Shown piece by piece: positions 1 through 64,000 of a DNA stretch of 64,000 bases (position 1 is the first letter of the stretch; each line of letters opens with the position of its first letter). The notes beneath the pieces were generated by a model, which did not search any database, was not told where the DNA came from, and saw only the letters and a program-made list of their open reading frames with translations. Made by a program: the position numbers and the translations under genes. The stretch is from a virus (lineage: Duplodnaviria; Caudoviricetes), in the IMG/VR virus record IMGVR_UViG_3300021964_010723. One strand, given 5' to 3'.

Positions 1-284
1 AGAGTTTGACTCGCAGGTTTAATTTCTATAAGTTCTGTTCTAACTTTGCCAGTCTTGTCGCTAAATTGGATTAAAAAATCAGGAACATAAATTGTAGGCT
101 TACCAGTTAATGGATTGATATAGGGAATTTTTATACCTTCTGATACCCATTGCGTTATGCTAGGATGTTCGTCACAGAAACGCATCATAGTAAACTCCCA
201 GCTACTCCTATACAAAGGTGTACTACCACCTATGTATTTTTCTGGATTTTTACAGCGGAATCTACCTTGTGCAAAACGTGCCAT
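1..284 (-). CDS. T4 gp4-like head completion nuclease (TnsA-like PD-(D/E)XK fold), 3' end beyond window
   Basis: Hand translation from ATG at 284: MARFAQGRFRCKNPEKYIGGSTPLYRSSWEFTMMRFCDEHPSITQWVSEGIKIPYINPLTGKPTIYVPDFLIQFSDKTGKVRTELIEIKPASQT. It has the YRSSWE, W.SE..IPY, PDF and EIKP motifs of gp4. It starts 2 nt after the upstream stop and is absent from the ORF track. Confidence 0.85.
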   Translation of the reverse strand, partial: MARFAQGRFRCKNPEKYIGGSTPLYRSSWEFTMMRFCDEHPSITQWVSEGIKIPYINPLTGKPTIYVPDFLIQFSDKTGKVRTELIEIKPASQT

Positions 285-285
285 T

Positions 286-3200
286 TTAAGATATTGTTAT
301 TGTATTCCACATACCAAAGTGAATAGAACATTGATATCCATATGTTCCTGGTCCATCAGTTGCTGTTGTCCAATCTACATTACCCATAGTTGCTCCTTGA
401 CCTGTTGCTCCAGATACTTGATTACCTGTGCCTGTGCTTTGTGAAGTTTTAATATAAAATGGATGACTTGATGCACTAACAGAAAACCTTACTTTATCGC
501 CGCTGTTAAAACTCAATGCAGGCTGTGATGTGTTTGAATAACTACCTGATCTGTCACTACCTGTAAACAAATAGTTATTGCCACTGTTTGTGACTGTGAT
601 TGTATAATCGGGATTAAATGCAGGAGTTTGGCTTGTGTCATTTATAGTTACACTTGTGCTGGTGTCTACTATTGTTCCACTTGTACTACCTGTCCTTATT
701 TGTGCTTGGAATGTTTCTGCACCTTCTGTAGTTGTATCTGCAGTCGGTGTAACTGAAAAAGAACCTGCATCTGAGTTTATAGTAAAACTTCCGCTTGAAG
801 TGCCAAAGTCTCCAGCATTTGTTACTGTCCAGTATAGTGTTGTACCGTTTGAAACATTTGTAGTTGTTACATTAAATGTTAAACTACTACCTTCGTTAAC
901 GTTATTTGCAGCAGGTGATACATCATACGTAGGAGTCGGTGCTTGGCTTGTATCAATAATAGTAACTGATCTATTTAAACTCCCTGTAGCTGTGCTTGCA
1001 CTATCTGTTGCTGCTAAGGTCAAAGTTAAAGTTTCGTTACCTTCTGTTGTAACATCATTGTCTAATGTAAATGATACAGAGCCTGTATTACTGTTTATAG
1101 TGATATCTCCTGTTAATGATCCGCTGCTTAGATCACTTGCACTTATACCAGAGACTGTATACCCTATCGTTGTTCCGTTAATTACATTTGATGTAGATAC
1201 TGTAAATGTTACTGTATCTCCTTCGTTGATTGAACTTGCAGAAGATGTTAACGAATCATAACTAGGCCCAGGTGTTTGACTTGTATCATTTACTGTTACA
1301 CTATCACTTAATCCACCGGTGCTTGTACCTGCACTATCTGTTGCGTCTAGTGTTACAGTAAGTGTTTCACTACCTTCTGTTGTAACATCATTGTCTAATG
1401 TAAATGATACAGAACCTGTATTGCTGTTAATTGTAATATTACCAGTCATTGATCCGCTGCTTAGATCACTTGCACTTATACCAGAGACTGTATACCCTAT
1501 AGTTGTTCCGTTAATTACATTTGATGTGTTGACTGTAAAGGTAACAGTTCCTCCTTCATTTACATCACTTAAATTTGCAGTAAATGAATCGTATGACAAT
1601 ACTGGAGCTTGACTTGTATCATTTATAGTTACAGTACCTGATTCTGCAACCTGAGTACCACCTATACTGTCATTGTAAATTACAGCATAAAACGTTTCTG
1701 CACCTTCAGTAGTCGTGTCTGCAGTAGGAGTAACTGTAAATGATCCTGCATTTGATGTTATTGTAAAATTACCGCTCGAAACTACAAAATCATTAGTTGG
1801 TATAACTTGCCAATAAAGAGTTGTTGAATCTGAAATATTAGTAGTTGTTACATTAAATGTTAAACTACTACCTTCATCTACATTATTTGCAACCGGAACA
1901 ACTGAATAGGTAGGTCCATCAGGTGTAAATGTAGTATTACCTAATGTAAATTTACTATTTGTAGTTACGTTTAATGGTTGTCGCCCGTATCTAGAATACA
2001 ACATCCTATTACTTGCTCCCATTAGACTTTCATCTATAAGTTCATAGTCTATATCTGAACCCGTTGTGTATAGCACACTCTTAGCGTCATTAAAAATTCT
2101 ATCTTGCATTTCTGCAGGAGTTAGATTAGGGAATACCTGTAGGTGTTGTGCAATTACTCCACATACTTGAGGACTAGCCATTGATGTTCCGCTAATACTT
2201 GTTATTACATAATTGTTATCAGTAGGATCTGAAACAGTTGTGTAGTCATTGATGTTAGATGTGCCAGCAAGTATGTTAGAACCAGGTGCCCATATATTAA
2301 CACTTGGTCCTCTACTAGATGGAAATGCAGTTTTATCTTTGTATGTTGTATCAAATATTTGTGTTGAATCAATGTTACCAACCATAAATGCATTTTGTGA
2401 ACGTGGGCTTGATCCTTGATGGTAGCTTCTAGTACCTATAACAGAAAATAACACAGTGTTATTATAATCCGGTCCTCCACTTATGTCTGCTTTGTGCCAA
2501 TCATTGCCTGCTGCAATGCAAACGTGTATACCGTCTAAGATCATATCTTCAACTTCAGCATCTACTGAAGCAACTCTTGACGGAACTCTAAAATAATTTA
2601 ATGCAGGATTAACAATACCGTAAACACGTTCAATTGTGTCACTTACACCTGTTGCAGCCATTAGTACTGCTCTGTCTGTATAGTCAACACCCCAAGTCCA
2701 CGCAGTGCCTCTATATACGCCACTTGTAGGATTGCCTGATGCTGTAGCACCGTAGCCCCAGCTCATATTAACTACAGTTGGACGCCCGTTAGTTTTAGCA
2801 TTGTGCCAAAGACGTATAGTATCAAATGCATCTGCTAAAGGAATGCCTGTTCCACTATCACCTGCACCTTCAAGTCCGCCTAGTTTCTGTGAGTACACAT
2901 GAGCACCCTTAGCCCATCCGTATTTTAATCCTGCGGCTGTACTTGCTACGTGTGTTCCGTGTCCGTCGAAGTCTCTGTAGTGGTTAGCACTCTGTGTTCC
3001 TGCTAGGCCACTAGCAGTGTACCAATCAATTTGTTGTAAACGACTAACACCGTTATAGTCATTCCATTCAGGATGATTTGCTTCAATGCCACTGTCTTGT
3101 ATTACTACGTCAACACCTGTGCCGTCAATTGCATACTCGTAATCGCCTGAAATGGTTGTGCCATTATTGTATGTATTTGTTTCTTCTATGCAGCGTCTTA

Positions 3201-3519
3201 GTCCCCAATTTACATAAGCACTATTCACTCCGCTGCCTCTTTGGAATGTTCCTTGTTGATAAGCATTTAATCCAATACTAATATCATCACGTTGCTCTGG
3301 CGGTATCTCTACTGCACGTACTCTAGGGTCTGCACGTAGAGCTTCTGCTTCTTCATCTGTAAGCATAAAGTGTGTTTGTATACGTGAACCAGGACGTGGG
3401 TTAGCAACGTCTACTGAGCGATTAGGAATAGGGCCTGCTCCGCTACTAGCAGTAATCTCTTCTTCTAGTTCGGGCAAGTCTTCTCTAGTGTTTGCTATTA
3501 CTGTGTATTCTTTTTCCAT
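286..3519 (-). CDS. Subtilisin-like (S8) serine protease with prodomain, four Calx-beta/Ig-like repeats and a C-terminal cupredoxin-like domain
   Basis: Catalytic motifs VIQDSG (D, 3094-3096), GHGTHV (H, 2959-2961), AAGN oxyanion and GTSMAS (S, 2182-2184). Repeats read NEG..TF.V.T...D.TTEG.ET. C-terminus has HPF...YQCSIHFGM. Confidence 0.9.
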   Translation of the reverse strand: MEKEYTVIANTREDLPELEEEITASSGAGPIPNRSVDVANPRPGSRIQTHFMLTDEEAEALRADPRVRAVEIPPEQRDDISIGLNAYQQGTFQRGSGVNSAYVNWGLRRCIEETNTYNNGTTISGDYEYAIDGTGVDVVIQDSGIEANHPEWNDYNGVSRLQQIDWYTASGLAGTQSANHYRDFDGHGTHVASTAAGLKYGWAKGAHVYSQKLGGLEGAGDSGTGIPLADAFDTIRLWHNAKTNGRPTVVNMSWGYGATASGNPTSGVYRGTAWTWGVDYTDRAVLMAATGVSDTIERVYGIVNPALNYFRVPSRVASVDAEVEDMILDGIHVCIAAGNDWHKADISGGPDYNNTVLFSVIGTRSYHQGSSPRSQNAFMVGNIDSTQIFDTTYKDKTAFPSSRGPSVNIWAPGSNILAGTSNINDYTTVSDPTDNNYVITSISGTSMASPQVCGVIAQHLQVFPNLTPAEMQDRIFNDAKSVLYTTGSDIDYELIDESLMGASNRMLYSRYGRQPLNVTTNSKFTLGNTTFTPDGPTYSVVPVANNVDEGSSLTFNVTTTNISDSTTLYWQVIPTNDFVVSSGNFTITSNAGSFTVTPTADTTTEGAETFYAVIYNDSIGGTQVAESGTVTINDTSQAPVLSYDSFTANLSDVNEGGTVTFTVNTSNVINGTTIGYTVSGISASDLSSGSMTGNITINSNTGSVSFTLDNDVTTEGSETLTVTLDATDSAGTSTGGLSDSVTVNDTSQTPGPSYDSLTSSASSINEGDTVTFTVSTSNVINGTTIGYTVSGISASDLSSGSLTGDITINSNTGSVSFTLDNDVTTEGNETLTLTLAATDSASTATGSLNRSVTIIDTSQAPTPTYDVSPAANNVNEGSSLTFNVTTTNVSNGTTLYWTVTNAGDFGTSSGSFTINSDAGSFSVTPTADTTTEGAETFQAQIRTGSTSGTIVDTSTSVTINDTSQTPAFNPDYTITVTNSGNNYLFTGSDRSGSYSNTSQPALSFNSGDKVRFSVSASSHPFYIKTSQSTGTGNQVSGATGQGATMGNVDWTTATDGPGTYGYQCSIHFGMWNTITIS
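1041..1526. repeat. Intragenic direct repeat (~150 bp near-identical core, 333-bp/111-aa period) of Calx-beta-like modules
   Basis: cttctgttgtaacatcattgtctaatgtaaatgatacaga...gatccgctgcttagatcacttgcacttataccagagactgtataccctat begins at 1041 and again at 1374. Confidence 0.9.
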
Positions 3520-3526
3520 AATTTTC

Positions 3527-4357
3527 TTATATTAAGTTTACCCAAGCACCATTTTCGTAACCTTGGAATTTGTTGTCGGTTACATTGTATATAATATCAC
3601 CATTGCCTGCAGTTAAATCATTTCTTTCTGTAGTAGTTAAAACAGGTGGTCTAAAAGCACCGCCAGTTACTCTAGTTCCGTCGGCAGAATTCAATGTTAA
3701 GGTACTTGCACTATCTAAAGTTATAGTACCAGTTCCTGATGTTTCAAGTGAGCTGAAGCTTAATGATCCTGATGTTGAAAAGTCATCGTTTATCCATTGT
3801 GTACCACTCCATTTTAGGAATTGTCCACTTTGAACTGTATTGATATTTGTATCAGACAAATCGTTTAATACTGTATCAGTATCTAATATTTGTTTCCAGT
3901 TGCCGCTATGAGCAAAATACGCATGTCCTTCAGAATGAGCGTGGGCAAACATACCATGATATGTGCTTGCATCTACTGTAGTCTCTAAGGTGTTATAATC
4001 TGCAAAAACGTTTGAATACCATAATTGGCCAGTTGTTATTAGATTACCAGTATCGTCGATTGTTATAGCAGAATTTTGCAGTGTATCACCAGTTGTGCCA
4101 TCAAACCGTACAATAGCATTATCAGTTGAACTTGCTGCTTTTGTAACATCTCCAGTTGCGGTTGCACTTATTACACCATTTACATCTATTGTTATATTTG
4201 TTCCTTGCTTTACACCACCTAAAACAGTATTAGTTGCAATAGGTAAAGTATATGCAGTTCCTGTAGAAGTCCAACTCGTTCCGTTCCATGTCCAAGTTGT
4301 ATCTCCAACTACATGCGTATCATTCAAAGCAGGCGAGTTAGGAAAATTTATTGCCAT
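3527..4357 (-). CDS. Putative virion structural / tail-fibre-like protein
   Basis: N-terminal MAINFP.SP...W.W.G..W module (shared with 48788..49462), DNAIVRFDGTTG, and C-terminal NG.IIYN....KFQGYENGAWVNL, all typical of phage fibre proteins. Confidence 0.6.
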   Translation of the reverse strand: MAINFPNSPALNDTHVVGDTTWTWNGTSWTSTGTAYTLPIATNTVLGGVKQGTNITIDVNGVISATATGDVTKAASSTDNAIVRFDGTTGDTLQNSAITIDDTGNLITTGQLWYSNVFADYNTLETTVDASTYHGMFAHAHSEGHAYFAHSGNWKQILDTDTVLNDLSDTNINTVQSGQFLKWSGTQWINDDFSTSGSLSFSSLETSGTGTITLDSASTLTLNSADGTRVTGGAFRPPVLTTTERNDLTAGNGDIIYNVTDNKFQGYENGAWVNLI

Positions 4358-5547
4358 TATTGTATCTCCTTAATGCCTATGGTATCGCCACACATTCCAG
4401 TTACTAATCTTAAGCTTTCGCTGCTGTAATTCACGTCCATTGAATTACGTATACGATATTTTACGGTATCACCTGCAGATGCTCCGTGAGTATCTAACAG
4501 TTGGAACATAGAATTCCCATAGTATGTATTTGTTACTGGAAATATTAGTTGTCGTAGTAGTGTCCAACTTCCAGTATTAATTTGTCTTTCTAACGCAACT
4601 TGAGATTCTGTAAGTGAATCTGTTACATTCCAAATTACAGCATCTAAAGTTACAAGTGTTTTTGTAAAACCTGTTGTTACGGTCAGTGAAATTTCAATAT
4701 CTCCTCCAACTTCCTGTTGAAATACATTTCCAACAGTTACTTGAGCGTTCCCAGGATTAAAAGATGTACTTGTGCCAAATTTTAAATAAGTTTCGTTTCC
4801 AGGAACAGTAGTTAAATAACCTGCATCATTTGTAAGATCACTTACATTATCTCCTGCTTGTAAAGCTGTTGAATTTGAATTAGCCTGTGGAACTGCATCT
4901 ACCCATTGATCTCCATCTGGATCATTATAGAAAATTTTCAAAATACCTGTTACACTGTCCCACCAAAGATCGCCGTTAGCAGGAGTAACAGGGGCTGTAT
5001 CAGAAATAGATACCGCAGTAGCTGTCGTTAAATATCCAGCAGTTGAGTGATCTCCCCATCCGTAAGCAGTATTCCAATTAGAAATTTCAGTATTTCCAAT
5101 TCCTGCTGCAGGACTTTGGGTAAAAACTGGATCAGTTTCTGTGTAGGCAAATGTAGATGCTACCCAAGCTGTTCCATTCCATCTTAACAATTGGTTGGTG
5201 TCAGGACTATTTGTAAGATCAACATCTTGTAATGATCCTAAACTTATATCAGGTAAGGTAGTAAGATAGCCTGCATTGGCATGATTACCCCAGTTGTAAG
5301 CTGTTGACCAATTATTAATATTTTGTGTCGATATTTCACTTGCTGCGCTTGCTTCAAAAACAGGATCTGTTTCTTGGTAAAAAGTTAAGTAACCAGCCAA
5401 AGCATGATTACCCCAAGTATAAGCAGTGTTCCAATTGTTTTGTGCATTTTCTAAATTAATTGTGCGAGAATTTAAGTCGGCAAAATTTCCATCAAGTTCT
5501 TCAAAGGTAAGTGCTTCGTTTTTGTTTAATCTTAGTATTATAGCCAT
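4357..5547 (-). CDS. Putative tail-fibre-like structural protein with internal repeats
   Basis: LT..ELDGNF N-terminus, three NW.TAY.WG.H..AGYLT repeats, two Y.ETDPVF repeats and a P..P.NGDLWWDS module. Confidence 0.6.
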   Translation of the reverse strand: MAIILRLNKNEALTFEELDGNFADLNSRTINLENAQNNWNTAYTWGNHALAGYLTFYQETDPVFEASAASEISTQNINNWSTAYNWGNHANAGYLTTLPDISLGSLQDVDLTNSPDTNQLLRWNGTAWVASTFAYTETDPVFTQSPAAGIGNTEISNWNTAYGWGDHSTAGYLTTATAVSISDTAPVTPANGDLWWDSVTGILKIFYNDPDGDQWVDAVPQANSNSTALQAGDNVSDLTNDAGYLTTVPGNETYLKFGTSTSFNPGNAQVTVGNVFQQEVGGDIEISLTVTTGFTKTLVTLDAVIWNVTDSLTESQVALERQINTGSWTLLRQLIFPVTNTYYGNSMFQLLDTHGASAGDTVKYRIRNSMDVNYSSESLRLVTGMCGDTIGIKEIQ

Positions 5548-6011
5548 TATTCTACATATCCTGGTTCTACGTAGTCAAAATTTACGTAATTTTTATTAAT
5601 AATTTCTTCTTCGTCAGGTACAATAAATTCATTTATTCCTGTCATAATAGGATCATTTATATTTCGTAATTCAAATAATTTATCAGTTACAGGAGATTGA
5701 TAACCTAATTGTGATGTCTTATCTCTACTACTGTTCAATATTTTTGTTATAATAAAACTTAGTTGATTGTTAGGTAAAAGCTTTAAGGTGTCTAAAAGTT
5801 GAAATATTTTTACTCCTTCTAACTTTGCTTGATTAAGAAGGACCTGGCTAATTGTTCTAGCCGCACTTTCTTCAAAATTTCGTTGTGTAAAAAATCCTAC
5901 TGTAGCATCAAAGTCGCTAGCAGCAAATTCTAGCGGTTTTGAAAAATAAGAGTCAAAAAATTGTACTACTTTACGGTCAGTTGATGTTGTTTTTGTAGGT
6001 AGACTAGACAT
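5547..6011 (-). CDS. Hypothetical protein in tail module
   Basis: 154-aa ORF abutting both neighbours in the same operon. Confidence 0.6.
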   Translation of the reverse strand: MSSLPTKTTSTDRKVVQFFDSYFSKPLEFAASDFDATVGFFTQRNFEESAARTISQVLLNQAKLEGVKIFQLLDTLKLLPNNQLSFIITKILNSSRDKTSQLGYQSPVTDKLFELRNINDPIMTGINEFIVPDEEEIINKNYVNFDYVEPGYVE

Positions 6012-6019
6012 TTGTAACC

Positions 6020-7051
6020 TTATAATGATGGAAATTGTGCATTTGGAACACCACTTACTGAATTTTCAATAAAATCTGCTGCTGTCCCTTCTGCAAAACC
6101 TTGTAATTCTTGTCCTAAAGAATTAGGATCTAGATTTTGTACATTTCGAGCCAAATTTATACCTGCTAGGGCAGCTTGTAAAGGATTTTTAAATCCTTGT
6201 CCTGTTGTAGCGTAATCAAATAAGTCTACGCCTCCAGATAAAACAGCTCCAAAACTTGCAGTCCCTCCACCTGCTAAAGATAATGGACTTGGTAAATAAT
6301 CGTAATGTGGTACTTGACCAAATCCTTTTGGTATTTGTCCTTCTTGTATTCCGCCTCTCTCCATCCATACTGTTTCATAAGATACAGTAATACTTAACTC
6401 ATTAGTTTCTGCACCAGCAGATGCATCAACAGAACCATATCCTAATTCTGTTATTATAGGATTAACTAAAGTAAAAGTTGTATAAGTTTGTCGAGTAAGT
6501 TGGCTCATTTGAATGTTGGTAAAGAAAGGGTTTGTAACACCTCTGTGATAACCAAACAGGTCCGTATTTCGTTTACTATTTTGGTAGGTACTATCCCTTG
6601 CTCCATACAATTTATTATAAGCTTCTGGTTTTACATCATAGTTACCATCTAGAAAGTAATATCGATAATATGCTTCAAGCATTCCACTTATTATTCCTTG
6701 ATTGTCGTCATGGAAATTAATTGTTACTGGATTATAGGTTATTCCCGTTTGAATATGCTTAGTTCTATTATACTTTTTTTTTGTTTCTACATTTGATGTA
6801 AAAGTAGGTAATTGGGCATTTTTAACTAACAACCCACTTTCTAAATCATGTTTTTTTGTATCCCAAGTAGGAAGTGTTTCTCTCAATGCAGGAGAGAAAG
6901 TAAAAGCAACATGATATAGAAATTTGGTTTTGGGAGCAAGCCTATAAGTATTTTTTACAAACGTCTTATCAGCATGTCGTGCATCTCCCAAGTTTCCTTT
7001 AGGATTTAACGCACTTTCTGCTACTCCTTTTAAGTAACCTAATACATCCAT
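6020..7051 (-). CDS. gp19-fold tube-like protein (possible baseplate-tube initiator, gp48/gp54-like)
   Basis: PK.KFLYHV.F, K.AQLP.F....ET.KKYNR, YNPVTINFHDD and T..SYE pattern parallel the tube fold; lies directly downstream of the tube genes. Confidence 0.55.
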   Translation of the reverse strand: MDVLGYLKGVAESALNPKGNLGDARHADKTFVKNTYRLAPKTKFLYHVAFTFSPALRETLPTWDTKKHDLESGLLVKNAQLPTFTSNVETKKKYNRTKHIQTGITYNPVTINFHDDNQGIISGMLEAYYRYYFLDGNYDVKPEAYNKLYGARDSTYQNSKRNTDLFGYHRGVTNPFFTNIQMSQLTRQTYTTFTLVNPIITELGYGSVDASAGAETNELSITVSYETVWMERGGIQEGQIPKGFGQVPHYDYLPSPLSLAGGGTASFGAVLSGGVDLFDYATTGQGFKNPLQAALAGINLARNVQNLDPNSLGQELQGFAEGTAADFIENSVSGVPNAQFPSL

Positions 7052-7065
7052 ATTATCCTTTCAGG

Positions 7066-7698
7066 TTAAGCTGTTGAAGTAGAGCCACTTGTTATTGGAG
7101 TAAGTTTCTTACCTATACCCGGAGTATTATCATGCGCGGATTGCAATGCATTGTCATATCTGATGGTCAAAGAAATAGTATTTGCTGCTGACTCAGCATA
7201 GTTCAATGAATTGTAGTTTGCGCTTTGAATGTAGCACCCAACCAATGCAAAGGATTCTATTACAGCTACATCGTGGTATCCTCCTGATGAAGAATTTCCA
7301 CCGTCTAAAATTTCTATCTTCATATCAAACTTATAATCACTTCCAGCCGCAGCACTTGATTGCTCGAAAAAATCAAATTGCTTTTGTATTTGTTCACCGA
7401 CTACATTTTGGACTGCGTTAGTTACATCATCTCTAATGTTTAAAGTAATCGGTTCCCATGTGGATTTTCCAGCTAGATAAATTCTTGAATTATAAGTATC
7501 TAATGTAATATCATCAAAACTTAAATTAGGTTTTGAAACATCGATTACTTGTTGGGTTAAAGAAGTGGAATCTGCATTTTCACTACCAAACTTATTTAAT
7601 GTAACTCGAAATCTGTACTGAAGTTTAGGCATAAGTAATGCGCCGTCATTATCACCTACTCCTACAACTCCAAAATTGTTTAAACTTGCTGTTGGCAT
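7066..7698 (-). CDS. Tail tube protein (T4 gp19-like), copy B
   Basis: LLMPKLQYRFRV, KP.LSFDDITLD.YNSRIYLAGK.TWEPIT, QKQFDFFEQSSA and GC.I.SANY.SL.Y..S.A..I.LTIRYDNA; downstream of the sheath. Confidence 0.85.
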   Translation of the reverse strand: MPTASLNNFGVVGVGDNDGALLMPKLQYRFRVTLNKFGSENADSTSLTQQVIDVSKPNLSFDDITLDTYNSRIYLAGKSTWEPITLNIRDDVTNAVQNVVGEQIQKQFDFFEQSSAAAGSDYKFDMKIEILDGGNSSSGGYHDVAVIESFALVGCYIQSANYNSLNYAESAANTISLTIRYDNALQSAHDNTPGIGKKLTPITSGSTSTA

Positions 7699-7731
7699 TT
7701 ATTATCTCCTTAAATAAATTTTATAATATAA

Positions 7732-8466
7732 TCACGAAGTAGTACTTGGGATTACAATTGGATCTGCTGCGTCGGGAGGTGGAAGTTCAGGTGCTCCTGC
7801 ACCTGTACTAAGTATACTACCTCCTGAACTAAAGCTGTTAATTGCACTACTGAATGCAGCGCCTATTCCTGCACCTGCCCGCTTCTCATCTGTTTGTACA
7901 GCATTATCGTAACATATAGTTAAAGTAATAGTTTGTGGTCCAGATTCAGCATAATTTAACGAATTATAGCTGGCACTTTCTATCCAACATCCCATTAAAG
8001 TAAAAGCTTCTAGTTCATTTGGTTTATGATAAGCATTATCACCATTACCTTTTCCACCGTCTAAAACATTTATAACAGTTGTAAATTTGTAATCTCCACC
8101 TGCTGCTGCACTTGATTGCTCATAAAAATCAAATTGCTTTTGTAATTGTTCTCCTACTAACTGCTGGATATTTTTGTCTGCATCATCTAGCAGGTTAATT
8201 GTTATTGGTTCCCAATTATGTTTTCCAGCAAGATAAACTCTTGAGTTATACATATCAAGTGTAATTTTCTCAAAACTTACACTTGGTTTTTGTACATCAA
8301 TTACCTGTTTAGTAAACTCTTGTCTTTTTGAAATAGTGGCGCCAAATGTTTCTACTATAACTCGAAAACGATATTGTAATTTTGGCATTAATAAGGCATT
8401 TACAGATCCACTAGTATCACCTTGAGTTCCACCTATAATAACACCAAAATTATTTAGACTAGACAT
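7732..8466 (-). CDS. Tail tube protein (T4 gp19-like), copy A
   Basis: Same motifs as the neighbour (LLMPKLQYRFRV, YNSRVYLAGKH.WEPIT, QKQFDFYEQSSA); immediately follows the sheath. Confidence 0.85.
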   Translation of the reverse strand: MSSLNNFGVIIGGTQGDTSGSVNALLMPKLQYRFRVIVETFGATISKRQEFTKQVIDVQKPSVSFEKITLDMYNSRVYLAGKHNWEPITINLLDDADKNIQQLVGEQLQKQFDFYEQSSAAAGGDYKFTTVINVLDGGKGNGDNAYHKPNELEAFTLMGCWIESASYNSLNYAESGPQTITLTICYDNAVQTDEKRAGAGIGAAFSSAINSFSSGGSILSTGAGAPELPPPDAADPIVIPSTTS

Positions 8467-8484
8467 AAAATCTCCTATTTACAA

Positions 8485-8492
8485 TATTTATC
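8485..8492 (-). promoter_or_regulatory. Late promoter-like box GATAAATA upstream of tube gene
   Basis: tatttatc on + strand, followed on the minus strand by an AGGAGA RBS before the ATG at 8466. Confidence 0.55.
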
Positions 8493-8495
8493 CTA

Positions 8496-11400
8496 TTATA
8501 AACCTGAAATTTCGCCAGTATTTTTAATCCGTAAAGGAATATATATAAATTCTAAAGCTTTTACCGGTTCAATTGCTATATCAATATATAACTCTCCTCG
8601 GTCAATTCTAGCAGGTGTATTGTTGCTAGTATCGCAAACAATTAAATAATCATATATACCTCTAAGTGCAACAAGTTCTATGAAAATTGTTTCTATAGCT
8701 GCTTTAACTTCGTCTCTTGTTTGTTGATCATTTGGCTCAAATAAATAAGGTTTTGTTGCAACTTTTAACACTCCTCTTAAATAGATAATTAATCTAGCAA
8801 CATTGATTCTATCTAAAGCACTAGGAGTTAGTTGTCTAGTTTTTTGACCATAAGTAATAAGTCCTGCTCCAGTTACGAATGTTATTGGATTTACATTGTT
8901 TGTATACAATATGTCTCGTAAACCTTCATTGAGTGCAATTGCTTTAAACTCTCCTTCGTCAGTTATATAACCTGTTGAACTAGCGTTTGTAATTGTTCCT
9001 CGCCTTACACCAGCAGGAGCAAACCATGGATAAGATATTTGATCACTTAGGGCTAAAGTACGGAGCATCATATGACTAGCAGGTACAACAACATTATTTC
9101 CAAAATTGTCACTTGTAAATCCGCTTGGGTAGTACATTGCAACATACGGATCAGAAGTTACAGCTCCGTTGATGTTGTCTTCTACTGCTAAATTTACATT
9201 TGTAGCCCAATTATTTAACACAGTGCCATTGGGTTCTAATCTAAACGGTGTGTCAGCAATAATAAATGCGGACAAATTTCTATCATAGTTTAACGATATT
9301 AATTCATTAGTAAGTTCTGGATAACCAGGACAACTTAATAAATTAAATAATCTAGACTCGTCATCTCTTATATCTTGGTTACTATTAACTTCAGCTTGTA
9401 ATCTTTGCACTACTACTTTTCTTTGAGCATGACGACCGAAAGTACCTGATCCGTCCTCTTGATTTCCTGACTCTGTTGTCCATCTAGCAGGTGCATAGTT
9501 ACTCATTGATTCATCGTTATATCTAATATTTTTTTCTGCAGTATCAATATAAGATGTTTGATATTTTTTTACATTAAATCCACTACGTCTTGTGTTAACT
9601 AATAGCATTCCTTTTGGATATAAGCTAGGATCAGGACTATCTGGATCAACAAAATCACTTGATAATAAATCTTTTATATCTCCTGGTTCGTCGCTATTGC
9701 TACCGGCAGTATTATATCTTGCATCAGCAAATAATACACCTTCTTCAGTTGTTTGATCTGAAAGGTCTAATTCAAACCATCTTTTTACCAAAGGTAGATC
9801 TGTTCTTGCTGCATTAAATTTATAAAGTTTAGGATAATTATCAATATCTGAAGTGTCAACCCAAAGGTCACCAGTAACAAGTGCTGTATTGTCACTTTGT
9901 AACAATGGCATAGTTGCTGAAACAATAGGTCCTGCTGGATCTGTTTGCAAAGCAGTGTCTACATTATAATAAGGACTTGCAGCACCTACAGCACCTCCGT
10001 TATACAATAGTCCTACAAACTCAGAACCATTATGAACTAAGATATCTATTTCGTCTACAACTGAGGTATACCATAATTGGCCTTCTTGTGTTGCGCCTAT
10101 TGGTTGATTATCTGTTGCTACGTAAGTCAGCACATTCCACAAACTTGCTTGTAAATACATTGCATTATTGTAACCTTGCTGATAATATAAATTGGGCGTA
10201 CCATTAGCTTCGTCAACATATACAGAAAACCCTACTGATGCTAAAACACTGTCAGTATCTACAAATTTAATTTCTCCGCCTGTAGAATGATTTATAATTA
10301 TCTGGTTATTGCTTGTAACGGTAGCTGTAACATTTGGAATATTTGCATCATTTATTGCTCCAACTAATAGTGCCGAATCTGTTGATAATCCATTATATGT
10401 TGAAGTTACTGTGATTATATCGCTAAAATTAGCAGTGCCATTATTAGTCGACTGAACTGTAAATGATTTTGCACCAGCGCCGATTGAGCCATCTATCACA
10501 ATATTGCTAGTAATGGTTGTAGCACCAGTGTCCATTCTTTTCATTAATTTATGTATCGCTGTTGGCAATGCTCCAGCTGACACATCGGTTTGCATATAAA
10601 TGTCAGTCATTTTTAAATTTGACCCGCCTCCTGAAATATCTAAATTATACAAGGCTTGTGCGTTTGATGTGTAAACGTTAACTGTTTGTGAGTCCCATAA
10701 TTTTACAGCATCATTCCAAACTTTTAAATCTAATTTAATTCCTTTATTAGGTTCTGTAATTTTTACCCATGCGCTACCACTTGGACGAGGACTTGTATCG
10801 GCAAGTTTATACTCTGGAATATCTGTATGCTTAGAAATTTGCAGTTTTGGTGGATAATAAGCACCATCTGTAAACCCAATATCTGCTTCCGGATCTATAT
10901 CAGCAGATGCAGTGCTGGCTATTGCCATAGTAGTCCATTCTTGGTCATTCCAATAACTGTTAAAATAAATTTCTAATTTACCGTTTACAGCAGCAGCCGA
11001 TACAACTGGAGTTAAAGAAAACACTGTATTAATAGTTGTAGCAACGTCTTCGGCAGTGTCTCCAGTGGTTATATTAATTTGCTGAGGATCTGCTGATAAA
11101 ACATGAGCCTCTACGCTTGTTACAGTAATAGTAAATGATGCTGCTTGGGTTCCTGCTATCGTAAATACTTCGCTACCCTTTACTGTAGGCCAACTTTTAC
11201 TCCATGCACCACTTCCTACTAATACCCAATTGCCTGTACTATTCCTATAAAATGTTTTATTTAAAGTAGAGGTTGCAACAACAGCATACGAGCCTACACT
11301 GCCAACGCCTTTAGAAGGTATTACGCCTGCAAATCCATTTGTTTCAACACTTCCTGTATTTTCAGTTTGTGAATCGTCAGTAATAACAATTACTTTTTTG

Positions 11401-11888
11401 TATGTAAAGTTCTGTCCGCCGTTTAATATACTAGATCCATTCCATTCTTGAACACCCCAAATTGTAGTGCTGGTATCTAACCAATAAGCACCATCGGTTG
11501 GATCAGATCCAGGTGCTGTAGAACTTGCTTCAATTTGACTTAAATCAACGTCTGCTCTTACGACCCATGCAGCATTGGCTATTCCTAGATATGAGTATGC
11601 TGCTTGCAACCCGTATTCGTTTAATTCGCTTGCATGTATTGGGTTGTTGTTGTTATCAATTTGGAATGAAGGATCTCCAAATGTATCAACTAAATCTCGT
11701 TGTGATGTAATTAAATAAGGTATTCCTGCATTTGCATTTAATGTTCCAGATGCAGTTCCAGTACCTGCTCCATTAGGCTTGTTACTTGCAGTTGCAATAA
11801 ACAGTGCCGGAACTGTTCCTTGTTGCGCTGGTATATAAAAACTTTCGTCAACAACTTTTACTTCTACTCCTGGTGATACTAGTGCCAT
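8496..11888 (-). CDS. Tail sheath protein (T4 gp18-like), enlarged
   Basis: MALVSPGVEV..VDES start, L..FG.P, and a C-terminal YPWFAPAG..RG...NPI...G....GQKT...SALDRINVARL...FEPND...D..NNT...IDRGELYIDIAIEPVKA.EFIYIP sheath signature. Confidence 0.95.
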   Translation of the reverse strand: MALVSPGVEVKVVDESFYIPAQQGTVPALFIATASNKPNGAGTGTASGTLNANAGIPYLITSQRDLVDTFGDPSFQIDNNNNPIHASELNEYGLQAAYSYLGIANAAWVVRADVDLSQIEASSTAPGSDPTDGAYWLDTSTTIWGVQEWNGSSILNGGQNFTYKKVIVITDDSQTENTGSVETNGFAGVIPSKGVGSVGSYAVVATSTLNKTFYRNSTGNWVLVGSGAWSKSWPTVKGSEVFTIAGTQAASFTITVTSVEAHVLSADPQQINITTGDTAEDVATTINTVFSLTPVVSAAAVNGKLEIYFNSYWNDQEWTTMAIASTASADIDPEADIGFTDGAYYPPKLQISKHTDIPEYKLADTSPRPSGSAWVKITEPNKGIKLDLKVWNDAVKLWDSQTVNVYTSNAQALYNLDISGGGSNLKMTDIYMQTDVSAGALPTAIHKLMKRMDTGATTITSNIVIDGSIGAGAKSFTVQSTNNGTANFSDIITVTSTYNGLSTDSALLVGAINDANIPNVTATVTSNNQIIINHSTGGEIKFVDTDSVLASVGFSVYVDEANGTPNLYYQQGYNNAMYLQASLWNVLTYVATDNQPIGATQEGQLWYTSVVDEIDILVHNGSEFVGLLYNGGAVGAASPYYNVDTALQTDPAGPIVSATMPLLQSDNTALVTGDLWVDTSDIDNYPKLYKFNAARTDLPLVKRWFELDLSDQTTEEGVLFADARYNTAGSNSDEPGDIKDLLSSDFVDPDSPDPSLYPKGMLLVNTRRSGFNVKKYQTSYIDTAEKNIRYNDESMSNYAPARWTTESGNQEDGSGTFGRHAQRKVVVQRLQAEVNSNQDIRDDESRLFNLLSCPGYPELTNELISLNYDRNLSAFIIADTPFRLEPNGTVLNNWATNVNLAVEDNINGAVTSDPYVAMYYPSGFTSDNFGNNVVVPASHMMLRTLALSDQISYPWFAPAGVRRGTITNASSTGYITDEGEFKAIALNEGLRDILYTNNVNPITFVTGAGLITYGQKTRQLTPSALDRINVARLIIYLRGVLKVATKPYLFEPNDQQTRDEVKAAIETIFIELVALRGIYDYLIVCDTSNNTPARIDRGELYIDIAIEPVKALEFIYIPLRIKNTGEISGL

Positions 11889-11921
11889 GTTTTTCTCCTA
11901 TTAGGCTAATTCTATTAATAG

Positions 11922-11928
11922 TATTTAG
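11922..11928 (-). promoter_or_regulatory. Late promoter-like box CTAAATA upstream of sheath
   Basis: tatttag in the intergenic region, with an AGGAGA RBS before the ATG. Confidence 0.45.
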
Positions 11929-11997
11929 TTGCATTTGATAAAAATTGAGTTGGATAACCAGGCGAAAAAGGTATAGAAAAGGTATGGTAAATATTGT

Positions 11998-12336
11998 ATG
12001 CGACCTTTATGTATTTGCGGATTTCGACCAGCGGCTATTAACTATAAAAAAAATAATAAAATATATTATAGGAAAAAATGTGATACCTGTTTGAAAGCAT
12101 CAAGCGTAGGTGTAGGAATACCTAAATGGCAATTAAGCGGATATATAAAAAAAAATTTTTGTGAAAAATGTAAATTTACAAGTTTTTACACAGAACAATT
12201 TAACGTTTATCATATAGATGGAAATTTAAGTAACTGTAAAAGAAATAATCTAAAAACAATTTGTGCCAATTGTCAACGTATTTTACATAGAGAAGGTGTA
12301 AAATGGAAACAAGGCGATTTAGTACCTGATTTTTAG
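11998..12336 (+). CDS. Small HNH/zinc-finger endonuclease-like protein
   Basis: C.CG, CxxC, CEKC...HIDGNLSNC...NL.TICANC (HNH betabetaalpha-metal pattern). Confidence 0.65.
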   Translation: MRPLCICGFRPAAINYKKNNKIYYRKKCDTCLKASSVGVGIPKWQLSGYIKKNFCEKCKFTSFYTEQFNVYHIDGNLSNCKRNNLKTICANCQRILHREGVKWKQGDLVPDF

Positions 12337-13091
12337 CCTATGATAAATCCATATCCAGTACCGCCTGCTACTGCAGTGGAAATTTCTTGTTCTAATTTTT
12401 CCATCTCTGCCTGTGCTTCTGCTTTTAGTGCATCACCATTAAGTTGTCCTCCACCTTGCGGTCCTGCTATAGTTGCAAATTTACTTCTTGCTTCTCCTAA
12501 CATCATCTTACTTATAGCTAATGCATAATCTCTTATCCAAGATTTTGCCATGTAATCTAAAAGTAATTGATCATCTGGTCGGTAATTGTAACACTCAAGT
12601 AATAATGTTTCTTCTGCCCTAGGACGTTGTAGTATTGTTAAGACGTGGCGTGTCCTATTCCAATTGAATTCTATGAAAGATCCAAACATCCTGCCTACAA
12701 GTTCTTGGAATTGGCTAAAAAAATCATAGGTTGCCAAACCTCCTAAATTAGAACTTGCAAGTAAATAGGTATTTGTATACGCTAAGTTAAATGGCTCAAA
12801 TATACTGCCACCGTCACCACCGCCTGTTCTAGATCCTATACTTCGTCTAAATATGCGTCTTACCTCTAAAATTTCTTTTGGAAGGGTATAAGTGTTTTGA
12901 TCTACAATTGTTGGCATAAAAAAATAACTTTCTTCTGTGCTATTTTCAGTACGTTGCCTATATCTTGATAAAGCCTTGTCTAAAGCAGTTTCATAATGTA
13001 TAGGATCAAGCTCTACATCTACCATTCCCCCACCTAACATGTTGTGAATGTAATCGTAAACTTCTTGTCTTAATGTAGCTAATTCAGTCAT
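12333..13091 (-). CDS. Neck / head-tail adaptor protein (T4 gp13-like)
   Basis: YI..MLGG.MVDVELD...Y..A..KAL..YRQR, WI.DY.LA..K.MLGEARSKF..IAGP.GG..LNG..LK.EA..E. Confidence 0.85.
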   Translation of the reverse strand: MTELATLRQEVYDYIHNMLGGGMVDVELDPIHYETALDKALSRYRQRTENSTEESYFFMPTIVDQNTYTLPKEILEVRRIFRRSIGSRTGGGDGGSIFEPFNLAYTNTYLLASSNLGGLATYDFFSQFQELVGRMFGSFIEFNWNRTRHVLTILQRPRAEETLLLECYNYRPDDQLLLDYMAKSWIRDYALAISKMMLGEARSKFATIAGPQGGGQLNGDALKAEAQAEMEKLEQEISTAVAGGTGYGFIIG

Positions 13092-13105
13092 ATTTTTATG
13101 TCTCC

Positions 13106-13134
13106 TATTGTATTTATCGACGATAAATACAATA
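13106..13134. promoter_or_regulatory. Perfect 14-bp inverted repeat carrying back-to-back GATAAATA late-promoter boxes (divergent gp13/gp14)
   Basis: tattgtatttatcg-a-cgataaatacaata; the arms are exact reverse complements. Confidence 0.75.
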
Positions 13135-14300
13135 TGCCTAGAATATCTTTATACAAACCAACAAAAGGTAATGATTACAATTTTATTGATAATAGAATTT
13201 TAGAAATGTTTACAATTGGAGGGACCGATTTACATTTACACAAATATCTTGGTCCAAAAAATCCAATCTTAGAAGAAAGTACAAATGATGTACCACATTA
13301 TGATGCAGTGAAAGAAACAAATATACAAGATTTGTTATTTTTAGAAAATCGCGATAGAAAATACGATGAAAACATCTATAGAATTCGAGGTATTTATAAT
13401 GTACAAGATATAGATTTTAATTTAAGCCAATTTGGATTATTCCTAAGTAATGATACAATATTTTTGACAGTTCATATCAACAGTACAGTCAAAACCATTG
13501 GTAGGAAAATTATGAGCGGAGATGTAATTGAATTACCACATATGAAAGATGAGTATGCCGCAAATGACTTCCAAGTAGCTTTAAAAAGTTATTATGTTGT
13601 TGAAGAAATAAGTAGAGCTGCAGAAGGATATAGTCCTACATGGTACCCACATTTATACAGATTAAAATGTAAACAAATTGTAGATAGTCAAGAATTTAAA
13701 GATATATTAGATCTTCCAATGGATGAAGAAGCTCCTGCAGCAGGTAGTTTAAGAGACTTGTTATCAACATATGAAACGGACATGCAAATAAACGACGCTG
13801 TTGTTGCTCAAGCAGAAATTAATGCTAAATTGTCTGGATATGATGTATCTCATTTATTTACTGTTGCGAGAAAAGAAGATGGTAGTGTAAACATTGTCAC
13901 TGCTGATATAACAACATTGGATGCAAGCACAGTAAATGAATTAGCTGATCGTATAATGCAAACCCCAGAAAGAAATGGATATATTGGATATATAACTGGC
14001 GATGGTATACCACCAAATGGAGAATATTTTGGATATGGTATTGAATTCCCGGACGGAAGTATAGAAGGTGATTATTTCTTACGTACAGATACAAAACCAC
14101 AACGGTTGTTTAGATTTGATGGTTACCAGTGGAGAAAAATAGAAGATGTAAACAGAATGACATTAAGTAATTCAGATGATAGGCAAACGCACAGAACAAG
14201 TTTTGTGAATAATACAAATCAGACAACAATAGGAGATGAGACATTTGATGAACGGCAAAGCCTCAGTCAAGCTTTACGTGCAAAACCTGATAATGTCTAA
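13134..14300 (+). CDS. Neck / head-closure protein (T4 gp14-like); probable start 13134
   Basis: MPRISLYKP.KGNDY.FID, LLFLENRDRKYD, LSQFGLFL and GDVIELPH. The ORF track's upstream ATG (13098) runs through the promoter palindrome. Confidence 0.75.
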   Translation: MPRISLYKPTKGNDYNFIDNRILEMFTIGGTDLHLHKYLGPKNPILEESTNDVPHYDAVKETNIQDLLFLENRDRKYDENIYRIRGIYNVQDIDFNLSQFGLFLSNDTIFLTVHINSTVKTIGRKIMSGDVIELPHMKDEYAANDFQVALKSYYVVEEISRAAEGYSPTWYPHLYRLKCKQIVDSQEFKDILDLPMDEEAPAAGSLRDLLSTYETDMQINDAVVAQAEINAKLSGYDVSHLFTVARKEDGSVNIVTADITTLDASTVNELADRIMQTPERNGYIGYITGDGIPPNGEYFGYGIEFPDGSIEGDYFLRTDTKPQRLFRFDGYQWRKIEDVNRMTLSNSDDRQTHRTSFVNNTNQTTIGDETFDERQSLSQALRAKPDNV

Positions 14301-14312
14301 AGGATAGTAAGT

Positions 14313-15779
14313 ATGTTACATTTTTATGATGGTCAAATAAGAAGATATATTACACAGATTGTTAGGGTCTTTAGTAATTTTTCTCACAAAGATATAGATG
14401 GAAATATAAAGAAAATTCCTGTAGTTTATGGAGATTTGGCTAGGCAAGTAGGAAGTATTCTAAAAGATAATTCAGAATTAAAAATTTTAAGTGTTCCTAA
14501 AATGTCTGTTTACATAACGAACTTAGAAATGGATAGGCAAAGAACGAGTGACAGTACATTTGTTAGAAAAACAAATTTAGTTGAACGAGAATATGATTCA
14601 GCAACAAAAGAATACAATAATAAAAAAGGCAAAGGCTATACTGTAGAAAAATTAATGCCAAGTCCCTATACGTTATCTGTGAATGTAGATATTTGGTCTA
14701 GTAATACAGATCAAAAATTACAAATACTTGAACAAATTTTAATGCTGTTCAATCCTAGTTTAGAAATCCAAACTACAGATAATTTTATTGATTGGACAAG
14801 TTTATCTGTTCTAAATTTAGATCAAATAAATTTTAGTAGTAGAAGTATAGGCGCTAGTACAGAAAGTGAAATAGATATTGCATCTTTAACATTGTCTACA
14901 CCTATCTATATTTCTATGCCTGTTAAGGTAAAAAAGCTTGGAATAATTCATCAAATAATCACAAGTATATTTAATGAGAGTGCAAATAATGTAGATTTAA
15001 ATCTAACTATGCCTGAATTATTAGCATATTCAGAAAATCGATTTAAGTCTGACGCAGTACATAAAATTGTTATAGATGAAAATGGAAATGAAATTGTAGA
15101 ATATGGAGACCTAACTGCATCTAAGGACTTAGTTGATTCAGTTGTAGCAACTACTGTAGGGAATTTTGACTTACTTGTCCTTGGAACTACAATAAAATTA
15201 TTAGATAAAACAAAACCTAGTAATAGTTTTAGTTGGATAGAATACTTTTTAAATTATCCAGAACAGTATGTAGATAATATTACGGAAATTAGATTATATC
15301 AAACTGTATACGAAAATGATATTATTGGTACCGTGTTGATAAATCCAAAAAATGCAGAAGAACTTTTTGTAACGTGGGATATTGATTCTTTGCCGACAGA
15401 TTCAATTATATCTGGTCCAACAGGTTATAAAACCAAAATAGATTTTATCATAGATCCTACAAAAACAAATCCAGAAAATCTAAAATTTGCCGGATTACGA
15501 TTGATACTCTTAGATAGTCCATTAGGAGATTTAGACAATACTAATGGCCCTAACGGATGGAAAAACAATGATAACACAGATTTTTATGCTGACATAAATG
15601 ATATAGTTGAATGGGACGGAATTAAATGGGTAATTGTTTTTGATGCAAGTGAACATGTTGGAGATCCTATTTATACTACAAATCTTAATACAAATGTCCA
15701 ATACAAATTTATAAACAACGAGTGGGTATTATCTTATGAAGGAGAGTATCCAAATGGCAGTTGGCGTATCCAATTTTGA
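14313..15779 (+). CDS. Tail sheath stabiliser / tail completion protein (T4 gp15-like) with C-terminal extension
   Basis: FYDGQIRRY..Q..R.FSNF, P..YGD..R, P.MSVYI..L..D..R, MP.PY.L....DIWSSNTDQKLQILEQIL.LFNP.LEIQ. Confidence 0.8.
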   Translation: MLHFYDGQIRRYITQIVRVFSNFSHKDIDGNIKKIPVVYGDLARQVGSILKDNSELKILSVPKMSVYITNLEMDRQRTSDSTFVRKTNLVEREYDSATKEYNNKKGKGYTVEKLMPSPYTLSVNVDIWSSNTDQKLQILEQILMLFNPSLEIQTTDNFIDWTSLSVLNLDQINFSSRSIGASTESEIDIASLTLSTPIYISMPVKVKKLGIIHQIITSIFNESANNVDLNLTMPELLAYSENRFKSDAVHKIVIDENGNEIVEYGDLTASKDLVDSVVATTVGNFDLLVLGTTIKLLDKTKPSNSFSWIEYFLNYPEQYVDNITEIRLYQTVYENDIIGTVLINPKNAEELFVTWDIDSLPTDSIISGPTGYKTKIDFIIDPTKTNPENLKFAGLRLILLDSPLGDLDNTNGPNGWKNNDNTDFYADINDIVEWDGIKWVIVFDASEHVGDPIYTTNLNTNVQYKFINNEWVLSYEGEYPNGSWRIQF

Positions 15780-15791
15780 TATAACTACTGT

Positions 15792-16253
15792 ATGAAGAAA
15801 ATTGTTTGTAGTGGGGCATTATTATATGCAAAAAATAGCCAAAGATTTTTATTCCTCCATAGAGCACAAGGTAAGAATGGTAATTTATGGGGACTTGCAG
15901 GCGGAACTAATGAGGCTAGTGAAACACCGTGGACAGGGCTTGTTAGAGAAATAAAAGAAGAAATAGGCTGCATTGATATTATTAAATCTATACCTTTAGA
16001 AACATTTGTTAGTAATGATGATTATTTTTTGTTCCATACATATTTGTGTATAGTTAAGAATGAATTTTTACCTATTTTAAATCAAGAACATGATGGATAT
16101 GCTTGGGTAAAACTTTCTATGTGGCCAAAGCCTTTACATCCTGGGTTACGAAACACATTAAATACAAAAATTAATCAAGCAAAATTACAAACAGTAATAA
16201 ATTTAATACAATTATTAGAAAAAAACAATGACGAACTCTGTGAAAAAAACTGA
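15792..16253 (+). CDS. NUDIX hydrolase
   Basis: Exact Nudix box G-TNEAS-E-TPWTGLV-REIKEEIG (Gx5Ex7REUxEExG). Confidence 0.9.
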   Translation: MKKIVCSGALLYAKNSQRFLFLHRAQGKNGNLWGLAGGTNEASETPWTGLVREIKEEIGCIDIIKSIPLETFVSNDDYFLFHTYLCIVKNEFLPILNQEHDGYAWVKLSMWPKPLHPGLRNTLNTKINQAKLQTVINLIQLLEKNNDELCEKN

Positions 16254-16584
16254 ATGGGGGTATGAACTACATTGGGCAATGCAAAAAACTTACACTGGAA
16301 AAATTTTTGTTTTTGATAAAATTAGTAATACAGATATGATTTTTCATAAGCATAAAAACAAAAGTTTTTTTGTAAATAGTGGTAAGTTTAAAATTAGATT
16401 TGTTGATTTATCAAACGGAGATTTTAAAGAAACATCTTTAGACGAAGGCGGAACTATTGATATCCCTGCGTTCACACCACATCAAATTTGTTGCACTACA
16501 AGCAATGGATCTATTAACGAAGTAAGTGATAGTAATAACGAAGAAGATATTTACATATTATTACAAGAAAAATTTATTCAATAA
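16228..16584 (+). CDS. Cupin-fold (RmlC-like) small protein
   Basis: V.K.WGYE..W start, H..K..SF.V.SG and G..I.IP...PHQ cupin motifs. Confidence 0.65.
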   Translation: MTNSVKKTEWGYELHWAMQKTYTGKIFVFDKISNTDMIFHKHKNKSFFVNSGKFKIRFVDLSNGDFKETSLDEGGTIDIPAFTPHQICCTTSNGSINEVSDSNNEEDIYILLQEKFIQ

Positions 16585-16844
16585 TGTTACCTATATTACT
16601 AAAAACTAATAGGATAATCCAAGATTTAAATTTTTATAAAATAAAAATTAGACAAATAAAAAATGATAAAGCTAGAGATAAAGCCGATCTTTTATTGAAA
16701 AAATTAAAAGAATATATTGCTGATTTAGATCAAGCGCACAGAATTAGAACAGTAGGTGATTTACGACCAAATTTATTTACATATCATAGAGAACAAATTT
16801 ATAAAACTAGAAAGATGTTAGATAATATCATAAAAGAAAATTAA
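16584..16844 (+). CDS. Hypothetical basic protein
   Basis: 86-aa ORF coupled to the upstream gene by a TAATG overlap. Confidence 0.55.
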   Translation: MLPILLKTNRIIQDLNFYKIKIRQIKNDKARDKADLLLKKLKEYIADLDQAHRIRTVGDLRPNLFTYHREQIYKTRKMLDNIIKEN

Positions 16845-16845
16845 T

Positions 16846-16992
16846 TTATCCTTGATACTTTATCCTATATTTGCAATCTGGCGCATGGTTTTGTATTTGA
16901 TTGTTAATTTCTTTTTCTGATTTACCACAAAATAAACATACTAAATTAGTGTTGTGATCATTAGTTGGTAATCTCTTTTTTGGATAATCCAT
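16846..16992 (-). CDS. Small putative C2HC zinc-finger protein (48 aa), not in ORF track
   Basis: MDYPKKRLPTNDHNTNLVCLFCGKSEKEINNQIQNHAPDCKYRIKYQG; AGGAGA RBS at 17001-17006; fills the intergenic gap exactly. Confidence 0.65.
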   Translation of the reverse strand: MDYPKKRLPTNDHNTNLVCLFCGKSEKEINNQIQNHAPDCKYRIKYQG

Positions 16993-17032
16993 TTATATAT
17001 TCTCCTTAAAGTTTTTTTTATTAAATATTTAT

Positions 17033-18514
17033 ATGAACAGTTTAAAAAATATTGTAATTTTAGGCGGTGGTACAAGTGGTTTTATTTCTGCATTTGTTTT
17101 AAAGAAAAAAATACCTACACTGAACATACAAATTATTAAATCGTCTAAAATTGATATTATAGGAGTAGGAGAAGGCAGCACTGAAAATTTTACAAAATTT
17201 ATAAACTATGTAGATATAGATTACATTGACCTTGTAAGGTATTGTGGTGCAACTTTTAAAGCAGGAATAATGTTTAAAAATTGGAACCAAGAAAATTTTC
17301 TTCAAAGTATAGGTGATGGTTTTAATTATTCTATAGATGGTTATCCTTGCATTTATGCCCACCTTATAAAAAATAAATTATCTAATCATTTATTTGTACC
17401 TGATCATGCTTTAAATAGCAAGGTTAATACTTATTTTTTACAAGATAAAACTGTTTCACCAACATTACAATTCCATTTTGATAATTTTAAATTAAATTCT
17501 TATTTTGAAAATTTAGCTAAAAAAAGAGGTATTCAAGTTATATATGATGATATACAGAATGTTATCTTAGATAATAATGGAAATATTGAAAAATTAGAAA
17601 GTCCGTCAAATGTTTATTACGGCGATTTTTTTATTGATGCATCTGGTTTTAAAAAATTTTTACTAAACAAATTAGGATGTAATTGGCAAAGTTGGAGTTC
17701 ATATTTAAAAGTAAATTCTGCATTTACATTCCAAACAGATGCTGAAGATAAAATTGATATGTGGACAACAGCTCAAGCTATGGATAATGGATGGTTGTTT
17801 AAAATACCGCTGATGGATAGAAACGGCAATGGTTATATATTTGACAATTCATTTACAACGTTGTTGGATGCAAAAACAGAAGTTGAAAATTTTTTAGGGC
17901 ACTCCATTGATGTTGGGAGAGAATTTAATTTTGATCCTGGATATGTAAAACAACCGTGGATAAAGAATTGCTGTGCAATAGGACTAAGTTCTAGTTTTGT
18001 TGAACCGTTAGAAGCTTCGTCAATTGGTGTAACTATTGAACAATCATTTTTACTTTCTAGTTCACTAATTAATTACAATGAATATGTTATAAATCGGTAT
18101 AATAATATCAATGAAAAAATATTAGAAAATGTAAGAGATTTTATTTCTTTACACTATCTAACAAAAAAAACTAACACACCATTTTGGAGAGATATCAATC
18201 AAAATTTAATTTTATCTCCTAAATTATCAGCATTGTTAGAAATTTGGAAAAACAAATTACCTAGCAGATCGGATTTTTACGATTATTCTCCGTATTGCTT
18301 GTTTAACGAATTACATTTTATCTTAATTTTAAATGGTTTAAAATTATTTAATACAAACAAAATAAAACTAGAATATCAAAATACTATAAATGAAAATGAC
18401 GAATTAGAAATATTAAATATACTTGAACAACAGAGAACTTTAATGTGTGACACAATTCCGCATAGACTTATGTTAGAGTGTATTAGGACTATGAAAAAAG
18501 AAAATTATGAGTAG
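17033..18514 (+). CDS. Tryptophan-halogenase-family flavin-dependent enzyme (FDH1)
   Basis: GGGTSG FAD motif, GVGEGST, ATFKAGI (catalytic Lys position), GWLFKIP, FVEPLEA. Confidence 0.9.
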   Translation: MNSLKNIVILGGGTSGFISAFVLKKKIPTLNIQIIKSSKIDIIGVGEGSTENFTKFINYVDIDYIDLVRYCGATFKAGIMFKNWNQENFLQSIGDGFNYSIDGYPCIYAHLIKNKLSNHLFVPDHALNSKVNTYFLQDKTVSPTLQFHFDNFKLNSYFENLAKKRGIQVIYDDIQNVILDNNGNIEKLESPSNVYYGDFFIDASGFKKFLLNKLGCNWQSWSSYLKVNSAFTFQTDAEDKIDMWTTAQAMDNGWLFKIPLMDRNGNGYIFDNSFTTLLDAKTEVENFLGHSIDVGREFNFDPGYVKQPWIKNCCAIGLSSSFVEPLEASSIGVTIEQSFLLSSSLINYNEYVINRYNNINEKILENVRDFISLHYLTKKTNTPFWRDINQNLILSPKLSALLEIWKNKLPSRSDFYDYSPYCLFNELHFILILNGLKLFNTNKIKLEYQNTINENDELEILNILEQQRTLMCDTIPHRLMLECIRTMKKENYE

Positions 18515-19385
18515 ACTTTTTACATTTGGCTGTAGTTTCACATTATATAATTGGCCGACTTGGGCAGATTTATTTGGGTTAGAATTTTCACAAGCCTACA
18601 ATTGGGGTTGTCCAGGAATAGGTAATAGAGGTATTCTAGAAAGGCTTTTCGAATGTGATGCTTGTATGAATTTTGCTCCTACAGATACAGTTGTAATACA
18701 ATGGACTAGTTATTTACGGCATGATTACATGCGAACAAATACTAACGATAAAGGAAAAAACATATCTTCATGGAAAACTTGTGGCAGTATTTTTAACAAA
18801 AATAATCAAAATATTTTCGACCGTAATTGGATTAATAAATTTTGGGAAGAACGTGTTTATTTTATACATACCCTTAACGCAATTGTAGGAGCAATAGGAT
18901 TTTTAGACGGTAAAGGTTGTAAGTGGGCAATGACGTCTATGAATGATTTATGTGCTGTAGGAAATAATATTGAAGATAAAACTTTTAGCGGAGAATATCA
19001 AAATTCAAAAAATTTACCAAAATTTTGGGATTTAGATAAAAATTTAGATTTTTATCGAACAAAAATTTGGGAAGATAATAAGGACAAATGGATATCGCCA
19101 ATAATAAATGTAATAGAAGAATGTCCTGAATATAATGCGACATTTAATTTTGATAAAAATAGTGAAGGCAAATGGGAAGAAGCTCATCCCTCAGTAATGC
19201 AACACGCTATTTGGTTATTAAGTTTAAAAGATTATCTACAATTAGATGTTAATTTAACCAAAGAACAAGCTAAAATGGTTAATGAAATAACTAATTTTCA
19301 AACTACTGCAAAAAATTATAAAGATTTTGAAGAAAAAATTAATAACACGCTCTGGGGTAAAACAATAAGAGTTGCAGGTTTATAG
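18507..19385 (+). CDS. SGNH/GDSL-like hypothetical protein
   Basis: FGCSFT block I-like motif, G.PG.GN block II, D.VVIQWT...R.D, and a C-terminal HP. Confidence 0.55.
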   Translation: MSRLFTFGCSFTLYNWPTWADLFGLEFSQAYNWGCPGIGNRGILERLFECDACMNFAPTDTVVIQWTSYLRHDYMRTNTNDKGKNISSWKTCGSIFNKNNQNIFDRNWINKFWEERVYFIHTLNAIVGAIGFLDGKGCKWAMTSMNDLCAVGNNIEDKTFSGEYQNSKNLPKFWDLDKNLDFYRTKIWEDNKDKWISPIINVIEECPEYNATFNFDKNSEGKWEEAHPSVMQHAIWLLSLKDYLQLDVNLTKEQAKMVNEITNFQTTAKNYKDFEEKINNTLWGKTIRVAGL

Positions 19386-20018
19386 CTTATAATACCAAGA
19401 TTCTGTTTTGCTTTCAGATTCAACAAAATTATAATTATGAGATAAAAGTAATTTTTTTATTTTTTCTATATCTTTAGAATTTTCTATTGTAAAGCATTTT
19501 ACATTATATTTTACAAAATCAAAATTCTCTAAAATTGCATATTCACTGCCTTCAACATCTATGCTTATGTAATCAATATCTAATGGGCTTTGAAAAAGTT
19601 CTAACAGGTTATTAAGTGAAATTGTTAAAACATTTATTTTTAAAAAATGTTTTATAATATTTTCATCAATAACATCAATTTCTTTTTCTAAGCTTGCTCT
19701 AAAATTCCAACCATAAAATAAATTTTCATTTGCACAAAATTTAAAAGGTAAAATTTTTCCAGTTTCATTGTATACACATAGATTAGATACAAAAACATCT
19801 CTGCAGTTTTGTAATGATTGTAAAAAAAATGGGTTAGGATCTACACAAATTCCATTCCATTTGTAAAATTTTTCAAGTAAAAAAGTATTATTAGCTGTTA
19901 TACCGTCAGCAGCTCCTATATCTACAAAATAACCCTTTTCTTTATAACTTAAACTATCTAAAACAAAAAAGTCTTGACCTTCTTCTGAAAACTTTAATTG
20001 ACTTCCTGGAGGACCCAT
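19380..20018 (-). CDS. FkbM-family SAM-dependent methyltransferase (probable start 20018)
   Basis: YFVDIGAADG...NNT..LE..Y.W.GICVDPN, IDYISIDVEGSE..IL..FDF; TAATG overlap with the gmhB-like stop. Confidence 0.85.
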   Translation of the reverse strand: MGPPGSQLKFSEEGQDFFVLDSLSYKEKGYFVDIGAADGITANNTFLLEKFYKWNGICVDPNPFFLQSLQNCRDVFVSNLCVYNETGKILPFKFCANENLFYGWNFRASLEKEIDVIDENIIKHFLKINVLTISLNNLLELFQSPLDIDYISIDVEGSEYAILENFDFVKYNVKCFTIENSKDIEKIKKLLLSHNYNFVESESKTESWYYKL

Positions 20019-20581
20019 TATGTGTTCCATGGTAAAGAATTTGCAAATTCGTATAAATTATCAACAATTGTAGTTTTATTTTTAATTTGTTTGTACATAG
20101 ATTTTCCTAACATTTTTTCAGTTCCTAAACCTTGTCCTGTCTTTACTAAAATTGGTAGTGCACCTACACGCAGAGCTGCTCTTAAATCACTAATACGATC
20201 TCCCACAAATGCTCCTCCTTTAAATTTTAAACCACACTCTTGTTCAGCTCTTTGAAACATACCAATATTTGGTTTTGCATATATATCTTTCTTAAACGAT
20301 GTAGTACTGTAATATATTCCACTTATACTTGTGCATCCAACAGCACCTAATTTTTCTAATAGAATTTGATGAACATTCTGCACATCTGATATAGATATTT
20401 CATTGGTATGAATACCTGGTTGATTTGATAAAATTACAACGTTATAATTTTTATCTCTAATCATCTTAATTGCTTCTAAGCTTCCATCTATAGGACGTAC
20501 TTCATTAGGAAATTTTATAGGCTTGTTGATATCATGTAAGATAGTTCCATCTCGGTCTAGTCCAATTGTAATATTATGCAT
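20018..20581 (-). CDS. gmhB: HAD phosphatase, D,D-heptose-1,7-bisphosphate phosphatase/histidinol phosphatase family
   Basis: LDRDGTI, SNQPGI, KPNIGMF, FVGDRISDLRAA...GA.PILV.TG.G. The Zn-binding CxH/CxC residues are not evident. Confidence 0.75.
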   Translation of the reverse strand: MHNITIGLDRDGTILHDINKPIKFPNEVRPIDGSLEAIKMIRDKNYNVVILSNQPGIHTNEISISDVQNVHQILLEKLGAVGCTSISGIYYSTTSFKKDIYAKPNIGMFQRAEQECGLKFKGGAFVGDRISDLRAALRVGALPILVKTGQGLGTEKMLGKSMYKQIKNKTTIVDNLYEFANSLPWNT

Positions 20582-21167
20582 GGATTGCGTTTATATTAAA
20601 TGATATTGAAATTCTTTCTTGTTCTACTTCTTGTTGTTCCACTTTGTGTAACAAATAACTAGGAAATATTAAAAGCATTCCTGATGTAGGTTGGATAATT
20701 AAATCTGTTGTGTTAAATTCTGTAGGAAATTTTTTTTTGCAATTATACGGCCAACTGCTTTCTATTACAGTCTTATTTTGAAAACATATTTTTGCATCAT
20801 TTTCTTTACAATTTAAGTAATAAACGCCGCTATATAGATGTGGTATATGATGATGTGATTCGTGATAACTGTAAATTCTATTTATATTGAACCATGACGA
20901 TGCAATCGATAAATTATCGTCTAATCCAATATCATTATGTAAAATTGTGGTTTGCTCTAAAATAAATTTTTTGAAATCAGTAAAAAGTATTTCGTCTAGT
21001 AAGTTTAACCTACCGAAACTAGTATAACTTCCAACAGGATAGTAATTTGAAAAATTTTTGTTTTGTTTTTCATAATCTTTACAATATTGTATTATATCTT
21101 CCGTATTGTTAAAATAAAAATCAGTCCTCCAACTAGGCGCCCCAAATATAGTAAAAAAATTAATCAT
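20574..21167 (-). CDS. 2OG-Fe(II) oxygenase (TIGR02466-like phage family)
   Basis: SWFNIN....YH..H.H....YSGVYYL, G.LLIFPSYL.H.V, RISISFN. Confidence 0.85.
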   Translation of the reverse strand: MINFFTIFGAPSWRTDFYFNNTEDIIQYCKDYEKQNKNFSNYYPVGSYTSFGRLNLLDEILFTDFKKFILEQTTILHNDIGLDDNLSIASSWFNINRIYSYHESHHHIPHLYSGVYYLNCKENDAKICFQNKTVIESSWPYNCKKKFPTEFNTTDLIIQPTSGMLLIFPSYLLHKVEQQEVEQERISISFNINAIHA

Positions 21168-22648
21168 TATACTAACCTTCTTTTTATTACTGTTTGGGTA
21201 TTATTAGGATACTCTTTAATTTCATTGTATGTAAACGCCATAAAATTTTCTATATTTATTTTACTCCATTCTGTCATACGATTTTCTTTTATGTCCTTTC
21301 TTGCTATAGATGGTAGTAAATTCCCGGTTCCTGCTAGAATATAGCTCCACAAAGGCCAACCTGCTATACCATAAATAGGTAAAAAAGAAGCATAATTAGG
21401 TAATCTAATTTTACAAATTTCTATAATTTCACGTACTTGCGTTGTCAACATGTTTTCTTGATTTACATATTTCCAAAATTGAGTATCAGATCTACCAGCA
21501 TGATAATGTAAGATTAGAAAATCTTTTAACAAATCATACATAAAAGTATGTTGTAAATTATAATTTTTAATATTTTGTTCATCACACGTTTCAATTACAC
21601 TAGGTGATAAGTATTGACAAAAATCTTCTAATTGACATATTGTAGTATGGATACTTGTAGCTTCTAATGGTTCTGCAAAAGCGGCTGACAATCCAATACA
21701 AAGACAGTTTTTGATCCATAACTTGTCAAGTCTACCAGAATCAAATTTAATAACTTTAATTGGATCTATAGACTTACCAAAATAGTCTGATATTTCTTGC
21801 TGAGCATTATCATCAGATAAAAAATCACTAGAATAAACATAGCCACATCCTTTACGAGTAACCAATGGTATTTCCCACATCCACCCATTTTTTTGAGCTA
21901 CTGCTTTTGTTACTGGTTTAATAGTGTCTTTTTCATTGTACTTTATTATGAATGGCATTGCTCTATCAACAGGTAACTTATCTTTATAACTATGCCAGGA
22001 TACACCAAGTTTGTTAGCAATTAAACGTGTAAATCCAGATGCATCAATAAAAAAATCTGCGCTTATAATTTCATTATTACTTAGAACTAATTTTTCTACA
22101 AAACCATTTTCATTTAATAACACATCTAATACTTTTGTGTCCTTATGTTTGACAGAACTCCCACAAATCTTTTTAAAATATTTTCCTACCTTGTGCGCAT
22201 CAAAATGATAAGCTGCAGGTCCGTCAGGTTGGAATAATGTATCTTTATTATGTTCAAGTAAAATTCCATCTTTTGAACTATAATGCATTTTTTTTGGACC
22301 ATACTCTGCTAAACAATAAGCGAATGAATAATCAAATGCCTGCGAACTTGTTATTGAGCCGTCAATAGGAGCTACATAACTTGTTTTATCTCCCCTCCAA
22401 TTAACAAATTCAATTCCTAATTTTGCTGTAACATCACAACTGTTTACAAAATCATTTTCATTACATCCGTAATTGTGTGTAATGTTTTGAATAATATTTG
22501 TTAAAGATCCTGTACTACCTTCTCCAGCACCTATAATACCTATATTTGACGATTCAATTACTGTAATATCATGAATTGGTTGCTTTTTAGAAATAATTAA
22601 TGCTGCTAACCACCCGGCTGTTCCACCGCCAACTATTACTATTTTCAT
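21167..22648 (-). CDS. Tryptophan-halogenase-family flavin-dependent enzyme (FDH2)
   Basis: GGGTAG, GAGEGST, TAKLGI, YHFDA, GWMWEIP, FAEPLEA. Confidence 0.9.
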   Translation of the reverse strand: MKIVIVGGGTAGWLAALIISKKQPIHDITVIESSNIGIIGAGEGSTGSLTNIIQNITHNYGCNENDFVNSCDVTAKLGIEFVNWRGDKTSYVAPIDGSITSSQAFDYSFAYCLAEYGPKKMHYSSKDGILLEHNKDTLFQPDGPAAYHFDAHKVGKYFKKICGSSVKHKDTKVLDVLLNENGFVEKLVLSNNEIISADFFIDASGFTRLIANKLGVSWHSYKDKLPVDRAMPFIIKYNEKDTIKPVTKAVAQKNGWMWEIPLVTRKGCGYVYSSDFLSDDNAQQEISDYFGKSIDPIKVIKFDSGRLDKLWIKNCLCIGLSAAFAEPLEATSIHTTICQLEDFCQYLSPSVIETCDEQNIKNYNLQHTFMYDLLKDFLILHYHAGRSDTQFWKYVNQENMLTTQVREIIEICKIRLPNYASFLPIYGIAGWPLWSYILAGTGNLLPSIARKDIKENRMTEWSKINIENFMAFTYNEIKEYPNNTQTVIKRRLV

Positions 22649-24108
22649 TGGCCGTTATTTTTGTAGTATTCTATTAGATTGGTATGAGGTGTACATCTAT
22701 ATTTTCTTACTTGTTCGTCTTTATAAAACTTTTCTAATGCAAGTTCTGCAGAGTATTGAATGTCTTTATTTCCATCATTTACTAATTGAAATCCGTATTG
22801 TACCATCAAACAAATCCAATTAGGAACTTGAAACATTGTAAAGCTATTGGGGTCAAATTTCCTTGAAATGCTATATCTAAAATTATAATCATTTATAATT
22901 TTTTCTATAAATTTTTGAGTAGGACTTGGTTGAAACTTTGCTCTTACATAATCCCAAAATATTCCAGTATTTGTGCTGTTAGAATAATGCATGTTTACAA
23001 AATCTATTACATTTTCAAAATAATTTTTTATGATTGTATTGTATAACGTTTTATCATTTTCTAATACTAATCCTAATCTAAGTCTATTTTCTAATTCTAC
23101 AGCACCTTTAATAATTAAACTAATTCCAGTGCTTTCTAATGGTTCTACAAATCCTGCACTTAGGCCAATTGATACAATATTTTTTTCCCAAAAATTTTCT
23201 ATGTAATACGGAGTCCAATCTATTACCTTTAGATTTTCTTTTTTTAACCTACCATTCCAATATTTGCATAAAAAATCTTTTGCTAAATCAATATCTGTAA
23301 CATCTCGGTTAAAAACTAAACCTGAACCTATCCTTGATTGCGTTGGAATTTGCCAAATCCAACCATGTTCAACAGCATCACAAATAACATAAGGTCTAAC
23401 TTCTTGTTCGTAATTTTGAAAATTCACACGTCCTGCAATTGCTGTGTTACAAAATAATCTATTATCAATTTCAACTTTTTTTTGTTTTTTTAAAATACTT
23501 TGAAATCCTGTGCAATCAACGTATAGATCTGCACTTTCAATGCTACAATCTATTAATTCTAAACTTGTTATTTCTCCATTAATATTTTTGTTTACTGTTA
23601 CTACTTCTTTTTTTATAACTTCTATACTAGAAGAACATCTATTTTGAATGTAAGTAACTAATTTTCCTGCATCTACATGAAATGAATAAATTCCTGTCTC
23701 ATGTAAATCTACTAAATTATGATTTACTGCACTATCGTACAACATGCATGCATAATCCTTATAATCTAGATTATTTTTATAGGCTAAAACTTCCCAAATA
23801 TCCATACTTAAATGGTTAAGATGCAAATTAGCAAAAAACGGGTGCCAAATTTTTGATCCTTCTTTTTGCCAATTAGAAAACAGTATACCAGCTTTAAAAG
23901 TTGCATCTATATTGGTGAACCAATCATTAAATTCAAAACCACAATCTCTCATAAAACCAAAAAAATCTAGAACAGTTCCTTCTCCCACACCGATAGGTGT
24001 TCCATGTTCTTTATCAATTACGGTTACTCGGGTACGTGGTAAATTCTTAGAAAGATATGCAGCAGTCATCCATCCAGCAGTTCCGCCGCCTACTATGATT
24101 ATTCTCAT
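22645..24108 (-). CDS. Tryptophan-halogenase-family flavin-dependent enzyme (FDH3)
   Basis: GGGTAG, GVGEGT, ATFKAGI, GWIWQIP, FVEPLESTG. Confidence 0.92.
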   Translation of the reverse strand: MRIIIVGGGTAGWMTAAYLSKNLPRTRVTVIDKEHGTPIGVGEGTVLDFFGFMRDCGFEFNDWFTNIDATFKAGILFSNWQKEGSKIWHPFFANLHLNHLSMDIWEVLAYKNNLDYKDYACMLYDSAVNHNLVDLHETGIYSFHVDAGKLVTYIQNRCSSSIEVIKKEVVTVNKNINGEITSLELIDCSIESADLYVDCTGFQSILKKQKKVEIDNRLFCNTAIAGRVNFQNYEQEVRPYVICDAVEHGWIWQIPTQSRIGSGLVFNRDVTDIDLAKDFLCKYWNGRLKKENLKVIDWTPYYIENFWEKNIVSIGLSAGFVEPLESTGISLIIKGAVELENRLRLGLVLENDKTLYNTIIKNYFENVIDFVNMHYSNSTNTGIFWDYVRAKFQPSPTQKFIEKIINDYNFRYSISRKFDPNSFTMFQVPNWICLMVQYGFQLVNDGNKDIQYSAELALEKFYKDEQVRKYRCTPHTNLIEYYKNNGQ

Positions 24109-24111
24109 TAC

Positions 24112-24846
24112 TTATATAAAAAATTGTTGGTTTAATCTATATATGTTGTTGGTAAACATTTTGTCATATATGTATGCACTATGGAAAATATTTTGCTGAT
24201 ATAAAATCATACGGTTATATTTCATTTCAACTAAATGTATTTTTTTCCAATCTCCTTCATCTTCAATAACAAACTTTGTTGGTTTTATTGTTCCATGTAT
24301 ATCTAAAAAATTATGGTTAAATTCTGATATAATTTTATCATCTAAAGCATAAAAGGCAGTGCCACCAGCACATTCTTCTTCAGTGTTTAAATAAATTGTA
24401 GAAGCAAATGCTCTAAAATCAGGATTGTCTATATGTGGAACTCTAGGAGGTAAATTTTCAGACGTCATTACATTAACCATAAATGTAGCTCTTGTAAAAC
24501 TTGAAATTATTTGATCATTGCAGCCTGTTTTTTCAAATTCTGGGTTTACAACTTCTGGAAAAGTTTCTTTTATAATTTTATCATATACTGGCCCTAAAGA
24601 GTCTAACAAATAAAAAGCATTTATTCTACCACTATTTTTACCTGCAGGTAAATCTGAAGTTATTCTTTCATTACAAGTAGGAGGAATTAAAAGTGCTAAT
24701 TCTCTAACTAGGTCTGGATTTTTATAAAAATCATCTACAATAATTACTTTTACTTTGTCAAATTTTGTTTCTAAATTTACAATTTTAATGTTGAAATTAG
24801 GATTTGTTTGAAAAACTTCATGCTCGTTAATAAATTGTTTAATCAT
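24112..24846 (-). CDS. DUF6445-like putative 2OG-Fe(II) oxygenase
   Basis: IIVDDFY.NPD.VR..AL, PHID...FA..IYL, GGTAFY, MKYNRMILY....FHSA. Confidence 0.65.
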   Translation of the reverse strand: MIKQFINEHEVFQTNPNFNIKIVNLETKFDKVKVIIVDDFYKNPDLVRELALLIPPTCNERITSDLPAGKNSGRINAFYLLDSLGPVYDKIIKETFPEVVNPEFEKTGCNDQIISSFTRATFMVNVMTSENLPPRVPHIDNPDFRAFASTIYLNTEEECAGGTAFYALDDKIISEFNHNFLDIHGTIKPTKFVIEDEGDWKKIHLVEMKYNRMILYQQNIFHSAYIYDKMFTNNIYRLNQQFFI

Positions 24847-26641
24847 TTGTAATTTTAATTAAAAAATTATACTCTGGCAGATACAAATATTCTATAAGAC
24901 TATTTTTTAAAGTTTGTAACGCATCTTCTAATGTTTCTACTAATGGATCTCCTCCTAAATTAAAACTTGTGTTAAATAAAATTGGTACTCCAGATTCCTT
25001 GTAAAATTCTTTTAAAAGATTATAGAAATGCAAATTTTGTTCTTTTTTAACTGTTTGTATTCGACAAGTATTGTCTATATGAATAATACTAGGAATTTGC
25101 TCCAATTTATCTTTTTTGCAATTAACAGCATACATCATATGAGGACTTTGATCCATACCTTTTAAATCAAACCATTCATGAACATGTTCATGTAAAATTG
25201 ATCCTGCAAAAGGTCTAAAATATTCTCTATTTTTTACTTTGTTTACAAAATCTTTTCCGTCTGCAAAGGTAGGATCAAAAAGAATGCTTCTATTACCTAA
25301 TGCTCTTGGTCCGCTTTCAGATCTACCTTGAAAAATTGAAACTATATTTTTATTTTTTAAAAGATTTACTACGTCTTTATAAGAAGCGTTTTCAATAATT
25401 TCTGCATTGTTCTTTGTTGCCAAGTCTTTTATTTCGTCTATTGTATAATTATATTTTGGTCCTAAATACAAACTATCTGCATAAGTTCTAACATTTGTAT
25501 CACTTGTTAATCTATGATATACAAGTAAAGCTGCGCCAATACATGTTCCTGCATCGCTTGAAATAGGTTCTACATAAAAATTTATATTTTCATCTTGTAA
25601 AAAATCTAAATACCAATAGTTTGCAACACAATTTAATCCGTAACCTCCAGAAAAAACTACATTTGAAATTCTTGTATCTCTAACTGCTTTTTTAATAATT
25701 TCTAATGACTCTGCTTGACTTTCAGTTTGAACTGCATAGGCCATATCTCTTCTATTTTGTAGGAGAGTTACATCTAAATTATTTTCCCAAAACTCATCTG
25801 GTGTTTGTAATTCTTTATATCTACCAAAATTAACTTCAGCACCATTAGGGTAAGTAGGAATAATAACATTTCTATCTGTTGTTCGCCAATCTCCACCGTT
25901 TCCGTCTGTGTACAAAGGTGGTATTTTAGAATTAGAATTACCATAAGGAAAAAGCCCCATTGTTTTTCCAGCCTCAATAGGTGCCCAGCCACAATATTGA
26001 GTTACTGCTTCATACGCCTTTGTAATACCTGCTGTATCATCGATAATTAGTTCATGTGTTCCATCTTCACCAAATTGTTCTGATGTAAAATTTTCCATAC
26101 GACATCCGCCCCAAGGTCCTCTACCTCCTTGATGTTTGTACACTGTTTGTATATTATTTGGATATGAACATGTAAATATACTCTCTAATTCCCAAGTCAT
26201 TTCTGTTATATTATTCATTTGTAAAGGTATAAATGATCCTGCACCATCAATTATTACAGCAGTTGCAACATCAAAGCCACTTCTGTAAAATGCACAAGCA
26301 GCATGCAGTTTATGATGTATATGACTTAGATCTATTACTTGATGATGGTTAAACAGGTCAGCTTTTCTATCTATAAGTCCAAATTTTCTAGCCAACCCAG
26401 TATAAATATCATCTCCTGTAAAATCTACATGTCCTGAAGATTCTTGTAAAGGTTGGGTGTGCGCTATGACAAGATAATCAATTTTATCTGTATATTCTAA
26501 TATTTTTGCCATACATGCATATGGTCCTCCGTCATATTTGTGTCTACTTAATCTTTCTTCTTCAATAGAAAAAATTATTTCACCATTTTTAAGTAAACAA
26601 ACGGCTGCATTATGACCTCTTGTAATCGCTGCTATCCACAT
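24839..26641 (-). CDS. Carbamoyltransferase (NodU/CmcH family)
   Basis: H.A.VCLL..GEI....EEERLSR.K, HH..HA..AFY.S.F, DG.G, GK.MGL.PYG, SGG..LNCVAN, D.G..IGAA, GPRALG.RSIL, K.RE.FRPFA, P.L.NTSFN..G.PLVET. Confidence 0.95.
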   Translation of the reverse strand: MWIAAITRGHNAAVCLLKNGEIIFSIEEERLSRHKYDGGPYACMAKILEYTDKIDYLVIAHTQPLQESSGHVDFTGDDIYTGLARKFGLIDRKADLFNHHQVIDLSHIHHKLHAACAFYRSGFDVATAVIIDGAGSFIPLQMNNITEMTWELESIFTCSYPNNIQTVYKHQGGRGPWGGCRMENFTSEQFGEDGTHELIIDDTAGITKAYEAVTQYCGWAPIEAGKTMGLFPYGNSNSKIPPLYTDGNGGDWRTTDRNVIIPTYPNGAEVNFGRYKELQTPDEFWENNLDVTLLQNRRDMAYAVQTESQAESLEIIKKAVRDTRISNVVFSGGYGLNCVANYWYLDFLQDENINFYVEPISSDAGTCIGAALLVYHRLTSDTNVRTYADSLYLGPKYNYTIDEIKDLATKNNAEIIENASYKDVVNLLKNKNIVSIFQGRSESGPRALGNRSILFDPTFADGKDFVNKVKNREYFRPFAGSILHEHVHEWFDLKGMDQSPHMMYAVNCKKDKLEQIPSIIHIDNTCRIQTVKKEQNLHFYNLLKEFYKESGVPILFNTSFNLGGDPLVETLEDALQTLKNSLIEYLYLPEYNFLIKITND

Positions 26642-26650
26642 AATTCTCTT

Positions 26651-27688
26651 TTAGTTTTTAGGAGGAGTTAAAGAGCCGTTACTAATAGAAAACTTTTTTT
26701 GCTCTTCAATGTTGGGTTGAATAGGCATTGGTAAAACTTTATTTTTGTGAATTATTGATTTTCCTAACTTTTTTCTAACATCACTAATAACCTTATCTAA
26801 TAAAGTTGTATCCATTTCCATTAATTCATCATTTAATCTTTCTATGTGATCTTCTAATGAAATTCTTATTGGACTATATATTCTTTTATCTTTTCCTAGA
26901 TCAACAATATTGAATTTTTTAAAATTTGGATACGATATATTAATTGGAAAAGTAGATCCTAAAATAATTGTTCCATCTTTATTGAAACTTCTAGCTATGT
27001 GTTGCCCTACACTATCACATCCTATAAAATGATCGCACATATCGATAATACCTGCCCAGATTCTTAAGTCAGGAATTTGCGGCATAGCAACTGGATATTT
27101 GTTTACATCATTTTTATCAAGAGTAATAGGAAATTCAGACATTAAAATTACAGAATAATCTTTTTTAAGATTATTAATTATGTCAACAACATTATTAAGA
27201 TGCATACTTCGAGAACTTGGATCGATTACAAATTCATCATTATTTACGACTCCTCTGCCAAAGGGCTGAATTACAATAACCTGATCGAACCCAGTTTTTT
27301 CTCTAACTTCTTTAACAACTTTATAAGCTTCAGTTACTTCGTATTTGTTTAGAACTATTTTTGGAGGAGGAAGGTCTCTTATTCCTTGATTTGATATTGC
27401 AATATCAAATGCTTGAGATAGACTACATTTTTGATTATAATATTCCCAAATTCTATATGGTTCAGGAGATATAACATCTCTATGTATAATATGTTCTGCA
27501 AATAAACCTTTATGCCAGTTATCATATGCCTTTGAATGAAGTATAGGATGTCCTTTAAAAAAATCCATTCCGCCTTCACAAACTATGATAAAATCATCTG
27601 TTTTTTCTGCTAATTTTTCAAATGCAGGAATAGAAGTAATTACTCTACCTGCACCTCCATTTATAAAATATGCTTTTGATCTTTCCAT
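26651..27688 (-). CDS. Glycosyltransferase, GT9 (heptosyltransferase)-like fold
   Basis: GG.GRVITSIPA.EKL N-terminus, VIQPFG, A.II..CDHFIGCDSVGQHIA.SF......ILGST.P. Confidence 0.6.
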   Translation of the reverse strand: MERSKAYFINGGAGRVITSIPAFEKLAEKTDDFIIVCEGGMDFFKGHPILHSKAYDNWHKGLFAEHIIHRDVISPEPYRIWEYYNQKCSLSQAFDIAISNQGIRDLPPPKIVLNKYEVTEAYKVVKEVREKTGFDQVIVIQPFGRGVVNNDEFVIDPSSRSMHLNNVVDIINNLKKDYSVILMSEFPITLDKNDVNKYPVAMPQIPDLRIWAGIIDMCDHFIGCDSVGQHIARSFNKDGTIILGSTFPINISYPNFKKFNIVDLGKDKRIYSPIRISLEDHIERLNDELMEMDTTLLDKVISDVRKKLGKSIIHKNKVLPMPIQPNIEEQKKFSISNGSLTPPKN

Positions 27689-27706
27689 ATTGCTCTCATC
27701 TAGGAG

Positions 27707-27714
27707 TATTTATA
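27707..27714 (-). promoter_or_regulatory. Canonical T4 late promoter TATAAATA ahead of the enzyme operon
   Basis: tatttata on + strand, 19 nt upstream of the ATG at 27688. Confidence 0.65.
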
Positions 27715-27733
27715 GAAAAAATAAACAGAAATT

Positions 27734-28447
27734 TTAATTTTTGGATTCACTAGGCTTGTCAGTTTTAGGCATTATTCCTGGATATGGAGGGAACATTTTT
27801 GCGGCTTGAAAAGCTGGAATATGTGCTAAAGCAGTGGGCAATTCTCTTAAAAGTCTTCTGAACGTTATCCACTGATTCTTGAGACTATCTGGCATATCTT
27901 CACTTATGGCACCGTCAGTTTCTTCTAACATTCTATTTCTTTGCTCTCTTATATCGTCCCAAGTTAAGTTTACTTCTCCTTCATTTTCCCAACCTTTTAC
28001 TGGTAAGATAAATTTTTGTTCCTCAAAATCATATCGTATTTCAAATTCATCATATATATCTCTAGGTTCATATTGATCTGAATAATAGACATGTGAATAT
28101 CCTTCTGGAGCTTCATGTAAAATTAGCCATTGTCTATTGGTTCTCCAAATGACATTGTCAGGATCGCCAATGTCATTTCCTATATAAGCAAGTAAGGCCA
28201 TTTCGTCATTTTCTGTAGCATCGACAGTAATCCTTACACAATCTACATCTACAGGTCTCTCTAAATCTCTTTCTTCATATAAACACCAACCTTTTTCTTT
28301 TCCTGTTTCTATATCAATTTCAAAAGTTAAAAAACGTGGTCCTTTGTATGTCCATGTTCCAGTTTTACCTAAAGAAAAATCAGTACTTCTCCACTCATTA
28401 GGTATAGGAAAAGTAAATTGTTGTTCTATTATTGGATTTTCTGCCAT
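27734..28447 (-). CDS. Tail fibre assembly chaperone-like protein
   Basis: C-terminal W..IRE.RNRML.ETD........W..FRR.LR.LP pattern of phage tail assembly chaperones. Confidence 0.65.
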   Translation of the reverse strand: MAENPIIEQQFTFPIPNEWRSTDFSLGKTGTWTYKGPRFLTFEIDIETGKEKGWCLYEERDLERPVDVDCVRITVDATENDEMALLAYIGNDIGDPDNVIWRTNRQWLILHEAPEGYSHVYYSDQYEPRDIYDEFEIRYDFEEQKFILPVKGWENEGEVNLTWDDIREQRNRMLEETDGAISEDMPDSLKNQWITFRRLLRELPTALAHIPAFQAAKMFPPYPGIMPKTDKPSESKN

Positions 28448-28462
28448 TTAATGTTTCTCCAT

Positions 28463-29305
28463 TTAAATATATGTAATCTTAACTATACCCGATCCGCCCA
28501 TGCCCATCCCGTTTGAACATTGTTTTGCCCAGTTATTACAATAATTGCTTGTTCCTGATCTTCCTCCGCCTGCTGGCCAATTTGTATAACACCCACAAGA
28601 ACACCAACTATCTGACGAACTTGTTCCTTGATGCATACCAATTATGGGTGGTGAACCAGTAAAAGTAGTTGTTCTATAGCAATGACATGCACCGTGTCCA
28701 AATTTATGCCCTACACTCCCCATCATACCAAAATCAGATCCAAAAAATCCACAAATATTACAGTTTGCACAGCCACTTGTATGATGTCTAGGACCCCATG
28801 CATCTCCATTACACATCCATCCTCCACAACCGCCTACTACACAGAAATTACTTAGATTATGTCCAGTTACATACGACCTACAGCCCATACTTGCGCTGCA
28901 GGTATGTGAATAATGACAAGGCCAACTGCCTCCTGCACATACAGTATACTGGCAGCCAGGTACTGTTGCTATTGTCTTTGTAGCATAGTTGCCTCCTGCA
29001 CCTCCAATGCTAAAACTACAGCAATTGCAACAGGTGTGTCCTGCTCCACCACCTCCACCTGACCAAATTTCAAAAGTTACTTGTGAAACATTTGCAGGAA
29101 CTGTCCATAAACAGCATTTTCCATTTGCTTGTTCACAGCAACCTACTTGGCAATTTCTGCAACAAAATCCTCTTGGATTGTAAATCCAATCAACTCCGTA
29201 TCCGTTACCTGCTCCAGTTGCTATATGATCACAAGTTACAATACTACAACAAGATGCATCTATATTTTGTTCAGTTATTCGTTTATAATTTGCATATGAC
29301 GCCAT
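28463..29305 (-). CDS. Cys/Gly-rich protein, paralogue 1 (putative polyglycine adhesin-like)
   Basis: 32 Cys in 280 aa; FEIWSGGGGGAG, GGAGG, GGCGG, AGGG and GGSGIVKITY motifs. Confidence 0.75.
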   Translation of the reverse strand: MASYANYKRITEQNIDASCCSIVTCDHIATGAGNGYGVDWIYNPRGFCCRNCQVGCCEQANGKCCLWTVPANVSQVTFEIWSGGGGGAGHTCCNCCSFSIGGAGGNYATKTIATVPGCQYTVCAGGSWPCHYSHTCSASMGCRSYVTGHNLSNFCVVGGCGGWMCNGDAWGPRHHTSGCANCNICGFFGSDFGMMGSVGHKFGHGACHCYRTTTFTGSPPIIGMHQGTSSSDSWCSCGCYTNWPAGGGRSGTSNYCNNWAKQCSNGMGMGGSGIVKITYI

Positions 29306-30788
29306 ATTTTTCTCTTAATTAAACGTAATTTTAACTATGCCGGATCCGCCCTGTCCTGTTCCACCAGCACAGCATTTAGCCCAGTTGCCACAATAAGATG
29401 ATTGGCCACTAGTTCCGCCGCCTGCTGGCCAATTTACATAGCAACCGCAAGAACACCATGTTTCTGTTGCACTATTGCCATGATGCAAGCCTATCATTGG
29501 AGCAGCACCAGTCCAACTACCATCAGCACCTGAACAATGACATCCCATATGCCCCATTTTCATACCAGTGCTTCCGCTTATTCCAAAATCAGCACCAAAT
29601 GAGCTGCAGATATTACAGTTAGCACATCCAGATCCCATTTCTCTACGCCCCCAAGCGTCACCATTACACATCCAACCACCGCAACCACCTGTGACACAGA
29701 AATTACTTAAATTATGCCCATTTACATATGATCTACAGCCCATACCTGCACCGCAGGTATGGCTTTTCCAACAAGGCCAACTGCCTCCTGCACAAATAGT
29801 GTACTGGCATCCAGGTGCTGTTGCTATTGTTTTAATTGCATAATTACCACCAGCACCTCCGACGCTAAAACTACAGCAATTGCAACAGGTGTGTCCTGCT
29901 CCGCCACCTCCACCTGACCAAATTTCAAAAGTTACACGACTTGTTTTAGCTGGAACAGTCCATAAACAGCATTTTCCATTTGCTTGCTCTACGCAGCTAC
30001 CAGCATCTGAACAATTTCTACAACAAAATCCCCTTGGATTGAAAATATAAAAAACTGTAGGTTTTGGTTTAGCGCCAGTAGCTATAGCGTTTGATGAAAT
30101 AATATTATCATTTAAATTTTCAGTTGCTATTTTTTTATAACTAGTATATGATGCCATTTTAGAACCTTTATTAATAATAACTTATTTTAACCATACCAGA
30201 ACCGCCTTGACCTGACCCACCAGCACAGCATTTTGCCCAGTTACCACAATAGCTAGATGTTCCAGATGCACCGCCTCCTGCTGGCCAATTTACATAGCAA
30301 CCGCAAGAACACCATGCTTCTGTTGTTGACACAGCTTGCATCATTCCCACGAAGGGTGCGGTTCCAGTAAAACTTGTAGTTCCGTTACAACGACACATAG
30401 TTTGGCCAACTCTAAAACCTACTGTTCCGTTTATTCCAAAATCAGCACCAAATGAGCTGCAGATATTACAGTTACCACAACCACTCCAATGATGTCGTGG
30501 TCCCCATGCGTCTCCATTACACATCCATCCACCGCAACCACCCATGACACAGAAATTACTTAGATTATGTCCAGTTACATACGACCTACAGCCCATACCT
30601 GCACCGCAGGTATGGCTTTTACTACAAGGCCAACTGCCTCCTGCACATACAGTATACTGGCATCCAGGTACTGTTGCTATCGTTTTAATTGCATAATTAC
30701 CACCGGCACCTCCAATGCTAAAACTACAGCAATTGCAACAGGTGTGTCCTGCTCCGCCACCTCCACCTGACCAAATTTCAAAAGTTAC
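29009..30788. repeat. 72-bp block repeated three times (29009-29080, 29864-29935, 30717-30788)
   Basis: gctaaaactacagcaattgcaacaggtgtgtcctgctcc(a/g)ccacctccacctgaccaaatttcaaaagttac; a single mismatch in copy 1. Confidence 0.9.
29315..30157 (-). CDS. Cys/Gly-rich protein, paralogue 2
   Basis: Same motif order and length (280 aa). Confidence 0.75.
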   Translation of the reverse strand: MASYTSYKKIATENLNDNIISSNAIATGAKPKPTVFYIFNPRGFCCRNCSDAGSCVEQANGKCCLWTVPAKTSRVTFEIWSGGGGGAGHTCCNCCSFSVGGAGGNYAIKTIATAPGCQYTICAGGSWPCWKSHTCGAGMGCRSYVNGHNLSNFCVTGGCGGWMCNGDAWGRREMGSGCANCNICSSFGADFGISGSTGMKMGHMGCHCSGADGSWTGAAPMIGLHHGNSATETWCSCGCYVNWPAGGGTSGQSSYCGNWAKCCAGGTGQGGSGIVKITFN

Positions 30789-31010
30789 ACATGAGGTATA
30801 TGCTGGTACAGTCCATAAACAGCATCTGCCATTTGCTTGTTCAGTGCATCCGCCAGCATTTGCACAATTCTGACAAGCTAAACCGCGGTTATTATATACC
30901 CATAAAATATTTGATTGTTTACCTGCACCTAATTCTAGTTTTTCTGTAGTTACAGAATCATTTAAGAATTGATCACTTGCAATTTTTTTATAACTACCGT
31001 AATTTGCCAT
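30171..31010 (-). CDS. Cys/Gly-rich protein, paralogue 3
   Basis: Same motif order (279 aa). Confidence 0.75.
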   Translation of the reverse strand: MANYGSYKKIASDQFLNDSVTTEKLELGAGKQSNILWVYNNRGLACQNCANAGGCTEQANGRCCLWTVPAYTSCVTFEIWSGGGGGAGHTCCNCCSFSIGGAGGNYAIKTIATVPGCQYTVCAGGSWPCSKSHTCGAGMGCRSYVTGHNLSNFCVMGGCGGWMCNGDAWGPRHHWSGCGNCNICSSFGADFGINGTVGFRVGQTMCRCNGTTSFTGTAPFVGMMQAVSTTEAWCSCGCYVNWPAGGGASGTSSYCGNWAKCCAGGSGQGGSGMVKISYY

Positions 31011-31021
31011 AATTTATTCCA

Positions 31022-31648
31022 TTATACAGTGATAATTCTCCAACCGTAAGTATCATTACTATAAACAATGTCAAATGCTGCATTTACAGTATTTACTTGC
31101 ATGTCTTCATTATCTCCCATTATAACTTCTCCGTTACGTACTAAAACTAAAGGATTAGTATCAAAAGTACCAGCAAGATCAAAAAATCTTATAGTGTCTC
31201 CCATTGTAGGATCTAACGGAAGCGTTGCTGCAATAAATCCTGCTGATGTATCTACAAAATATGCTTGCCAAGATTCTGCAGTAAATCCACCTACCTTAAC
31301 AGAATAAAGGTATTTAACGCTTTCCCATCTTAAATTTGCAGAACCATCAGTAACTATTGCTTGCGTGTCTGTACCATCTTCCGGCGGTAAAATATATGTT
31401 GTATTTTGTGCAGTCTCACTTGGTTGGAATGCTGTAAAACCGCCACTTGTTGCATTAAATTTTAATGGCAAATTATCATTGATATTAAATTCAGCTACTG
31501 ATGACACAGTCCCTGCCGCATCGCCTACTACTAATCCAAGTGAGGTAAACTCAATTTTAGCTGGAGAATCTGGAACGCTCATTATCCTTTGCGACATATG
31601 AACTAGTGAGTCGTTAATAGGATATTTTCCAACTGTAATTCTTCTCAT
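31022..31648 (-). CDS. Putative virion structural protein
   Basis: Y.LP..DG...Q...TDGS.NL.W, plus a C-terminal YFVDTS.G.I..TLP..P..GD.I.F.D..G.F.TN.L...RNG..I.G domain typical of phage fibre/baseplate proteins. Confidence 0.6.
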   Translation of the reverse strand: MRRITVGKYPINDSLVHMSQRIMSVPDSPAKIEFTSLGLVVGDAAGTVSSVAEFNINDNLPLKFNATSGGFTAFQPSETAQNTTYILPPEDGTDTQAIVTDGSANLRWESVKYLYSVKVGGFTAESWQAYFVDTSAGFIAATLPLDPTMGDTIRFFDLAGTFDTNPLVLVRNGEVIMGDNEDMQVNTVNAAFDIVYSNDTYGWRIITV

Positions 31649-31660
31649 TAATCTTCCTTT

Positions 31661-31981
31661 TTATAGCGTTGTTGTCTCTATTCCATAAACAATAGCTGTA
31701 ACATTTGCTGCATCTGCTCTAACAATAATTTGTTTGTCTGCATTAACTACAATTCCTGTTCTTTCTATGCTACCTGATGGTAATAATTCTACATTAAATT
31801 CTAAGTATTCAGCAGTCGTAGGACTTGCTGTATCTGAAATTGCAATGTTACAAAACACACTTGCAGATCCTCTATTACATAAGTTTACAGTTATAACTGA
31901 AAATGTTGTTTCTGGAACAACATATAATGATGTGTCTACACCTGCAGTTAACTCTGCGTTTCCTAAAATTCCTGTTGCCAT
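31661..31981 (-). CDS. Small beta-sandwich virion protein (family member 1)
   Basis: 106 aa; pattern shared with 45941..46261 and 57544..57927. Confidence 0.55.
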   Translation of the reverse strand: MATGILGNAELTAGVDTSLYVVPETTFSVITVNLCNRGSASVFCNIAISDTASPTTAEYLEFNVELLPSGSIERTGIVVNADKQIIVRADAANVTAIVYGIETTTL

Positions 31982-31997
31982 TAATATTTCTCCAATG

Positions 31998-32005
31998 TAT
32001 TTATC
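31998..32005 (-). promoter_or_regulatory. Late promoter-like box GATAAATA
   Basis: tatttatc overlapping the stop of the 2689-aa gene. Confidence 0.5.
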
Positions 32006-35000
32006 TTAAAAAGTAATTGAGTGCTAGTGGTATACCTGTTACACCTCCAAGGAAGTTTGCAGTTGCGTTAAATTGTATACTTGCACCAGTTACTGTTGAA
32101 ATTAAATTTGTACTTATAAATATGTCACCTGCAGTTAACGAGTTAACATTAAGTGAAGCACCACCGCCACCAATTTGAGCTTCAATATAAGCTTTTATTG
32201 CTCTTTGCGTTGGTATCACTGAATCACTATCTGCAGTCATAAACGGATCTGTTGAAAATTCGCTTACTGTCGCAGAACTTCCGCCAAGAGTCACTTCACC
32301 TAAACTTAATTCTTGTAATCCTGCAATATTAAATGCGTCTGCATTTAGAGTAGCAATACCTGTTGATTGTTCTACGTTAAATAGATTACCTACCCTAAAG
32401 TTTCCATCTTGATCAGTGGCAGTAAAAAATACTCTACCGCCAGCAGATTCAACAGTTTCGTATGGTTGGTATGGATCTTGGAACGGCACTCCTGGATAAT
32501 TTGTAGATTTAAAATTACCAGTTCCTATATCTAAGAAATCGTGTCCTGTTAGACGTACTTGTGAATATCTTATTCTCATATTCAAAGCAGTTTTATCCGG
32601 AGGAACATTAATGCTAGGCATCTCTGGTGATAAATTTAAGAATCCAGTATAACCTCCATCATTTGCTCCTAAGAATGTAACAACATTTACTAATTTAAAC
32701 ACATCATTTGGTAAATGATCAAAAACTACGTTTGAACCTGCAACTGGTACATCGGACATTCTTCTAACAGCAACAAAAATTCCACTTTGATCAAATTCTG
32801 CATATCCATTTGATTCAGTTGCGCTGATATTTCCACTAGCTGCTTCATACCCTATACCTCTGTTTGTAAATGTTGGATTAGCTAAAACTCCGCTACCTGT
32901 TTTAACGGTATAAGTTACGTCATAGATATTGTTAGGATCTGTTAATGTTAGAGTAGGTACGCTTGTGTATCCACTTCCAGGTTCTACTATTCTTATTTCG
33001 AATATTTTTTCATTTGCAATACTAGGGCGAGCAAATGCTTGCATGCCTAATGTCATCCTAACTACATGAGTCTGTACATCTGATCCTTTTAATATCCAAA
33101 CTGGCTCTAAATCTGGATTACCAAAACCTAATGCATTGTATCCATTATTGCCTGCTTGTGCAACAACTGAACGTAATTCCCAATTTGCACAATCTATAGA
33201 AGTTCTAATATTTTCACCTTGCAAGTTATCTATTACAACAAATTGTCCTTGTGCATATTTTATGTCTTTAGAAACTCCTAAGGTAGAACCATCTGCTGGT
33301 AAATCTACGAGCGTCCAACTTTCTCCTCTATCTAATGAATAAATTACATCATTTTGATCTTGCGACACAACTGCAAATCTATTTGCTCCAAATGTAATAG
33401 CACTCCAATTCCTTACAATTGGCGTTAATAATTCATCTGTAAGTAAGACTTTTGTCCATAAAGATGGATTTTGATATTCTGCATATGCAATTGTATTACT
33501 ATCGTCTAAAGCGACTACTAGGCGATTTGCTCCAAATGTGATTCCTACCCAACCGATCTGATCAGGCAAAGCGTCAGCATATTGGGTCCAAGTATTACCT
33601 TCGTCGTCTGAGACTAAAACATCTCTTGATCCTTTAAACATTAAGTAAAACTTGCCTTGACCGTATGTAATGTATGGTTCGCTATCGTAAGCATTTGGTA
33701 AAGCTACAGCACCCCAATTAACATTATCATATGATTGAAAAACTTGATTTTGAGATGTACTTTGGGTTACAATAATCGTAGAACTTACTGCAATATCGCT
33801 AGATCCGTCATATAATATCGCATTAGCAATTTTTGCCGGTCCTGATTGTCCACTTCCTCCAATGGATAAATTTGTCCATGTTGTACCGTCTGTGCTTTTT
33901 TCTATGCTTGTGCTTGTGTCACCAACTGCTATAAAGTCTCCGCTGCAACCAAACCCTTCTTGATCAAATTCTAAAATTGCACCAGTAGTGCTATCACATG
34001 CAGAAGCAATTATTTCTAAATCATTTAGTGGTGTCATTCCGCCTAATTGATCTCCAGGAATGGTTATGCTATCGCCTGTTTTATAATTTGCACCACCATT
34101 AGTTACTGCGACTATATACTTACTACCTACCCTGTTAACTGTAAAAGTGGCTCCTGTTCCTATATCTGAAACAACTAATCCTAGGGTTGGGTTTACATAT
34201 TCTATGCTAGTGTAACACCATGTAATGTCTGTTGTATCCTGCGATGCGCTCAATGTAGTTGCAGTCGTAGTAAACGGAGGTGCTGAAATTGTTATTTTAG
34301 GTTCAATCTGATATACCGAACTTGCATTAGGTGCTGTAATAGGTGTACCTGGATTTAGATGTTCCCAACCAGGTGTTGTTTCATCATTTTTAACCACAGT
34401 TGCAGTTTTGCTGCCTGAGCTGTATGTATCAATTATAGCATATTGGCCTACACCTGTTCCTCCAGTAATAAATATTCTCATTTGTTTGCCGGAATATGCT
34501 GTATCAGGATTACCGTCTGTCGCTGCTAGCGTTAAACTTGTTAATGTTCCAGTTTGAGCGGTATTTGAAACAATTAAGTAACCACTACCGCCAAATTGTT
34601 CTTCGTCACCTGTTAAATCAGTAATCTCTACCCTATTGACAGCCCTGTCTCTAAATTCATCTGTATACGTAGATGCATTTATGCCTGCACCAAAAACATT
34701 TATCACAGCTTCTGTATAAGCTTCTCCTGCATGTGAAAATTCTACATTAATTATTTCGTCGCCAGTTACATTGACATTAGAAATGTCAGCATTAAATTGA
34801 AATCTATTGTCAACTACAGCAGTTACGGGTGTTTCATCAGGGTCTACACCTTCTGCAACAGATCCAAACTTGCCATAACTGTTGTTACCATTAGTAGCTC
34901 TAATTCTGCCACCGTTTTCTGCCAAGTATCCTATGTGTGAATAATATGTAAACACAGATACAAGCTCTGCCCTACCATTATTTGTTATCCAAGCTCCAAT

Positions 35001-38000
35001 ACCATCACTAATTACCTGGGTAAAATCGTTTGAAACGATTGAATCATTACCGCCGTTATGTAATGCACCATCTATCTTTTGTCCTATTGCAGCATGTCCA
35101 AATGTTGTTAAATTTTGCACATACGGTGATCTAGTTGTTATCCATACAGATTCATCATCTGGTCCCCAACCTGGGTCTAAAGATGCATAAGCTCCTGCTG
35201 TTGGTCTCTGTGTTCCTAATAAATTTCCAGCATCAAGATCTCCGTCTAATCCGTCTACAGTCTGTAAGCGTAATCCGGTTGCATTCCTTAGATAGTACAT
35301 GTCTTCTTCTTTAGAACCTAACACACTGTTGACATAATATCTTGCACTTAATTTAGATTTGTAATATGCAGGTAAATTAAATGTAAAATCGTACTGTCGT
35401 AAAACACTGTTTGTAGCAAATCTTCTCTCCCATTGTTGCGGATATACTAAATCCCATCTCATGCCATGGATAATACTTTTTAAATCTCTTGTACAAAGTG
35501 TTCTATTGTATTCGTAAGCAGTTCGGATCGCTAAATTTAAACCTGTGTAATCATTATCAAATTGTACAAGAGTATTACTGGCATCAACAAGCCTAATTTT
35601 AGTTGCGCTTACAATTCTACCAATAGTATATGTATCAGCAAAATTAAAGGTAAATGTTTCTGGAAACACAAATGCATCAGCGTTTGTTATAATAACTTCC
35701 ATTCCTACTTCTAACCATTGTGTAGTAGCTAGTGTCATTGTGTTATCAGCTGCGGTTATGCCAGTAATTACATCTGAATGATAATTATCAACTTTGTTTA
35801 AAACGTCTGCAACAATAAATTCTTTGTTCAAATCTAATATTCTGCTATTTGCATGCAAATCTTTTTCAGCAGTCTGTTGATTATTTCCTTCTGGATTTAC
35901 ACCATAAATTATATCGTTAACAAAATCTATGGTGTAATCTATCTTATCTTTGGCTGCTTGTTCAGACACTGCATTTTTTGCTAAAATTCTAACATATTCA
36001 TTTGCTGCAATGGTAGCTTCTTTTTGGTAACCGTATACTTTAGCAGAAGGTCCTCTTGCATAACTATAAGCTGCAACTATTGAAGCAAAATTTGTATCTA
36101 AACACCAATCATACCTAGCAGCATCTAATATTAGACCTATGTCTCTTGAACATTTTTCATGATCAAAATCAAATCCACTATATACCGATGTAATTTGCTG
36201 GAGTGCCCAGTTTATTGTATATGTTTTTGCTGCATTAATTGCATTTACGGCTGTTGAAATATCACTACTAAACCAATTATTGTCTGGCTGTATTGCTGCT
36301 GGTACTGTAGTTGGGTCATTGGCTGTTATAGAATCAGTAATTATAGCTCTTAATTCATCAATTTTATTATCTTCTGTTGCACCTGCATTTGGTCCGGTGT
36401 AAGGTTGTGATCCACCGCCTAGTGTATTTTGAAAAGCTTGCTTTACATTCGTTGCTAAACTTGTATACAATTGCACACTTGCTGCTCGTTCTGCTGATGT
36501 ACCATATACTGATTCACCAGTTATATTGTTATACAATGCTCTAACAACATTTAGCGTCGCAATGTTACATCCATCTCCGTTAACTGTTTGATCATAATTT
36601 ATATCAAATGCCCAAGATTCTAGTGTTCTTGCTAAATCTTGTTTACATTTTGTTTGTAACTCTGTGCTTAATTGTTGCCAATAAGAATTTGCATTTGCAG
36701 TAAAATCTACAATATAATCTCGATTATTTATAATTTGATTTCTTGCGCTTTCTCTTGTAACAATTCCTCCAGGAATGTTATGGTAAGATACAGCAGGAGC
36801 ACTTGCATCACCATCATTAAATATAGTAGTTAAGTTATTTTGGCTACTATTAATTCGTTGGATTGCTGATGTTGAGTCTGCGTTATTTTGGTTAAAATAT
36901 TCTGTTATTATTTCACTAGCAACAACTCCTACACCATACAATTCCTGTTGGGATTGTTCTTGCTTTACAACACTAGATTGTGCTCTATTGTAGGCATACC
37001 CAGTGTAAATCCCCCAAAAATTTGTTTTTAGTGTTGAGTCTAAAACAAATGCTTCATGTATGTATCCTAAATCTCTTCTACAATATTCACCTCTATATGT
37101 AAAATTTCCAAATTTACTAATAATAAAATCAATAGTATATTCTTGAATATAGGTATAATTATTTGCTAAATTTGTATAATCAGATATTAAGCCGGCTTGT
37201 GCAGTACTAATATCTGGATAGGTTATAGCGGGTAAATTATTTACGTCAGTAACAATAGTAATCAAAATATTCATCAATGTGAAAATTGTATTACTTACAG
37301 TGCCATTGGCTGAGTTTGTAGTAATGATTTGTGATATTTCAGTTTGATACGGATTTATAATTGTATTGTTTATCGCTACATTTTGTAATACTGATTGTAA
37401 ATAGCCGTAAGCATCTAAAGTAGCAGTTATCTCGGTATTATTAATTTGCAATATACCTGTTACTCCAGAATAATATGCTAGGGCTGCATTAATTGTTTGC
37501 CAATTACCTCCATAGACTAAATCATAACAAATTGCATCTATTACGTAACCAACATCTTGTTGACACTTTGTTCTACTATAAGATAATGTCTCATATTGGT
37601 CATCTAGAAAACCTTGAATTTCTCTTTTAATGAAATCTCTATTTAAGAAAATATTTTCTTTTGCGTATCCATAAACAGGTTCTGCTAGAGCATATGAAGC
37701 AGTAAAATCTGCTTCAGTTTTTCTTCCAATACCGTGATCAATAAATCTTTTAATTACCCTTGCTAGTTGTGTAGTTGCTAAAGCTGTAGAAGGACTACCT
37801 ATTGGCCAATCTGTTAGTTGAGCTTCGTTATTTCCTAATTCTGCATTGACTGTGATTCCTTGGCTAATATCTTCTAAAATATTTTCTAGATGATCTAAAG
37901 CTGCATAGGTGTACTTTATATCAGTCGTTGGTGTCAATCCATTCTCAACTTTCCTTGGATACACAGTAACTGACCTTAATTCGTCTCCCATAACACAACA

Positions 38001-40070
38001 TTGAGCTGGAACAATTATAGGTAAAACTTCATAATATTTTCCAGTTGCTACCTTAATCAATGTATTAGTTTCTATCCTAGTTGGAATTCCTGTTTCATCT
38101 CCTGCTGCGATAGCAGTTGTAATTATATTTGTTAATTCTGTTATTCGAGCGTATACTTGTTCTACGTCTAAGTTTATGTTTTTATATTGTTGTACAACTG
38201 CTGTAGAATTATCTCCATTGAAAACTTGCCAACTATTTGTTCCTGATGTTCCTATTTCTAAAGGATCGGTTTGATTAACAACATTTTCCATTAATGCTAG
38301 CGCAAAATTAATACTTGCATTTGTTTCAGCAGCTTGATTTAAAAGATAAAAATTTGTTGCGTCATTAACATAACTTAATGCAACTTCTCTTACTCTTACA
38401 TTTCCTCCATGTGTTAAATCATGAATAATTGCATCTACGATAAAACCAATATCTCTTTCGCATTTTTCTCTATTATAATTGAAATTCACCGTAAAAGGTG
38501 AATTACCTTGTGTAATTTGATAATCTGTCCATTCTACAGTTTCTCTTTGTATGTAGATTCTATTTAGGTCTAATATCTGTCTTGCAGCAGGATATTTTGC
38601 ACCGTCTAGAATTTGTTCAGCAGCATATCTTATACTTGCCCAAGGAGATTCTATTGTTGTTCCTCTAATAGGCGCAGGTTGATCAACACCTGTAGTTGAC
38701 ACATAGTAAACATCTGGATTTTGTCCAAAGAATGTCCATTCGGGTGTAGCGTCTGCAGATACTCTTAGAACTTGTCCTTCTTTACCTATCGGTAATCTTG
38801 TAGGTCCTGCTCCACCGTAATATACTAGATCCCCCAATTGCTCTAAAGCATCTGTTTCTGAACCTATTGCAAGTACATTCCAGTATCTACCAGTTATGTC
38901 TAAATCTGGTCTACTATTTTCTGCTCCTCCTCCTGGAGGTGTTTTTGTTTCTGTTGAAAAATCATCATCATCACTTACGTGAGATTCTATACACACATAT
39001 GACGATTTATCATATCTAACAACATCACCTACAACATAATATCCATCATCTACCCATTGTCCTCTCCAGCGTAGACCTGTTGACATTAAGTCCCAATAGT
39101 CCTCCCAACCTGTAACTTCCCCAGGTTCAATAGCACTGTTATCAGCAGTAGCAACATAAACAGAACTTCCTACAGTTACAACATTTCCAGTTCTATATTC
39201 TTGAGCACTGTCTAATGCACCCCATTCTCCACTAAATGCAAAACCTTTTGCAAAAACTTTCCATGTTATAGCAGAGCTTGTTGGCTGTGTATTAATATTT
39301 TGAATAAGAGCTATATATTGATAACCGCCCCAAACCACAATATCGCCTGCTTGATATGTAGTTGTTGAATCCCACTCGTCTTCGAAGCTTACTCCTTCTA
39401 CAAATGTGTCCCATTTAAAATTATCGCTTCCAAATTCAGTAACTGATGTATGATATTCATTACATAGATATAATCCAGCTCCGTATTTTACTACATCATT
39501 GACTTTGTATCTAGTAGACGGCGTCCATAATCCTTTCCAGTCTATACCTGAAGTAAATCTATCCCATTTTGATAGATCATTTTCTAAACCAGAAGCATTA
39601 CTTGCTGCAGATAAATGTTCAGTGTTACATACCCAAGTCCCGCTACCATATTTTACAATTTCATTTGGTCTGTATGTGGTATTGATATCCCAATCACCTT
39701 TCCACTCTAATCCTGTAGCAAATACATCCCAATTTTCTATTTCGTCACCTAAATTTTGTTGTAAGTCGCTAGTAGATGTATGTACTATTTTACAAATGTA
39801 CAAACCAGCACCAAATTTAACTATATCGTTGTAAACATAATAAGTAGAATTTTGCCATTCACCTTTCCAGGTTTGTCCGTCAGCCATCAGTTGCCACTTT
39901 GCAGGAGCACTGTCTAAATCGTCATAAAATGACGGTAAACTTGTGTGTCCTAAAACACAAATATATAATCTACCTCCAATTTGAACAACATCATCTCTAT
40001 AATAAGTTGTGCCAGTAGTCCATGTATTTTTCCATACAAACCTAATTCTACCAAGTTTAAACTCTGCCAT
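32001..40070 (-). CDS. Giant virion structural protein (2689 aa): CBM5/12-like repeats, helical C-x-(R/Q)-D repeats, beta-helix and propeller regions
   Basis: N-terminal W....Y...D.V..G...Y.C repeats; SPYVQN.TTFG...NDFTQVISDGIG beta-helix-like segment; C-terminus paralogous to 40108..45549. Confidence 0.7.
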   Translation of the reverse strand: MAEFKLGRIRFVWKNTWTTGTTYYRDDVVQIGGRLYICVLGHTSLPSFYDDLDSAPAKWQLMADGQTWKGEWQNSTYYVYNDIVKFGAGLYICKIVHTSTSDLQQNLGDEIENWDVFATGLEWKGDWDINTTYRPNEIVKYGSGTWVCNTEHLSAASNASGLENDLSKWDRFTSGIDWKGLWTPSTRYKVNDVVKYGAGLYLCNEYHTSVTEFGSDNFKWDTFVEGVSFEDEWDSTTTYQAGDIVVWGGYQYIALIQNINTQPTSSAITWKVFAKGFAFSGEWGALDSAQEYRTGNVVTVGSSVYVATADNSAIEPGEVTGWEDYWDLMSTGLRWRGQWVDDGYYVVGDVVRYDKSSYVCIESHVSDDDDFSTETKTPPGGGAENSRPDLDITGRYWNVLAIGSETDALEQLGDLVYYGGAGPTRLPIGKEGQVLRVSADATPEWTFFGQNPDVYYVSTTGVDQPAPIRGTTIESPWASIRYAAEQILDGAKYPAARQILDLNRIYIQRETVEWTDYQITQGNSPFTVNFNYNREKCERDIGFIVDAIIHDLTHGGNVRVREVALSYVNDATNFYLLNQAAETNASINFALALMENVVNQTDPLEIGTSGTNSWQVFNGDNSTAVVQQYKNINLDVEQVYARITELTNIITTAIAAGDETGIPTRIETNTLIKVATGKYYEVLPIIVPAQCCVMGDELRSVTVYPRKVENGLTPTTDIKYTYAALDHLENILEDISQGITVNAELGNNEAQLTDWPIGSPSTALATTQLARVIKRFIDHGIGRKTEADFTASYALAEPVYGYAKENIFLNRDFIKREIQGFLDDQYETLSYSRTKCQQDVGYVIDAICYDLVYGGNWQTINAALAYYSGVTGILQINNTEITATLDAYGYLQSVLQNVAINNTIINPYQTEISQIITTNSANGTVSNTIFTLMNILITIVTDVNNLPAITYPDISTAQAGLISDYTNLANNYTYIQEYTIDFIISKFGNFTYRGEYCRRDLGYIHEAFVLDSTLKTNFWGIYTGYAYNRAQSSVVKQEQSQQELYGVGVVASEIITEYFNQNNADSTSAIQRINSSQNNLTTIFNDGDASAPAVSYHNIPGGIVTRESARNQIINNRDYIVDFTANANSYWQQLSTELQTKCKQDLARTLESWAFDINYDQTVNGDGCNIATLNVVRALYNNITGESVYGTSAERAASVQLYTSLATNVKQAFQNTLGGGSQPYTGPNAGATEDNKIDELRAIITDSITANDPTTVPAAIQPDNNWFSSDISTAVNAINAAKTYTINWALQQITSVYSGFDFDHEKCSRDIGLILDAARYDWCLDTNFASIVAAYSYARGPSAKVYGYQKEATIAANEYVRILAKNAVSEQAAKDKIDYTIDFVNDIIYGVNPEGNNQQTAEKDLHANSRILDLNKEFIVADVLNKVDNYHSDVITGITAADNTMTLATTQWLEVGMEVIITNADAFVFPETFTFNFADTYTIGRIVSATKIRLVDASNTLVQFDNDYTGLNLAIRTAYEYNRTLCTRDLKSIIHGMRWDLVYPQQWERRFATNSVLRQYDFTFNLPAYYKSKLSARYYVNSVLGSKEEDMYYLRNATGLRLQTVDGLDGDLDAGNLLGTQRPTAGAYASLDPGWGPDDESVWITTRSPYVQNLTTFGHAAIGQKIDGALHNGGNDSIVSNDFTQVISDGIGAWITNNGRAELVSVFTYYSHIGYLAENGGRIRATNGNNSYGKFGSVAEGVDPDETPVTAVVDNRFQFNADISNVNVTGDEIINVEFSHAGEAYTEAVINVFGAGINASTYTDEFRDRAVNRVEITDLTGDEEQFGGSGYLIVSNTAQTGTLTSLTLAATDGNPDTAYSGKQMRIFITGGTGVGQYAIIDTYSSGSKTATVVKNDETTPGWEHLNPGTPITAPNASSVYQIEPKITISAPPFTTTATTLSASQDTTDITWCYTSIEYVNPTLGLVVSDIGTGATFTVNRVGSKYIVAVTNGGANYKTGDSITIPGDQLGGMTPLNDLEIIASACDSTTGAILEFDQEGFGCSGDFIAVGDTSTSIEKSTDGTTWTNLSIGGSGQSGPAKIANAILYDGSSDIAVSSTIIVTQSTSQNQVFQSYDNVNWGAVALPNAYDSEPYITYGQGKFYLMFKGSRDVLVSDDEGNTWTQYADALPDQIGWVGITFGANRLVVALDDSNTIAYAEYQNPSLWTKVLLTDELLTPIVRNWSAITFGANRFAVVSQDQNDVIYSLDRGESWTLVDLPADGSTLGVSKDIKYAQGQFVVIDNLQGENIRTSIDCANWELRSVVAQAGNNGYNALGFGNPDLEPVWILKGSDVQTHVVRMTLGMQAFARPSIANEKIFEIRIVEPGSGYTSVPTLTLTDPNNIYDVTYTVKTGSGVLANPTFTNRGIGYEAASGNISATESNGYAEFDQSGIFVAVRRMSDVPVAGSNVVFDHLPNDVFKLVNVVTFLGANDGGYTGFLNLSPEMPSINVPPDKTALNMRIRYSQVRLTGHDFLDIGTGNFKSTNYPGVPFQDPYQPYETVESAGGRVFFTATDQDGNFRVGNLFNVEQSTGIATLNADAFNIAGLQELSLGEVTLGGSSATVSEFSTDPFMTADSDSVIPTQRAIKAYIEAQIGGGGASLNVNSLTAGDIFISTNLISTVTGASIQFNATANFLGGVTGIPLALNYFLR

Positions 40071-40092
40071 TAAAAATCTCCAATATTACTTA

Positions 40093-40099
40093 TATTTAG
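40093..40099 (-). promoter_or_regulatory. Late promoter-like box CTAAATA
   Basis: tatttag between the two giant genes, with a GGAG RBS downstream on the minus strand. Confidence 0.45.
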
Positions 40100-40107
40100 C
40101 TTAATTG

Positions 40108-43100
40108 TTAGGTATCAAAATTTCTCAAGTAATATGATAATGCTAACGGTGTTCCTTTAACACCTTTATTAGATACACCGTAAAAATCCATTCTTTTATC
40201 AAAATTCACTTTGAAACCTGTTGTAGTACTAATTATATTTTCAGTTGTTCCAACACGTACTTGGCCTGCTATAAGTTCGTTAGTTAAAACTTCTCCGCCT
40301 CCTGCACTAATTCTTTCTTGGATAAACTGTATGATAGCCCTTTGAGTAGGAACAACGTTGTCAGAATCTGCAAAGAATACTGGATCAGTTGAAAATTCTC
40401 TAATTACAGTTCCTGAACCTCCTAGTCTTACTCCGCCCAATGCTAACTCAGACAATCCATCTAATGAAAAGAAATCAGCACTAATAGTTACAATACCTGT
40501 AGCTTGTTCTACCGCAAATAATTCACCTGTTCTAAAATTACCGTCCTGATCTGTAGAGACATAAAAAACTCTTCCTCCGCTTAACTCTATTACTTCTTGT
40601 TCTGGTTTAGCTATAAAGAAAGCACCACCTGCGTATAATTCTGGATAATTTGTTTGTTCAAAATTTCCAGTTCCTATATCTAAGAAATCATGTCCAGTTA
40701 CTCTACATTGCGAATATCTTTCTCTTATTTCTACAGACCTACCATGAGTTAAAAAGTCTTTATTTTGAATTTTTGGACTTACCCTAATTTGAGCTCTAAA
40801 TGTATCTGCTAGGGTTCCGTCAGAGCCAAGAGGTGTAATTGTTACTAAAGTTAGAATCCTAAGGATTTCATCTTCTGGATCTTCGTCTTCGTCTAAAATT
40901 CCAGTTATCCGTAACTGTGCTCCAGGTCCTGGATAACGTGCTAAACCATCTATAACAAGGTCAACTTCATTTGATGGAATTATATCTGCAAATCCATCAC
41001 CTTCAATTGTAACTCTTGTGGTACTACTTCTATAACCTATACCTCTATTAATAAAAGACGGTTGACTAAGAACATTTAGTCCAAATCTTAAGGTAACAAA
41101 TGCTTGCGAAACCCATTGATTATCATAAAATATTTCTGTGCTATAGTTAACATTATCTTTGTAACCACTTCCAGGATCCCAAATCACTACTTCTTCTATT
41201 GTATTACTTGCTATTTTTGTTCTTGCAAGAGCCTGCTTTCCTGTGTCTATCAATACCAAATCACTGTCATTGTAAGAAATACAACAATATGTGTATGATG
41301 TATTTCCTGTGTAACCAAAAGATATTGCATTCCATCTGTTGGTACCTAAAGGTAGTTCTTCTGTTCTCCAATTTATGCCGTCCTCAGATATTCCAATTAA
41401 ATTTCCTTCGTAAGCTGTAGTTAAAAAATAAAGGCCATTGCCTTGTGATATTTTAGTCCAGTTACCTAAAGGTAAATTATCATAAACTGTCCATGTTTCT
41501 AGAGTTTCTGTAATACATGAAACAATCAAATTATCGATTGTTAATGCTGAAATGTGCCCAGCTAAATAAATCATGTTTCTAAATTCACAAGGATTAGATG
41601 TGTTAGGATTAACTGGTATTATATTGCCGGTAACTGTCCATGTTAAAACACCATTTTCATACACACCTGTTGCAATTGCTTCTGCATCAGATAATGCAAT
41701 AAATTTATCATAACCGTAAGTAATTACTGTCCAGTCTGTAGTTATTGCATTTGTTAACAAGCTTGTTGACCACGTAGTTCCGTTAGTGCTGTAATACGAG
41801 GTATTAGAATTTGTCAAAATTACAAAAACTCCATCTCCATATGCAATGTCTTTTATGTTTAACGACGAAGGTAAAACAACACTACTCCAAGCAGTTGCAG
41901 TTGTCGATCTTGCTATAATACTTGATTGTCCTGTTGGAATAGCTAAAAATATTCCGTCACCGTTTATTACTTTATTCCATGTCTGTATAGTTGGTAGTGT
42001 ATACTCTGACCAATTTACTCCATCTACAGATACACTAACAAAATTTCCATCCGAAATAACTACAAATTTTCCTGGTAAACCTAAGCCGTCAAAATCAAAC
42101 GCAACAATACTTGCCGTACTATCATCTGTAACTTCTGTTATTTTAATATTGAGATCATTTTCTTCATCATTTCCGCCTATTGATGATCCAACAATTGTAT
42201 ATGTTTCTCCAACTGCATAACCTGCACCAGGATCATCTAAAGCAACTGAGTAGACAGATCCTGTTTTTGTAATTGTTAAAGCAGCTCTAGCAGCAACAAC
42301 ACCATCAGTCTCACCTTCTCCAAAATCTAAAGATATTAAAAATTGTTCGGTAGTAATTCCCCATGTGATATCTGTCCATAATTTTGATTGACCGATAGAT
42401 GATAAAGTAGTATCATATCCTGGGTGTGGTATTGTAACACGAGGTTCTATAGAATATGTAGTGCTTGCTGTTAATAATGGTTCTATAACTGTTCCTGGCA
42501 CTATGTGATCAAAACCTAATGTGTCATCGCTTTCTTTGTAGATAGTAGCAGTCCTATAATCAACACTATTTTCATCGTCATCGTATGCTTGAATATAGCC
42601 ATATTGACCTGTTCCTGGTCCAGATGTAATAACTAATCTTTGTCCAACATAATCTTCTGCTGTGCGCAAATCAGTTGCTGAAAGTAAAATGGTTGAATCA
42701 GTACCTTCTTGTGCATTATTTTTAACATTTGTATAACCTAATCCTCCAATACGTGTACTATCTTGCGGTTCTAATAATCTAATTTGTTTAATGCCACCTT
42801 GCCTAAAATTATCATATTTAGTATTAACAAAATTACCAGCTCCTACTACAGTTGCTGTAGCATTTAAATAATTTTCTCCACAATGACTATATTCAAATAT
42901 AAGTAACCGATCTAATTCTCCGGTATCGTCTGAAATTTCTCCTGCAAAAGCAGAGTAAACTGATGCTTGTGTAGTCCGATTGTTTACTGTTGCAGTTTGT
43001 GGTGTTTCAGCATCATCTATTCCTATAGCTACACTGCCGTATTCTCCATAACTGTTATTTCCATTTGTAGCTCGTATTGTTCCTCCGTTTTCTGCCATAT

Positions 43101-45549
43101 ACCCAACGAAACAATAATATGTAAATACCGATACTAGCTCTACTCTGCCTCTGTTGAGTATATATGCTCCTATTCCGTCACTAATCACTTGCGTAAAGTC
43201 ATTTGCTACAAGTGATCGATTACCACCATTGTGTAAGTCTCCGTCTATATGAGCCCCAATACAACCTACCCCTATAGTAGTTACGCCCTGGATATATGGA
43301 GAACGATTTTGAATCCATACAGATTGATCATCTGGTCCCCATCCAGGATCTAAACTAACAAAAGCACCTCCCGAAACTCGTGTGGTTTGAATTTGGGAAC
43401 GTTCCCCTGTAATTGTTCCTGTTAAGCCTTCTGTTGTACAATTTCTTACTCCAGTAATATCTCTAACTAGGAACATGTTTTCTTTTTCTGATCCAATAAT
43501 ACCATTTACATACAAATTTGAGTATCTTTGAGTTTTGTAATTACCTTCATATCTAAAATCATATTCGTAAGCTTCGAGAAAAAGTAACATGTCTTTTACT
43601 AATTTGTCTTCATCAATAGGTACTATTGATATTGATTTACTGTAAATCATACATTCAGTAGCTAAGTAATTTGCGTTATCTCGTATTAAACCCGCTGCAA
43701 GTATAAATTCATTATTTGCTAAATTATTACTTCCTGTAATTGTAATATTGGTATTTTCACCTTGTAATAATAATTCTATGCTGTCCGTAATTTCGTCTGT
43801 TAAATTAGCATAATAATTTATTAACTCTTGTTCATTATTGAACTGAGCTGATAACGTTACTGGAGTAAAAGGATTATCATCGTGTGTATCTGGTAAATTG
43901 CCTGCTATTATTGTTGTAAATAACGATCGTCCATATGCAAGACTATTATATATAACAGTCGAATTATTTTCTCCTGCACCTTTTGCAACTATGTTAGTAG
44001 ATCTTAATTCGTCTCCCATTACTACTGTCATTTTAGGCACAACTATTGGTAATATTTCTTCATATCGACCAGTACTCACAGAAATTTTACAAGGCATTAT
44101 GTTCCTTGTTTCTACAAATCTACATGCATAATTGATTGTTTTAAAAGGATGATAAGGATCTAAACCTCTATCCGATGCATCAACACCAGTAGGTGTTACG
44201 TAAACAACTGTGGTTTCTGTTTGGTGTATAGTCCTCCAAAAAACACTCGATTCTTGATTTATAGATAATAATTGATCGTAGTCTCCAATATTAACTGCAG
44301 TAGGTCCAATTGTACTTGTGTCGCCTACAAATTCTCTTTGGAAATCATATGTTAATAAATCGCCAGGATTGTTCATACCAGCTTCGCTACCGCTTTGAAC
44401 AACTAAATCCCAATAAAAAAATCCTTTACCATTATCGCCAGGAATATTTACTATTGCTGAAATATGTGTTGTATTGCATCTCCATGTTTCACCTAAAAAA
44501 TAAACTAAATCATTAATCACATATCTAGTTTGATTTTTCCAAAAATTTGTCCATTTTTGACCCGGTATAAACAGTTTCCAAGAATTTACATCTTCGAGAT
44601 CGTCATACGAAGGATCTGCACCTGTAACTCGGACTGCTCTATATACTTGACCACCTGCTTTAGCTAAATCTCCAGGTTTATAAGCCTGTTCAACACTGAA
44701 TTCTCCAGTAAATGCTACTGATGCGAGTAAAATTTCCCAATAAGATATACTATCATCATTAGACGCCGGTGAAACAGCATAGTTTTCAACTAAACATATA
44801 TACAATGTACCACCAAAATTAACAATATCTCCTACACCATAATATACAGTTTCGTCCCAAACATCTGCAAAAACATAACCAGGTACAACTAATTCAAATT
44901 TATGTCGGTCAATTTCATTACCACTAATGTGAGATTCTAGTACTACATATATACTACCGCCAAAATTTACATAGTCATTTTTCTTATAAAAAGTGCTAGC
45001 TTCAAAATCTCCTACAAACATGTTACTATCTGTAAACAACGTCCAGTCATTAATATTATTTTCTAAAAAATTGCTCGATGTATGAGAAATCACACATTTA
45101 TAATTAAGTCCATTATATTTTACAATAGCTCCAGCACCGTATTCTTTATTTGCAATCCATTCTTTTACATATTCTTGTCCACTAACAAAAAGCTGCCAAT
45201 TATTATTATCATTTACAAATGTAGTAGAATAGTGTCCTGATATAGCAAGCCAAAGAGATCCGTCAAATAATACAATATCTCCTTCTTCATACTGTTGATT
45301 ATTAGTCCATCTTCCTACAAATGATTGCCCGCCAGTCATCAAAATCCAATAAGGATCTGGAACTGGTGGAGAACTTTCTGGAATCGTTGCTTTTAGATCA
45401 ATGTTAAAATCTGCATTAGAAACATGCTGTTTGATACACACATAACTTTTACTGTTTACATTAACAACATCATCTCTGTTATAAGTAGTCCCTGGTAACC
45501 ATGGACCTGTCCAATTATACTTAAATCTTTCTAGTTTAAATTCTGACAT
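40108..45549 (-). CDS. Large virion structural protein (1813 aa), paralogue of 32001..40070
   Basis: M.EFKL.R....W...W start, W...Y..GD.V repeats, and shared SLDPGWGPDD.SVWI..RSPY, TGHDFLDIGTGNF and TDQDGNFR.G motifs. Confidence 0.7.
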   Translation of the reverse strand: MSEFKLERFKYNWTGPWLPGTTYNRDDVVNVNSKSYVCIKQHVSNADFNIDLKATIPESSPPVPDPYWILMTGGQSFVGRWTNNQQYEEGDIVLFDGSLWLAISGHYSTTFVNDNNNWQLFVSGQEYVKEWIANKEYGAGAIVKYNGLNYKCVISHTSSNFLENNINDWTLFTDSNMFVGDFEASTFYKKNDYVNFGGSIYVVLESHISGNEIDRHKFELVVPGYVFADVWDETVYYGVGDIVNFGGTLYICLVENYAVSPASNDDSISYWEILLASVAFTGEFSVEQAYKPGDLAKAGGQVYRAVRVTGADPSYDDLEDVNSWKLFIPGQKWTNFWKNQTRYVINDLVYFLGETWRCNTTHISAIVNIPGDNGKGFFYWDLVVQSGSEAGMNNPGDLLTYDFQREFVGDTSTIGPTAVNIGDYDQLLSINQESSVFWRTIHQTETTVVYVTPTGVDASDRGLDPYHPFKTINYACRFVETRNIMPCKISVSTGRYEEILPIVVPKMTVVMGDELRSTNIVAKGAGENNSTVIYNSLAYGRSLFTTIIAGNLPDTHDDNPFTPVTLSAQFNNEQELINYYANLTDEITDSIELLLQGENTNITITGSNNLANNEFILAAGLIRDNANYLATECMIYSKSISIVPIDEDKLVKDMLLFLEAYEYDFRYEGNYKTQRYSNLYVNGIIGSEKENMFLVRDITGVRNCTTEGLTGTITGERSQIQTTRVSGGAFVSLDPGWGPDDQSVWIQNRSPYIQGVTTIGVGCIGAHIDGDLHNGGNRSLVANDFTQVISDGIGAYILNRGRVELVSVFTYYCFVGYMAENGGTIRATNGNNSYGEYGSVAIGIDDAETPQTATVNNRTTQASVYSAFAGEISDDTGELDRLLIFEYSHCGENYLNATATVVGAGNFVNTKYDNFRQGGIKQIRLLEPQDSTRIGGLGYTNVKNNAQEGTDSTILLSATDLRTAEDYVGQRLVITSGPGTGQYGYIQAYDDDENSVDYRTATIYKESDDTLGFDHIVPGTVIEPLLTASTTYSIEPRVTIPHPGYDTTLSSIGQSKLWTDITWGITTEQFLISLDFGEGETDGVVAARAALTITKTGSVYSVALDDPGAGYAVGETYTIVGSSIGGNDEENDLNIKITEVTDDSTASIVAFDFDGLGLPGKFVVISDGNFVSVSVDGVNWSEYTLPTIQTWNKVINGDGIFLAIPTGQSSIIARSTTATAWSSVVLPSSLNIKDIAYGDGVFVILTNSNTSYYSTNGTTWSTSLLTNAITTDWTVITYGYDKFIALSDAEAIATGVYENGVLTWTVTGNIIPVNPNTSNPCEFRNMIYLAGHISALTIDNLIVSCITETLETWTVYDNLPLGNWTKISQGNGLYFLTTAYEGNLIGISEDGINWRTEELPLGTNRWNAISFGYTGNTSYTYCCISYNDSDLVLIDTGKQALARTKIASNTIEEVVIWDPGSGYKDNVNYSTEIFYDNQWVSQAFVTLRFGLNVLSQPSFINRGIGYRSSTTRVTIEGDGFADIIPSNEVDLVIDGLARYPGPGAQLRITGILDEDEDPEDEILRILTLVTITPLGSDGTLADTFRAQIRVSPKIQNKDFLTHGRSVEIRERYSQCRVTGHDFLDIGTGNFEQTNYPELYAGGAFFIAKPEQEVIELSGGRVFYVSTDQDGNFRTGELFAVEQATGIVTISADFFSLDGLSELALGGVRLGGSGTVIREFSTDPVFFADSDNVVPTQRAIIQFIQERISAGGGEVLTNELIAGQVRVGTTENIISTTTGFKVNFDKRMDFYGVSNKGVKGTPLALSYYLRNFDT

Positions 45550-45552
45550 CTG

Positions 45553-45927
45553 TTAATAACCTTCTGTAGATACACCTTCTTCATATGTGTGAGTTGCATT
45601 AATTTTGATAGATAATCTACCATTATCGTCAACATAATAACTTAAAAAACGATTATCCCATTTAAACTGAGGATATCGTAAATTTGAATATTCTATTTCA
45701 TGATTTACAGTTACACCTTCTAAATAATCAATGCCTTCTTCAAAGAAAGGATAATTATCTTCACCTGCACCTATGTCATTTATTATTAACGCATCATCGT
45801 CTGTCCCTAGTTGATCAACTATTACAAAATACAATTCTCCGTCTTGATTTCTACGCAACCCATAAAAATATCTTTTTATAAAACTTTGATTAATATCTGA
45901 CGGTGTAATTCCAATAAAATATGACAT
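45553..45927 (-). CDS. Hypothetical protein
   Basis: 124-aa ORF in the operon; FYGLRRN.DGELY and YPQFKWDNR.L.YYVD..G.L motifs. Confidence 0.6.
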   Translation of the reverse strand: MSYFIGITPSDINQSFIKRYFYGLRRNQDGELYFVIVDQLGTDDDALIINDIGAGEDNYPFFEEGIDYLEGVTVNHEIEYSNLRYPQFKWDNRFLSYYVDDNGRLSIKINATHTYEEGVSTEGY

Positions 45928-45940
45928 AAAAAAATCCTTT

Positions 45941-46261
45941 TTAAACCGTTACATAACTTATTAAAACATCTAATGATTGTTCAACGCTTGATTGAACATA
46001 AATTGTATTTGACGGAACTAAGACTAATTTTTCTCCAGTAGAAATTAATCTTAAACTTGTACCTGATGCAATTATAGTGTTTTTTAAATAATGAACTGTT
46101 ATATTATTTTCATTCTCTAATAAAACTGTTGCACTTACTGCTGTATTTGTTACGTTAGTAATAGCAAGGCCTATTACAGTTGTTTTTTTTGTAGATTGTA
46201 AAACATTTACTGGTGTTTTACCTATAAGTTCAACACTATTATTTTTAATGTCTAAAGCCAT
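45941..46261 (-). CDS. Small beta-sandwich virion protein (family member 2)
   Basis: TTVIGL.ITNV...GEKLVL...N.I.V.S pattern. Confidence 0.55.
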   Translation of the reverse strand: MALDIKNNSVELIGKTPVNVLQSTKKTTVIGLAITNVTNTAVSATVLLENENNITVHYLKNTIIASGTSLRLISTGEKLVLVPSNTIYVQSSVEQSLDVLISYVTV

Positions 46262-46292
46262 GAATATCTTTCATTAAAAAGCAATTATGTAT

Positions 46293-46300
46293 TATTTATC
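46293..46300 (-). promoter_or_regulatory. Late promoter-like box GATAAATA
   Basis: tatttatc in the 85-bp intergenic gap. Confidence 0.5.
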
Positions 46301-46346
46301 TAAAGATTTTTATATACAATCTTGTATATTTAAAGTGCCTATTTTT

Positions 46347-47096
46347 TTATATACCCAAACGGGTCTTATTATCTTTATAAAAATCTTTATGAATTTGATA
46401 CATTTCTTCTAAAAAATTGTGTAAATGTTTTACATTAGGTGTTTTACCTTGTTGTAATAATTCGTCGCAACTTTTAATGTAATTAAACACATAAAATTTA
46501 GCAGTCATTGGATGAATACCCCATTGTTCCAAATGTCCAAATGTTCCACGAGTAATAACTCCATGTTGGCTTACATCTTGGACAGCCTGCTTGAATGCTG
46601 TTTTTATATGATCTTCTATACTAGCTCGGTCCATGGCATCATCAGTTATCTCATCAGGTATGTTAAATGTTTCTTTCATTCTAATTGCTGCATTATTATA
46701 ATGCGATATTTCAGATATTGCATTTTGAACATATCCTTCTAATTTTACATAATCAGTTTGATGTTTTAATAGTTTTACTTCTTCTAATTTTGTTAAACTA
46801 TTTTTTGCAGATAATTTATCAATTTTAATTTTAAGTTTTTGTAGATTAAAAAAACTGTCTAAAGCTCCTTCTAAACGACTGTTCATTTGACTAAAACATT
46901 GTTTATACCAAATTAATACACTGTCTCCGCTAAAAAGTAAATTTCCTATTTCTAATTCATGTTTGGTTTGCGGTGTGCCTATAGTCCTTTTCATTAGTTC
47001 AACTTTGTTGAGCATTGGAGCTAATGATTCTTGTAACTGTGCTAAATTTTTTTCTAAATTTTCTAGTTGAAATTTTTTCTTTTCGATTAAATCCAT
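46347..47096 (-). CDS. Coiled-coil hypothetical protein (probable start 47096)
   Basis: Helical Lys/Glu-rich sequence with EQWGIHP. The ATG at 47096 follows AAGGG just after the upstream stop; the ORF-track start at 47165 overlaps the upstream gene. Confidence 0.55.
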   Translation of the reverse strand: MDLIEKKKFQLENLEKNLAQLQESLAPMLNKVELMKRTIGTPQTKHELEIGNLLFSGDSVLIWYKQCFSQMNSRLEGALDSFFNLQKLKIKIDKLSAKNSLTKLEEVKLLKHQTDYVKLEGYVQNAISEISHYNNAAIRMKETFNIPDEITDDAMDRASIEDHIKTAFKQAVQDVSQHGVITRGTFGHLEQWGIHPMTAKFYVFNYIKSCDELLQQGKTPNVKHLHNFLEEMYQIHKDFYKDNKTRLGI

Positions 47097-47103
47097 GTGT
47101 CCC

Positions 47104-48777
47104 TTATACGCCTGGTCCTCTTGCTTTCGCTCCTGAAGTAACACTTGTTGATCCAAAATAAACAACTGATCCTCCAGAGCTTATGCTAAATTTTTGCCAT
47201 CCGGATGTAGATCCGCCATGAAAACACTGATCATCTCTATCTGAAATATTTACTCCGCTGTCTATGCCAGTAATACCTAACCAATTGTTTGTTTGACTAT
47301 TGGTTGCAAAAGCATACCTGTTAATCGCGTTTAAAGGGGTATAAGGACTGTTTCCGTAGTTGCCGCTTATGCAATTATATGTGTCATTGCCAGCTGCTTG
47401 CATTACATACATTACTGTCGGAAGTCCTGGACCGCTAGTAACACTACAAGAACTAATGGTTGTTCTCCATGTTGCGCTTGTTCTAAAACTATTATTATCT
47501 CCTGCTCCTGCTTGTATGTAATCAATAAAATCACTTGAACAAAAACTGTGCCTTGTTCCTGTTACTGTACCTTGTCCGCATAATGCTGAGCTGGCACTTG
47601 CATAATCCTGCTTAGATTGTTGTCTAGTATTACTGCTTCCATTCCAACCACCATAATACATTAGTTGAGTCTCATTTCCGTCTGCCATGCCATAAGCATG
47701 GGTATAGGTTGTATTACCCCATACAACAGCATTAGCTGTAGTAGACAGATCTTTTTTATCACTATTAGTTGTATTTGCTCCAGTGAAACATGAAACTATC
47801 ATGTAGTACCCGTTAGTTCCGCCACAACCTCCACCGCTGTTTGTTGTTGTTAGTGCTCCTGCTGTGACTTCATTGCTCATTGTAGAAAATGATCTCTTAT
47901 GGAAATCTTGTGTGTAAAATCCTCCTTGCAACCATGCATTTGCAGTTGTGTTAGGCATAATTGATGTATCGTTAATTGCAATTGACACTGTATTCACACC
48001 CCAAGCGGACTGAACTCCAGTTTGATCTACTGATCCAAGTGTTACATTAAATGTTTCTGTGTTTTCGTCAGTTTGATCTGCTCGTATTCTTAGAATTATT
48101 TTTGCTTTGTAAGTAATAGGATGGAATGTTATATACGATGTATCTAATCTGTATACACCTCCAGCAAATACTGATTGGGTACCTACTGCAGCATAAGCTC
48201 TATATTTATAATTTACAGCATCTATGGCAACTGGGCCGCCTGTTGCGTAATTCCAAGCAATTTCGCCAGCAGAAAACAAAGGCCAATTGTCATAAATTAT
48301 ACTATCTGTAGCAGTCAATGCTTCAACTGTTGTACCAGCACTACTAACTAAACGCCATTCATAAATATTATTACCTAAATCAACCAATTGAATATATGTT
48401 CCTCCACTTTCTGTTAAATCATAATAAACACGAGGAGAAGCTTCAAAATCGTCATAAACCAATCCATCTGCTGTGTTACCAGTTCCAGGAGAATTTTGAA
48501 CCCAAGATCCCGTTATTTGAAAATTGTTGCTACCAGATGCAGTTGTGTTGTGAGGAAATGTGCCTGTTATTTCTATTGCAGAACCTTCGTCTACGTTACC
48601 AGTAGTTATACTTACTGATGCTCCTTCTTTTCCGTAGAATGAACTTGCTAATTGCAGGCGTGTTCCAGGGGTTTGGAATATATATTGGGCAATAGATGTT
48701 GCAGAATATGGAGGAGATGCTCCAAATGATGTTGCTATATCAGCAAAGCTTATCCTTCCAGATGTAGGTAATGTCAA
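47104..48777 (-). CDS. Putative fibre/receptor-binding protein with C-terminal propeller-like repeats
   Basis: MTLP.SG.IS..DI...FG N-terminal motif of fibre-tip proteins; one Calx-beta-like segment (RADQTDENTETF); Gly/Ser-rich kelch-like C-terminus. Confidence 0.55.
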   Translation of the reverse strand: MTLPTSGRISFADIATSFGASPPYSATSIAQYIFQTPGTRLQLASSFYGKEGASVSITTGNVDEGSAIEITGTFPHNTTASGSNNFQITGSWVQNSPGTGNTADGLVYDDFEASPRVYYDLTESGGTYIQLVDLGNNIYEWRLVSSAGTTVEALTATDSIIYDNWPLFSAGEIAWNYATGGPVAIDAVNYKYRAYAAVGTQSVFAGGVYRLDTSYITFHPITYKAKIILRIRADQTDENTETFNVTLGSVDQTGVQSAWGVNTVSIAINDTSIMPNTTANAWLQGGFYTQDFHKRSFSTMSNEVTAGALTTTNSGGGCGGTNGYYMIVSCFTGANTTNSDKKDLSTTANAVVWGNTTYTHAYGMADGNETQLMYYGGWNGSSNTRQQSKQDYASASSALCGQGTVTGTRHSFCSSDFIDYIQAGAGDNNSFRTSATWRTTISSCSVTSGPGLPTVMYVMQAAGNDTYNCISGNYGNSPYTPLNAINRYAFATNSQTNNWLGITGIDSGVNISDRDDQCFHGGSTSGWQKFSISSGGSVVYFGSTSVTSGAKARGPGV

Positions 48778-48787
48778 TTGTTCTTCC

Positions 48788-49462
48788 TTATGTTATTGGT
48801 GCGTTTTCAAATGCAACTACATCATTTAACGCTGAAAATTGTCCATTTGTAGTAAGTCTTGCTACAACTGAACCTTGATACGAAAACAAAAGATCATTAT
48901 TCCCATTTACAGATAATGTCCAATTTAATGCTGATAAAGGATTTGTTGTAACAGTAATTTGTCCATTTACATCTGATGTCAAAATGCCTTTGGTTGCACC
49001 AGTTGGAAGGTTAAAAGCACCTAAGAAACCCTGTAAATTTGCATCATACGCTTGTACTCCATTTGTTGCATTAATATTAGAAGGTGTGAGGTAAGTGCTT
49101 GTTACATCATCAATTGATTTAAATCCAAACTGTCCATTTGTTGTGCTTACTAACACTAAGTCTCCGCTAACAAGTGGAGAATTTGTTGTCGTGTCCACAT
49201 TACTTAATTCTTGTAATGTATCTATCTGACTGTCAAAAAAGTATGTTCCGGTACCTACTGTTGTACCATCTCCTGCACTCTTTAACACCAAATTTGCAGT
49301 AATGTGGGGACTATTTGTAACATTATCTATACCTCCTAAGACTTGTAATTGGGTAGGATTGTTAGAAATTATGTTCCAACCCGTTCCGTCAAATTCCCAT
49401 AATGTACCAGTTGCCGAATATGTATCACCTGCAGTAGGCGATAAAGGAAAATTCAAAGCCAT
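48788..49462 (-). CDS. Putative tail-fibre-like structural protein
   Basis: MALNFP.SP..GDTY....W.FDG..W, L.ELSNV, VQAYDANL and L.F.Y.G...ARL...G...A..DV.AF. Confidence 0.6.
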   Translation of the reverse strand: MALNFPLSPTAGDTYSATGTLWEFDGTGWNIISNNPTQLQVLGGIDNVTNSPHITANLVLKSAGDGTTVGTGTYFFDSQIDTLQELSNVDTTTNSPLVSGDLVLVSTTNGQFGFKSIDDVTSTYLTPSNINATNGVQAYDANLQGFLGAFNLPTGATKGILTSDVNGQITVTTNPLSALNWTLSVNGNNDLLFSYQGSVVARLTTNGQFSALNDVVAFENAPIT

Positions 49463-49465
49463 ATT

Positions 49466-50143
49466 TTATCCTAATGCTATTGTATATGCAATTGCCGCTG
49501 TTTGAGTAACACCTATTCCTGTTATAGTGATCTCGTTGTTGATTTCATTTGGTGAAATAGTTATATTTTCTCCTGCTACAAATGTGACAGTGTCTGAGCC
49601 AACAGCATTTATAACAGTTGCACCAACTTGTATATTGGCAAATACATCAAAATCTCCAACTACACCAATAGATGGTTGTATCCATTGCGAGCTGTCAACA
49701 TCAACTATGTAAACATAAAATCTACCATTATCTGAATTCATCCATATAGAACCGTTTACTGCACCTGTTGGAGGAGTATTTTGGACTAAGATTGTACTAC
49801 CTGTTGCAGTAGTTACTGCTCCAGTTACTTCCATATCTCCATTTACAATTACCCTGTCAAAAGTTGTTGCAGGTGTAAATTCTAAATTACCAACTGTAGT
49901 AGATATAATGTTATCATTAATAGTGACATCATCTATAACTGCTTCTCCTGATCTAACTGTAGTAGATTGGACTGTTCCGTCAATGTCAAACTCATACGAT
50001 GGATTAGTTTTTTTAACACCTATCCTATTATTTGCCGTATCAAAATGTAAAAGGGTGTTGCTGTTATTAGTAAAGGTAAGATCAATTCCATCTCGTTCTA
50101 GTGTTGGTGTTAAAAGCTGTCCACTAATCCTTCCTACTGCCAC
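49466..50143 (-). CDS. Putative virion structural protein
   Basis: MAVGRISG.LL...L.R.G.DL.F, RIG.....P...D..G, and PP....NG.IW.NS..G..YVY..D.DS.QW. Confidence 0.6.
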   Translation of the reverse strand: MAVGRISGQLLTPTLERDGIDLTFTNNSNTLLHFDTANNRIGVKKTNPSYEFDIDGTVQSTTVRSGEAVIDDVTINDNIISTTVGNLEFTPATTFDRVIVNGDMEVTGAVTTATGSTILVQNTPPTGAVNGSIWMNSDNGRFYVYIVDVDSSQWIQPSIGVVGDFDVFANIQVGATVINAVGSDTVTFVAGENITISPNEINNEITITGIGVTQTAAIAYTIALG

Positions 50144-50170
50144 TTGTGTTCTCCTTAAGAATTACTACAG

Positions 50171-50177
50171 TATTTAG
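50171..50177 (-). promoter_or_regulatory. Late promoter-like box CTAAATA
   Basis: tatttag in the gap, with an AGGAGA RBS downstream on the minus strand. Confidence 0.45.
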
Positions 50178-50187
50178 CGTTTAACGA

Positions 50188-53100
50188 TTATGGACAGGTT
50201 CCCCAAATAGGTTTATGAATGTTCCAGAGTTTGCCGCCAGCATTAAACCAAAATGGTTCACTTGTGATAAGGGTTACACACCAACCACGAAGATCGTAAT
50301 TGAAATCGCAATTTTGAAACATATTATACATAGCGGTAACATTACTTGTATCCCACCCGCCAATATCTTGATTGAATATACGGGCATTATTAAACATACT
50401 ACCCATATCAGTAACAGAACTCGTATCCCAACTGCCAATATCCGGATCATTAAAGGTACTGTTCCACTGAAACATACTATTCATGTTAGTTATTGGTTCT
50501 CCAGGTAGAGTATAAATTCCGTCATTAGGTTTGAATCTATAACCACCTGCTGGTGCAGAGTTACTTCTCCATGAACTGTAAGTTGGATCTGTAGCTGTAT
50601 TGGTAAGTGGGTAATAATTAAGTGTTTGACCCCACAATGGTTTAGTTGTCCAACCAGCACCATAATAGTGGAATCCAGTTGGTTCAGAAGCTATGTTACT
50701 TACATCCCACCAGCGTAGATCTTGATTGAATGCATATCCATAGGCAAACATATATGCCATATCAGTTACATTACCAGTATCCCAACTGCTAATATCTTGA
50801 TTAAATCCAGTTAATCCATAAAACATACCATACATAGTATTAACTGAACTCGTATCCCAATTGCCAATATCTTGATTAAATGCACCGGCATAAATAAACG
50901 TCACATACATACTAGTAACTGTACTGACATCCCAAAGACGAATATCAGGATCATTAAAGGAACCGTTATTTCTAAACATACCATGCATGCTAGTTATTGG
51001 TTCTCCAGGTAGAGTATAAATTCCATCATTAGGTTTGAATCTATAACCACCTGCTGGTGCATAGCTACTTCTCCACGCACTGTGAGTTGGATCAGTAGCT
51101 GTGTTTGTCAATGGGTAGTAAGTAAATGTTTGTCCCCATAATGGTTTAGTTGTCCAATTGGTATTTAGGCTGAAATCTGTCGGTGCTGCAGCTATGTGGC
51201 TTACATCCCACCAGCGTAGATCTTGATTAAAATTGTTTGCGTCCCTAAACATGCTCACCATATCAGTAACTGAACTGACATCCCAATTGCTTATATCTTG
51301 ATTAAATGTAGGTGTTTGATCAAACATACTCCTCATACTAGTAACTGAACTTGTTTTTATACCCCAAGCACCAATAGGTTGATTGAACACAGACATTTTT
51401 TGGAACATAAAACTCATATCGGTAACTAAACTGACATCCCAAAGACCAATGTCTTGATTGAACGCACTTGCATTATCAAACATAAAACTCATATTAGTAA
51501 CAGAACTTACATCCCAATCGCCAACGGGTTGGTTGAATGCAGTTGCAATGCTGAACATAGCGCTCATATTAAAAACTGAACTGACATCCCAAGCACCAAT
51601 GGGTTGATTGAACGAACTTGCAGTGCTGAACATAGCGGCCATATTAAAAACTGAACTGACATCCCAAGCACCAATAGGTTGGTTAAATGAAGTTGCACCG
51701 TTGAACATGTAAGCCATATCAGTAACTGAACTGACATCCCAATCGCCAACGGGTTGGTTGAATGCAGTTGCCATACTAAACATAGCATTCATATTAGTAA
51801 CTGTACTTGTATTCCAAAGAACAATATCAGGATCGTTAAATGTGTTATTTGAAGCAAACATTGAATACATATTAGTAATAGGATCTGTTATATCTGTGAT
51901 ATAACCTCTACCTGCAATCCATGTAGCTGAACTAGGAGCATTATTAGAACGCCAATTCAAATCAGTAGGATCAGTTGCCCCTGAATTAGTCATAGGATAG
52001 TATTTTAGTTGACTTCCATCTCTACCAAACAGTGGGAATTTCCTAGGCGTAGTGGATAATTTATTACCAAAACTAAAGGCACTAGGTATTGTATCAATAG
52101 GCATACTTGAGGTATTCCAACTGGTTAGATCTTGATCAAAACCAGGGTATCCTATATAAGCTTCCCAAGTTGCATCATAAGGAGTCCCAGATCCATTAGC
52201 AAACATATACTCCATGGTCGTTACATTACTAACATCCCAATTACTAATGTCTTGATTGAATCTTAGATGTTGACCTTGGCCAAAAAACATACTCTCCATA
52301 TTGGTCACATTACCTACATTCCAACTCCCAATAGGTTGATTGAATTGCAATGCATCCCAAAACATACTACGCATACTGGTCACATTACTAACATTCCAAG
52401 AACTAATATTTTGATTAAATGTCTGTGCACCTTGAAATAAGCCATACATAGTAGTAACAGCACTGACATCCCAATGCTGCAAATCAGCGTCATTAAAAAA
52501 ACTATTGTTGGAAAACATTCCAGTCATATTAGTTATGGGATCAGCTAAATCAGTAATGTATCCTCTATTTCCAATCCATGTAGCTGAACTAGGAGCGGCA
52601 TTAGAACGCCAATAAGAACCAGTAGGATCAGTTGCCCCTGAATTAGTCATAGGATAGTATTTTAGTTGACTTCCATCTCTACCAAACAGTGGGAATTTCT
52701 TAGTAGGTAATGGCGAATCAAAATTAAAATTATGTGGAGTAGTATCGAGAGCCATACTTGTAACATTCCAACTACTTAAATCTTGATCAAATGTGGCGTT
52801 TTCACGGAACATACTATCCATATCAGTAACTGAACTGACATCCCAACTACTAATATCATAATTAAATGCATGTGCAGCAACAAACATATATCTCATACTG
52901 GTCACATTACTAACATTCCAACTACTAATATCTTGATTAAATGCTGATGCAGCAACAAACATATTACCCATATTAGTAACAGAACTTACATTCCAACTTC
53001 TAATGTCTTGATTAAATGCATTTGCTTGGGTAAAAATCGCAAACATATTAGTAACTGAACTGACATCCCAACTACTAATATCAGGATCGTTAAATGTAGT

Positions 53101-53310
53101 ATTACTATCAAACATATAACTCATATCAGTGATAGGATCATTCCGTCTAGTAACAAATCCTTTACGACTGATAAATTTTAACGATGCTGGTTTAGTTGTC
53201 CAATTCGTTGCTGTAGGATCAGTTGCACTGTTTCTTAATGGATAATATTTAACAAATGCCGGTGGATTAGTTGCACTTGAAACACTTCTAACACTTGCAA
53301 AACTTGGCAT
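50188..53310 (-). CDS. DUF285 / BspA-like surface-protein 25-26-residue repeat protein
   Basis: More than 20 repeats of FNQ.I..WDVS.VT.M..MF, arranged in blocks separated by YYP.TN..TDPT...W spacer domains. Confidence 0.9.
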   Translation of the reverse strand: MPSFASVRSVSSATNPPAFVKYYPLRNSATDPTATNWTTKPASLKFISRKGFVTRRNDPITDMSYMFDSNTTFNDPDISSWDVSSVTNMFAIFTQANAFNQDIRSWNVSSVTNMGNMFVAASAFNQDISSWNVSNVTSMRYMFVAAHAFNYDISSWDVSSVTDMDSMFRENATFDQDLSSWNVTSMALDTTPHNFNFDSPLPTKKFPLFGRDGSQLKYYPMTNSGATDPTGSYWRSNAAPSSATWIGNRGYITDLADPITNMTGMFSNNSFFNDADLQHWDVSAVTTMYGLFQGAQTFNQNISSWNVSNVTSMRSMFWDALQFNQPIGSWNVGNVTNMESMFFGQGQHLRFNQDISNWDVSNVTTMEYMFANGSGTPYDATWEAYIGYPGFDQDLTSWNTSSMPIDTIPSAFSFGNKLSTTPRKFPLFGRDGSQLKYYPMTNSGATDPTDLNWRSNNAPSSATWIAGRGYITDITDPITNMYSMFASNNTFNDPDIVLWNTSTVTNMNAMFSMATAFNQPVGDWDVSSVTDMAYMFNGATSFNQPIGAWDVSSVFNMAAMFSTASSFNQPIGAWDVSSVFNMSAMFSIATAFNQPVGDWDVSSVTNMSFMFDNASAFNQDIGLWDVSLVTDMSFMFQKMSVFNQPIGAWGIKTSSVTSMRSMFDQTPTFNQDISNWDVSSVTDMVSMFRDANNFNQDLRWWDVSHIAAAPTDFSLNTNWTTKPLWGQTFTYYPLTNTATDPTHSAWRSSYAPAGGYRFKPNDGIYTLPGEPITSMHGMFRNNGSFNDPDIRLWDVSTVTSMYVTFIYAGAFNQDIGNWDTSSVNTMYGMFYGLTGFNQDISSWDTGNVTDMAYMFAYGYAFNQDLRWWDVSNIASEPTGFHYYGAGWTTKPLWGQTLNYYPLTNTATDPTYSSWRSNSAPAGGYRFKPNDGIYTLPGEPITNMNSMFQWNSTFNDPDIGSWDTSSVTDMGSMFNNARIFNQDIGGWDTSNVTAMYNMFQNCDFNYDLRGWCVTLITSEPFWFNAGGKLWNIHKPIWGTCP
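50487..51061. repeat. 71-bp near-perfect direct repeat (50487-50557 and 50991-51061)
   Basis: tagttattggttctccaggtagagtataaattcc(g/a)tcattaggtttgaatctataaccacctgctggtgca; period 504 bp (168 aa). Confidence 0.9.
51963..52699. repeat. 80-bp perfect direct repeat (51963-52042 and 52620-52699)
   Basis: cagtaggatcagttgcccctgaattagtcataggatagtattttagttgacttccatctctaccaaacagtgggaatttc; period 657 bp (219 aa). Confidence 0.9.
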
Positions 53311-53319
53311 TAGACCTCC

Positions 53320-55563
53320 TTATTGATAAAATGATGCATTGGCTAGCACGGTGTAAGTAGCATCTGCAGTCTTAGTGATGGTATAACTGTAAACATCAAT
53401 TGCCGAAGCAGTACCGGCAATAGGAGCATTACCAAACGACCATACAGGTGTTACGTTTACTCCATCTATTTGTAGTTGGGTTGAGTAATATGCAGTTGCT
53501 CCTTGTGTAGCCATGTATACAACCGTAATACTTTCGTTGTTGGCAAGGTAACTGTTAAGAGTAGTAGTAGCATCTCCTCGAACGTTAATAGTCCAATTTT
53601 GTGTGCTGTCGCTGGTTTGATAAAAAATTTGATCATCTTTAGTATCTAAATCAACAGTTGCTGCTGGAGCGATTATTTGAACTGTTTCTTTAACCTCCTT
53701 AGCAAGTTGGAAACTGTAAGTGCTATCACCATCTGATGTTAATACTAAACCACTTGTAGTAGTTGGTGTGTTAGTAGTAAAATCTACATCAATTGCCTTT
53801 GATAGCTCAATCACAGCATTCCCAAAAATTTGTAAGTCAGTAGTACTAATAGCTTTACCAATCATACCAAATGTAGTAGGAGTTGTAGTTAGTGATCCTA
53901 GCTGGTTTACATAGTATACAGTATCTTTTACTAAACCTGCTTGACTTCTATTTATTGCACCTGATAAATCAATCAAACCTGTAGCAGTGTCTGCAATATC
54001 TTCTGCAGCAATACCTATCCAAGATGATGCATTAGAATTGATAGAAGCAAATGTAGAATAAGTTAGATAAGCAGGTCCTGTGCCGTAAGTACTAACAACT
54101 CTATCAATACCAACTGTAGCTTTATATTGTTCTGCCTGAGTATAATTAAACATATTAGATGTTTCGATACTATTTGCTAATGAAGGAGTTCCATTATTAA
54201 ATACTACATCTGCAATGTATTCTTCACCACCAGCATAAGGAAATTTCTTATAATAAAAATAAAATTGATCAATTAATTCTAAATATACCATTCCTAACCC
54301 AAGTACATCACTAGTAGCTGTGAATTCTACAGTGTTAAAAGTTAAAGTGTTAGCAACATTATCTATAGTTACTTCTCCTAACGAGGCTTTAAAATTATTG
54401 GAAATATAAGGTAAATATATTTTACCTTCACTTGTTTTATAATAAGGATTTCCAGGCGTATTTTGATTAGGAATTGTAGTCCACGCACCAAAAGTAATTG
54501 AATTATCACTATTAATTTGTGCAACTGCCGCTACTCTACCATTAGCATTATGTCCTACAAAAAATCTTTGTGCTGTTTGATCGTAAGCAATACCAAACCA
54601 TGTTGGACCTCCTGAAACAGTTAATGATTGTCTTGTTCCTAAAACAATATTTTGTCCATCCACATAACCTGCGTAACATCTCACATCTGTAGAATAATTG
54701 CAAATAATTAAAAACTTGCCAGTATCTGTATCATAGCCTATGCTAACGTTGTTTATATTGGGTTGATCTGTATCAGCAGCAATATTTCCCATTGTAATAG
54801 TGTTTGTTGCAGGGTCAATTTCAAAAGCAGCTACCCGTAAACCACCATCAGCATAGTTCTGTCCTTGGCCTACCCAAGCACATATAATTTTATTTGCGTT
54901 TTTATCAATTGTTACTGATAACTCATTAGTAATGTTAATGCTGCCAGCATACATATAAAATTGTAATTCAATTCCAAGTGTAAAACCTGTAGATGTTGCC
55001 TGAGCAACTACAGCATATAATGCGCCTCCGTTACTTCTAAACACAACATATCTATCCGTGACTTGGTCATAAATTACATTTGCTGCGAAGTATGGATCAG
55101 TTGCTAATGAATTAGAATCAGTAGCCGAAGCACTTAGACCTGATGTACCCGAAAAGGTGGCTTTTACATAACTACCATTATCATATACAACAATATCTCC
55201 TGCAGCAAAATTGTCACTCGCTGTAATTAATTTTTGACCGCTTCCTATAGTATCTAAACCTATACCATTTAATAACAATGCACCGTCTGTTGCTAAAGAC
55301 ATTGTTAAATTGTTATTATAAGCAAAATTTAGGGTATCTTGAGCATCCATGGATATTGTCCACTCCATGGATAAATCTCCTAGTACTGTAAGGGTGTTTG
55401 CCCGTGCAGTGCCTGTTACATCTAATTCTACACCCGGACTGGTATTTTTTATGCCAATTTTACCATCTGATGCTATAGTAAGTGCATCACCATTAAATGT
55501 TAAATTGCCTGTGAGATTTAAATTTTGCTCTAGCATTTCGCCAGATATACGTCCTAGTGCCAC
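53320..55563 (-). CDS. Putative fibre/baseplate protein with propeller-like central domain
   Basis: MALGRISG start; YD....RF...repeats; C-terminal NWTINVRGD..TTLNS.L...ES.TV...ATQG.TAYY...Q.DG..VTP.W..G.AP..G.ASA.D.YSYTI.KT domain. Confidence 0.6.
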   Translation of the reverse strand: MALGRISGEMLEQNLNLTGNLTFNGDALTIASDGKIGIKNTSPGVELDVTGTARANTLTVLGDLSMEWTISMDAQDTLNFAYNNNLTMSLATDGALLLNGIGLDTIGSGQKLITASDNFAAGDIVVYDNGSYVKATFSGTSGLSASATDSNSLATDPYFAANVIYDQVTDRYVVFRSNGGALYAVVAQATSTGFTLGIELQFYMYAGSINITNELSVTIDKNANKIICAWVGQGQNYADGGLRVAAFEIDPATNTITMGNIAADTDQPNINNVSIGYDTDTGKFLIICNYSTDVRCYAGYVDGQNIVLGTRQSLTVSGGPTWFGIAYDQTAQRFFVGHNANGRVAAVAQINSDNSITFGAWTTIPNQNTPGNPYYKTSEGKIYLPYISNNFKASLGEVTIDNVANTLTFNTVEFTATSDVLGLGMVYLELIDQFYFYYKKFPYAGGEEYIADVVFNNGTPSLANSIETSNMFNYTQAEQYKATVGIDRVVSTYGTGPAYLTYSTFASINSNASSWIGIAAEDIADTATGLIDLSGAINRSQAGLVKDTVYYVNQLGSLTTTPTTFGMIGKAISTTDLQIFGNAVIELSKAIDVDFTTNTPTTTSGLVLTSDGDSTYSFQLAKEVKETVQIIAPAATVDLDTKDDQIFYQTSDSTQNWTINVRGDATTTLNSYLANNESITVVYMATQGATAYYSTQLQIDGVNVTPVWSFGNAPIAGTASAIDVYSYTITKTADATYTVLANASFYQ

Positions 55564-55573
55564 TCATTTTTCC

Positions 55574-57544
55574 TTACTTGTCAAAGTTATGGTAAACTGT
55601 TATAGGTTTGCCTAGGTCAGGAGCTGATGTAAATTCTAAATATTGTCCAGTTGGTCTTACTAAACCAGTTCCTAACGCCTTACCTTGCACAGTGTACACA
55701 TATGCCTTACCACTTGTATCACCTGTACTATCATCTTCTTGATATGCACCTACTATTAGATGCGTGTTTGACACAGATACAGCAGATCCGAATTGATCAT
55801 CTTGTGCAGTACCAAACCCATTTGGATTAGCAATATCTCCTAATCTTGCTCCAGTAAGTAGATCATAAACATATACCACACCACTATTTGTACCATTAGC
55901 ATCATCTTCTACATGAGAGCTTACTACTGCATAGACATCAGATATGCTTACTTTAAAACCAAATCTATCTTCAGTAGCTAATCCAAATGGATTTGGATTT
56001 ACGATGCCTCCAAATTCATCATTTAAAAATTCTTCTTCTGCAGTAACACCATCCCAATCTGGATTATTATAAAATATTGGATCTAATGTTGTAGGAGAAA
56101 CAGGATCATTAGCTGGTAATTCATAAATATAAACTACACCTTGATCTATTTTGCTTGTAGCATCTTCGTTGTACGCTCCTACTATAGCATATCTATTAGA
56201 AATGTCTATGCTGTATCCAAAACCATCATCAACTGTTGCTGTATTAGGATTTGTTAGGGTGTATAGTAAAGTTCCTTGTATATTGTAAATATATACTTTA
56301 TTTTGATAAGTAGATCCTGATACAGGATTTGTACCAATAATTATATAATTGTCACTAATTGCTACAGTAGATCCAAACCAACTTCCTGCAGAATCTGGAT
56401 TTGGTATAATTGTATTATTTGGCAAATTGCTAAGATTAAATAGATATGCTGCACCTACTCCAGTTGTGATATTGTCTTCATTAGGTGCTCCTACAATTAG
56501 ATGTGTATTGGAAATTGAAACTGAGTAACCAAAATAATCAGTTGCATCTACCGCTCCTGTATTTGGACTGACAATAGAATAATCAGGTACTGCTGGATTT
56601 ATGTTTGCTAGATCATACAGATAAATTCTTCCAGAATCATTTCCTAATCCTACTCCTGCATCATCTTCTTGGAATGCACCTACTACAGCCCATGTATTAC
56701 TTATAGATACAGCAAACCCAAACAAGTCTTCAGTACCACCACCATAAGGATTAGGATTATCTAATTGATGTAAAAGTGTTCCTGAAATATCAAAAATGTA
56801 AGCTTTTCCTGATTCGGTAAACGTTGGGTCATCTTCTTTGTATGCACCTACTAATATTAAACTTGATGTATCATTGTTATTAATTGCCACGCTGTAACCA
56901 AAAAAGTCCTCAAAAGTAGTTCCAGCGTTTCCATTTGGATTCTTTAATGTAAGAATTTGATCTACTGATAGATCTATATTAGCTGTAAATATTGTTCCTG
57001 TAGAATTAGCAGATGCGCCTACTCTTGTAAAATCTGTTTGTTTTGCAGGATCTGTTCCGAGATTTGTAATTATGTATTCTTCGCCATTTACAAGATAAAA
57101 TACTTCTACTTCGTCACCGGTTCCTGTAGTAAAAGGATTTTCTACCATAACAAAATTTGTAGGAGCAATTTGGAATACATTTTCTACAAAAACAAGTATG
57201 TTGTTTGCACTTAAAGGAACAGGAAATGCTGCATCATTACTTAGTAACGGACCAAAAATTGTTTGTACCTGATCGCCTAAACTCATTAATTGTTTTGTAA
57301 TTAGACCAGGTTCTTTAAATCTAACAACTTGCCAAACATTATTAGCATAAAACTCAAATTCATTTATCGTGGTATTATATCTAACCATACCATTTACTGG
57401 TAAAGTTGGTTTGGTAGCTGAGGTTCCAGTTGGAATAACCATAACATTTGCATCTATAGATGCAAAATCATTACTTGCATTATATTTGTAACCTTTACCT
57501 GTGATGCTACGACTATTTGTTGTATGTTCTTTTATTAGTCTCAT
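55574..57544 (-). CDS. FG-GAP (integrin-alpha-like beta-propeller) repeat virion protein
   Basis: About seven FG.SV.IS....(I/V)VGA..ED....G..Y.(Y/F) repeats; N-terminal P.G.S...P.....GM.RYNT....FE.Y module. Confidence 0.8.
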   Translation of the reverse strand: MRLIKEHTTNSRSITGKGYKYNASNDFASIDANVMVIPTGTSATKPTLPVNGMVRYNTTINEFEFYANNVWQVVRFKEPGLITKQLMSLGDQVQTIFGPLLSNDAAFPVPLSANNILVFVENVFQIAPTNFVMVENPFTTGTGDEVEVFYLVNGEEYIITNLGTDPAKQTDFTRVGASANSTGTIFTANIDLSVDQILTLKNPNGNAGTTFEDFFGYSVAINNNDTSSLILVGAYKEDDPTFTESGKAYIFDISGTLLHQLDNPNPYGGGTEDLFGFAVSISNTWAVVGAFQEDDAGVGLGNDSGRIYLYDLANINPAVPDYSIVSPNTGAVDATDYFGYSVSISNTHLIVGAPNEDNITTGVGAAYLFNLSNLPNNTIIPNPDSAGSWFGSTVAISDNYIIIGTNPVSGSTYQNKVYIYNIQGTLLYTLTNPNTATVDDGFGYSIDISNRYAIVGAYNEDATSKIDQGVVYIYELPANDPVSPTTLDPIFYNNPDWDGVTAEEEFLNDEFGGIVNPNPFGLATEDRFGFKVSISDVYAVVSSHVEDDANGTNSGVVYVYDLLTGARLGDIANPNGFGTAQDDQFGSAVSVSNTHLIVGAYQEDDSTGDTSGKAYVYTVQGKALGTGLVRPTGQYLEFTSAPDLGKPITVYHNFDK

Positions 57545-57927
57545 TAAACTTCCAAATAGCTTACGACTGCTCCTAAATTTGTTAAATTTAATACAGGGTC
57601 GTTTGGTTGCGCTTGATATGTATCAACAGCTGGTTCAGCAAAAATTACAAGTCTATCACCTTCTGCTAATACAATTTTCTCCGTGTCAAATGTAAATGTT
57701 TCTTCTGGAGCCAGAGTTAAATTATTAATTACTCTGCTATTGTTAATTCCTGGTGTAGTTCCATCTGCTATAGGATCACCATTTGCGACCAAGTGCATGT
57801 TAAATGTTGCACTATCAGTAGAGCTATTGTTGCAAACCATTACTGTTGTAATTGCATAACTTTCACCAACTCCAGGTTCTAATAAAGTTAGGTCTGCATT
57901 TTGTAATCTAAAACCTTTTATTGCCAT
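57544..57927 (-). CDS. Small beta-sandwich virion protein (family member 3)
   Basis: AITTVMVCN...L.PEETFTFD.EKIVL..GD.L pattern. Confidence 0.55.
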   Translation of the reverse strand: MAIKGFRLQNADLTLLEPGVGESYAITTVMVCNNSSTDSATFNMHLVANGDPIADGTTPGINNSRVINNLTLAPEETFTFDTEKIVLAEGDRLVIFAEPAVDTYQAQPNDPVLNLTNLGAVVSYLEV

Positions 57928-57936
57928 ATTGTGTCC

Positions 57937-58992
57937 TTAAAAAAGCATACTATATAAAATTGATCTATTTTTACTTATAATTTCGTCGTTAACATTGCTT
58001 TTATTAATAAAATATAAACCAGTATTGCCTGTTCCTTTTGTTTTGCTATAAAGTTTGACCCCAGCTGCTGGAGCAAACGGGTCTGTTCTAACATCATCAG
58101 CATGGGGAGTTTCTGTTAGTTCTAATACATCATCAATTTTAACCGATGCTACTCCAGGAGCACTTAACTCTAAATCTACATCTATTGTGTTTGTTGTGAT
58201 AGTTGCTGCGGTAAATTTTAAACTATTAAAAATAGTTCTATCGTCATAGACTGTAAATCGCACATTTCCGTCAATTTTTGCTTCTGCTCTACTTTCTGAA
58301 CCATCTAAATCAAAATCGTATACTCTAAAATTTGTGTCAAAGTTTTCTATACCAGATTGAACTCCAATGGTGTTAAACGCATATCTAACATAATCAACAA
58401 CTGCCTGCGTATTTGGAATGCTATCAGCGTCTAAAATTCCATCATTACCGTTATCTAATATGTTTCCGTTAACGTAATTAAATATCTTCTCTTCATATGC
58501 AACACTATTTGTAACAGAAATAATTTCGTTACCTACGTCTATCCATAATGTACCTGGACTTTTAATACCAGCTACTTGAATAGGTCTAGTGATAGATAAA
58601 AAGCCGTTATCTTCTTCAAATGTAAAGGCTCCAAAACCTGTTTCACCGCCAGCATTCCAATTTATTGATTCATCAAACGCTATTCTAACTCTATTAGCGT
58701 TTTCACCTCGATCTATTTCAATTCCAGCTTTGCCATTATTAGCTATTATTCCAGCTATACCGCTGCCATCTTCATATTTGTTCAAAACAATAATATTATC
58801 AAGAATATCTGTATTTTGTGAATTTACTGTGGTTGTTTGACCTTTTACTAATAAGCTACCATTTACTACAACTTCGCCAATTAGATTGCCATTACTATCT
58901 ACTTCTCCTCGACTTGTATCAAGGATAATATTTTTACCAGATTCAACTTTAACAATATAATTCCCGTTTTCTACATTCAAAACTTTTGACAT
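57937..58992 (-). CDS. Putative virion structural protein
   Basis: V.G.L.V.GQTTTVNS....I.DNIIVLN..E.G.G.....AGIEIDRG fibre-like motif. Confidence 0.6.
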   Translation of the reverse strand: MSKVLNVENGNYIVKVESGKNIILDTSRGEVDSNGNLIGEVVVNGSLLVKGQTTTVNSQNTDILDNIIVLNKYEDGSGIAGIIANNGKAGIEIDRGENANRVRIAFDESINWNAGGETGFGAFTFEEDNGFLSITRPIQVAGIKSPGTLWIDVGNEIISVTNSVAYEEKIFNYVNGNILDNGNDGILDADSIPNTQAVVDYVRYAFNTIGVQSGIENFDTNFRVYDFDLDGSESRAEAKIDGNVRFTVYDDRTIFNSLKFTAATITTNTIDVDLELSAPGVASVKIDDVLELTETPHADDVRTDPFAPAAGVKLYSKTKGTGNTGLYFINKSNVNDEIISKNRSILYSMLF

Positions 58993-59007
58993 ATTTTATT
59001 CCAAAAT

Positions 59008-59030
59008 ATGTAGGCACAAAGTGCCTACAT
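59008..59030 (-). terminator. Stem-loop, probable intrinsic terminator
   Basis: atgtaggcac-aaa-gtgcctacat, a 10-bp perfect stem just downstream of the 59039 stop, followed by ATTTT on the minus strand. Confidence 0.6.
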
Positions 59031-59038
59031 TTTACCTA

Positions 59039-59488
59039 TTATTCGTCTTCAACGAAATCAGTAGCATTTAATCCAGCATCATTATCGCCTGCTTCTTCTA
59101 CTTCTACAGCACCGTCATCTAGAGCTGTTGAGAAGTTCCATGGAATTGATTTTCCGTCATAAGCATTTGTCCCTTGAGCTGTTGGAGCAATTACTGTCAT
59201 TTTACGTCCAGCAATTTTTTTACAATTGTATGTTTCTTCGTCGTCTGCTTTTACGGATATCGACATTTCAGTACCAGTTAGTGTTGCAGGTAATTTACCC
59301 CAAGTAAGAAATCTATCGTAAGTTGGTGTACCACCTGTTCCAAGTTCTGCTACTCTAAATTTTTTGCTGCCTAATTGCTTAACAATGTATCCTTGTACAA
59401 CACTGGCTGTGGCCCAAAAATCAACTTTGATTTCTTTACCTGCTGCAGTAGGTGTTCCAAAGAATTTTTTATTAATTGGTCTTCCCAT
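59039..59488 (-). CDS. Hypothetical (likely abundant virion) protein MGRPINKKFFG
   Basis: Strong AAGGAGA RBS, its own late promoter and a downstream hairpin. Confidence 0.7.
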   Translation of the reverse strand: MGRPINKKFFGTPTAAGKEIKVDFWATASVVQGYIVKQLGSKKFRVAELGTGGTPTYDRFLTWGKLPATLTGTEMSISVKADDEETYNCKKIAGRKMTVIAPTAQGTNAYDGKSIPWNFSTALDDGAVEVEEAGDNDAGLNATDFVEDE

Positions 59489-59496
59489 TTTTTTCT

Positions 59497-59580
59497 CCTT
59501 GTTAGAAGTCCGATCCGGGTTCTATCCGGTACGCTGTGGGTCAGCATAAGTCCACCCTTGTGGCACACTATCGCACAAAG
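59497..59580 (-). ncRNA. Candidate structured 5' leader RNA
   Basis: 54% GC (43/80 in 59501-59580); stems CTTTGTG/CACAAGG, TATGCTG/CAGCGTA and CCGG/CCGG between the promoter and the RBS. Confidence 0.45.
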
Positions 59581-59588
59581 TATTTATC
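59581..59588 (-). promoter_or_regulatory. Late promoter-like box GATAAATA
   Basis: tatttatc directly upstream of the structured leader. Confidence 0.55.
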
Positions 59589-59715
59589 AAGTTTTAGGCT
59601 TGTTTTGTTTTTGTGCTAACCATGCTTTTTTTGCCCAGTTTGGCAAATCTTTAAAGCGATAGTTAGTTAAGCCTATTTGTTCATTTTCGTCTTGATCTAC
59701 TAATTCTCTGTGCAT
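59587..59715 (-). CDS. Small hypothetical protein (42 aa), not in ORF track
   Basis: MHRELVDQDENEQIGLTNYRFKDLPNWAKKAWLAQKQNKPKT; GGAG RBS inside the end of iscU; fills the gap. Confidence 0.5.
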   Translation of the reverse strand: MHRELVDQDENEQIGLTNYRFKDLPNWAKKAWLAQKQNKPKT

Positions 59716-60086
59716 TGCTTACTCCTGTAATCTTTTATTGCTGCTTTTATAGCATCTTCTGCTAAAACTGAACAATGAATTTTTACTGGCGGTAATGCAA
59801 GTTCTTCTACTATTTCTGTATTTTTTATTTCAAATGCTTCGTTAATTGTCTTGCCCTTTACCCATTCTGTTGCTAAACTACTACTTGCAATAGCCGATCC
59901 ACAACCAAATGTTTTAAATTTTGCATCAACAATTTTTTCATCTTCTACACGAATTTGTAATTTCATAACGTCACCGCATTCCGGTGCACCAACTAATCCT
60001 GTACCAACATCTGCTGCTGATTTGTCTAAACTGCCTACGTTCTTAGGATTGTTATAGTGTTCTAATACTGCATCATTATATGCCAT
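59700..60086 (-). CDS. iscU: Fe-S cluster assembly scaffold IscU/NifU-N
   Basis: HY.NP.NVG, GAPECGDVMKLQI, FKTFGCGSAIASSS, LPPVKIHCSVLAEDAIKAAI; three Cys ligands, Asp, His and the LPPVK HscA-binding motif are intact. Confidence 0.97.
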   Translation of the reverse strand: MAYNDAVLEHYNNPKNVGSLDKSAADVGTGLVGAPECGDVMKLQIRVEDEKIVDAKFKTFGCGSAIASSSLATEWVKGKTINEAFEIKNTEIVEELALPPVKIHCSVLAEDAIKAAIKDYRSKQCTEN

Positions 60087-60100
60087 GGTTTTTTCTCCAT

Positions 60101-60134
60101 AAAAAAAGGTTCTATAAAAGTATTTATAGAACCT
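60101..60134 (-). terminator. Intrinsic terminator after major capsid gene with embedded TATAAATA promoter
   Basis: Minus strand AGGTTCTATAAA-TACT-TTTATAGAACCT-TTTTTT: a 12-bp perfect stem plus U-tract. Confidence 0.8.
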
Positions 60135-60158
60135 AATTTTATTTTCAGTAAAAAATTA

Positions 60159-61331
60159 TTAGCTGAAACTTACGTTTGAAGCTGTAATTTCTACTTTATT
60201 CAAGTAATCAGCAGCATTACCAAGAGATGAAGCTGTATTTGTTAATTCTACATATCCATATCTTGTCATAAAGCTAACTACTGGCTCGAATGTAGCTGGA
60301 TCAAGTACTGTTCCACTGCTCATCAATGGAATGTATGGACAGTAGAATGCAGCAGCATCGCTTTCACTTGAACCTTTGTAACCAATAAGTACATCAGTGT
60401 CATCACCTGCATATGTATCAACATATACTTTCATAGCATTATTTAATGTACCAACAAACTTTGTATTTGTAGGAGCTTCAAATGTACCTTCTGTTGTTCT
60501 AGCAAATGCACTGGTAGTTGCACTTTGTAGAATTGTCAAAGCAAACGGAGAAACAACTGCCCAGTTAGCAGCGCCTCTTCTTGTTCTTTGAGCAACAACG
60601 TTTGCAGCTCTGTTAATCAATACTGCTAATGCAGCATGCTCGTCGCCTACGAATGTAGCTGTACCAGACACTGCTGTTTGATCATATGCACCTGTAGAAC
60701 CACTTAAAGTTCGTAAACTTTGAAGGACTTCTTGATCAATCTCAGCGGTAATTTCTTGTGCTAAAGCTGCCATAATTTCAGCTTCAACATCAATTCCGTG
60801 CATTGCTTGAGCATCTTGAGCAGCTTCGAAGGTCCAGCGAGCGCTGAGCTTTCTTGTTTTAGCTTCAACAGTTTGCTTCAAGATTTGAATTGACATTCTT
60901 CGACCAGCTTGACCTTCTAAAGAAGCTGTTGCGTCTGGTCTACCATTTGGATCTGTTCCAGTACCGGAGTAGCTGTTAGCAATCTTAAATGGTGACAATG
61001 CTTCTTCACCTGCGGTTACATCTCCATTTGACATTGTATCTGAATATCGTACACGGAGTGTATGAATTTGACCTACTGGTCCTGTCATTGGTTGAACACC
61101 AACTATTTCGTTAGCAATAACGGTTGGCATTACCCTTCTAATAACTGGTAAAATTACTCTGTTTAGGGTAGCAATATTACCGGCTGCTGTACTTCCAGCG
61201 GTTGCACTTTCAAGTAAATGCTTTCTTGTATTTTCCAAAGTCGTTGCCATGACGCTTTTTTTCGTGCCTTGTAGGCCTTCTAGAAGTGCAGCTCTAGTAT
61301 CCTGCCAGCGACTCTCTAATAATTCTGACAT
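60159..61331 (-). CDS. Major capsid protein (T4 gp23-like)
   Basis: ILPVIRRVMP..IA.EIVGVQPMTGP.GQI..LR, K..VEAK.RKL.A.WT.E.AQD..A.HG.D.E, EIDQE, FYCPYIPL and F.P...FMTRYG. Confidence 0.97.
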   Translation of the reverse strand: MSELLESRWQDTRAALLEGLQGTKKSVMATTLENTRKHLLESATAGSTAAGNIATLNRVILPVIRRVMPTVIANEIVGVQPMTGPVGQIHTLRVRYSDTMSNGDVTAGEEALSPFKIANSYSGTGTDPNGRPDATASLEGQAGRRMSIQILKQTVEAKTRKLSARWTFEAAQDAQAMHGIDVEAEIMAALAQEITAEIDQEVLQSLRTLSGSTGAYDQTAVSGTATFVGDEHAALAVLINRAANVVAQRTRRGAANWAVVSPFALTILQSATTSAFARTTEGTFEAPTNTKFVGTLNNAMKVYVDTYAGDDTDVLIGYKGSSESDAAAFYCPYIPLMSSGTVLDPATFEPVVSFMTRYGYVELTNTASSLGNAADYLNKVEITASNVSFS

Positions 61332-61344
61332 CTCTTATTTCTCC

Positions 61345-62439
61345 TTAATTAAGTCCTGCAAGTCTACGAATGTCAATGACATTATCCCTTGCACCAGTTG
61401 TCATATCTTGTTTTTGTGTTTTATTGCCTGTTACTTCTTTGCCTTCTGTTATAATTGCCTTTTTTTGCTCTGGTTTTTTACCGTCAATTACGGTTGGTAA
61501 ATATCTTTCAAAAGAATTTTGTAGTCTATCTGTTTGTACACTTTCTAATAAATCAAGCATAAGCTCTTTTTGTGCTTTATTTAAAGGTTCTACTAATCCG
61601 GAAATAATTTTATTCCTATTAATAGATTCGTTTAGACTTTTTAATTCTTTTTGCTTTTTATGTGTAGCAATTTTAGCTTGCTCAAGAATTTTCTTGGCTT
61701 CTATTAATTGCTTGTTTTTAATATCAACAACTTTTAATAGTTTAGATGTTTCAGATTTTTCATTGAGATAGCTATTGCCATACTCAGCTGCAAATGCTTC
61801 AAACAATCGTCTACCAAAGTCATTTTTCCGTGCAGTGTGAATATCTTCTTTTAATTGATGAATTTCTTTATTAAGAACTTTATCAACTAATGTAGATACT
61901 TTGCTTGCACTTGTTTCTACAAATTTTGTTTTAATCTTCTTGAAATGTCCTTTAGCTTCTCTAACCAGTCTTACTTTAGTTTCAGCTAAATCTTTCTTAT
62001 CAATTTGGAACTCTTTAATTTCTGATGCTAGACTTTCGATAATAAAATCTTCTAACATTCTAAATTTGTCCGCCATTGTTTTTTGATCTTCGTGAAGTTC
62101 TCTAACTTCTTTTACTAGGCTTTGTGTTACAAAATGCTTCATTACAGAGGCGTTTTCTTTCATAGCTCTAGTATATTTGGTTTTTGCTTCAATAAGTTGC
62201 TTGCGATCTTCAACTAGTTCGGCCATTTCAGCTTCTAGTTTTTCGCTTACCATTCTATCTACAGCTTCTACCATTAAGCCTTTGTCATGCTCATATTTTT
62301 GAGCAAATTCCTCACGAAGTTCGGCAGTAACACTTAGACGATTTTCTTTCACCTTTGCGTTCCATGCTTCTTCAATTTCCTGGCGCACATCTTCTGAAAC
62401 TACGTTGTTCTCAAAAAGTGTTTTTAGTGCATCCAACAT
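61345..62439 (-). CDS. Prohead core scaffolding protein (T4 gp22-like)
   Basis: Coiled-coil E/K-rich sequence between gp21 and gp23; FEAFA.E and I..LAGL C-terminus. Confidence 0.8.
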   Translation of the reverse strand: MLDALKTLFENNVVSEDVRQEIEEAWNAKVKENRLSVTAELREEFAQKYEHDKGLMVEAVDRMVSEKLEAEMAELVEDRKQLIEAKTKYTRAMKENASVMKHFVTQSLVKEVRELHEDQKTMADKFRMLEDFIIESLASEIKEFQIDKKDLAETKVRLVREAKGHFKKIKTKFVETSASKVSTLVDKVLNKEIHQLKEDIHTARKNDFGRRLFEAFAAEYGNSYLNEKSETSKLLKVVDIKNKQLIEAKKILEQAKIATHKKQKELKSLNESINRNKIISGLVEPLNKAQKELMLDLLESVQTDRLQNSFERYLPTVIDGKKPEQKKAIITEGKEVTGNKTQKQDMTTGARDNVIDIRRLAGLN

Positions 62440-62452
62440 TATTATTCTCCTA

Positions 62453-63076
62453 TTATTGGAGTCGATTGATCATATTGATCAACGATTCTTTTAAGTACTT
62501 TTGTGCCTTTTTATCTTCTCTAGTTGCCTGTGCTAATTCATATGCCTTATATCCACCTCTTGTATTCATTAAATGTTCGTATATAGGAGTTGGATACGCA
62601 CCAGGTGCGCTAGGTTGTGCTACAACATCTACTGTAATAATTTCAAAATCACTTACATTTCCGCTTCCGTCTTCTGAAACATTTCCTGACCCTCTACTTG
62701 AAACTCCTAGCTTAACTCCGCTTTCCAGCATTGTTCTTACTAATTGTCCCATAGGCGTTGGAAGGATTTTCATTTTTCCGTAGCCATTTGGACCGTCCAT
62801 CCACATTTCAGTTATCATGTGGCTAACACGATCCAAATTGACTGTGAGGCCTTCTGGATGATCTACTTCACCGAGAACACTATATCCACCTTGTATCTGC
62901 TCGCTGAGAGTTTTGACAGCCCTGCCAATTTCGTTTACAGGATAAACACGCTGGTTAGCGTTGCGTACTCCACCTTGTATACAAATTCCCTTCATAAACA
63001 AGTCTTTTCCTTCGTTGGCATTCTCAACGATAACTCCTGCTTGGTCAAAGGTCAAATGCTCTCGTAGTAAATTCAT
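62453..63076 (-). CDS. Prohead core protease (T4 gp21-like, U9)
   Basis: GI.IQG...NAN.RVYP, LGE.DHP, SH.I, G..KILPTPMG, GVSSRGSG, TVD.VA.PSAP.AYP. Confidence 0.95.
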   Translation of the reverse strand: MNLLREHLTFDQAGVIVENANEGKDLFMKGICIQGGVRNANQRVYPVNEIGRAVKTLSEQIQGGYSVLGEVDHPEGLTVNLDRVSHMITEMWMDGPNGYGKMKILPTPMGQLVRTMLESGVKLGVSSRGSGNVSEDGSGNVSDFEIITVDVVAQPSAPGAYPTPIYEHLMNTRGGYKAYELAQATREDKKAQKYLKESLINMINRLQ

Positions 63077-63089
63077 CTATAAGTCCTTA

Positions 63090-64000
63090 TTATTTTGCTC
63101 TCTTTGGAGCACCGTTTAATGGGCTTCCAGCACCTTTGTCGGCTGACTCTGGCTTACCTTTTCTTTCAGCACCATGTCCTGCAGAATGTGGTTTCATTGC
63201 AGGTGCTTTCTTATTTCCTGGAACATTTACATTTCCTGTGCTCATATCTTTTGGATTTTGATCACTTACTGGGTTACCATGTAGATTACCTTTGTTAGCT
63301 TCTACACCGGCTTCGGTATCGGCTCTTAAGATGTTTTGAGTAGTTCCGCCCATATCATTTTTTCCGGCTACTGGTGACTTGGTGTTTGTGCCGTTGTCGC
63401 CCATTTTGCCATATTGATGATATTGCTCGCCGCCTACTTTATTAACATATTCTCGCATTAGTTCTGCTTGACTCAAATTTTTTCTTGACTCATAATTAAA
63501 ATTTTCTTCAGGCATTTCCTCTTCTTCGTCGCCCATATCCATGTCGCCTTCTTCGTCGCCCATATCCATGTCACCTTCTTCGTCGCCCATATCCATGTCG
63601 CCTTCTTCGTCGCCCATATCCATGTCGCCTTCTTCACCGGCTAGCATTTGCTCAAACTCTGCTTTAAGATCGGCTAATTCTGCTTCAAGATCTTTAATAT
63701 CATCTTGTGTTACAGGTTCGTCACCGTCCATGTCAGCATCCATATCCATGTCGCCTTCTTCGTCATCCATGTCCATTTCCATGTCATCGCCTGCGTCTCC
63801 GCCCATCATTCCCATGTCCATGTCTATTTCTGGTTCACCTTCAACTTCAAATTCGTCTAAATTAAAGTTTTCATCAACTTCTTCATCGTCTGATTCATCA
63901 ACTTCTTCATCGTCTGATTCATCAACTTCTTCATCATATGATTCGTCTAATTCGTCATCAGCTTCGTCAACTTCTTCGTCATCAGCTTCGTCAACTTCTT
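63090..64000 (-). CDS. Acidic prohead core / internal protein (gp67/68-like position); 5' end beyond window
   Basis: The frame stays open upstream of the ORF-track start (…EEVDESDDEEVDENFNLDEFEVEGEPEIDMDMG…) to the window edge; extremely D/E/M-rich; lies upstream of gp21. Confidence 0.7.
   Translation of the reverse strand, partial: EVDEADDEEVDEADDELDESYDEEVDESDDEEVDESDDEEVDENFNLDEFEVEGEPEIDMDMGMMGGDAGDDMEMDMDDEEGDMDMDADMDGDEPVTQDDIKDLEAELADLKAEFEQMLAGEEGDMDMGDEEGDMDMGDEEGDMDMGDEEGDMDMGDEEEEMPEENFNYESRKNLSQAELMREYVNKVGGEQYHQYGKMGDNGTNTKSPVAGKNDMGGTTQNILRADTEAGVEANKGNLHGNPVSDQNPKDMSTGNVNVPGNKKAPAMKPHSAGHGAERKGKPESADKGAGSPLNGAPKRAK
63521..63635. repeat. 27-bp tandem repeat x4 (DMDMGDEEG)
   Basis: cttcttcgtcgcccatatccatgtcgc units at 63521, 63548, 63575 and 63602. 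Confidence 0.95.
63872..64000. repeat. 24-bp degenerate tandem repeats (EEVDE(S/A)DD)
   Basis: tcaacttcttcatcgtctgattca and tcaacttcttcgtcatcagcttcg units. Confidence 0.8.

Follow-up and report, generated by a model that had tools for sequence, protein, structure and literature searches.

The window, a 64,000-nt stretch of DNA from a large marine phage (Caudoviricetes; IMG/VR record IMGVR_UViG_3300021964_010723), carries an island of enzyme genes at positions 17033–27688, directly behind the genes of the tail-fiber tip and a predicted late promoter (Table 1). Two layers are distinguished in the island: (i) a core, formed by a GT9-fold transferase and an O-carbamoyltransferase, and (ii) a variable shell of three halogenases, two 2OG oxygenases, a GmhB-like phosphatase, an FkbM methyltransferase, and an SGNH-like protein. 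A first-pass annotation of this DNA had named the same families, and all were found where it had placed them, the SGNH-like call being made from motifs and an Atlas lead only. As it had also described, the minus-strand genes are tightly packed: neighbors are separated by no more than 9 nt or overlap by up to 13 nt. Nine genes of this window are translationally coupled and follow a single late-type box. The GC content of the island is 0.27–0.30, vs. 0.33–0.41 in the flanks. A single 12,074-nt contig from an independent seawater assembly covers positions 16795–28868 at ~99% identity, and the island is thus not an assembly chimera. RNA libraries of two studies contain contigs that span parts of the genes for halogenases A and B, the DUF6445 protein, both core enzymes, the chaperone, and the paralogs; two of these contigs bridge the chaperone–transferase junction, although DNA carry-over may have occurred in those libraries.

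Table 1. Genes and promoter-like box of the fiber module, the enzyme island, and its flank.
Feature	Coordinates	Strand	Basis or remark
Giant tail-fiber protein, 1813 aa	40108..45549	-	Homology to annotated tail fibers of S-SSM7 and P-SSM2 and to fiber ORFs of relatives
Giant tail-fiber protein, 2689 aa	32001..40070	-	Same homologies
Conserved fiber-module protein, 106 aa	31661..31981	-	Synteny in most related loci and P-SSM2 (there T4-GC297)
208-aa protein with tail-protein N-terminal-like domain	31022..31648	-	PHROG matches; syntenic in relatives
Three paralogous Cys/Gly-rich proteins, 279–280 aa	28463..31010 (30171-31010, 29315-30157, 28463-29305)	-	Fiber/adhesin, polyglycine-rich domain
Tail-fiber assembly chaperone-like protein, 237 aa	27734..28447	-	phrog_9740 and tail-fiber-assembly PHROGs
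T4-type late-promoter-like box TATAAATA	27707..27714	-	18 nt before transferase ATG (27688), just after chaperone-like gene
GT9-fold heptosyltransferase-like glycosyltransferase, phage-specific clade (phrog_8954; T4-GC302)	26651..27688	-	PHROG match and AlphaFold model
NodU/CmcH/TobZ-type O-carbamoyltransferase (T4-GC303)	24839..26641	-	Carbam_trans_N and Carbam_trans_C
DUF6445 protein, probable 2OG-Fe(II) oxygenase	24112..24846	-	PF20043, 62.8 bits
Flavin-dependent halogenase C	22645..24108	-	PF04820, 291 bits
Flavin-dependent halogenase B	21167..22648	-	PF04820, 329 bits
2OG-Fe(II) oxygenase	20574..21167	-	2OG-FeII_Oxy_5, PF13759/TIGR02466 family
HAD-IIIA phosphatase, GmhB-like	20018..20581	-	TIGR01662, above cut-off
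FkbM-family methyltransferase	19380..20030	-	PF05050 and TIGR01444, above cut-offs
292-aa protein, possible SGNH-type esterase/acyltransferase	18507..19385	+	Motifs and Atlas lead
Flavin-dependent halogenase A	17033..18514	+	PF04820 (Trp_halogenase), 289 bits
Small cupin, candidate sugar-module member	16228-16584 (within 15792..16584)	+	Pfam or PHROG match (phrog_7851, T4-GC307)
NUDIX hydrolase, candidate sugar-module member	15792-16253 (within 15792..16584)	+	Pfam or PHROG match

The perfect TATAAATA that the first-pass annotation had placed before the operon is there. Its raw count within the window is not above chance, and ATAAATA is rarer than expected across the window (24 copies vs. 46.8 expected), with one copy at 31998–32004, just upstream of the gene for the 106-aa protein. 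Among relatives, 40 of the 46 distinct regions upstream of the chaperone gene contain the box, as do 23 of the 52 upstream of the transferase gene. Against a background rate of 1.3% of 100-nt windows, it is enriched ~35-fold before the transferase gene. This late-promoter-like box is conserved before both genes in relatives.

Fiber Module

Both giant fibers bear CBM_5_12 modules, one in the case of the 2689-aa protein. In the 208-aa protein, the C-terminal 100 aa match many PHROG tail, tail-fiber, and tail-spike families, and there is a weak match to T4_gp9_10_N. The three paralogs, which match phrog_4205 and Gly_rich_2, share 70–71% pairwise identity; each contains ~30 Cys, with 24 Cys positions invariant across all three. 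Their AlphaFold model (pLDDT 73) aligns over 192 residues with the fiber of cyanophage Pam3 (7YPX; Z 17.9, rmsd 2.8), and other matches are the Bxb1 tail-tip protein (Z 12) and the ALK glycine-rich domain (Z 8–10). By this model, the paralogs are predicted to fold like a known virion fiber. Proteins at the upstream position in P-SSM2 are homologous to them (hhalign probability 99%). The chaperone-like protein scores 23.9 bits against Phage_tail_APC, just below the cut-off, and its homolog in related locus L025 is above it.

Core Pair

The transferase matches phrog_8954 with 468 bits. It has no Pfam match and falls below every Pfam and NCBIfam GT9 threshold, yet the best 30 PDB matches of its AlphaFold model (pLDDT 93) are all GT9 enzymes (3TOV, WaaF, WaaC, TibC). 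The family profile also matches that of Escherichia coli WaaF over the donor-binding half (E 2e-5) and that of WaaC (E 3e-4), with the D-S-x-G-Q-H donor motif aligned, so the GT9-like assignment made at first pass holds. The same profile comparison detected no sequence similarity to WaaC/WaaF in the N-terminal acceptor half. The family is nearly absent from cellular genomes (six matches in 185,579 species genomes, each of them on a MAG contig) and its Atlas clusters are 100% viral, a distribution that marks it as phage-specific, not host-derived.

The solved relatives of the carbamoyltransferase are 7XB6, NovN, GdmN, and TobZ (E 1e-52 to 1e-35), and it is 65–67% identical to the enzymes of S-SSM7 and Sf-FS3.

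Gene Order among Relatives

The relatives considered are 80 IMG/VR loci, the closest of 438; as many of them are near-duplicates, the counts are not independent. As far as their lengths show, these loci share one order: giant fiber, two small proteins, Cys/Gly-rich paralogs, fiber chaperone, and then the transferase–carbamoyltransferase pair. The chaperone-like gene occurs in 68/68 related loci that extend at least 1 kb upstream, the three paralogs in 54/56 with enough upstream DNA, and a fiber homolog upstream of the cassette in 37/39 with at least 6 kb; the carbamoyltransferase lies downstream of the transferase in 74/74. The same fiber-to-pair order is seen in cyanophages S-SSM7, Sf-FS3, S-CAM1, and P-SSM2, and in all 12 cultured-phage records that have paralog homologs the transferase is just downstream. 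In three related loci (L089, L090, L091), a minimal set is flanked by fiber genes on both sides, and in Vibrio phage D505 a short homolog lies between two giant tail proteins.

This linkage is found on more than one kind of phage. The sheath of the present phage is nearest to those of the jumbo phages PA5oct and Atu_ph07, and gp15 is 25% identical to that of Sf-FS3, vs. 57–67% for the transferase and carbamoyltransferase. By these comparisons, the fiber-linked module occurs on different, unrelated phage backbones. Distant homologs are found in glycan-type clusters with no fiber gene within 8 kb.

In relatives, an HldE-like kinase/nucleotidyltransferase, an epimerase, GmhA or a cupin, and GmhB lie beside the pair. 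No gene for HldE, GmhA, or HldD is present in the window, so the donor supply would have to be encoded elsewhere or by the host. The cupin family phrog_7851 also occurs in the heptose clusters of P-SSM2 and related locus L079, and the NUDIX and cupin genes of the window are possible members of such a sugar module.

Variable Shell

Shell content was counted in the 57 related loci that extend at least 8 kb downstream. The HAD-IIIA phosphatase is near-constant (54/57); its sole PDB relatives are GmhB heptose 1,7-bisphosphate phosphatases, and it scores 104 bits against PRK08942 (GmhB), below the equivalog cut-off of 178. Halogenases, the DUF6445 protein, FkbM, and the SGNH-like gene are gained and lost between relatives. 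The DUF6445 protein (40/57) is probably a 2OG-Fe(II) oxygenase, as H138-x-D140, H222, and R237 are invariant in 20 homologs; a sequence search gave no solved relative. FkbM is rare (2/57). The 292-aa gene is convergent with the minus-strand operon, which it overlaps by 6 nt, and a homolog is placed between the transferase and carbamoyltransferase in related loci L089 and L090. Its product has neither a Pfam nor a PDB match; G8-C9-S10, G39-N40, and E225-x-H227-P228 are invariant or nearly so, and the Atlas lead is DUF6071/GDSL, which suggests a possible SGNH-type esterase or acyltransferase.

A halogenase is present in 44/57 relatives and absent in 13/57. Halogenase B has every signature motif and aligns with solved Trp halogenases and VirX1 (E 1e-66 to 1e-53). 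Halogenase C retains the GxGxxG, Lys, W-I-W-Q-I-P, and E-P-L-E motifs; halogenase A has the motifs, but its WxWxIP reads W-L-F-K-I-P. The three are only 27–34% identical and thus are not recent duplicates. The nearest cultured-phage halogenases (S-PM2, Syn1) sit among talC, hli, nrdC, petE, and tRNA genes, not fiber genes, and in P-SSM2 the halogenase is 60 kb away from the transferase. It had been suggested at first pass that the Trp/Cys/His-rich triplet might be among the substrates of the island's enzymes; however, none of the Trp, Tyr, and His columns in the paralogs tracks halogenase presence, and no evidence of a halogenase–paralog link was found.

Possible Function of the Cassette

We propose that this putative cassette probably serves to attach a modified sugar to the proteins with which the phage itself recognizes its host. 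A late, fiber-coupled heptose–carbamoyl decoration system acting on virion adhesins is the best reading of the locus, and we advance it tentatively. The cassette would be expressed late and be coupled, physically and evolutionarily, to the receptor-binding fiber tips. The transferase would most likely use an ADP-heptose-type donor and add the sugar to a virion protein from the same gene block; we infer this acceptor from gene order alone, and the best candidates are the Cys/Gly-rich adhesin paralogs or the giant fibers. The carbamoyltransferase would then O-carbamoylate the transferred sugar, and the GmhB-like phosphatase, perhaps with the cupin and NUDIX hydrolase, would supply or control the pool of sugar nucleotides. 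As lineage-specific add-ons, FkbM, the SGNH-like protein, both 2OG oxygenases, and the three halogenases would either tailor the same glycan or protein further or be unrelated cargo.

This reading is suggested by the conserved order, its cultured carriers, fiber genes on both sides, the crossing of backbones, the donor motif, the heptose genes of relatives, the phage-only family, the late box, the RNA contigs, and the fiber fold. TibC, a protein O-heptosyltransferase, is among the top fold matches, which is suggestive; however, WaaC, WaaF, and TibC match the model equally well, so the GT9 fold is no pointer to a protein acceptor. Counted against it are the sub-threshold GT9 scores of the transferase, the lack of heptose-supply genes in the window, and the distant homologs away from fiber genes. 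The free variation of the shell, the placement of halogenases elsewhere in other cyanophages, and the lack of a paralog aromatic column that tracks them also count against it. Overall, what the first-pass annotation observed is confirmed and its interpretation is partly supported: its proposed link to the virion stands for the core, which stays constant with the Cys/Gly-rich genes, fiber proteins, and chaperone across related loci, but not for the shell genes, which come and go, and the idea of the whole island as one fiber-linked pathway does not hold.

The variability of the shell favors a different explanation, one that we regard as somewhat unlikely: that a permissive site between the fiber and neck/gp15 genes of a hyperplastic region has collected independently acquired auxiliary genes, which would make up most of the island and not form one pathway. 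The halogenases, 2OG oxygenases, FkbM, SGNH-like protein, and HAD phosphatase would then have separate, mostly small-molecule or metabolic roles. The divergence of the halogenases, the metabolic neighborhoods of their cultured homologs, and the low GC of the island fit this scenario, and the region is called hypervariable in the literature (PMC3037559; PMC7029224). Moreover, VirX1, the flavin-dependent halogenase of cyanophage Syn10, acts in vitro on a wide range of small aromatic substrates, and no native one is known for it (PMC8407142). However, such cargo leaves the invariant pair and the near-constant HAD phosphatase unaccounted for; nine genes are coupled here behind one late-type box, and halogenases recur in the same island in more relatives than random cargo would suggest.

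The cassette might also act, during infection, on the LPS or another envelope glycan of the host, which would block superinfection or keep progeny off debris; its adjacency to fibers would then reflect only a shared "host-interaction" region. GT9 enzymes of known function are mostly LPS-core heptosyltransferases, FkbM, SGNH, GmhB, and NodU-type enzymes belong to families that typically tailor glycans, and glycan-type clusters house the distant homologs. In Pseudomonas, the core heptose is 7-O-carbamoylated. Host-surface modification is, in addition, how Zaragoza-Solas et al. 2020 interpreted the LPS-like genes that pelagimyophages and cyanomyophages carry in their host-recognition cluster (PMC7029224), and the label "LPS genes" was also used by Sullivan et al. 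2010 (PMC3037559). Nevertheless, we consider it unlikely: the transferase family is phage-specific, its acceptor half is dissimilar in sequence to WaaC/WaaF, strict adjacency to adhesin and chaperone genes is kept across backbone transfer, and a late-type promoter fits virion assembly better than exclusion, usually an early function.

It is very improbable that the product is a diffusible halogenated, carbamoylated heptose metabolite, comparable to heptose-bearing nucleoside or aminoglycoside antibiotics and directed against competitors or at host manipulation: although the closest solved carbamoyltransferases (NovN, GdmN, and TobZ) tailor natural products, and both flavin-dependent halogenases and FkbM enzymes are well known from secondary metabolism, the ORFs scanned within and near the island include no NRPS, PKS, cyclase, or aminotransferase, the sole giant ORFs being fiber homologs. 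Moreover, there is no exporter, and the fiber linkage would be left without explanation. The first-pass annotation had itself reported no scaffold synthase, and the likeness to a biosynthetic cluster that it saw is loose, extending to the glycan- and protein-tailoring families and not to a scaffold enzyme.

Comparison with Known Systems

Halogenase B belongs to the same family as VirX1 (E 5e-53), with the same signature motifs; unlike VirX1, it is one of three divergent predicted halogenases in a fiber-linked late operon. With WaaC and WaaF, the transferase shares the fold and a homologous donor-binding half, D-[ST]-G-x-x-H being aligned. It differs from them in its N-terminal half, its phage-only distribution, and its scores below GT9 thresholds.

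Of the bacterial autotransporter heptosyltransferases TibC and Aah, whose adhesins are TibA and AIDA-I, TibC has the GT9-type GT-B fold and is among the best structural matches of the transferase (E ~2e-8). TibC is a cytoplasmic enzyme encoded beside the adhesin that it modifies, and its donor is ADP-heptose. Unlike TibC, to which it is only ~10% identical, the phage enzyme has a protein acceptor proposed from gene order. Freeman and co-workers reportedly found in 2023 that mycobacteriophage glycosyltransferases encoded near structural genes modify virion proteins; the glycosyltransferase families, sugars, and hosts differ from those considered here.

The paralogs resemble glycine-rich (polyglycine-II type) fibers, not only in the model matches to Pam3 and Bxb1, but also in their place after long fiber genes and before a chaperone-like gene, as in glycine-rich phage adhesins. 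Unlike the Pam3 and Bxb1 proteins, they have ~30 Cys each, form three tandem paralogs, and are directly followed by an enzyme operon.

A close counterpart is the T4-GC302/303 "LPS gene" cluster of the cyanomyoviruses S-SSM7, Sf-FS3, S-CAM1/3, and P-SSM2/5, which lies in the hyperplastic/host-recognition region of marine T4-like phages; the literature gives no function for it and speaks of "LPS genes," of possible "stuffer DNA," or of a modification of the host O-chain (PMC3037559; PMC7029224). The present phage differs in its backbone, in having three halogenases and FkbM in the same operon, and in a window without HldE, GmhA, and epimerase genes. In both, however, an orthologous transferase (41–58% identity) and carbamoyltransferase (48–67%) follow fiber, Cys/Gly-rich proteins, and a ~220-aa protein in the same order, adjoining neck/gp15 genes and accompanied by variable 2OG oxygenases and halogenases.

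Gene order around the transferase-carbamoyltransferase pair

The arrangement best supported by our analysis is a two-layer cassette, in which a fibre-coupled core, often accompanied by an SGNH-like enzyme and heptose supply, is joined by a lineage-specific shell. The core consists of a GT9-fold transferase and an O-carbamoyltransferase, and the shell of the remaining, variable enzymes. All ORFs named in the first-pass annotation were recovered where it had placed them.

Features of the structural region and the enzyme island (strand given where recorded)
Feature	Coordinates	Strand
Tail sheath	8496-11888	
gp15 homologue	14313-15779	
48-aa ORF with four Cys	16846-16992	-
Halogenase A	17033-18514	+
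SGNH-like protein (292 aa)	18507-19385	+
FkbM methyltransferase	19380-20030	-
HAD phosphatase	20018-20581	-
2OG oxygenase (PF13759)	20574-21167	
Halogenase B	21167-22648	-
Halogenase C	22645-24108	-
DUF6445 protein	24112-24846	-
O-carbamoyltransferase	24839-26641	-
GT9-fold transferase	26651-27688	-
Chaperone-like gene	27734-28447	-
Three Cys/Gly-rich paralogues	28463-31010	-
Two giant fibre genes	32001-45549	

A scan of IMG/VR identified 438 stretches that encode relatives of the transferase, the best 80 of which were analysed; these loci are the nearest relatives and many are near-duplicates, so that the counts overstate independence. Among them, all 68 loci with enough upstream DNA had the chaperone-like gene, 54 of 56 had three paralogues, and 37 of 39 had a fibre homologue. 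The carbamoyltransferase lay downstream of the transferase in 74 of 74 loci, directly adjacent (24) or with one or two genes between (50); in the related locus L025, two unannotated 200-aa genes occupy this interval (11064-12271). The same order is found in the cultured cyanophages S-SSM7, Sf-FS3, and P-SSM2, and in P-SSM2 the two proteins that precede the transferase are homologues of the paralogues. Similarly, in the cultured-phage records with paralogue homologues, the transferase is just downstream in 12 of 12. The co-occurrence of island and fibre genes expected from the first-pass annotation therefore holds for the core, which accompanies chaperone, paralogues, and fibre, but not for the shell genes, which vary.

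Between this phage and Sf-FS3, gp15 shares only 25% identity whereas the carbamoyltransferase shares 67% and the transferase 57%, which indicates that the module either is transferred among backbones or evolves under much stronger constraint than they do. Reduced enzyme sets occur on three MAG-binned phage contigs (transferase, SGNH-like protein, and carbamoyltransferase, or transferase-carbamoyltransferase-transferase). Vibrio phage D505 carries a short transferase homologue between two giant tail proteins. More distant transferase homologues (27-29% identity) were seen in two contexts, neither of them informative: an unannotated phage-like block, and a glycan/2OG cluster whose surroundings, to a distance of 8 kb, contain no fibre gene.

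The fibre-transferase-carbamoyltransferase order was also observed on five MAG-binned contigs (L088 to L092; L089 is PBPT01000016.1, 335 kb, and L092 is PBPT01000082.1), with fibre genes on both sides of the enzyme set in L089, L090, and L092, and detected downstream only in L091. Their MAGs are labelled Neomarinimicrobiota, Methanobacteriota, Chitinophagales, and Crocinitomicaceae, and an identical locus appears on two contigs of one MAG; these are probably mis-binned phage contigs.

Phage backbone and integrity of the island

The window represents the structural module of a large marine myophage and also holds three tube-like genes and neck genes. The sheath is nearest to those of the jumbo phages PA5oct, Atu_ph07, and Phosso (45-46% identity), not to cyanomyoviruses; these jumbo phages are from Pseudomonas, Agrobacterium, and Sinorhizobium. 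The fibre and enzyme module (24839-27688), for its part, is nearest to Synechococcus and Prochlorococcus myoviruses. Judged by these similarities, the genome is a mosaic of a jumbo-type sheath and a cyanomyovirus-type fibre/enzyme module.

Near-identical DNA was found in estuary, seawater, and salt-marsh metagenomes from more than ten studies. In a separate seawater assembly, one contig of 12,074 nt covers positions 16795-28868 at about 99% identity, which shows that the island is a genuine, uninterrupted stretch of DNA. No match to the island was obtained by megablast among 50,697 phage records, and a distant DNA search with the neck/gp15 region returned short jumbo-phage matches only. The GC content of the enzyme island (16000-28000) is 0.27-0.32. 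In the structural genes on either side it is 0.33-0.41, with its maximum (0.41) in the paralogue region. Near its N-terminus, each of the two giant fibre proteins has CBM_5_12 carbohydrate-binding modules.

The three paralogues share 70-71% mutual identity and 24 invariant Cys positions, and one of them matches PF21722 (Gly_rich_2; 28.5 bits). A paralogue model of moderate confidence (pLDDT 73) resembles the cyanophage Pam3 fibre 7YPX (Z 17.9), a Bxb1 tail-tip protein (Z 12), and the ALK glycine-rich domain (Z 8-10). Because of these fold matches, the paralogues are predicted to be virion fibre or adhesin proteins. The gene that follows them resembles tail-fibre assembly chaperones. One RNA-library contig joins position 28982 to 30691, omitting 1708 nt; this junction comes either from a variant with two paralogue copies in place of three or from a collapse of paralogues onto one another, and is suggestive of recombination or of variation in copy number among these genes.

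The core enzymes and the supply of heptose

The transferase has no Pfam match, PF01075 included, and scores 17.7 bits with TIGR02201 against a cut-off of 170, but it strongly matches phrog_8954; PF01075 is present in about 22% of the members of one related Atlas cluster. Its predicted structure (pLDDT 93) bears out the earlier GT9-like call: all of the 30 best PDB matches are GT9 structures (E 1e-9 to 8e-7, TM 0.44-0.61), among them 3TOV, 1PSW, 2GT1, 2H1H, 6DFE, 4RAP, and 4RB4, and they include WaaF, WaaC, and the protein O-heptosyltransferase TibC. From 1.84 billion representative proteins, 385 relatives were gathered, and an alignment of 70 of these shows no variation at D225 and H230 and very little at R160 and S226. 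Profile comparison with hhalign (E. coli WaaF, E 2e-5; WaaC, E 3e-4) places D225-S-V-G-Q-H of the donor motif on D-T-G-L-S-H of WaaC and D-S-G-L-M-H of WaaF, and R160 on the Lys of the WaaC K-H-W motif. The N-terminal, acceptor-side half gave no alignment to WaaC or WaaF by hhalign, and for this reason a near-invariant Arg15, considered as a replacement for the canonical N-terminal catalytic Asp of WaaC, was dropped. A predicted complex of the transferase with one paralogue scored 0.00, which carries no weight either way.

The transferase family is phage-specific. Its Atlas clusters are 100% viral, and a scan of 185,579 prokaryote species (one genome per species, with a single transferase protein as query) gave six matches, all on MAG contigs with the phage gene order.

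The carbamoyltransferase exceeds the thresholds of both Carbam_trans_N (77.7 bits) and Carbam_trans_C (194 bits), and its solved relatives are 7XB6, NovN, GdmN, and TobZ. As it falls under the NodU equivalog cut-off, it is regarded as a member of the NodU/CmcH/TobZ family and not as NodU itself.

Support for ADP-heptose as the donor of the transferase is indirect, and comes mainly from the heptose-supply genes that adjoin the pair in relatives. In P-SSM2, S-SSM7, and Sf-FS3, these are GmhA, a kinase, a nucleotidyltransferase, and an epimerase; over these phages and the related locus L079 together, HldE-like, epimerase, GmhA or cupin, and GmhB genes adjoin the transferase orthologue. Halogenase-free loci, of which L079 is an example, have in place of a halogenase an HldE-like kinase/nucleotidyltransferase, GmhB, a cupin, an epimerase, and several 2OG oxygenases (in L079, up to five such genes in one island, 12818-19362). 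In the window, the heptose-related genes are GmhB-like, cupin, and NUDIX only, and no HldE, GmhA, or HldD gene was seen. The HAD phosphatase matches TIGR01662 (71 bits, cut-off 44.6). Its earlier description as GmhB-like agrees with its PDB matches, which are GmhB enzymes only, but its scores stay below the GmhB equivalog cut-offs (PRK08942, 104 bits against 178; TIGR00213, 48.9 against 149.6).

The shell enzymes

Pfam and NCBIfam confirmed the family calls for the three halogenases, the carbamoyltransferase, the PF13759 2OG oxygenase (71.7 bits), the DUF6445 protein (62.8 bits), the HAD-IIIA phosphatase, and the FkbM methyltransferase (PF05050, 48.6 bits, and TIGR01444, 43.7 bits, both above threshold). 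In DUF6445 homologues, H138, D140, H222, and R237 are invariant, an H-x-D...H plus Arg pattern as in 2OG-Fe(II) oxygenases; a profile search with this family found no solved relative, and the protein is a putative 2OG oxygenase. The SGNH-like call stands as far as its motifs go (G-C-S10, G39-N40, and E225-x-H227-P, invariant or nearly so; the Atlas lead is DUF6071/GDSL), but profile search gave no PDB match and Pfam on 22 homologues gave only noise, so that the call stays at motif level.

Halogenases A, B, and C match PF04820 with 289, 329, and 291 bits (cut-off 21), are 27-34% identical in pairs, and keep the GxGxxG flavin motif, the catalytic Lys, and the Glu of E-P-L-E. WxWxIP is present in B and C, and reads W-L-F-K-I-P in A. 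Alignments to PrnA, RebH, and VirX1 stop at about residue 400-445 of the query, and consequently the substrate module is not comparable. The cyanophage halogenase VirX1 is active in vitro and has an open active site, but its native substrate is not known (PMC8407142). A 188-nt gap precedes halogenase A and contains the 48-aa ORF; a perfect TATAAATA (17026-17033, minus strand) lies 33 nt upstream of the ATG of this ORF and overlaps, on the opposite strand, the first base of the halogenase A start codon.

In the 57 loci with at least 8 kb of downstream sequence, the HAD phosphatase was found in 54, a halogenase in 44, DUF6445 in 40, a cupin in 13, and FkbM in 2. The closest cultured-phage homologues of halogenase B sit among talC, hli, petE, nrdC, and tRNA genes (S-PM2, Syn1), and in P-SSM2 the halogenase is 60 kb from the transferase. 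No Trp/Tyr/His column of the paralogues tracks halogenase presence, a weak negative because the comparison is confounded by lineage. On account of these absences, locations, and lack of a tracking column, the halogenases are recurrent but facultative in such islands, with no specific tie to the paralogues found. A serious rival to a functional shell is that its genes are simple hyperplastic-region cargo. That the enzymes make a diffusible natural product is unlikely, since no scaffold enzyme was found among the scanned ORFs of the island and its surroundings.

Peculiar to this window are the jumbo-type backbone, the three halogenases and FkbM in one putatively late operon, and the missing heptose-activation genes.

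Transcription

Between 27688 and 19380 lie nine minus-strand genes that overlap or abut one another, and the perfect T4-type late-promoter-like box TATAAATA reported ahead of them was seen 18 nt upstream of the first ATG (27688). The raw count of TATAAATA in the window is at chance level, as were scans for sigma-70 promoters and terminators. The box recurs in relatives: of 46 distinct regions upstream of the chaperone gene 40 contain it, as do 23 of 52 upstream of the transferase gene, compared with a background of 1.3% of 100-nt windows. ATAAATA occurs 24 times in the window versus 46.8 expected from shuffled sequence, or about half, and on the minus strand most copies closely precede the start of a gene on that strand (8485, 13111, 17026, 27707, 31998, 46293, 59581, and 60121); this depletion and placement are consistent with a T4-type late promoter under selection.

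RNA-library contigs from two studies, of very low depth and with possible DNA carry-over, partly cover halogenases A and B, DUF6445, the carbamoyltransferase, the transferase, the chaperone, and the paralogues, and two of these contigs, subject to the same limits, bridge the chaperone-transferase junction. The region 13000-17400 (neck, gp15, NUDIX, cupin) is almost uncovered, again at very low depth and in runs that were found via the island itself. Taken together, gene packing, the box before the first ATG, its recurrence in relatives, and the RNA-library contigs make late expression of the operon likely.

Interpretation and significance

A phage region of this kind was known before, with its function unexplained. 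In S-SSM7, S-SM2, and P-SSM2, carbamoyltransferase, prnA, and 'LPS genes' (T4-GC302-308) were described, and the function was left open, with even 'stuffer DNA' being raised (Sullivan et al., 2010; PMC3037559). Later, a host-recognition cluster with LPS-type genes was delimited between VrlC and gp14, and modification of the host O-chain was proposed for these genes (Zaragoza-Solas et al., 2020; PMC7029224). Host-surface remodelling is the published reading for such genes, and WaaC/WaaF-type LPS enzymes match the transferase fold equally well. If this reading is true, the cassette would edit the envelope late in infection, an activity likewise undescribed for these phages.

The first-pass annotation had proposed decoration of the virion or remodelling of the host surface by the island; what it observed is confirmed, and its interpretation is partly supported. 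The most economical mechanism would be that, in the cytoplasm, a heptose-type sugar is attached to a virion adhesin or fibre protein and is then O-carbamoylated. It is from gene order alone that we infer a virion protein as the acceptor. A wider proposal, which we consider improbable, is that marine myophages edit their own receptor-binding tips: the phage-only heptosyltransferase and the carbamoyltransferase would place carbamoyl-heptose on Cys/Gly-rich adhesins and, in lineages like the present one, halogenases, 2OG oxygenases, and a methyltransferase would set halogen, hydroxyl, and methyl marks on the same protein or glycan. Were this true, the virion would carry an adjustable code for host range or for the stability of its adhesins, and viral flavin-dependent halogenases would have their first native substrate. 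Three halogenases in one probably late operon are a good place to seek such a substrate.

If the core decorates fibre tips, the 'LPS genes' in the fibre regions of cyanophages and pelagiphages, for long without an explanation, would gain a function; predictions of receptor binding that use only the adhesin sequence would leave some of the specificity unaccounted for, and modified peptides would escape closed-search virion proteomics. The literature searched gave no account of virion heptosylation by phage-encoded enzymes. Protein heptosylation has so far been known for bacterial autotransporter adhesins; with relatives of the transferase encoded on 438 viral contigs, fibre-tip decoration would make it widespread in host recognition by abundant ocean phages. 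The proposed heptosylation of a virion protein would have its parallel in the action of TibC/Aah on bacterial adhesins.

What the first reader, a model, noticed from the sequence alone, without database searches (positions are those of the whole stretch)
27734..31010. Tandem triplet of ~280-aa proteins with ~30 Cys and polyglycine motifs, plus a tail-fibre chaperone
Seen: about 11% Cys (CC pairs, CxC, CxxC), His and Trp interspersed with GGGGG/GGAGG/GGCGG/AGGG motifs and a terminal GGSG.VKI.(Y/F). Established: T-even gp38 adhesins are similar in size and use conserved glycine-rich motifs (polyglycine-II sandwich) separated by hypervariable loops. Inference: three alternative receptor-binding tips stabilised by metal-thiolate clusters (Zn or Fe-S) or dense disulfides. 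So much Cys is unusual for a protein assembled in the cytoplasm.
Basis: partly seen in the sequence, partly recalled or inferred. Interest (0 to 1): 0.8.

Follow-up and report, generated by a model that had tools for sequence, protein, structure and literature searches.

The report
Cysteine-rich glycine-lattice tail-fibre tips, in triplicate
Three neighbouring genes of a marine T4-like cyanophage encode unusually cysteine-rich versions of a known phage fibre-tip fold (a TNF-like plus glycine-rich domain, as in cyanophage Pam3 gp24), followed by their likely assembly chaperone. They are probably three distinct host-binding tips, and what the roughly 30 cysteines do is still unknown.

Summary
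Three tandem minus-strand genes encode proteins of 279, 280 and 280 aa with 29, 29 and 32 Cys (10.4-11.4%, against a window median of 0.7%) and about 18% Gly. A 237-aa gene follows.

The gp38 analogy is right in spirit but names the wrong family. An AlphaFold2 model (pLDDT 78) matches the cyanophage Pam3 fibre gp24 (Z 19.6), a Bxb1 tail-tip protein (Z 12) and the ALK/LTK TG domain (Z 8-9). The next match is at Z 3, and gp38 is not listed. Pfam Gly_rich_2 is hit.

The 237-aa protein ends in a Phage_tail_APC-type helical domain, which parallels the Pam3 gp24-gp25 gene pair.

In 63 distinct related loci the module is giant fibre, two small proteins, three Cys-rich copies with one or two chaperones, then a putative heptosyltransferase and a carbamoyltransferase. 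A few loci, and P-SSM2, have two copies.

The three positions are old, distinct types defined by their variable segments (aa 11-45 and 193-233). The cores are homogenised within each genome.

About 24 Cys are near-invariant. Disulfide versus metal could not be tested, and no virion proteomics covers this family.

First readers of this scan noted the same family in other genomes.

Verdict: a new Cys-rich variant of a known fibre-tip kind.

The parts
30171..31010 (-). TG paralogue A (position 1), 279 aa, 29 Cys. It has a short N-terminal segment followed by a TNF-like plus glycine/cysteine-rich domain.
   Evidence: ORF. Composition. phrog_4205 at E 1.6e-34. Its closest orthologue in the variable segments is L010 position 1.
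29315..30157 (-). TG paralogue B (position 2), 280 aa, 29 Cys. This is the copy that was modelled.
   Evidence: AF2 model m2406a785b9d1 has pLDDT 77.9 and pTM 0.78. Residues 32-280 align to Pam3 gp24 residues 77-275 with Z 19.6, rmsd 2.5 A and 193 aligned residues.
28463..29305 (-). TG paralogue C (position 3), 280 aa, 32 Cys. It has three extra Cys in the N-terminal segment (C19, C20, C25).
   Evidence: Pfam Gly_rich_2 (PF21722) at E 1.9e-6, 28.5 bits against a cutoff of 24.3. Alignment A1.
27734..28447 (-). Tail-fibre assembly chaperone-like protein D, 237 aa, 2 Cys. It has an N-terminal alpha/beta domain with no recognised fold and a C-terminal helical Phage_tail_APC-type domain (about residues 157-227).
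   Evidence: PF16778 at E 3.6e-5, which is below the gathering score. phrog_4912 'tail fiber assembly' at 2.4e-6. A profile of 46 homologues hits 2kz6 at E 2.2e-7. The model has pLDDT 92.6. 2kz6 aligns with Z 5.1 over residues 157-224. Homologues follow the TG genes in nearly all related loci.
31022..31648 (-). 208-aa protein E, a likely fibre-end adaptor. Its C-terminal ~95 residues are the C-terminus of the single 1477-aa fibre protein of S-SSM7 and Sf-FS3.
   Evidence: blastp: E residues 115-208 match residues 1384-1477 at 50% identity, E 4e-26. PHROG hits fall on the N-terminal ~75-175 of long tail or tailspike proteins, and there is a sub-threshold T4_gp9_10_N hit. The gene is conserved just upstream of the TG genes.
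31661..31981 (-). 106-aa protein F, a small conserved fibre-module protein.
   Evidence: phrog_11338 'tail fiber protein' at 1.4e-11. It is conserved between the giant fibre gene and E in related loci.
32001..40070 (-). Giant fibre-like protein H (2689 aa) with N-terminal CBM5/12-type repeats. It heads the operon that ends with the TG genes and the chaperone.
   Evidence: PF02839 at 2.1e-25. It is homologous to the 'phage tail fiber-like protein' of S-SSM7. Synteny holds in 60+ loci.
27707..27714 (-). T4-type late-promoter box TATAAATA between D and the next gene. It marks the downstream boundary of the fibre operon.
   Evidence: Exact match on the minus strand. The motif count in the window is not above chance, so its position is suggestive only.

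Best explanation
A, B and C are virion tail-fibre tip (receptor-binding) proteins of a T4-like cyanophage.

Fold (shown): each protein is a short N-terminal attachment segment followed by a TNF-like beta-sandwich. The inter-strand loops of the sandwich run out into a glycine-rich lattice. This is the fold of the trimeric Pam3 fibre gp24.

Cysteines (partly shown, partly inferred): in this subfamily about 30 positions carry Cys. Many of them are Gly, Ala or Ser in a non-Cys-rich relative. I infer that the thiols staple the lattice and its distal cap. The likeliest means is disulfides that form on or after release into oxic seawater. A subset may bind metal.

Three types (shown): the three genes are three old, non-redundant types. 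They are distinguished by position-specific segments at aa 11-45 (inferred to be the docking segment) and aa 171-176 plus 193-233 (inferred to be receptor-contacting loops). The scaffold between these segments is kept alike within each genome by gene conversion.

Assembly (inferred): the proteins are made late from the fibre operon. They are folded with the help of the downstream TFA-like chaperone D, which would leave before maturation as Pam3 gp25 does. [quoted passage not shown] This would give the phage three different binding heads.
For: Fold:
- Matches are Z 19.6 to Pam3 gp24, Z 12 to the Bxb1 tail tip and Z 8-9.4 to ALK/LTK TG. The next match drops to Z 3.2.
- Foldseek gives E 5.8e-6 to 7ypx_A.
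- 188 BFVD viral models match at E<=0.001. They include annotated tail-fibre, minor-tail and baseplate proteins and Cys-rich relatives in S-CAM3 and P-SSM2.

Sequence family: Pfam Gly_rich_2 is hit by C and by 33 of 70 homologues.

Published Pam3 data: gp24 is a virion protein and a trimer. Its next gene, gp25, is a TFA-like chaperone that is absent from virions (PMC9608196).

Chaperone.

Operon context: the order giant fibre, F, E, TG copies, chaperone is conserved in 63 distinct loci and in S-SSM7, Sf-FS3, S-CAM1 and P-SSM2. E is fused to the fibre C-terminus in S-SSM7.

Position-specific types:
- In the variable segments, same-position proteins from different phages are 55-58% identical. 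Different positions are 36-39% identical.
- In the core, paralogues within one phage are 78% identical, as alike as orthologues at 79%.
- On a tree of the variable columns the position label needs 4 changes. On a tree of the core columns it needs 14.
- At DNA level the core is 80-100% identical, with a 74-nt perfect run.

Cysteines:
- 24 near-invariant columns.
- Cys columns align with Gly, Ala or Ser in RemZ.
- C206 and C256 are lost together, 118/0/0/4.

Trimer hint: the P-SSM2 relatives are about 75 residues longer at the N-terminus. I read this extension as probably helical by eye only. A 356-aa homologue shows only a weak hit there. If helical, it would echo the trimerising helices of Pam3 gp24.
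Against: - No virion proteomics covers this family. The T4 gene clusters concerned are unique to S-SSM7 and P-SSM2, which were not analysed.
- The oligomeric state was not tested.
- The window proteins lack the ~75-residue helical bundle that trimerises and docks Pam3 gp24.
- Two of the three copies miss the Pfam threshold.
- Cys number shows no preference for even values (69 even against 53 odd), so not every Cys can be in a disulfide.
- Which end of the molecule carries the variable loops was not verified on coordinates.
Confidence: 0.72

Rival explanations
1. The three paralogues form one obligate 1:1:1 heterotrimer. This would be a pseudo-threefold tip with three non-equivalent faces, rather than three separate homotrimeric tips.
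For: Exactly three copies occur in 63 distinct loci spanning groups only 30-40% identical. The three have nearly equal lengths. The N-terminal and loop segments are position-specific and conserved across phages. A single chaperone serves all three in this clade. The cores are kept alike within a genome, which would preserve a common trimer interface.
Against: Complete loci with two copies exist, each copy followed by its own chaperone (L055, L065, L076; P-SSM2 has TG-chaperone-TG). In 22 loci a chaperone gene separates copy 1 from copies 2 and 3, which suggests separate assembly units. The solved relative, Pam3 gp24, is a homotrimer (PMC9608196). No binding test was possible.
Confidence: 0.15
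2. The cysteines are mainly metal ligands (Zn-Cys4 or Cys3His sites, or an Fe-S cluster). In this reading the fibre tip is a metalloprotein and possibly a redox- or metal-sensing trigger.
For: Motifs of ligand type are present: C46-x2-C49...C55, C178-x2-C181-x2-C184, C206-H-C208 and C235-x-C237-x-C239. Two groups of four or five Cys columns are gained and lost together, namely {95, 208, 237, 256} and {46, 49, 55, 159, 181}. C206 is replaced by His in 4 sequences. Odd Cys counts are common. Folding happens in a reducing cytoplasm where metal sites can form and disulfides cannot. From my own knowledge, T4 gp37 and gp12 bind Fe and Zn.
Against: The covarying groups coincide with clades, so the correlation is confounded by descent. 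Lost Cys are mostly replaced by Ser, Thr, Asn, Ala or Gly, not by His or Asp. At about 10% Cys with 9-10 Trp the composition is unlike metallothionein. The CxxCxxC run lacks the ferredoxin-type fourth Cys-Pro. Nothing was measured.
Confidence: 0.3
3. The proteins are not virion parts. They would be intracellular or released proteins acting with the neighbouring sugar- and tailoring-enzyme genes, for example as modified substrates or surface-remodelling factors.
For: They always lie next to a putative GT9-like transferase and a carbamoyltransferase. No proteomic evidence places them in particles.
Against: The fold and its solved relatives are all fibre or tail-tip proteins or extracellular binding domains. 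The genes sit inside the fibre operon, upstream of a separate late-promoter box. A TFA-type chaperone follows them. The transferase and carbamoyltransferase belong to gene clusters found in more than one cyanophage, unlike the TG clusters.
Confidence: 0.06

Closest known systems
Pam3 gp24 tail fibre with its chaperone gp25 (PDB 7YPX, 7YFW; PMC9608196, PMC9942802)
   Same: Both have the TNF-like beta-sandwich plus glycine-rich lattice (Z 19.6, rmsd 2.5 A, 193 residues, about 20% identity). Both are about 280 aa. In both, the next gene is a TFA-like chaperone with an N-terminal beta-containing domain and a C-terminal helical domain. Both come from cyanophages, and Pam3 virions contain disulfides.
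   Different: In Pam3 the glycine-rich domain is 39% Gly and the paper mentions no Cys in it. Here there is about 18% Gly and 10-11% Cys. Pam3 gp24 has a ~75-residue N-terminal helical bundle that docks on the baseplate wedge. Here there are only ~30 N-terminal residues, and the genes follow a giant fibre gene. Pam3 has one fibre gene and this phage has three. The chaperone's N-terminal domain is larger here (about 155 aa against 55).
T-even / S16 gp38 adhesin (PDB 6F45)
   Same: Both have conserved glycine-rich motifs forming a stacked lattice, separated by variable segments. Both are encoded at the end of the fibre gene block. In both, the conserved motifs could serve as recombination sites between variable segments. 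The Pam3 authors report local similarity between the lattices (2.7 A over 52 C-alpha).
   Different: There is no sequence match to Pfam GP38, and 6F45 is not among the fold matches. gp38 has a beta-helix middle domain rather than a TNF-like sandwich, a three-layer lattice, is a monomer on the gp37 trimer, and is not Cys-rich.
ALK/LTK TG (TNF-like + glycine-rich) ligand-binding domain (PDB 7LIR, 7NX3, 7LS0)
   Same: The same two-part fold (Z 8-9.4 over about 145-150 residues).
   Different: ALK/LTK are animal receptor ectodomains that bind a cytokine. Identity is about 17-20%. There is no relation in function or context.
Mycobacteriophage Bxb1 tail-tip proteins (PDB 9D93 chains Q and P) and Pfam Gly_rich_2 (PF21722) proteins of many phages and giant viruses
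   Same: The same domain at the end of tail or fibre proteins (Z about 12; 188 BFVD matches).
   Different: The Bxb1 protein comes from a siphovirus tail tip rather than a T4-like long-fibre module. I did not check the Cys content of these relatives. The one non-Cys-rich relative that I aligned is RemZ.

Membership tests
Pfam Gly_rich_2 / TG-domain fibre proteins (Pam3 gp24-like) | Sequence match to PF21722 above the gathering score | tested here: met
   Paralogue C scores 28.5 bits against a cutoff of 24.3. A and B are not reported at E<=1. 33 of 70 aligned homologues match, with a best E of 3.7e-15.
Pfam Gly_rich_2 / TG-domain fibre proteins (Pam3 gp24-like) | TNF-like beta-sandwich whose loops form a glycine-rich lattice | tested here: met
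   The AF2 model aligns to 7ypx_A with Z 19.6, rmsd 2.5 A and 193 residues, and the next unrelated fold is at Z 3.2. The lattice geometry itself was not inspected because no coordinates were available.
Pfam Gly_rich_2 / TG-domain fibre proteins (Pam3 gp24-like) | Adjacent TFA-type assembly chaperone | tested here: met
   D gives PF16778 at E 3.6e-5 (below the cutoff) and phrog_4912. A profile of 46 homologues hits 2kz6 at E 2.2e-7. The gene is syntenic in nearly all loci. Physical binding is not shown.
Pfam Gly_rich_2 / TG-domain fibre proteins (Pam3 gp24-like) | Homotrimer present in the virion | not testable with these tools
   No proteomics exists for S-SSM7 or P-SSM2. The oligomeric state was not computed.
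T-even gp38 adhesin | Sequence membership (Pfam GP38 family) | tested here: not met
   No such hit for any of the three proteins at E<=1.
T-even gp38 adhesin | gp38 fold: N-terminal attachment domain, beta-helix and three-layer polyglycine-II sandwich | tested here: inconclusive
   6F45 does not appear in the Foldseek, VIA-wide or VIA second-look lists. Absence from a list does not exclude local lattice similarity, which the Pam3 authors report for gp24.
Metallothionein-type metal-thiolate cluster protein | Very high Cys content (about 20-30%) with few or no aromatic residues and no regular fold without metal | tested here: not met
   Cys is 10-11%, there are 9-10 Trp per protein, and a beta-sandwich is confidently predicted.
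Ferredoxin-type 4Fe-4S site | CxxCxxCxxxCP motif | tested here: not met
   Only C178-x2-C181-x2-C184 is present and no Cys-Pro follows. C181 is Cys in only 44% of the wider family.

The most novel reading that the evidence does not exclude
The Cys-for-Gly replacement turns the polyglycine lattice into a redox- or metal-dependent structure. It would be soluble and chaperone-held with free or metal-bound thiols in the reducing cyanobacterial cytoplasm. It would then lock by a ladder of disulfides, or by bound Zn or Fe, once the virion meets oxic seawater. In addition, the three position-specific paralogues would assemble into one heterotrimeric tip that presents three different receptor faces. 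Together this would be a new design for phage adhesins, and a possible trace-metal or thiol pool carried by abundant ocean viruses.
Probability: 0.12. Interest if true: 0.85.

Novelty: new variant of a known kind. Interest (0 to 1): 0.55.

Why it matters
These proteins are the likely host-recognition heads of a large, mostly uncultured group of T4-like marine cyanophages. The group gives 185 clusters at 50% identity, and single 90% clusters hold up to 758 metagenomic sequences. Cultured members include P-SSM2, S-SSM7 and S-CAM1, where the genes have been labelled 'hypothetical' since 2005-2010.

Assigning them to the Pam3 gp24 fold gives a concrete handle on host range in Prochlorococcus and Synechococcus phages.

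Two features go beyond the known family and are directly testable:
- About 30 conserved cysteines are built into a lattice that elsewhere consists of glycine.
- A three-gene set has position-specific variable segments that are conserved across phages, while the scaffolds undergo concerted evolution.

If the thiols bind metal or act as a redox lock, that would bear on virion stability in seawater and on trace-metal budgets.

Tried and rejected
- Binding of B to D: complex prediction gave no verdict (score 0.00, both chains poorly folded without alignments). This counts neither for nor against binding.
- Fold of chaperone D: Foldseek found nothing at E<=0.001. VIA-wide gave only helical-bundle matches of Z 5-5.6 for residues 157-227. 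The N-terminal domain therefore has no recognised fold from these searches. It was not folded alone.
- Nucleotide search: megablast of the region against 50,697 phage records found nothing.
- Direct sequence search of the PDB with B found nothing at E<=10. A family profile found only RemZ.
- Own genome: none is held for this window.
- A single ancient triplication with clean orthology on whole-length trees is rejected. The position label needs 25 changes. This is explained by core homogenisation.
- 'One chaperone per core type': in TG-D-TG-TG-D loci, copies 2 and 3 are barely more alike (42%) than copy 1 is to either (39%). The idea is not supported.
- Virion proteomics: the published S-SM1, Syn9 and S-PM2 data do not include this family.
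- The Bxb1 structure paper is not held.
- Cys-Cys distances could not be read, because model coordinates are not exposed to the Python box.
Full report
**What is there.** The minus strand carries a tight run of genes with gaps of 9-15 nt. The order is a 2689-aa fibre-like protein (32001-40070), a 106-aa protein (31661-31981) and a 208-aa protein (31022-31648). Three paralogues follow: A (30171-31010), B (29315-30157) and C (28463-29305). A 237-aa protein D closes the run (27734-28447). A, B and C are 279, 280 and 280 aa and about 70% identical to each other. They contain 29, 29 and 32 Cys (10.4-11.4%) and about 18% Gly. No other ORF of 150 aa or more in the window exceeds 2.7% Cys, and the median is 0.7%.

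**Is it real and conserved?** A word-indexed search found 308 relatives. An exhaustive search found 185 clusters at 50% identity, and the full-length ones listed have 4-12.5% Cys, nearly all 6% or more. In 122 close homologues, 24 Cys columns are at least 91% Cys. Across the wider family (effective number about 217), eleven Cys are at least 85% conserved: positions 64, 91, 92, 122, 129, 154, 164, 178, 206, 235 and 263 of B.

**Fold.** An AlphaFold2 model of B built on a 70-sequence alignment has pLDDT 77.9 and pTM 0.78.
- An exhaustive structural comparison gives the cyanophage Pam3 fibre gp24 at Z 19.6 (rmsd 2.5 A, 193 residues).
- A Bxb1 tail-tip protein follows at Z about 12, and ALK/LTK TG domains at Z 8-9.4.
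- The next match is at Z 3.2-3.8. Foldseek agrees.
- Pfam Gly_rich_2 is hit by C above threshold and by 33 of 70 homologues.
- 188 viral models in BFVD match at E<=0.001. Many are annotated as tail fibre, minor tail or baseplate proteins. The list includes proteins of S-CAM3 and P-SSM2.
- gp38 (6F45) appears in none of these lists and Pfam GP38 is not hit.
- According to PMC9608196, Pam3 gp24 is a virion-borne trimer. Its TNF-like strands extend into a four-layer lattice of twelve glycine-rich motifs with a variable distal tip. The authors note local likeness to the gp38 lattice.

**The chaperone.**
- D has a sub-threshold Phage_tail_APC hit and PHROG 'tail fiber assembly' hits in its C-terminal third.
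- A profile of 46 homologues hits the PF16778 representative 2kz6 at E 2.2e-7.
- The model is confident (pLDDT 92.6), with an N-terminal alpha/beta domain and a C-terminal helical domain. This two-part plan parallels Pam3 gp25.
- Only the helical part finds any match, and a weak one (Z 5.1).
- The binding prediction gave no verdict.

**Context in other phages.**
- I fetched 79 viral-contig loci and annotated regions of four isolates. They share one module: giant fibre, F, E, Cys-rich TG genes with chaperone(s), a 345-aa protein with weak likeness to LPS heptosyltransferases, then a carbamoyltransferase.
- In S-SSM7 and Sf-FS3 the C-terminal ~95 residues of E form the very C-terminus of the 1477-aa fibre protein. 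This places E at the fibre's distal end, directly before the TG genes.
- E also resembles the N-terminal adaptor region of long tailspikes and, below threshold, T4 gp9/gp10. I infer that F and E are the mount for the TG proteins.
- A TATAAATA box lies between D and the 345-aa gene. This suggests the fibre operon ends with D.

**Copy number and evolution.**
- Of the distinct loci with full context, 63 have three TG genes. Of these, 38 are TG-TG-TG-D, 20 are TG-D-TG-TG-D, and 5 lack a detected final chaperone.
- Three loci are TG-D-TG-D, and P-SSM2 is TG-D-TG.
- On whole-length trees the gene positions are mixed: the position label needs 25 changes, and the window's copies are nearest to each other.
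- Splitting the alignment explains this. In the variable segments (aa 11-45, 171-176 and 193-233), same-position proteins of different phages are 55-58% identical. Different positions are 36-39% identical.
- In the core, paralogues of one phage (78%) are as alike as orthologues (79%).
- A tree of the variable columns needs only 4 changes of the position label. A tree of the core columns needs 14.
- At DNA level the core is 80-100% identical among the window's copies, with a 74-nt perfect run, while the flanks are 40-60% identical.
- The three positions are therefore old, distinct types, and gene conversion homogenises their scaffolds. This argues for three non-redundant roles.
- The two-copy loci and the interleaved chaperones favour separate assembly units (three kinds of tip) over one obligate heterotrimer. 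The heterotrimer is not excluded.

**The cysteines.**
- In the alignment with the non-Cys-rich relative RemZ, Cys columns correspond to Gly, Ala or Ser. Cys has thus been written into lattice and sandwich positions that need small residues.
- Runs such as CxC and CxCxC in extended chain would put the thiols on one face (inference).
- C206 and C256 are lost together.
- Two larger groups of Cys columns covary, but they track clades.
- Cys counts are odd as often as even, so some thiols are free or bound to metal.
- Replacements are mostly small polar residues rather than His or Asp.
- Pam3 virions contain disulfides mapped by mass spectrometry (PMC9942802). Cytoplasmic assembly therefore does not rule disulfides out.
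- I could not read model coordinates, so disulfide against metal remains open. My estimate is that disulfide stapling is more likely than metal for most sites, and that at least a subset has about a 30% chance of being metal sites.

**Host and novelty.**
- The nearest isolates for the flanking genes are Synechococcus and Prochlorococcus T4-like phages.
- Their TG genes are equally Cys-rich: P-SSM2 has 36 Cys in each of two genes, S-CAM1 has 25-36, and S-SSM7 has 28-30. All are annotated as hypothetical.
- No virion proteome covers them.
- First readers of this scan flagged the same family in other genomes, without follow-up.
- The fold and the fibre-plus-chaperone logic are known. The Cys-rich lattice and the conserved three-type set with concerted cores are new variants.

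Noticed in passing
26651-27688 (-) and 24839-26641 (-); L082 and L083 downstream genes: The 345-aa protein right after the chaperone has weak likeness to LPS heptosyltransferases (TIGR02201, E 0.0014). It is always followed by a carbamoyltransferase, and S-CAM1 and P-SSM2 add ADP-heptose pathway genes. The constant adjacency to the Ser- and Cys-rich tips raises the untested idea that the fibre tips, rather than host LPS, are heptosylated. Bacterial autotransporter heptosyltransferases treat adhesins this way.
   Followed up: partly
28463-31010: Concerted evolution: core nucleotides 181-480 of the three genes are 80-100% identical, with a 74-nt perfect run between A and B. The flanks are only 40-60% identical. 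The conserved glycine/cysteine motifs may act as recombination sites.
   Followed up: yes
29305-29230 (N-terminus of paralogue C): Only paralogue C has Cys in its N-terminal segment (C19, C20, C25). In Pam3, an N-terminal Cys28 of gp24 anchors the fibre to the baseplate wedge by disulfides.
   Followed up: no
32001-40070 (-) and 40108-45549 (-): Two giant fibre-like proteins (2689 and 1813 aa) start with CBM5/12-type repeats (PF02839, E 2e-25 and 2e-35) and share C-terminal regions.
   Followed up: partly
Loci L047-L080 (for example L051 6899-10819): In more distant clades the module reads TG, chaperone, TG, TG, chaperone, with two chaperone paralogues. The second is often about 320 aa. P-SSM2 and three contigs have only two TG genes.
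   Followed up: partly
PDB 8gl8_D (RemZ), residues 4-199: The family profile matches the N-terminal glycine-rich region of RemZ, a protein in PDB entry 8GL8 (E 5e-4). The domain may therefore also occur on a bacterial protein. RemZ's own biology was not looked up.
   Followed up: no
8496-11888 (-): The tail sheath protein is 1130 aa, far longer than T4 gp18. tblastn covers only about 60% of it in two pieces, which suggests large inserted domains.
   Followed up: no
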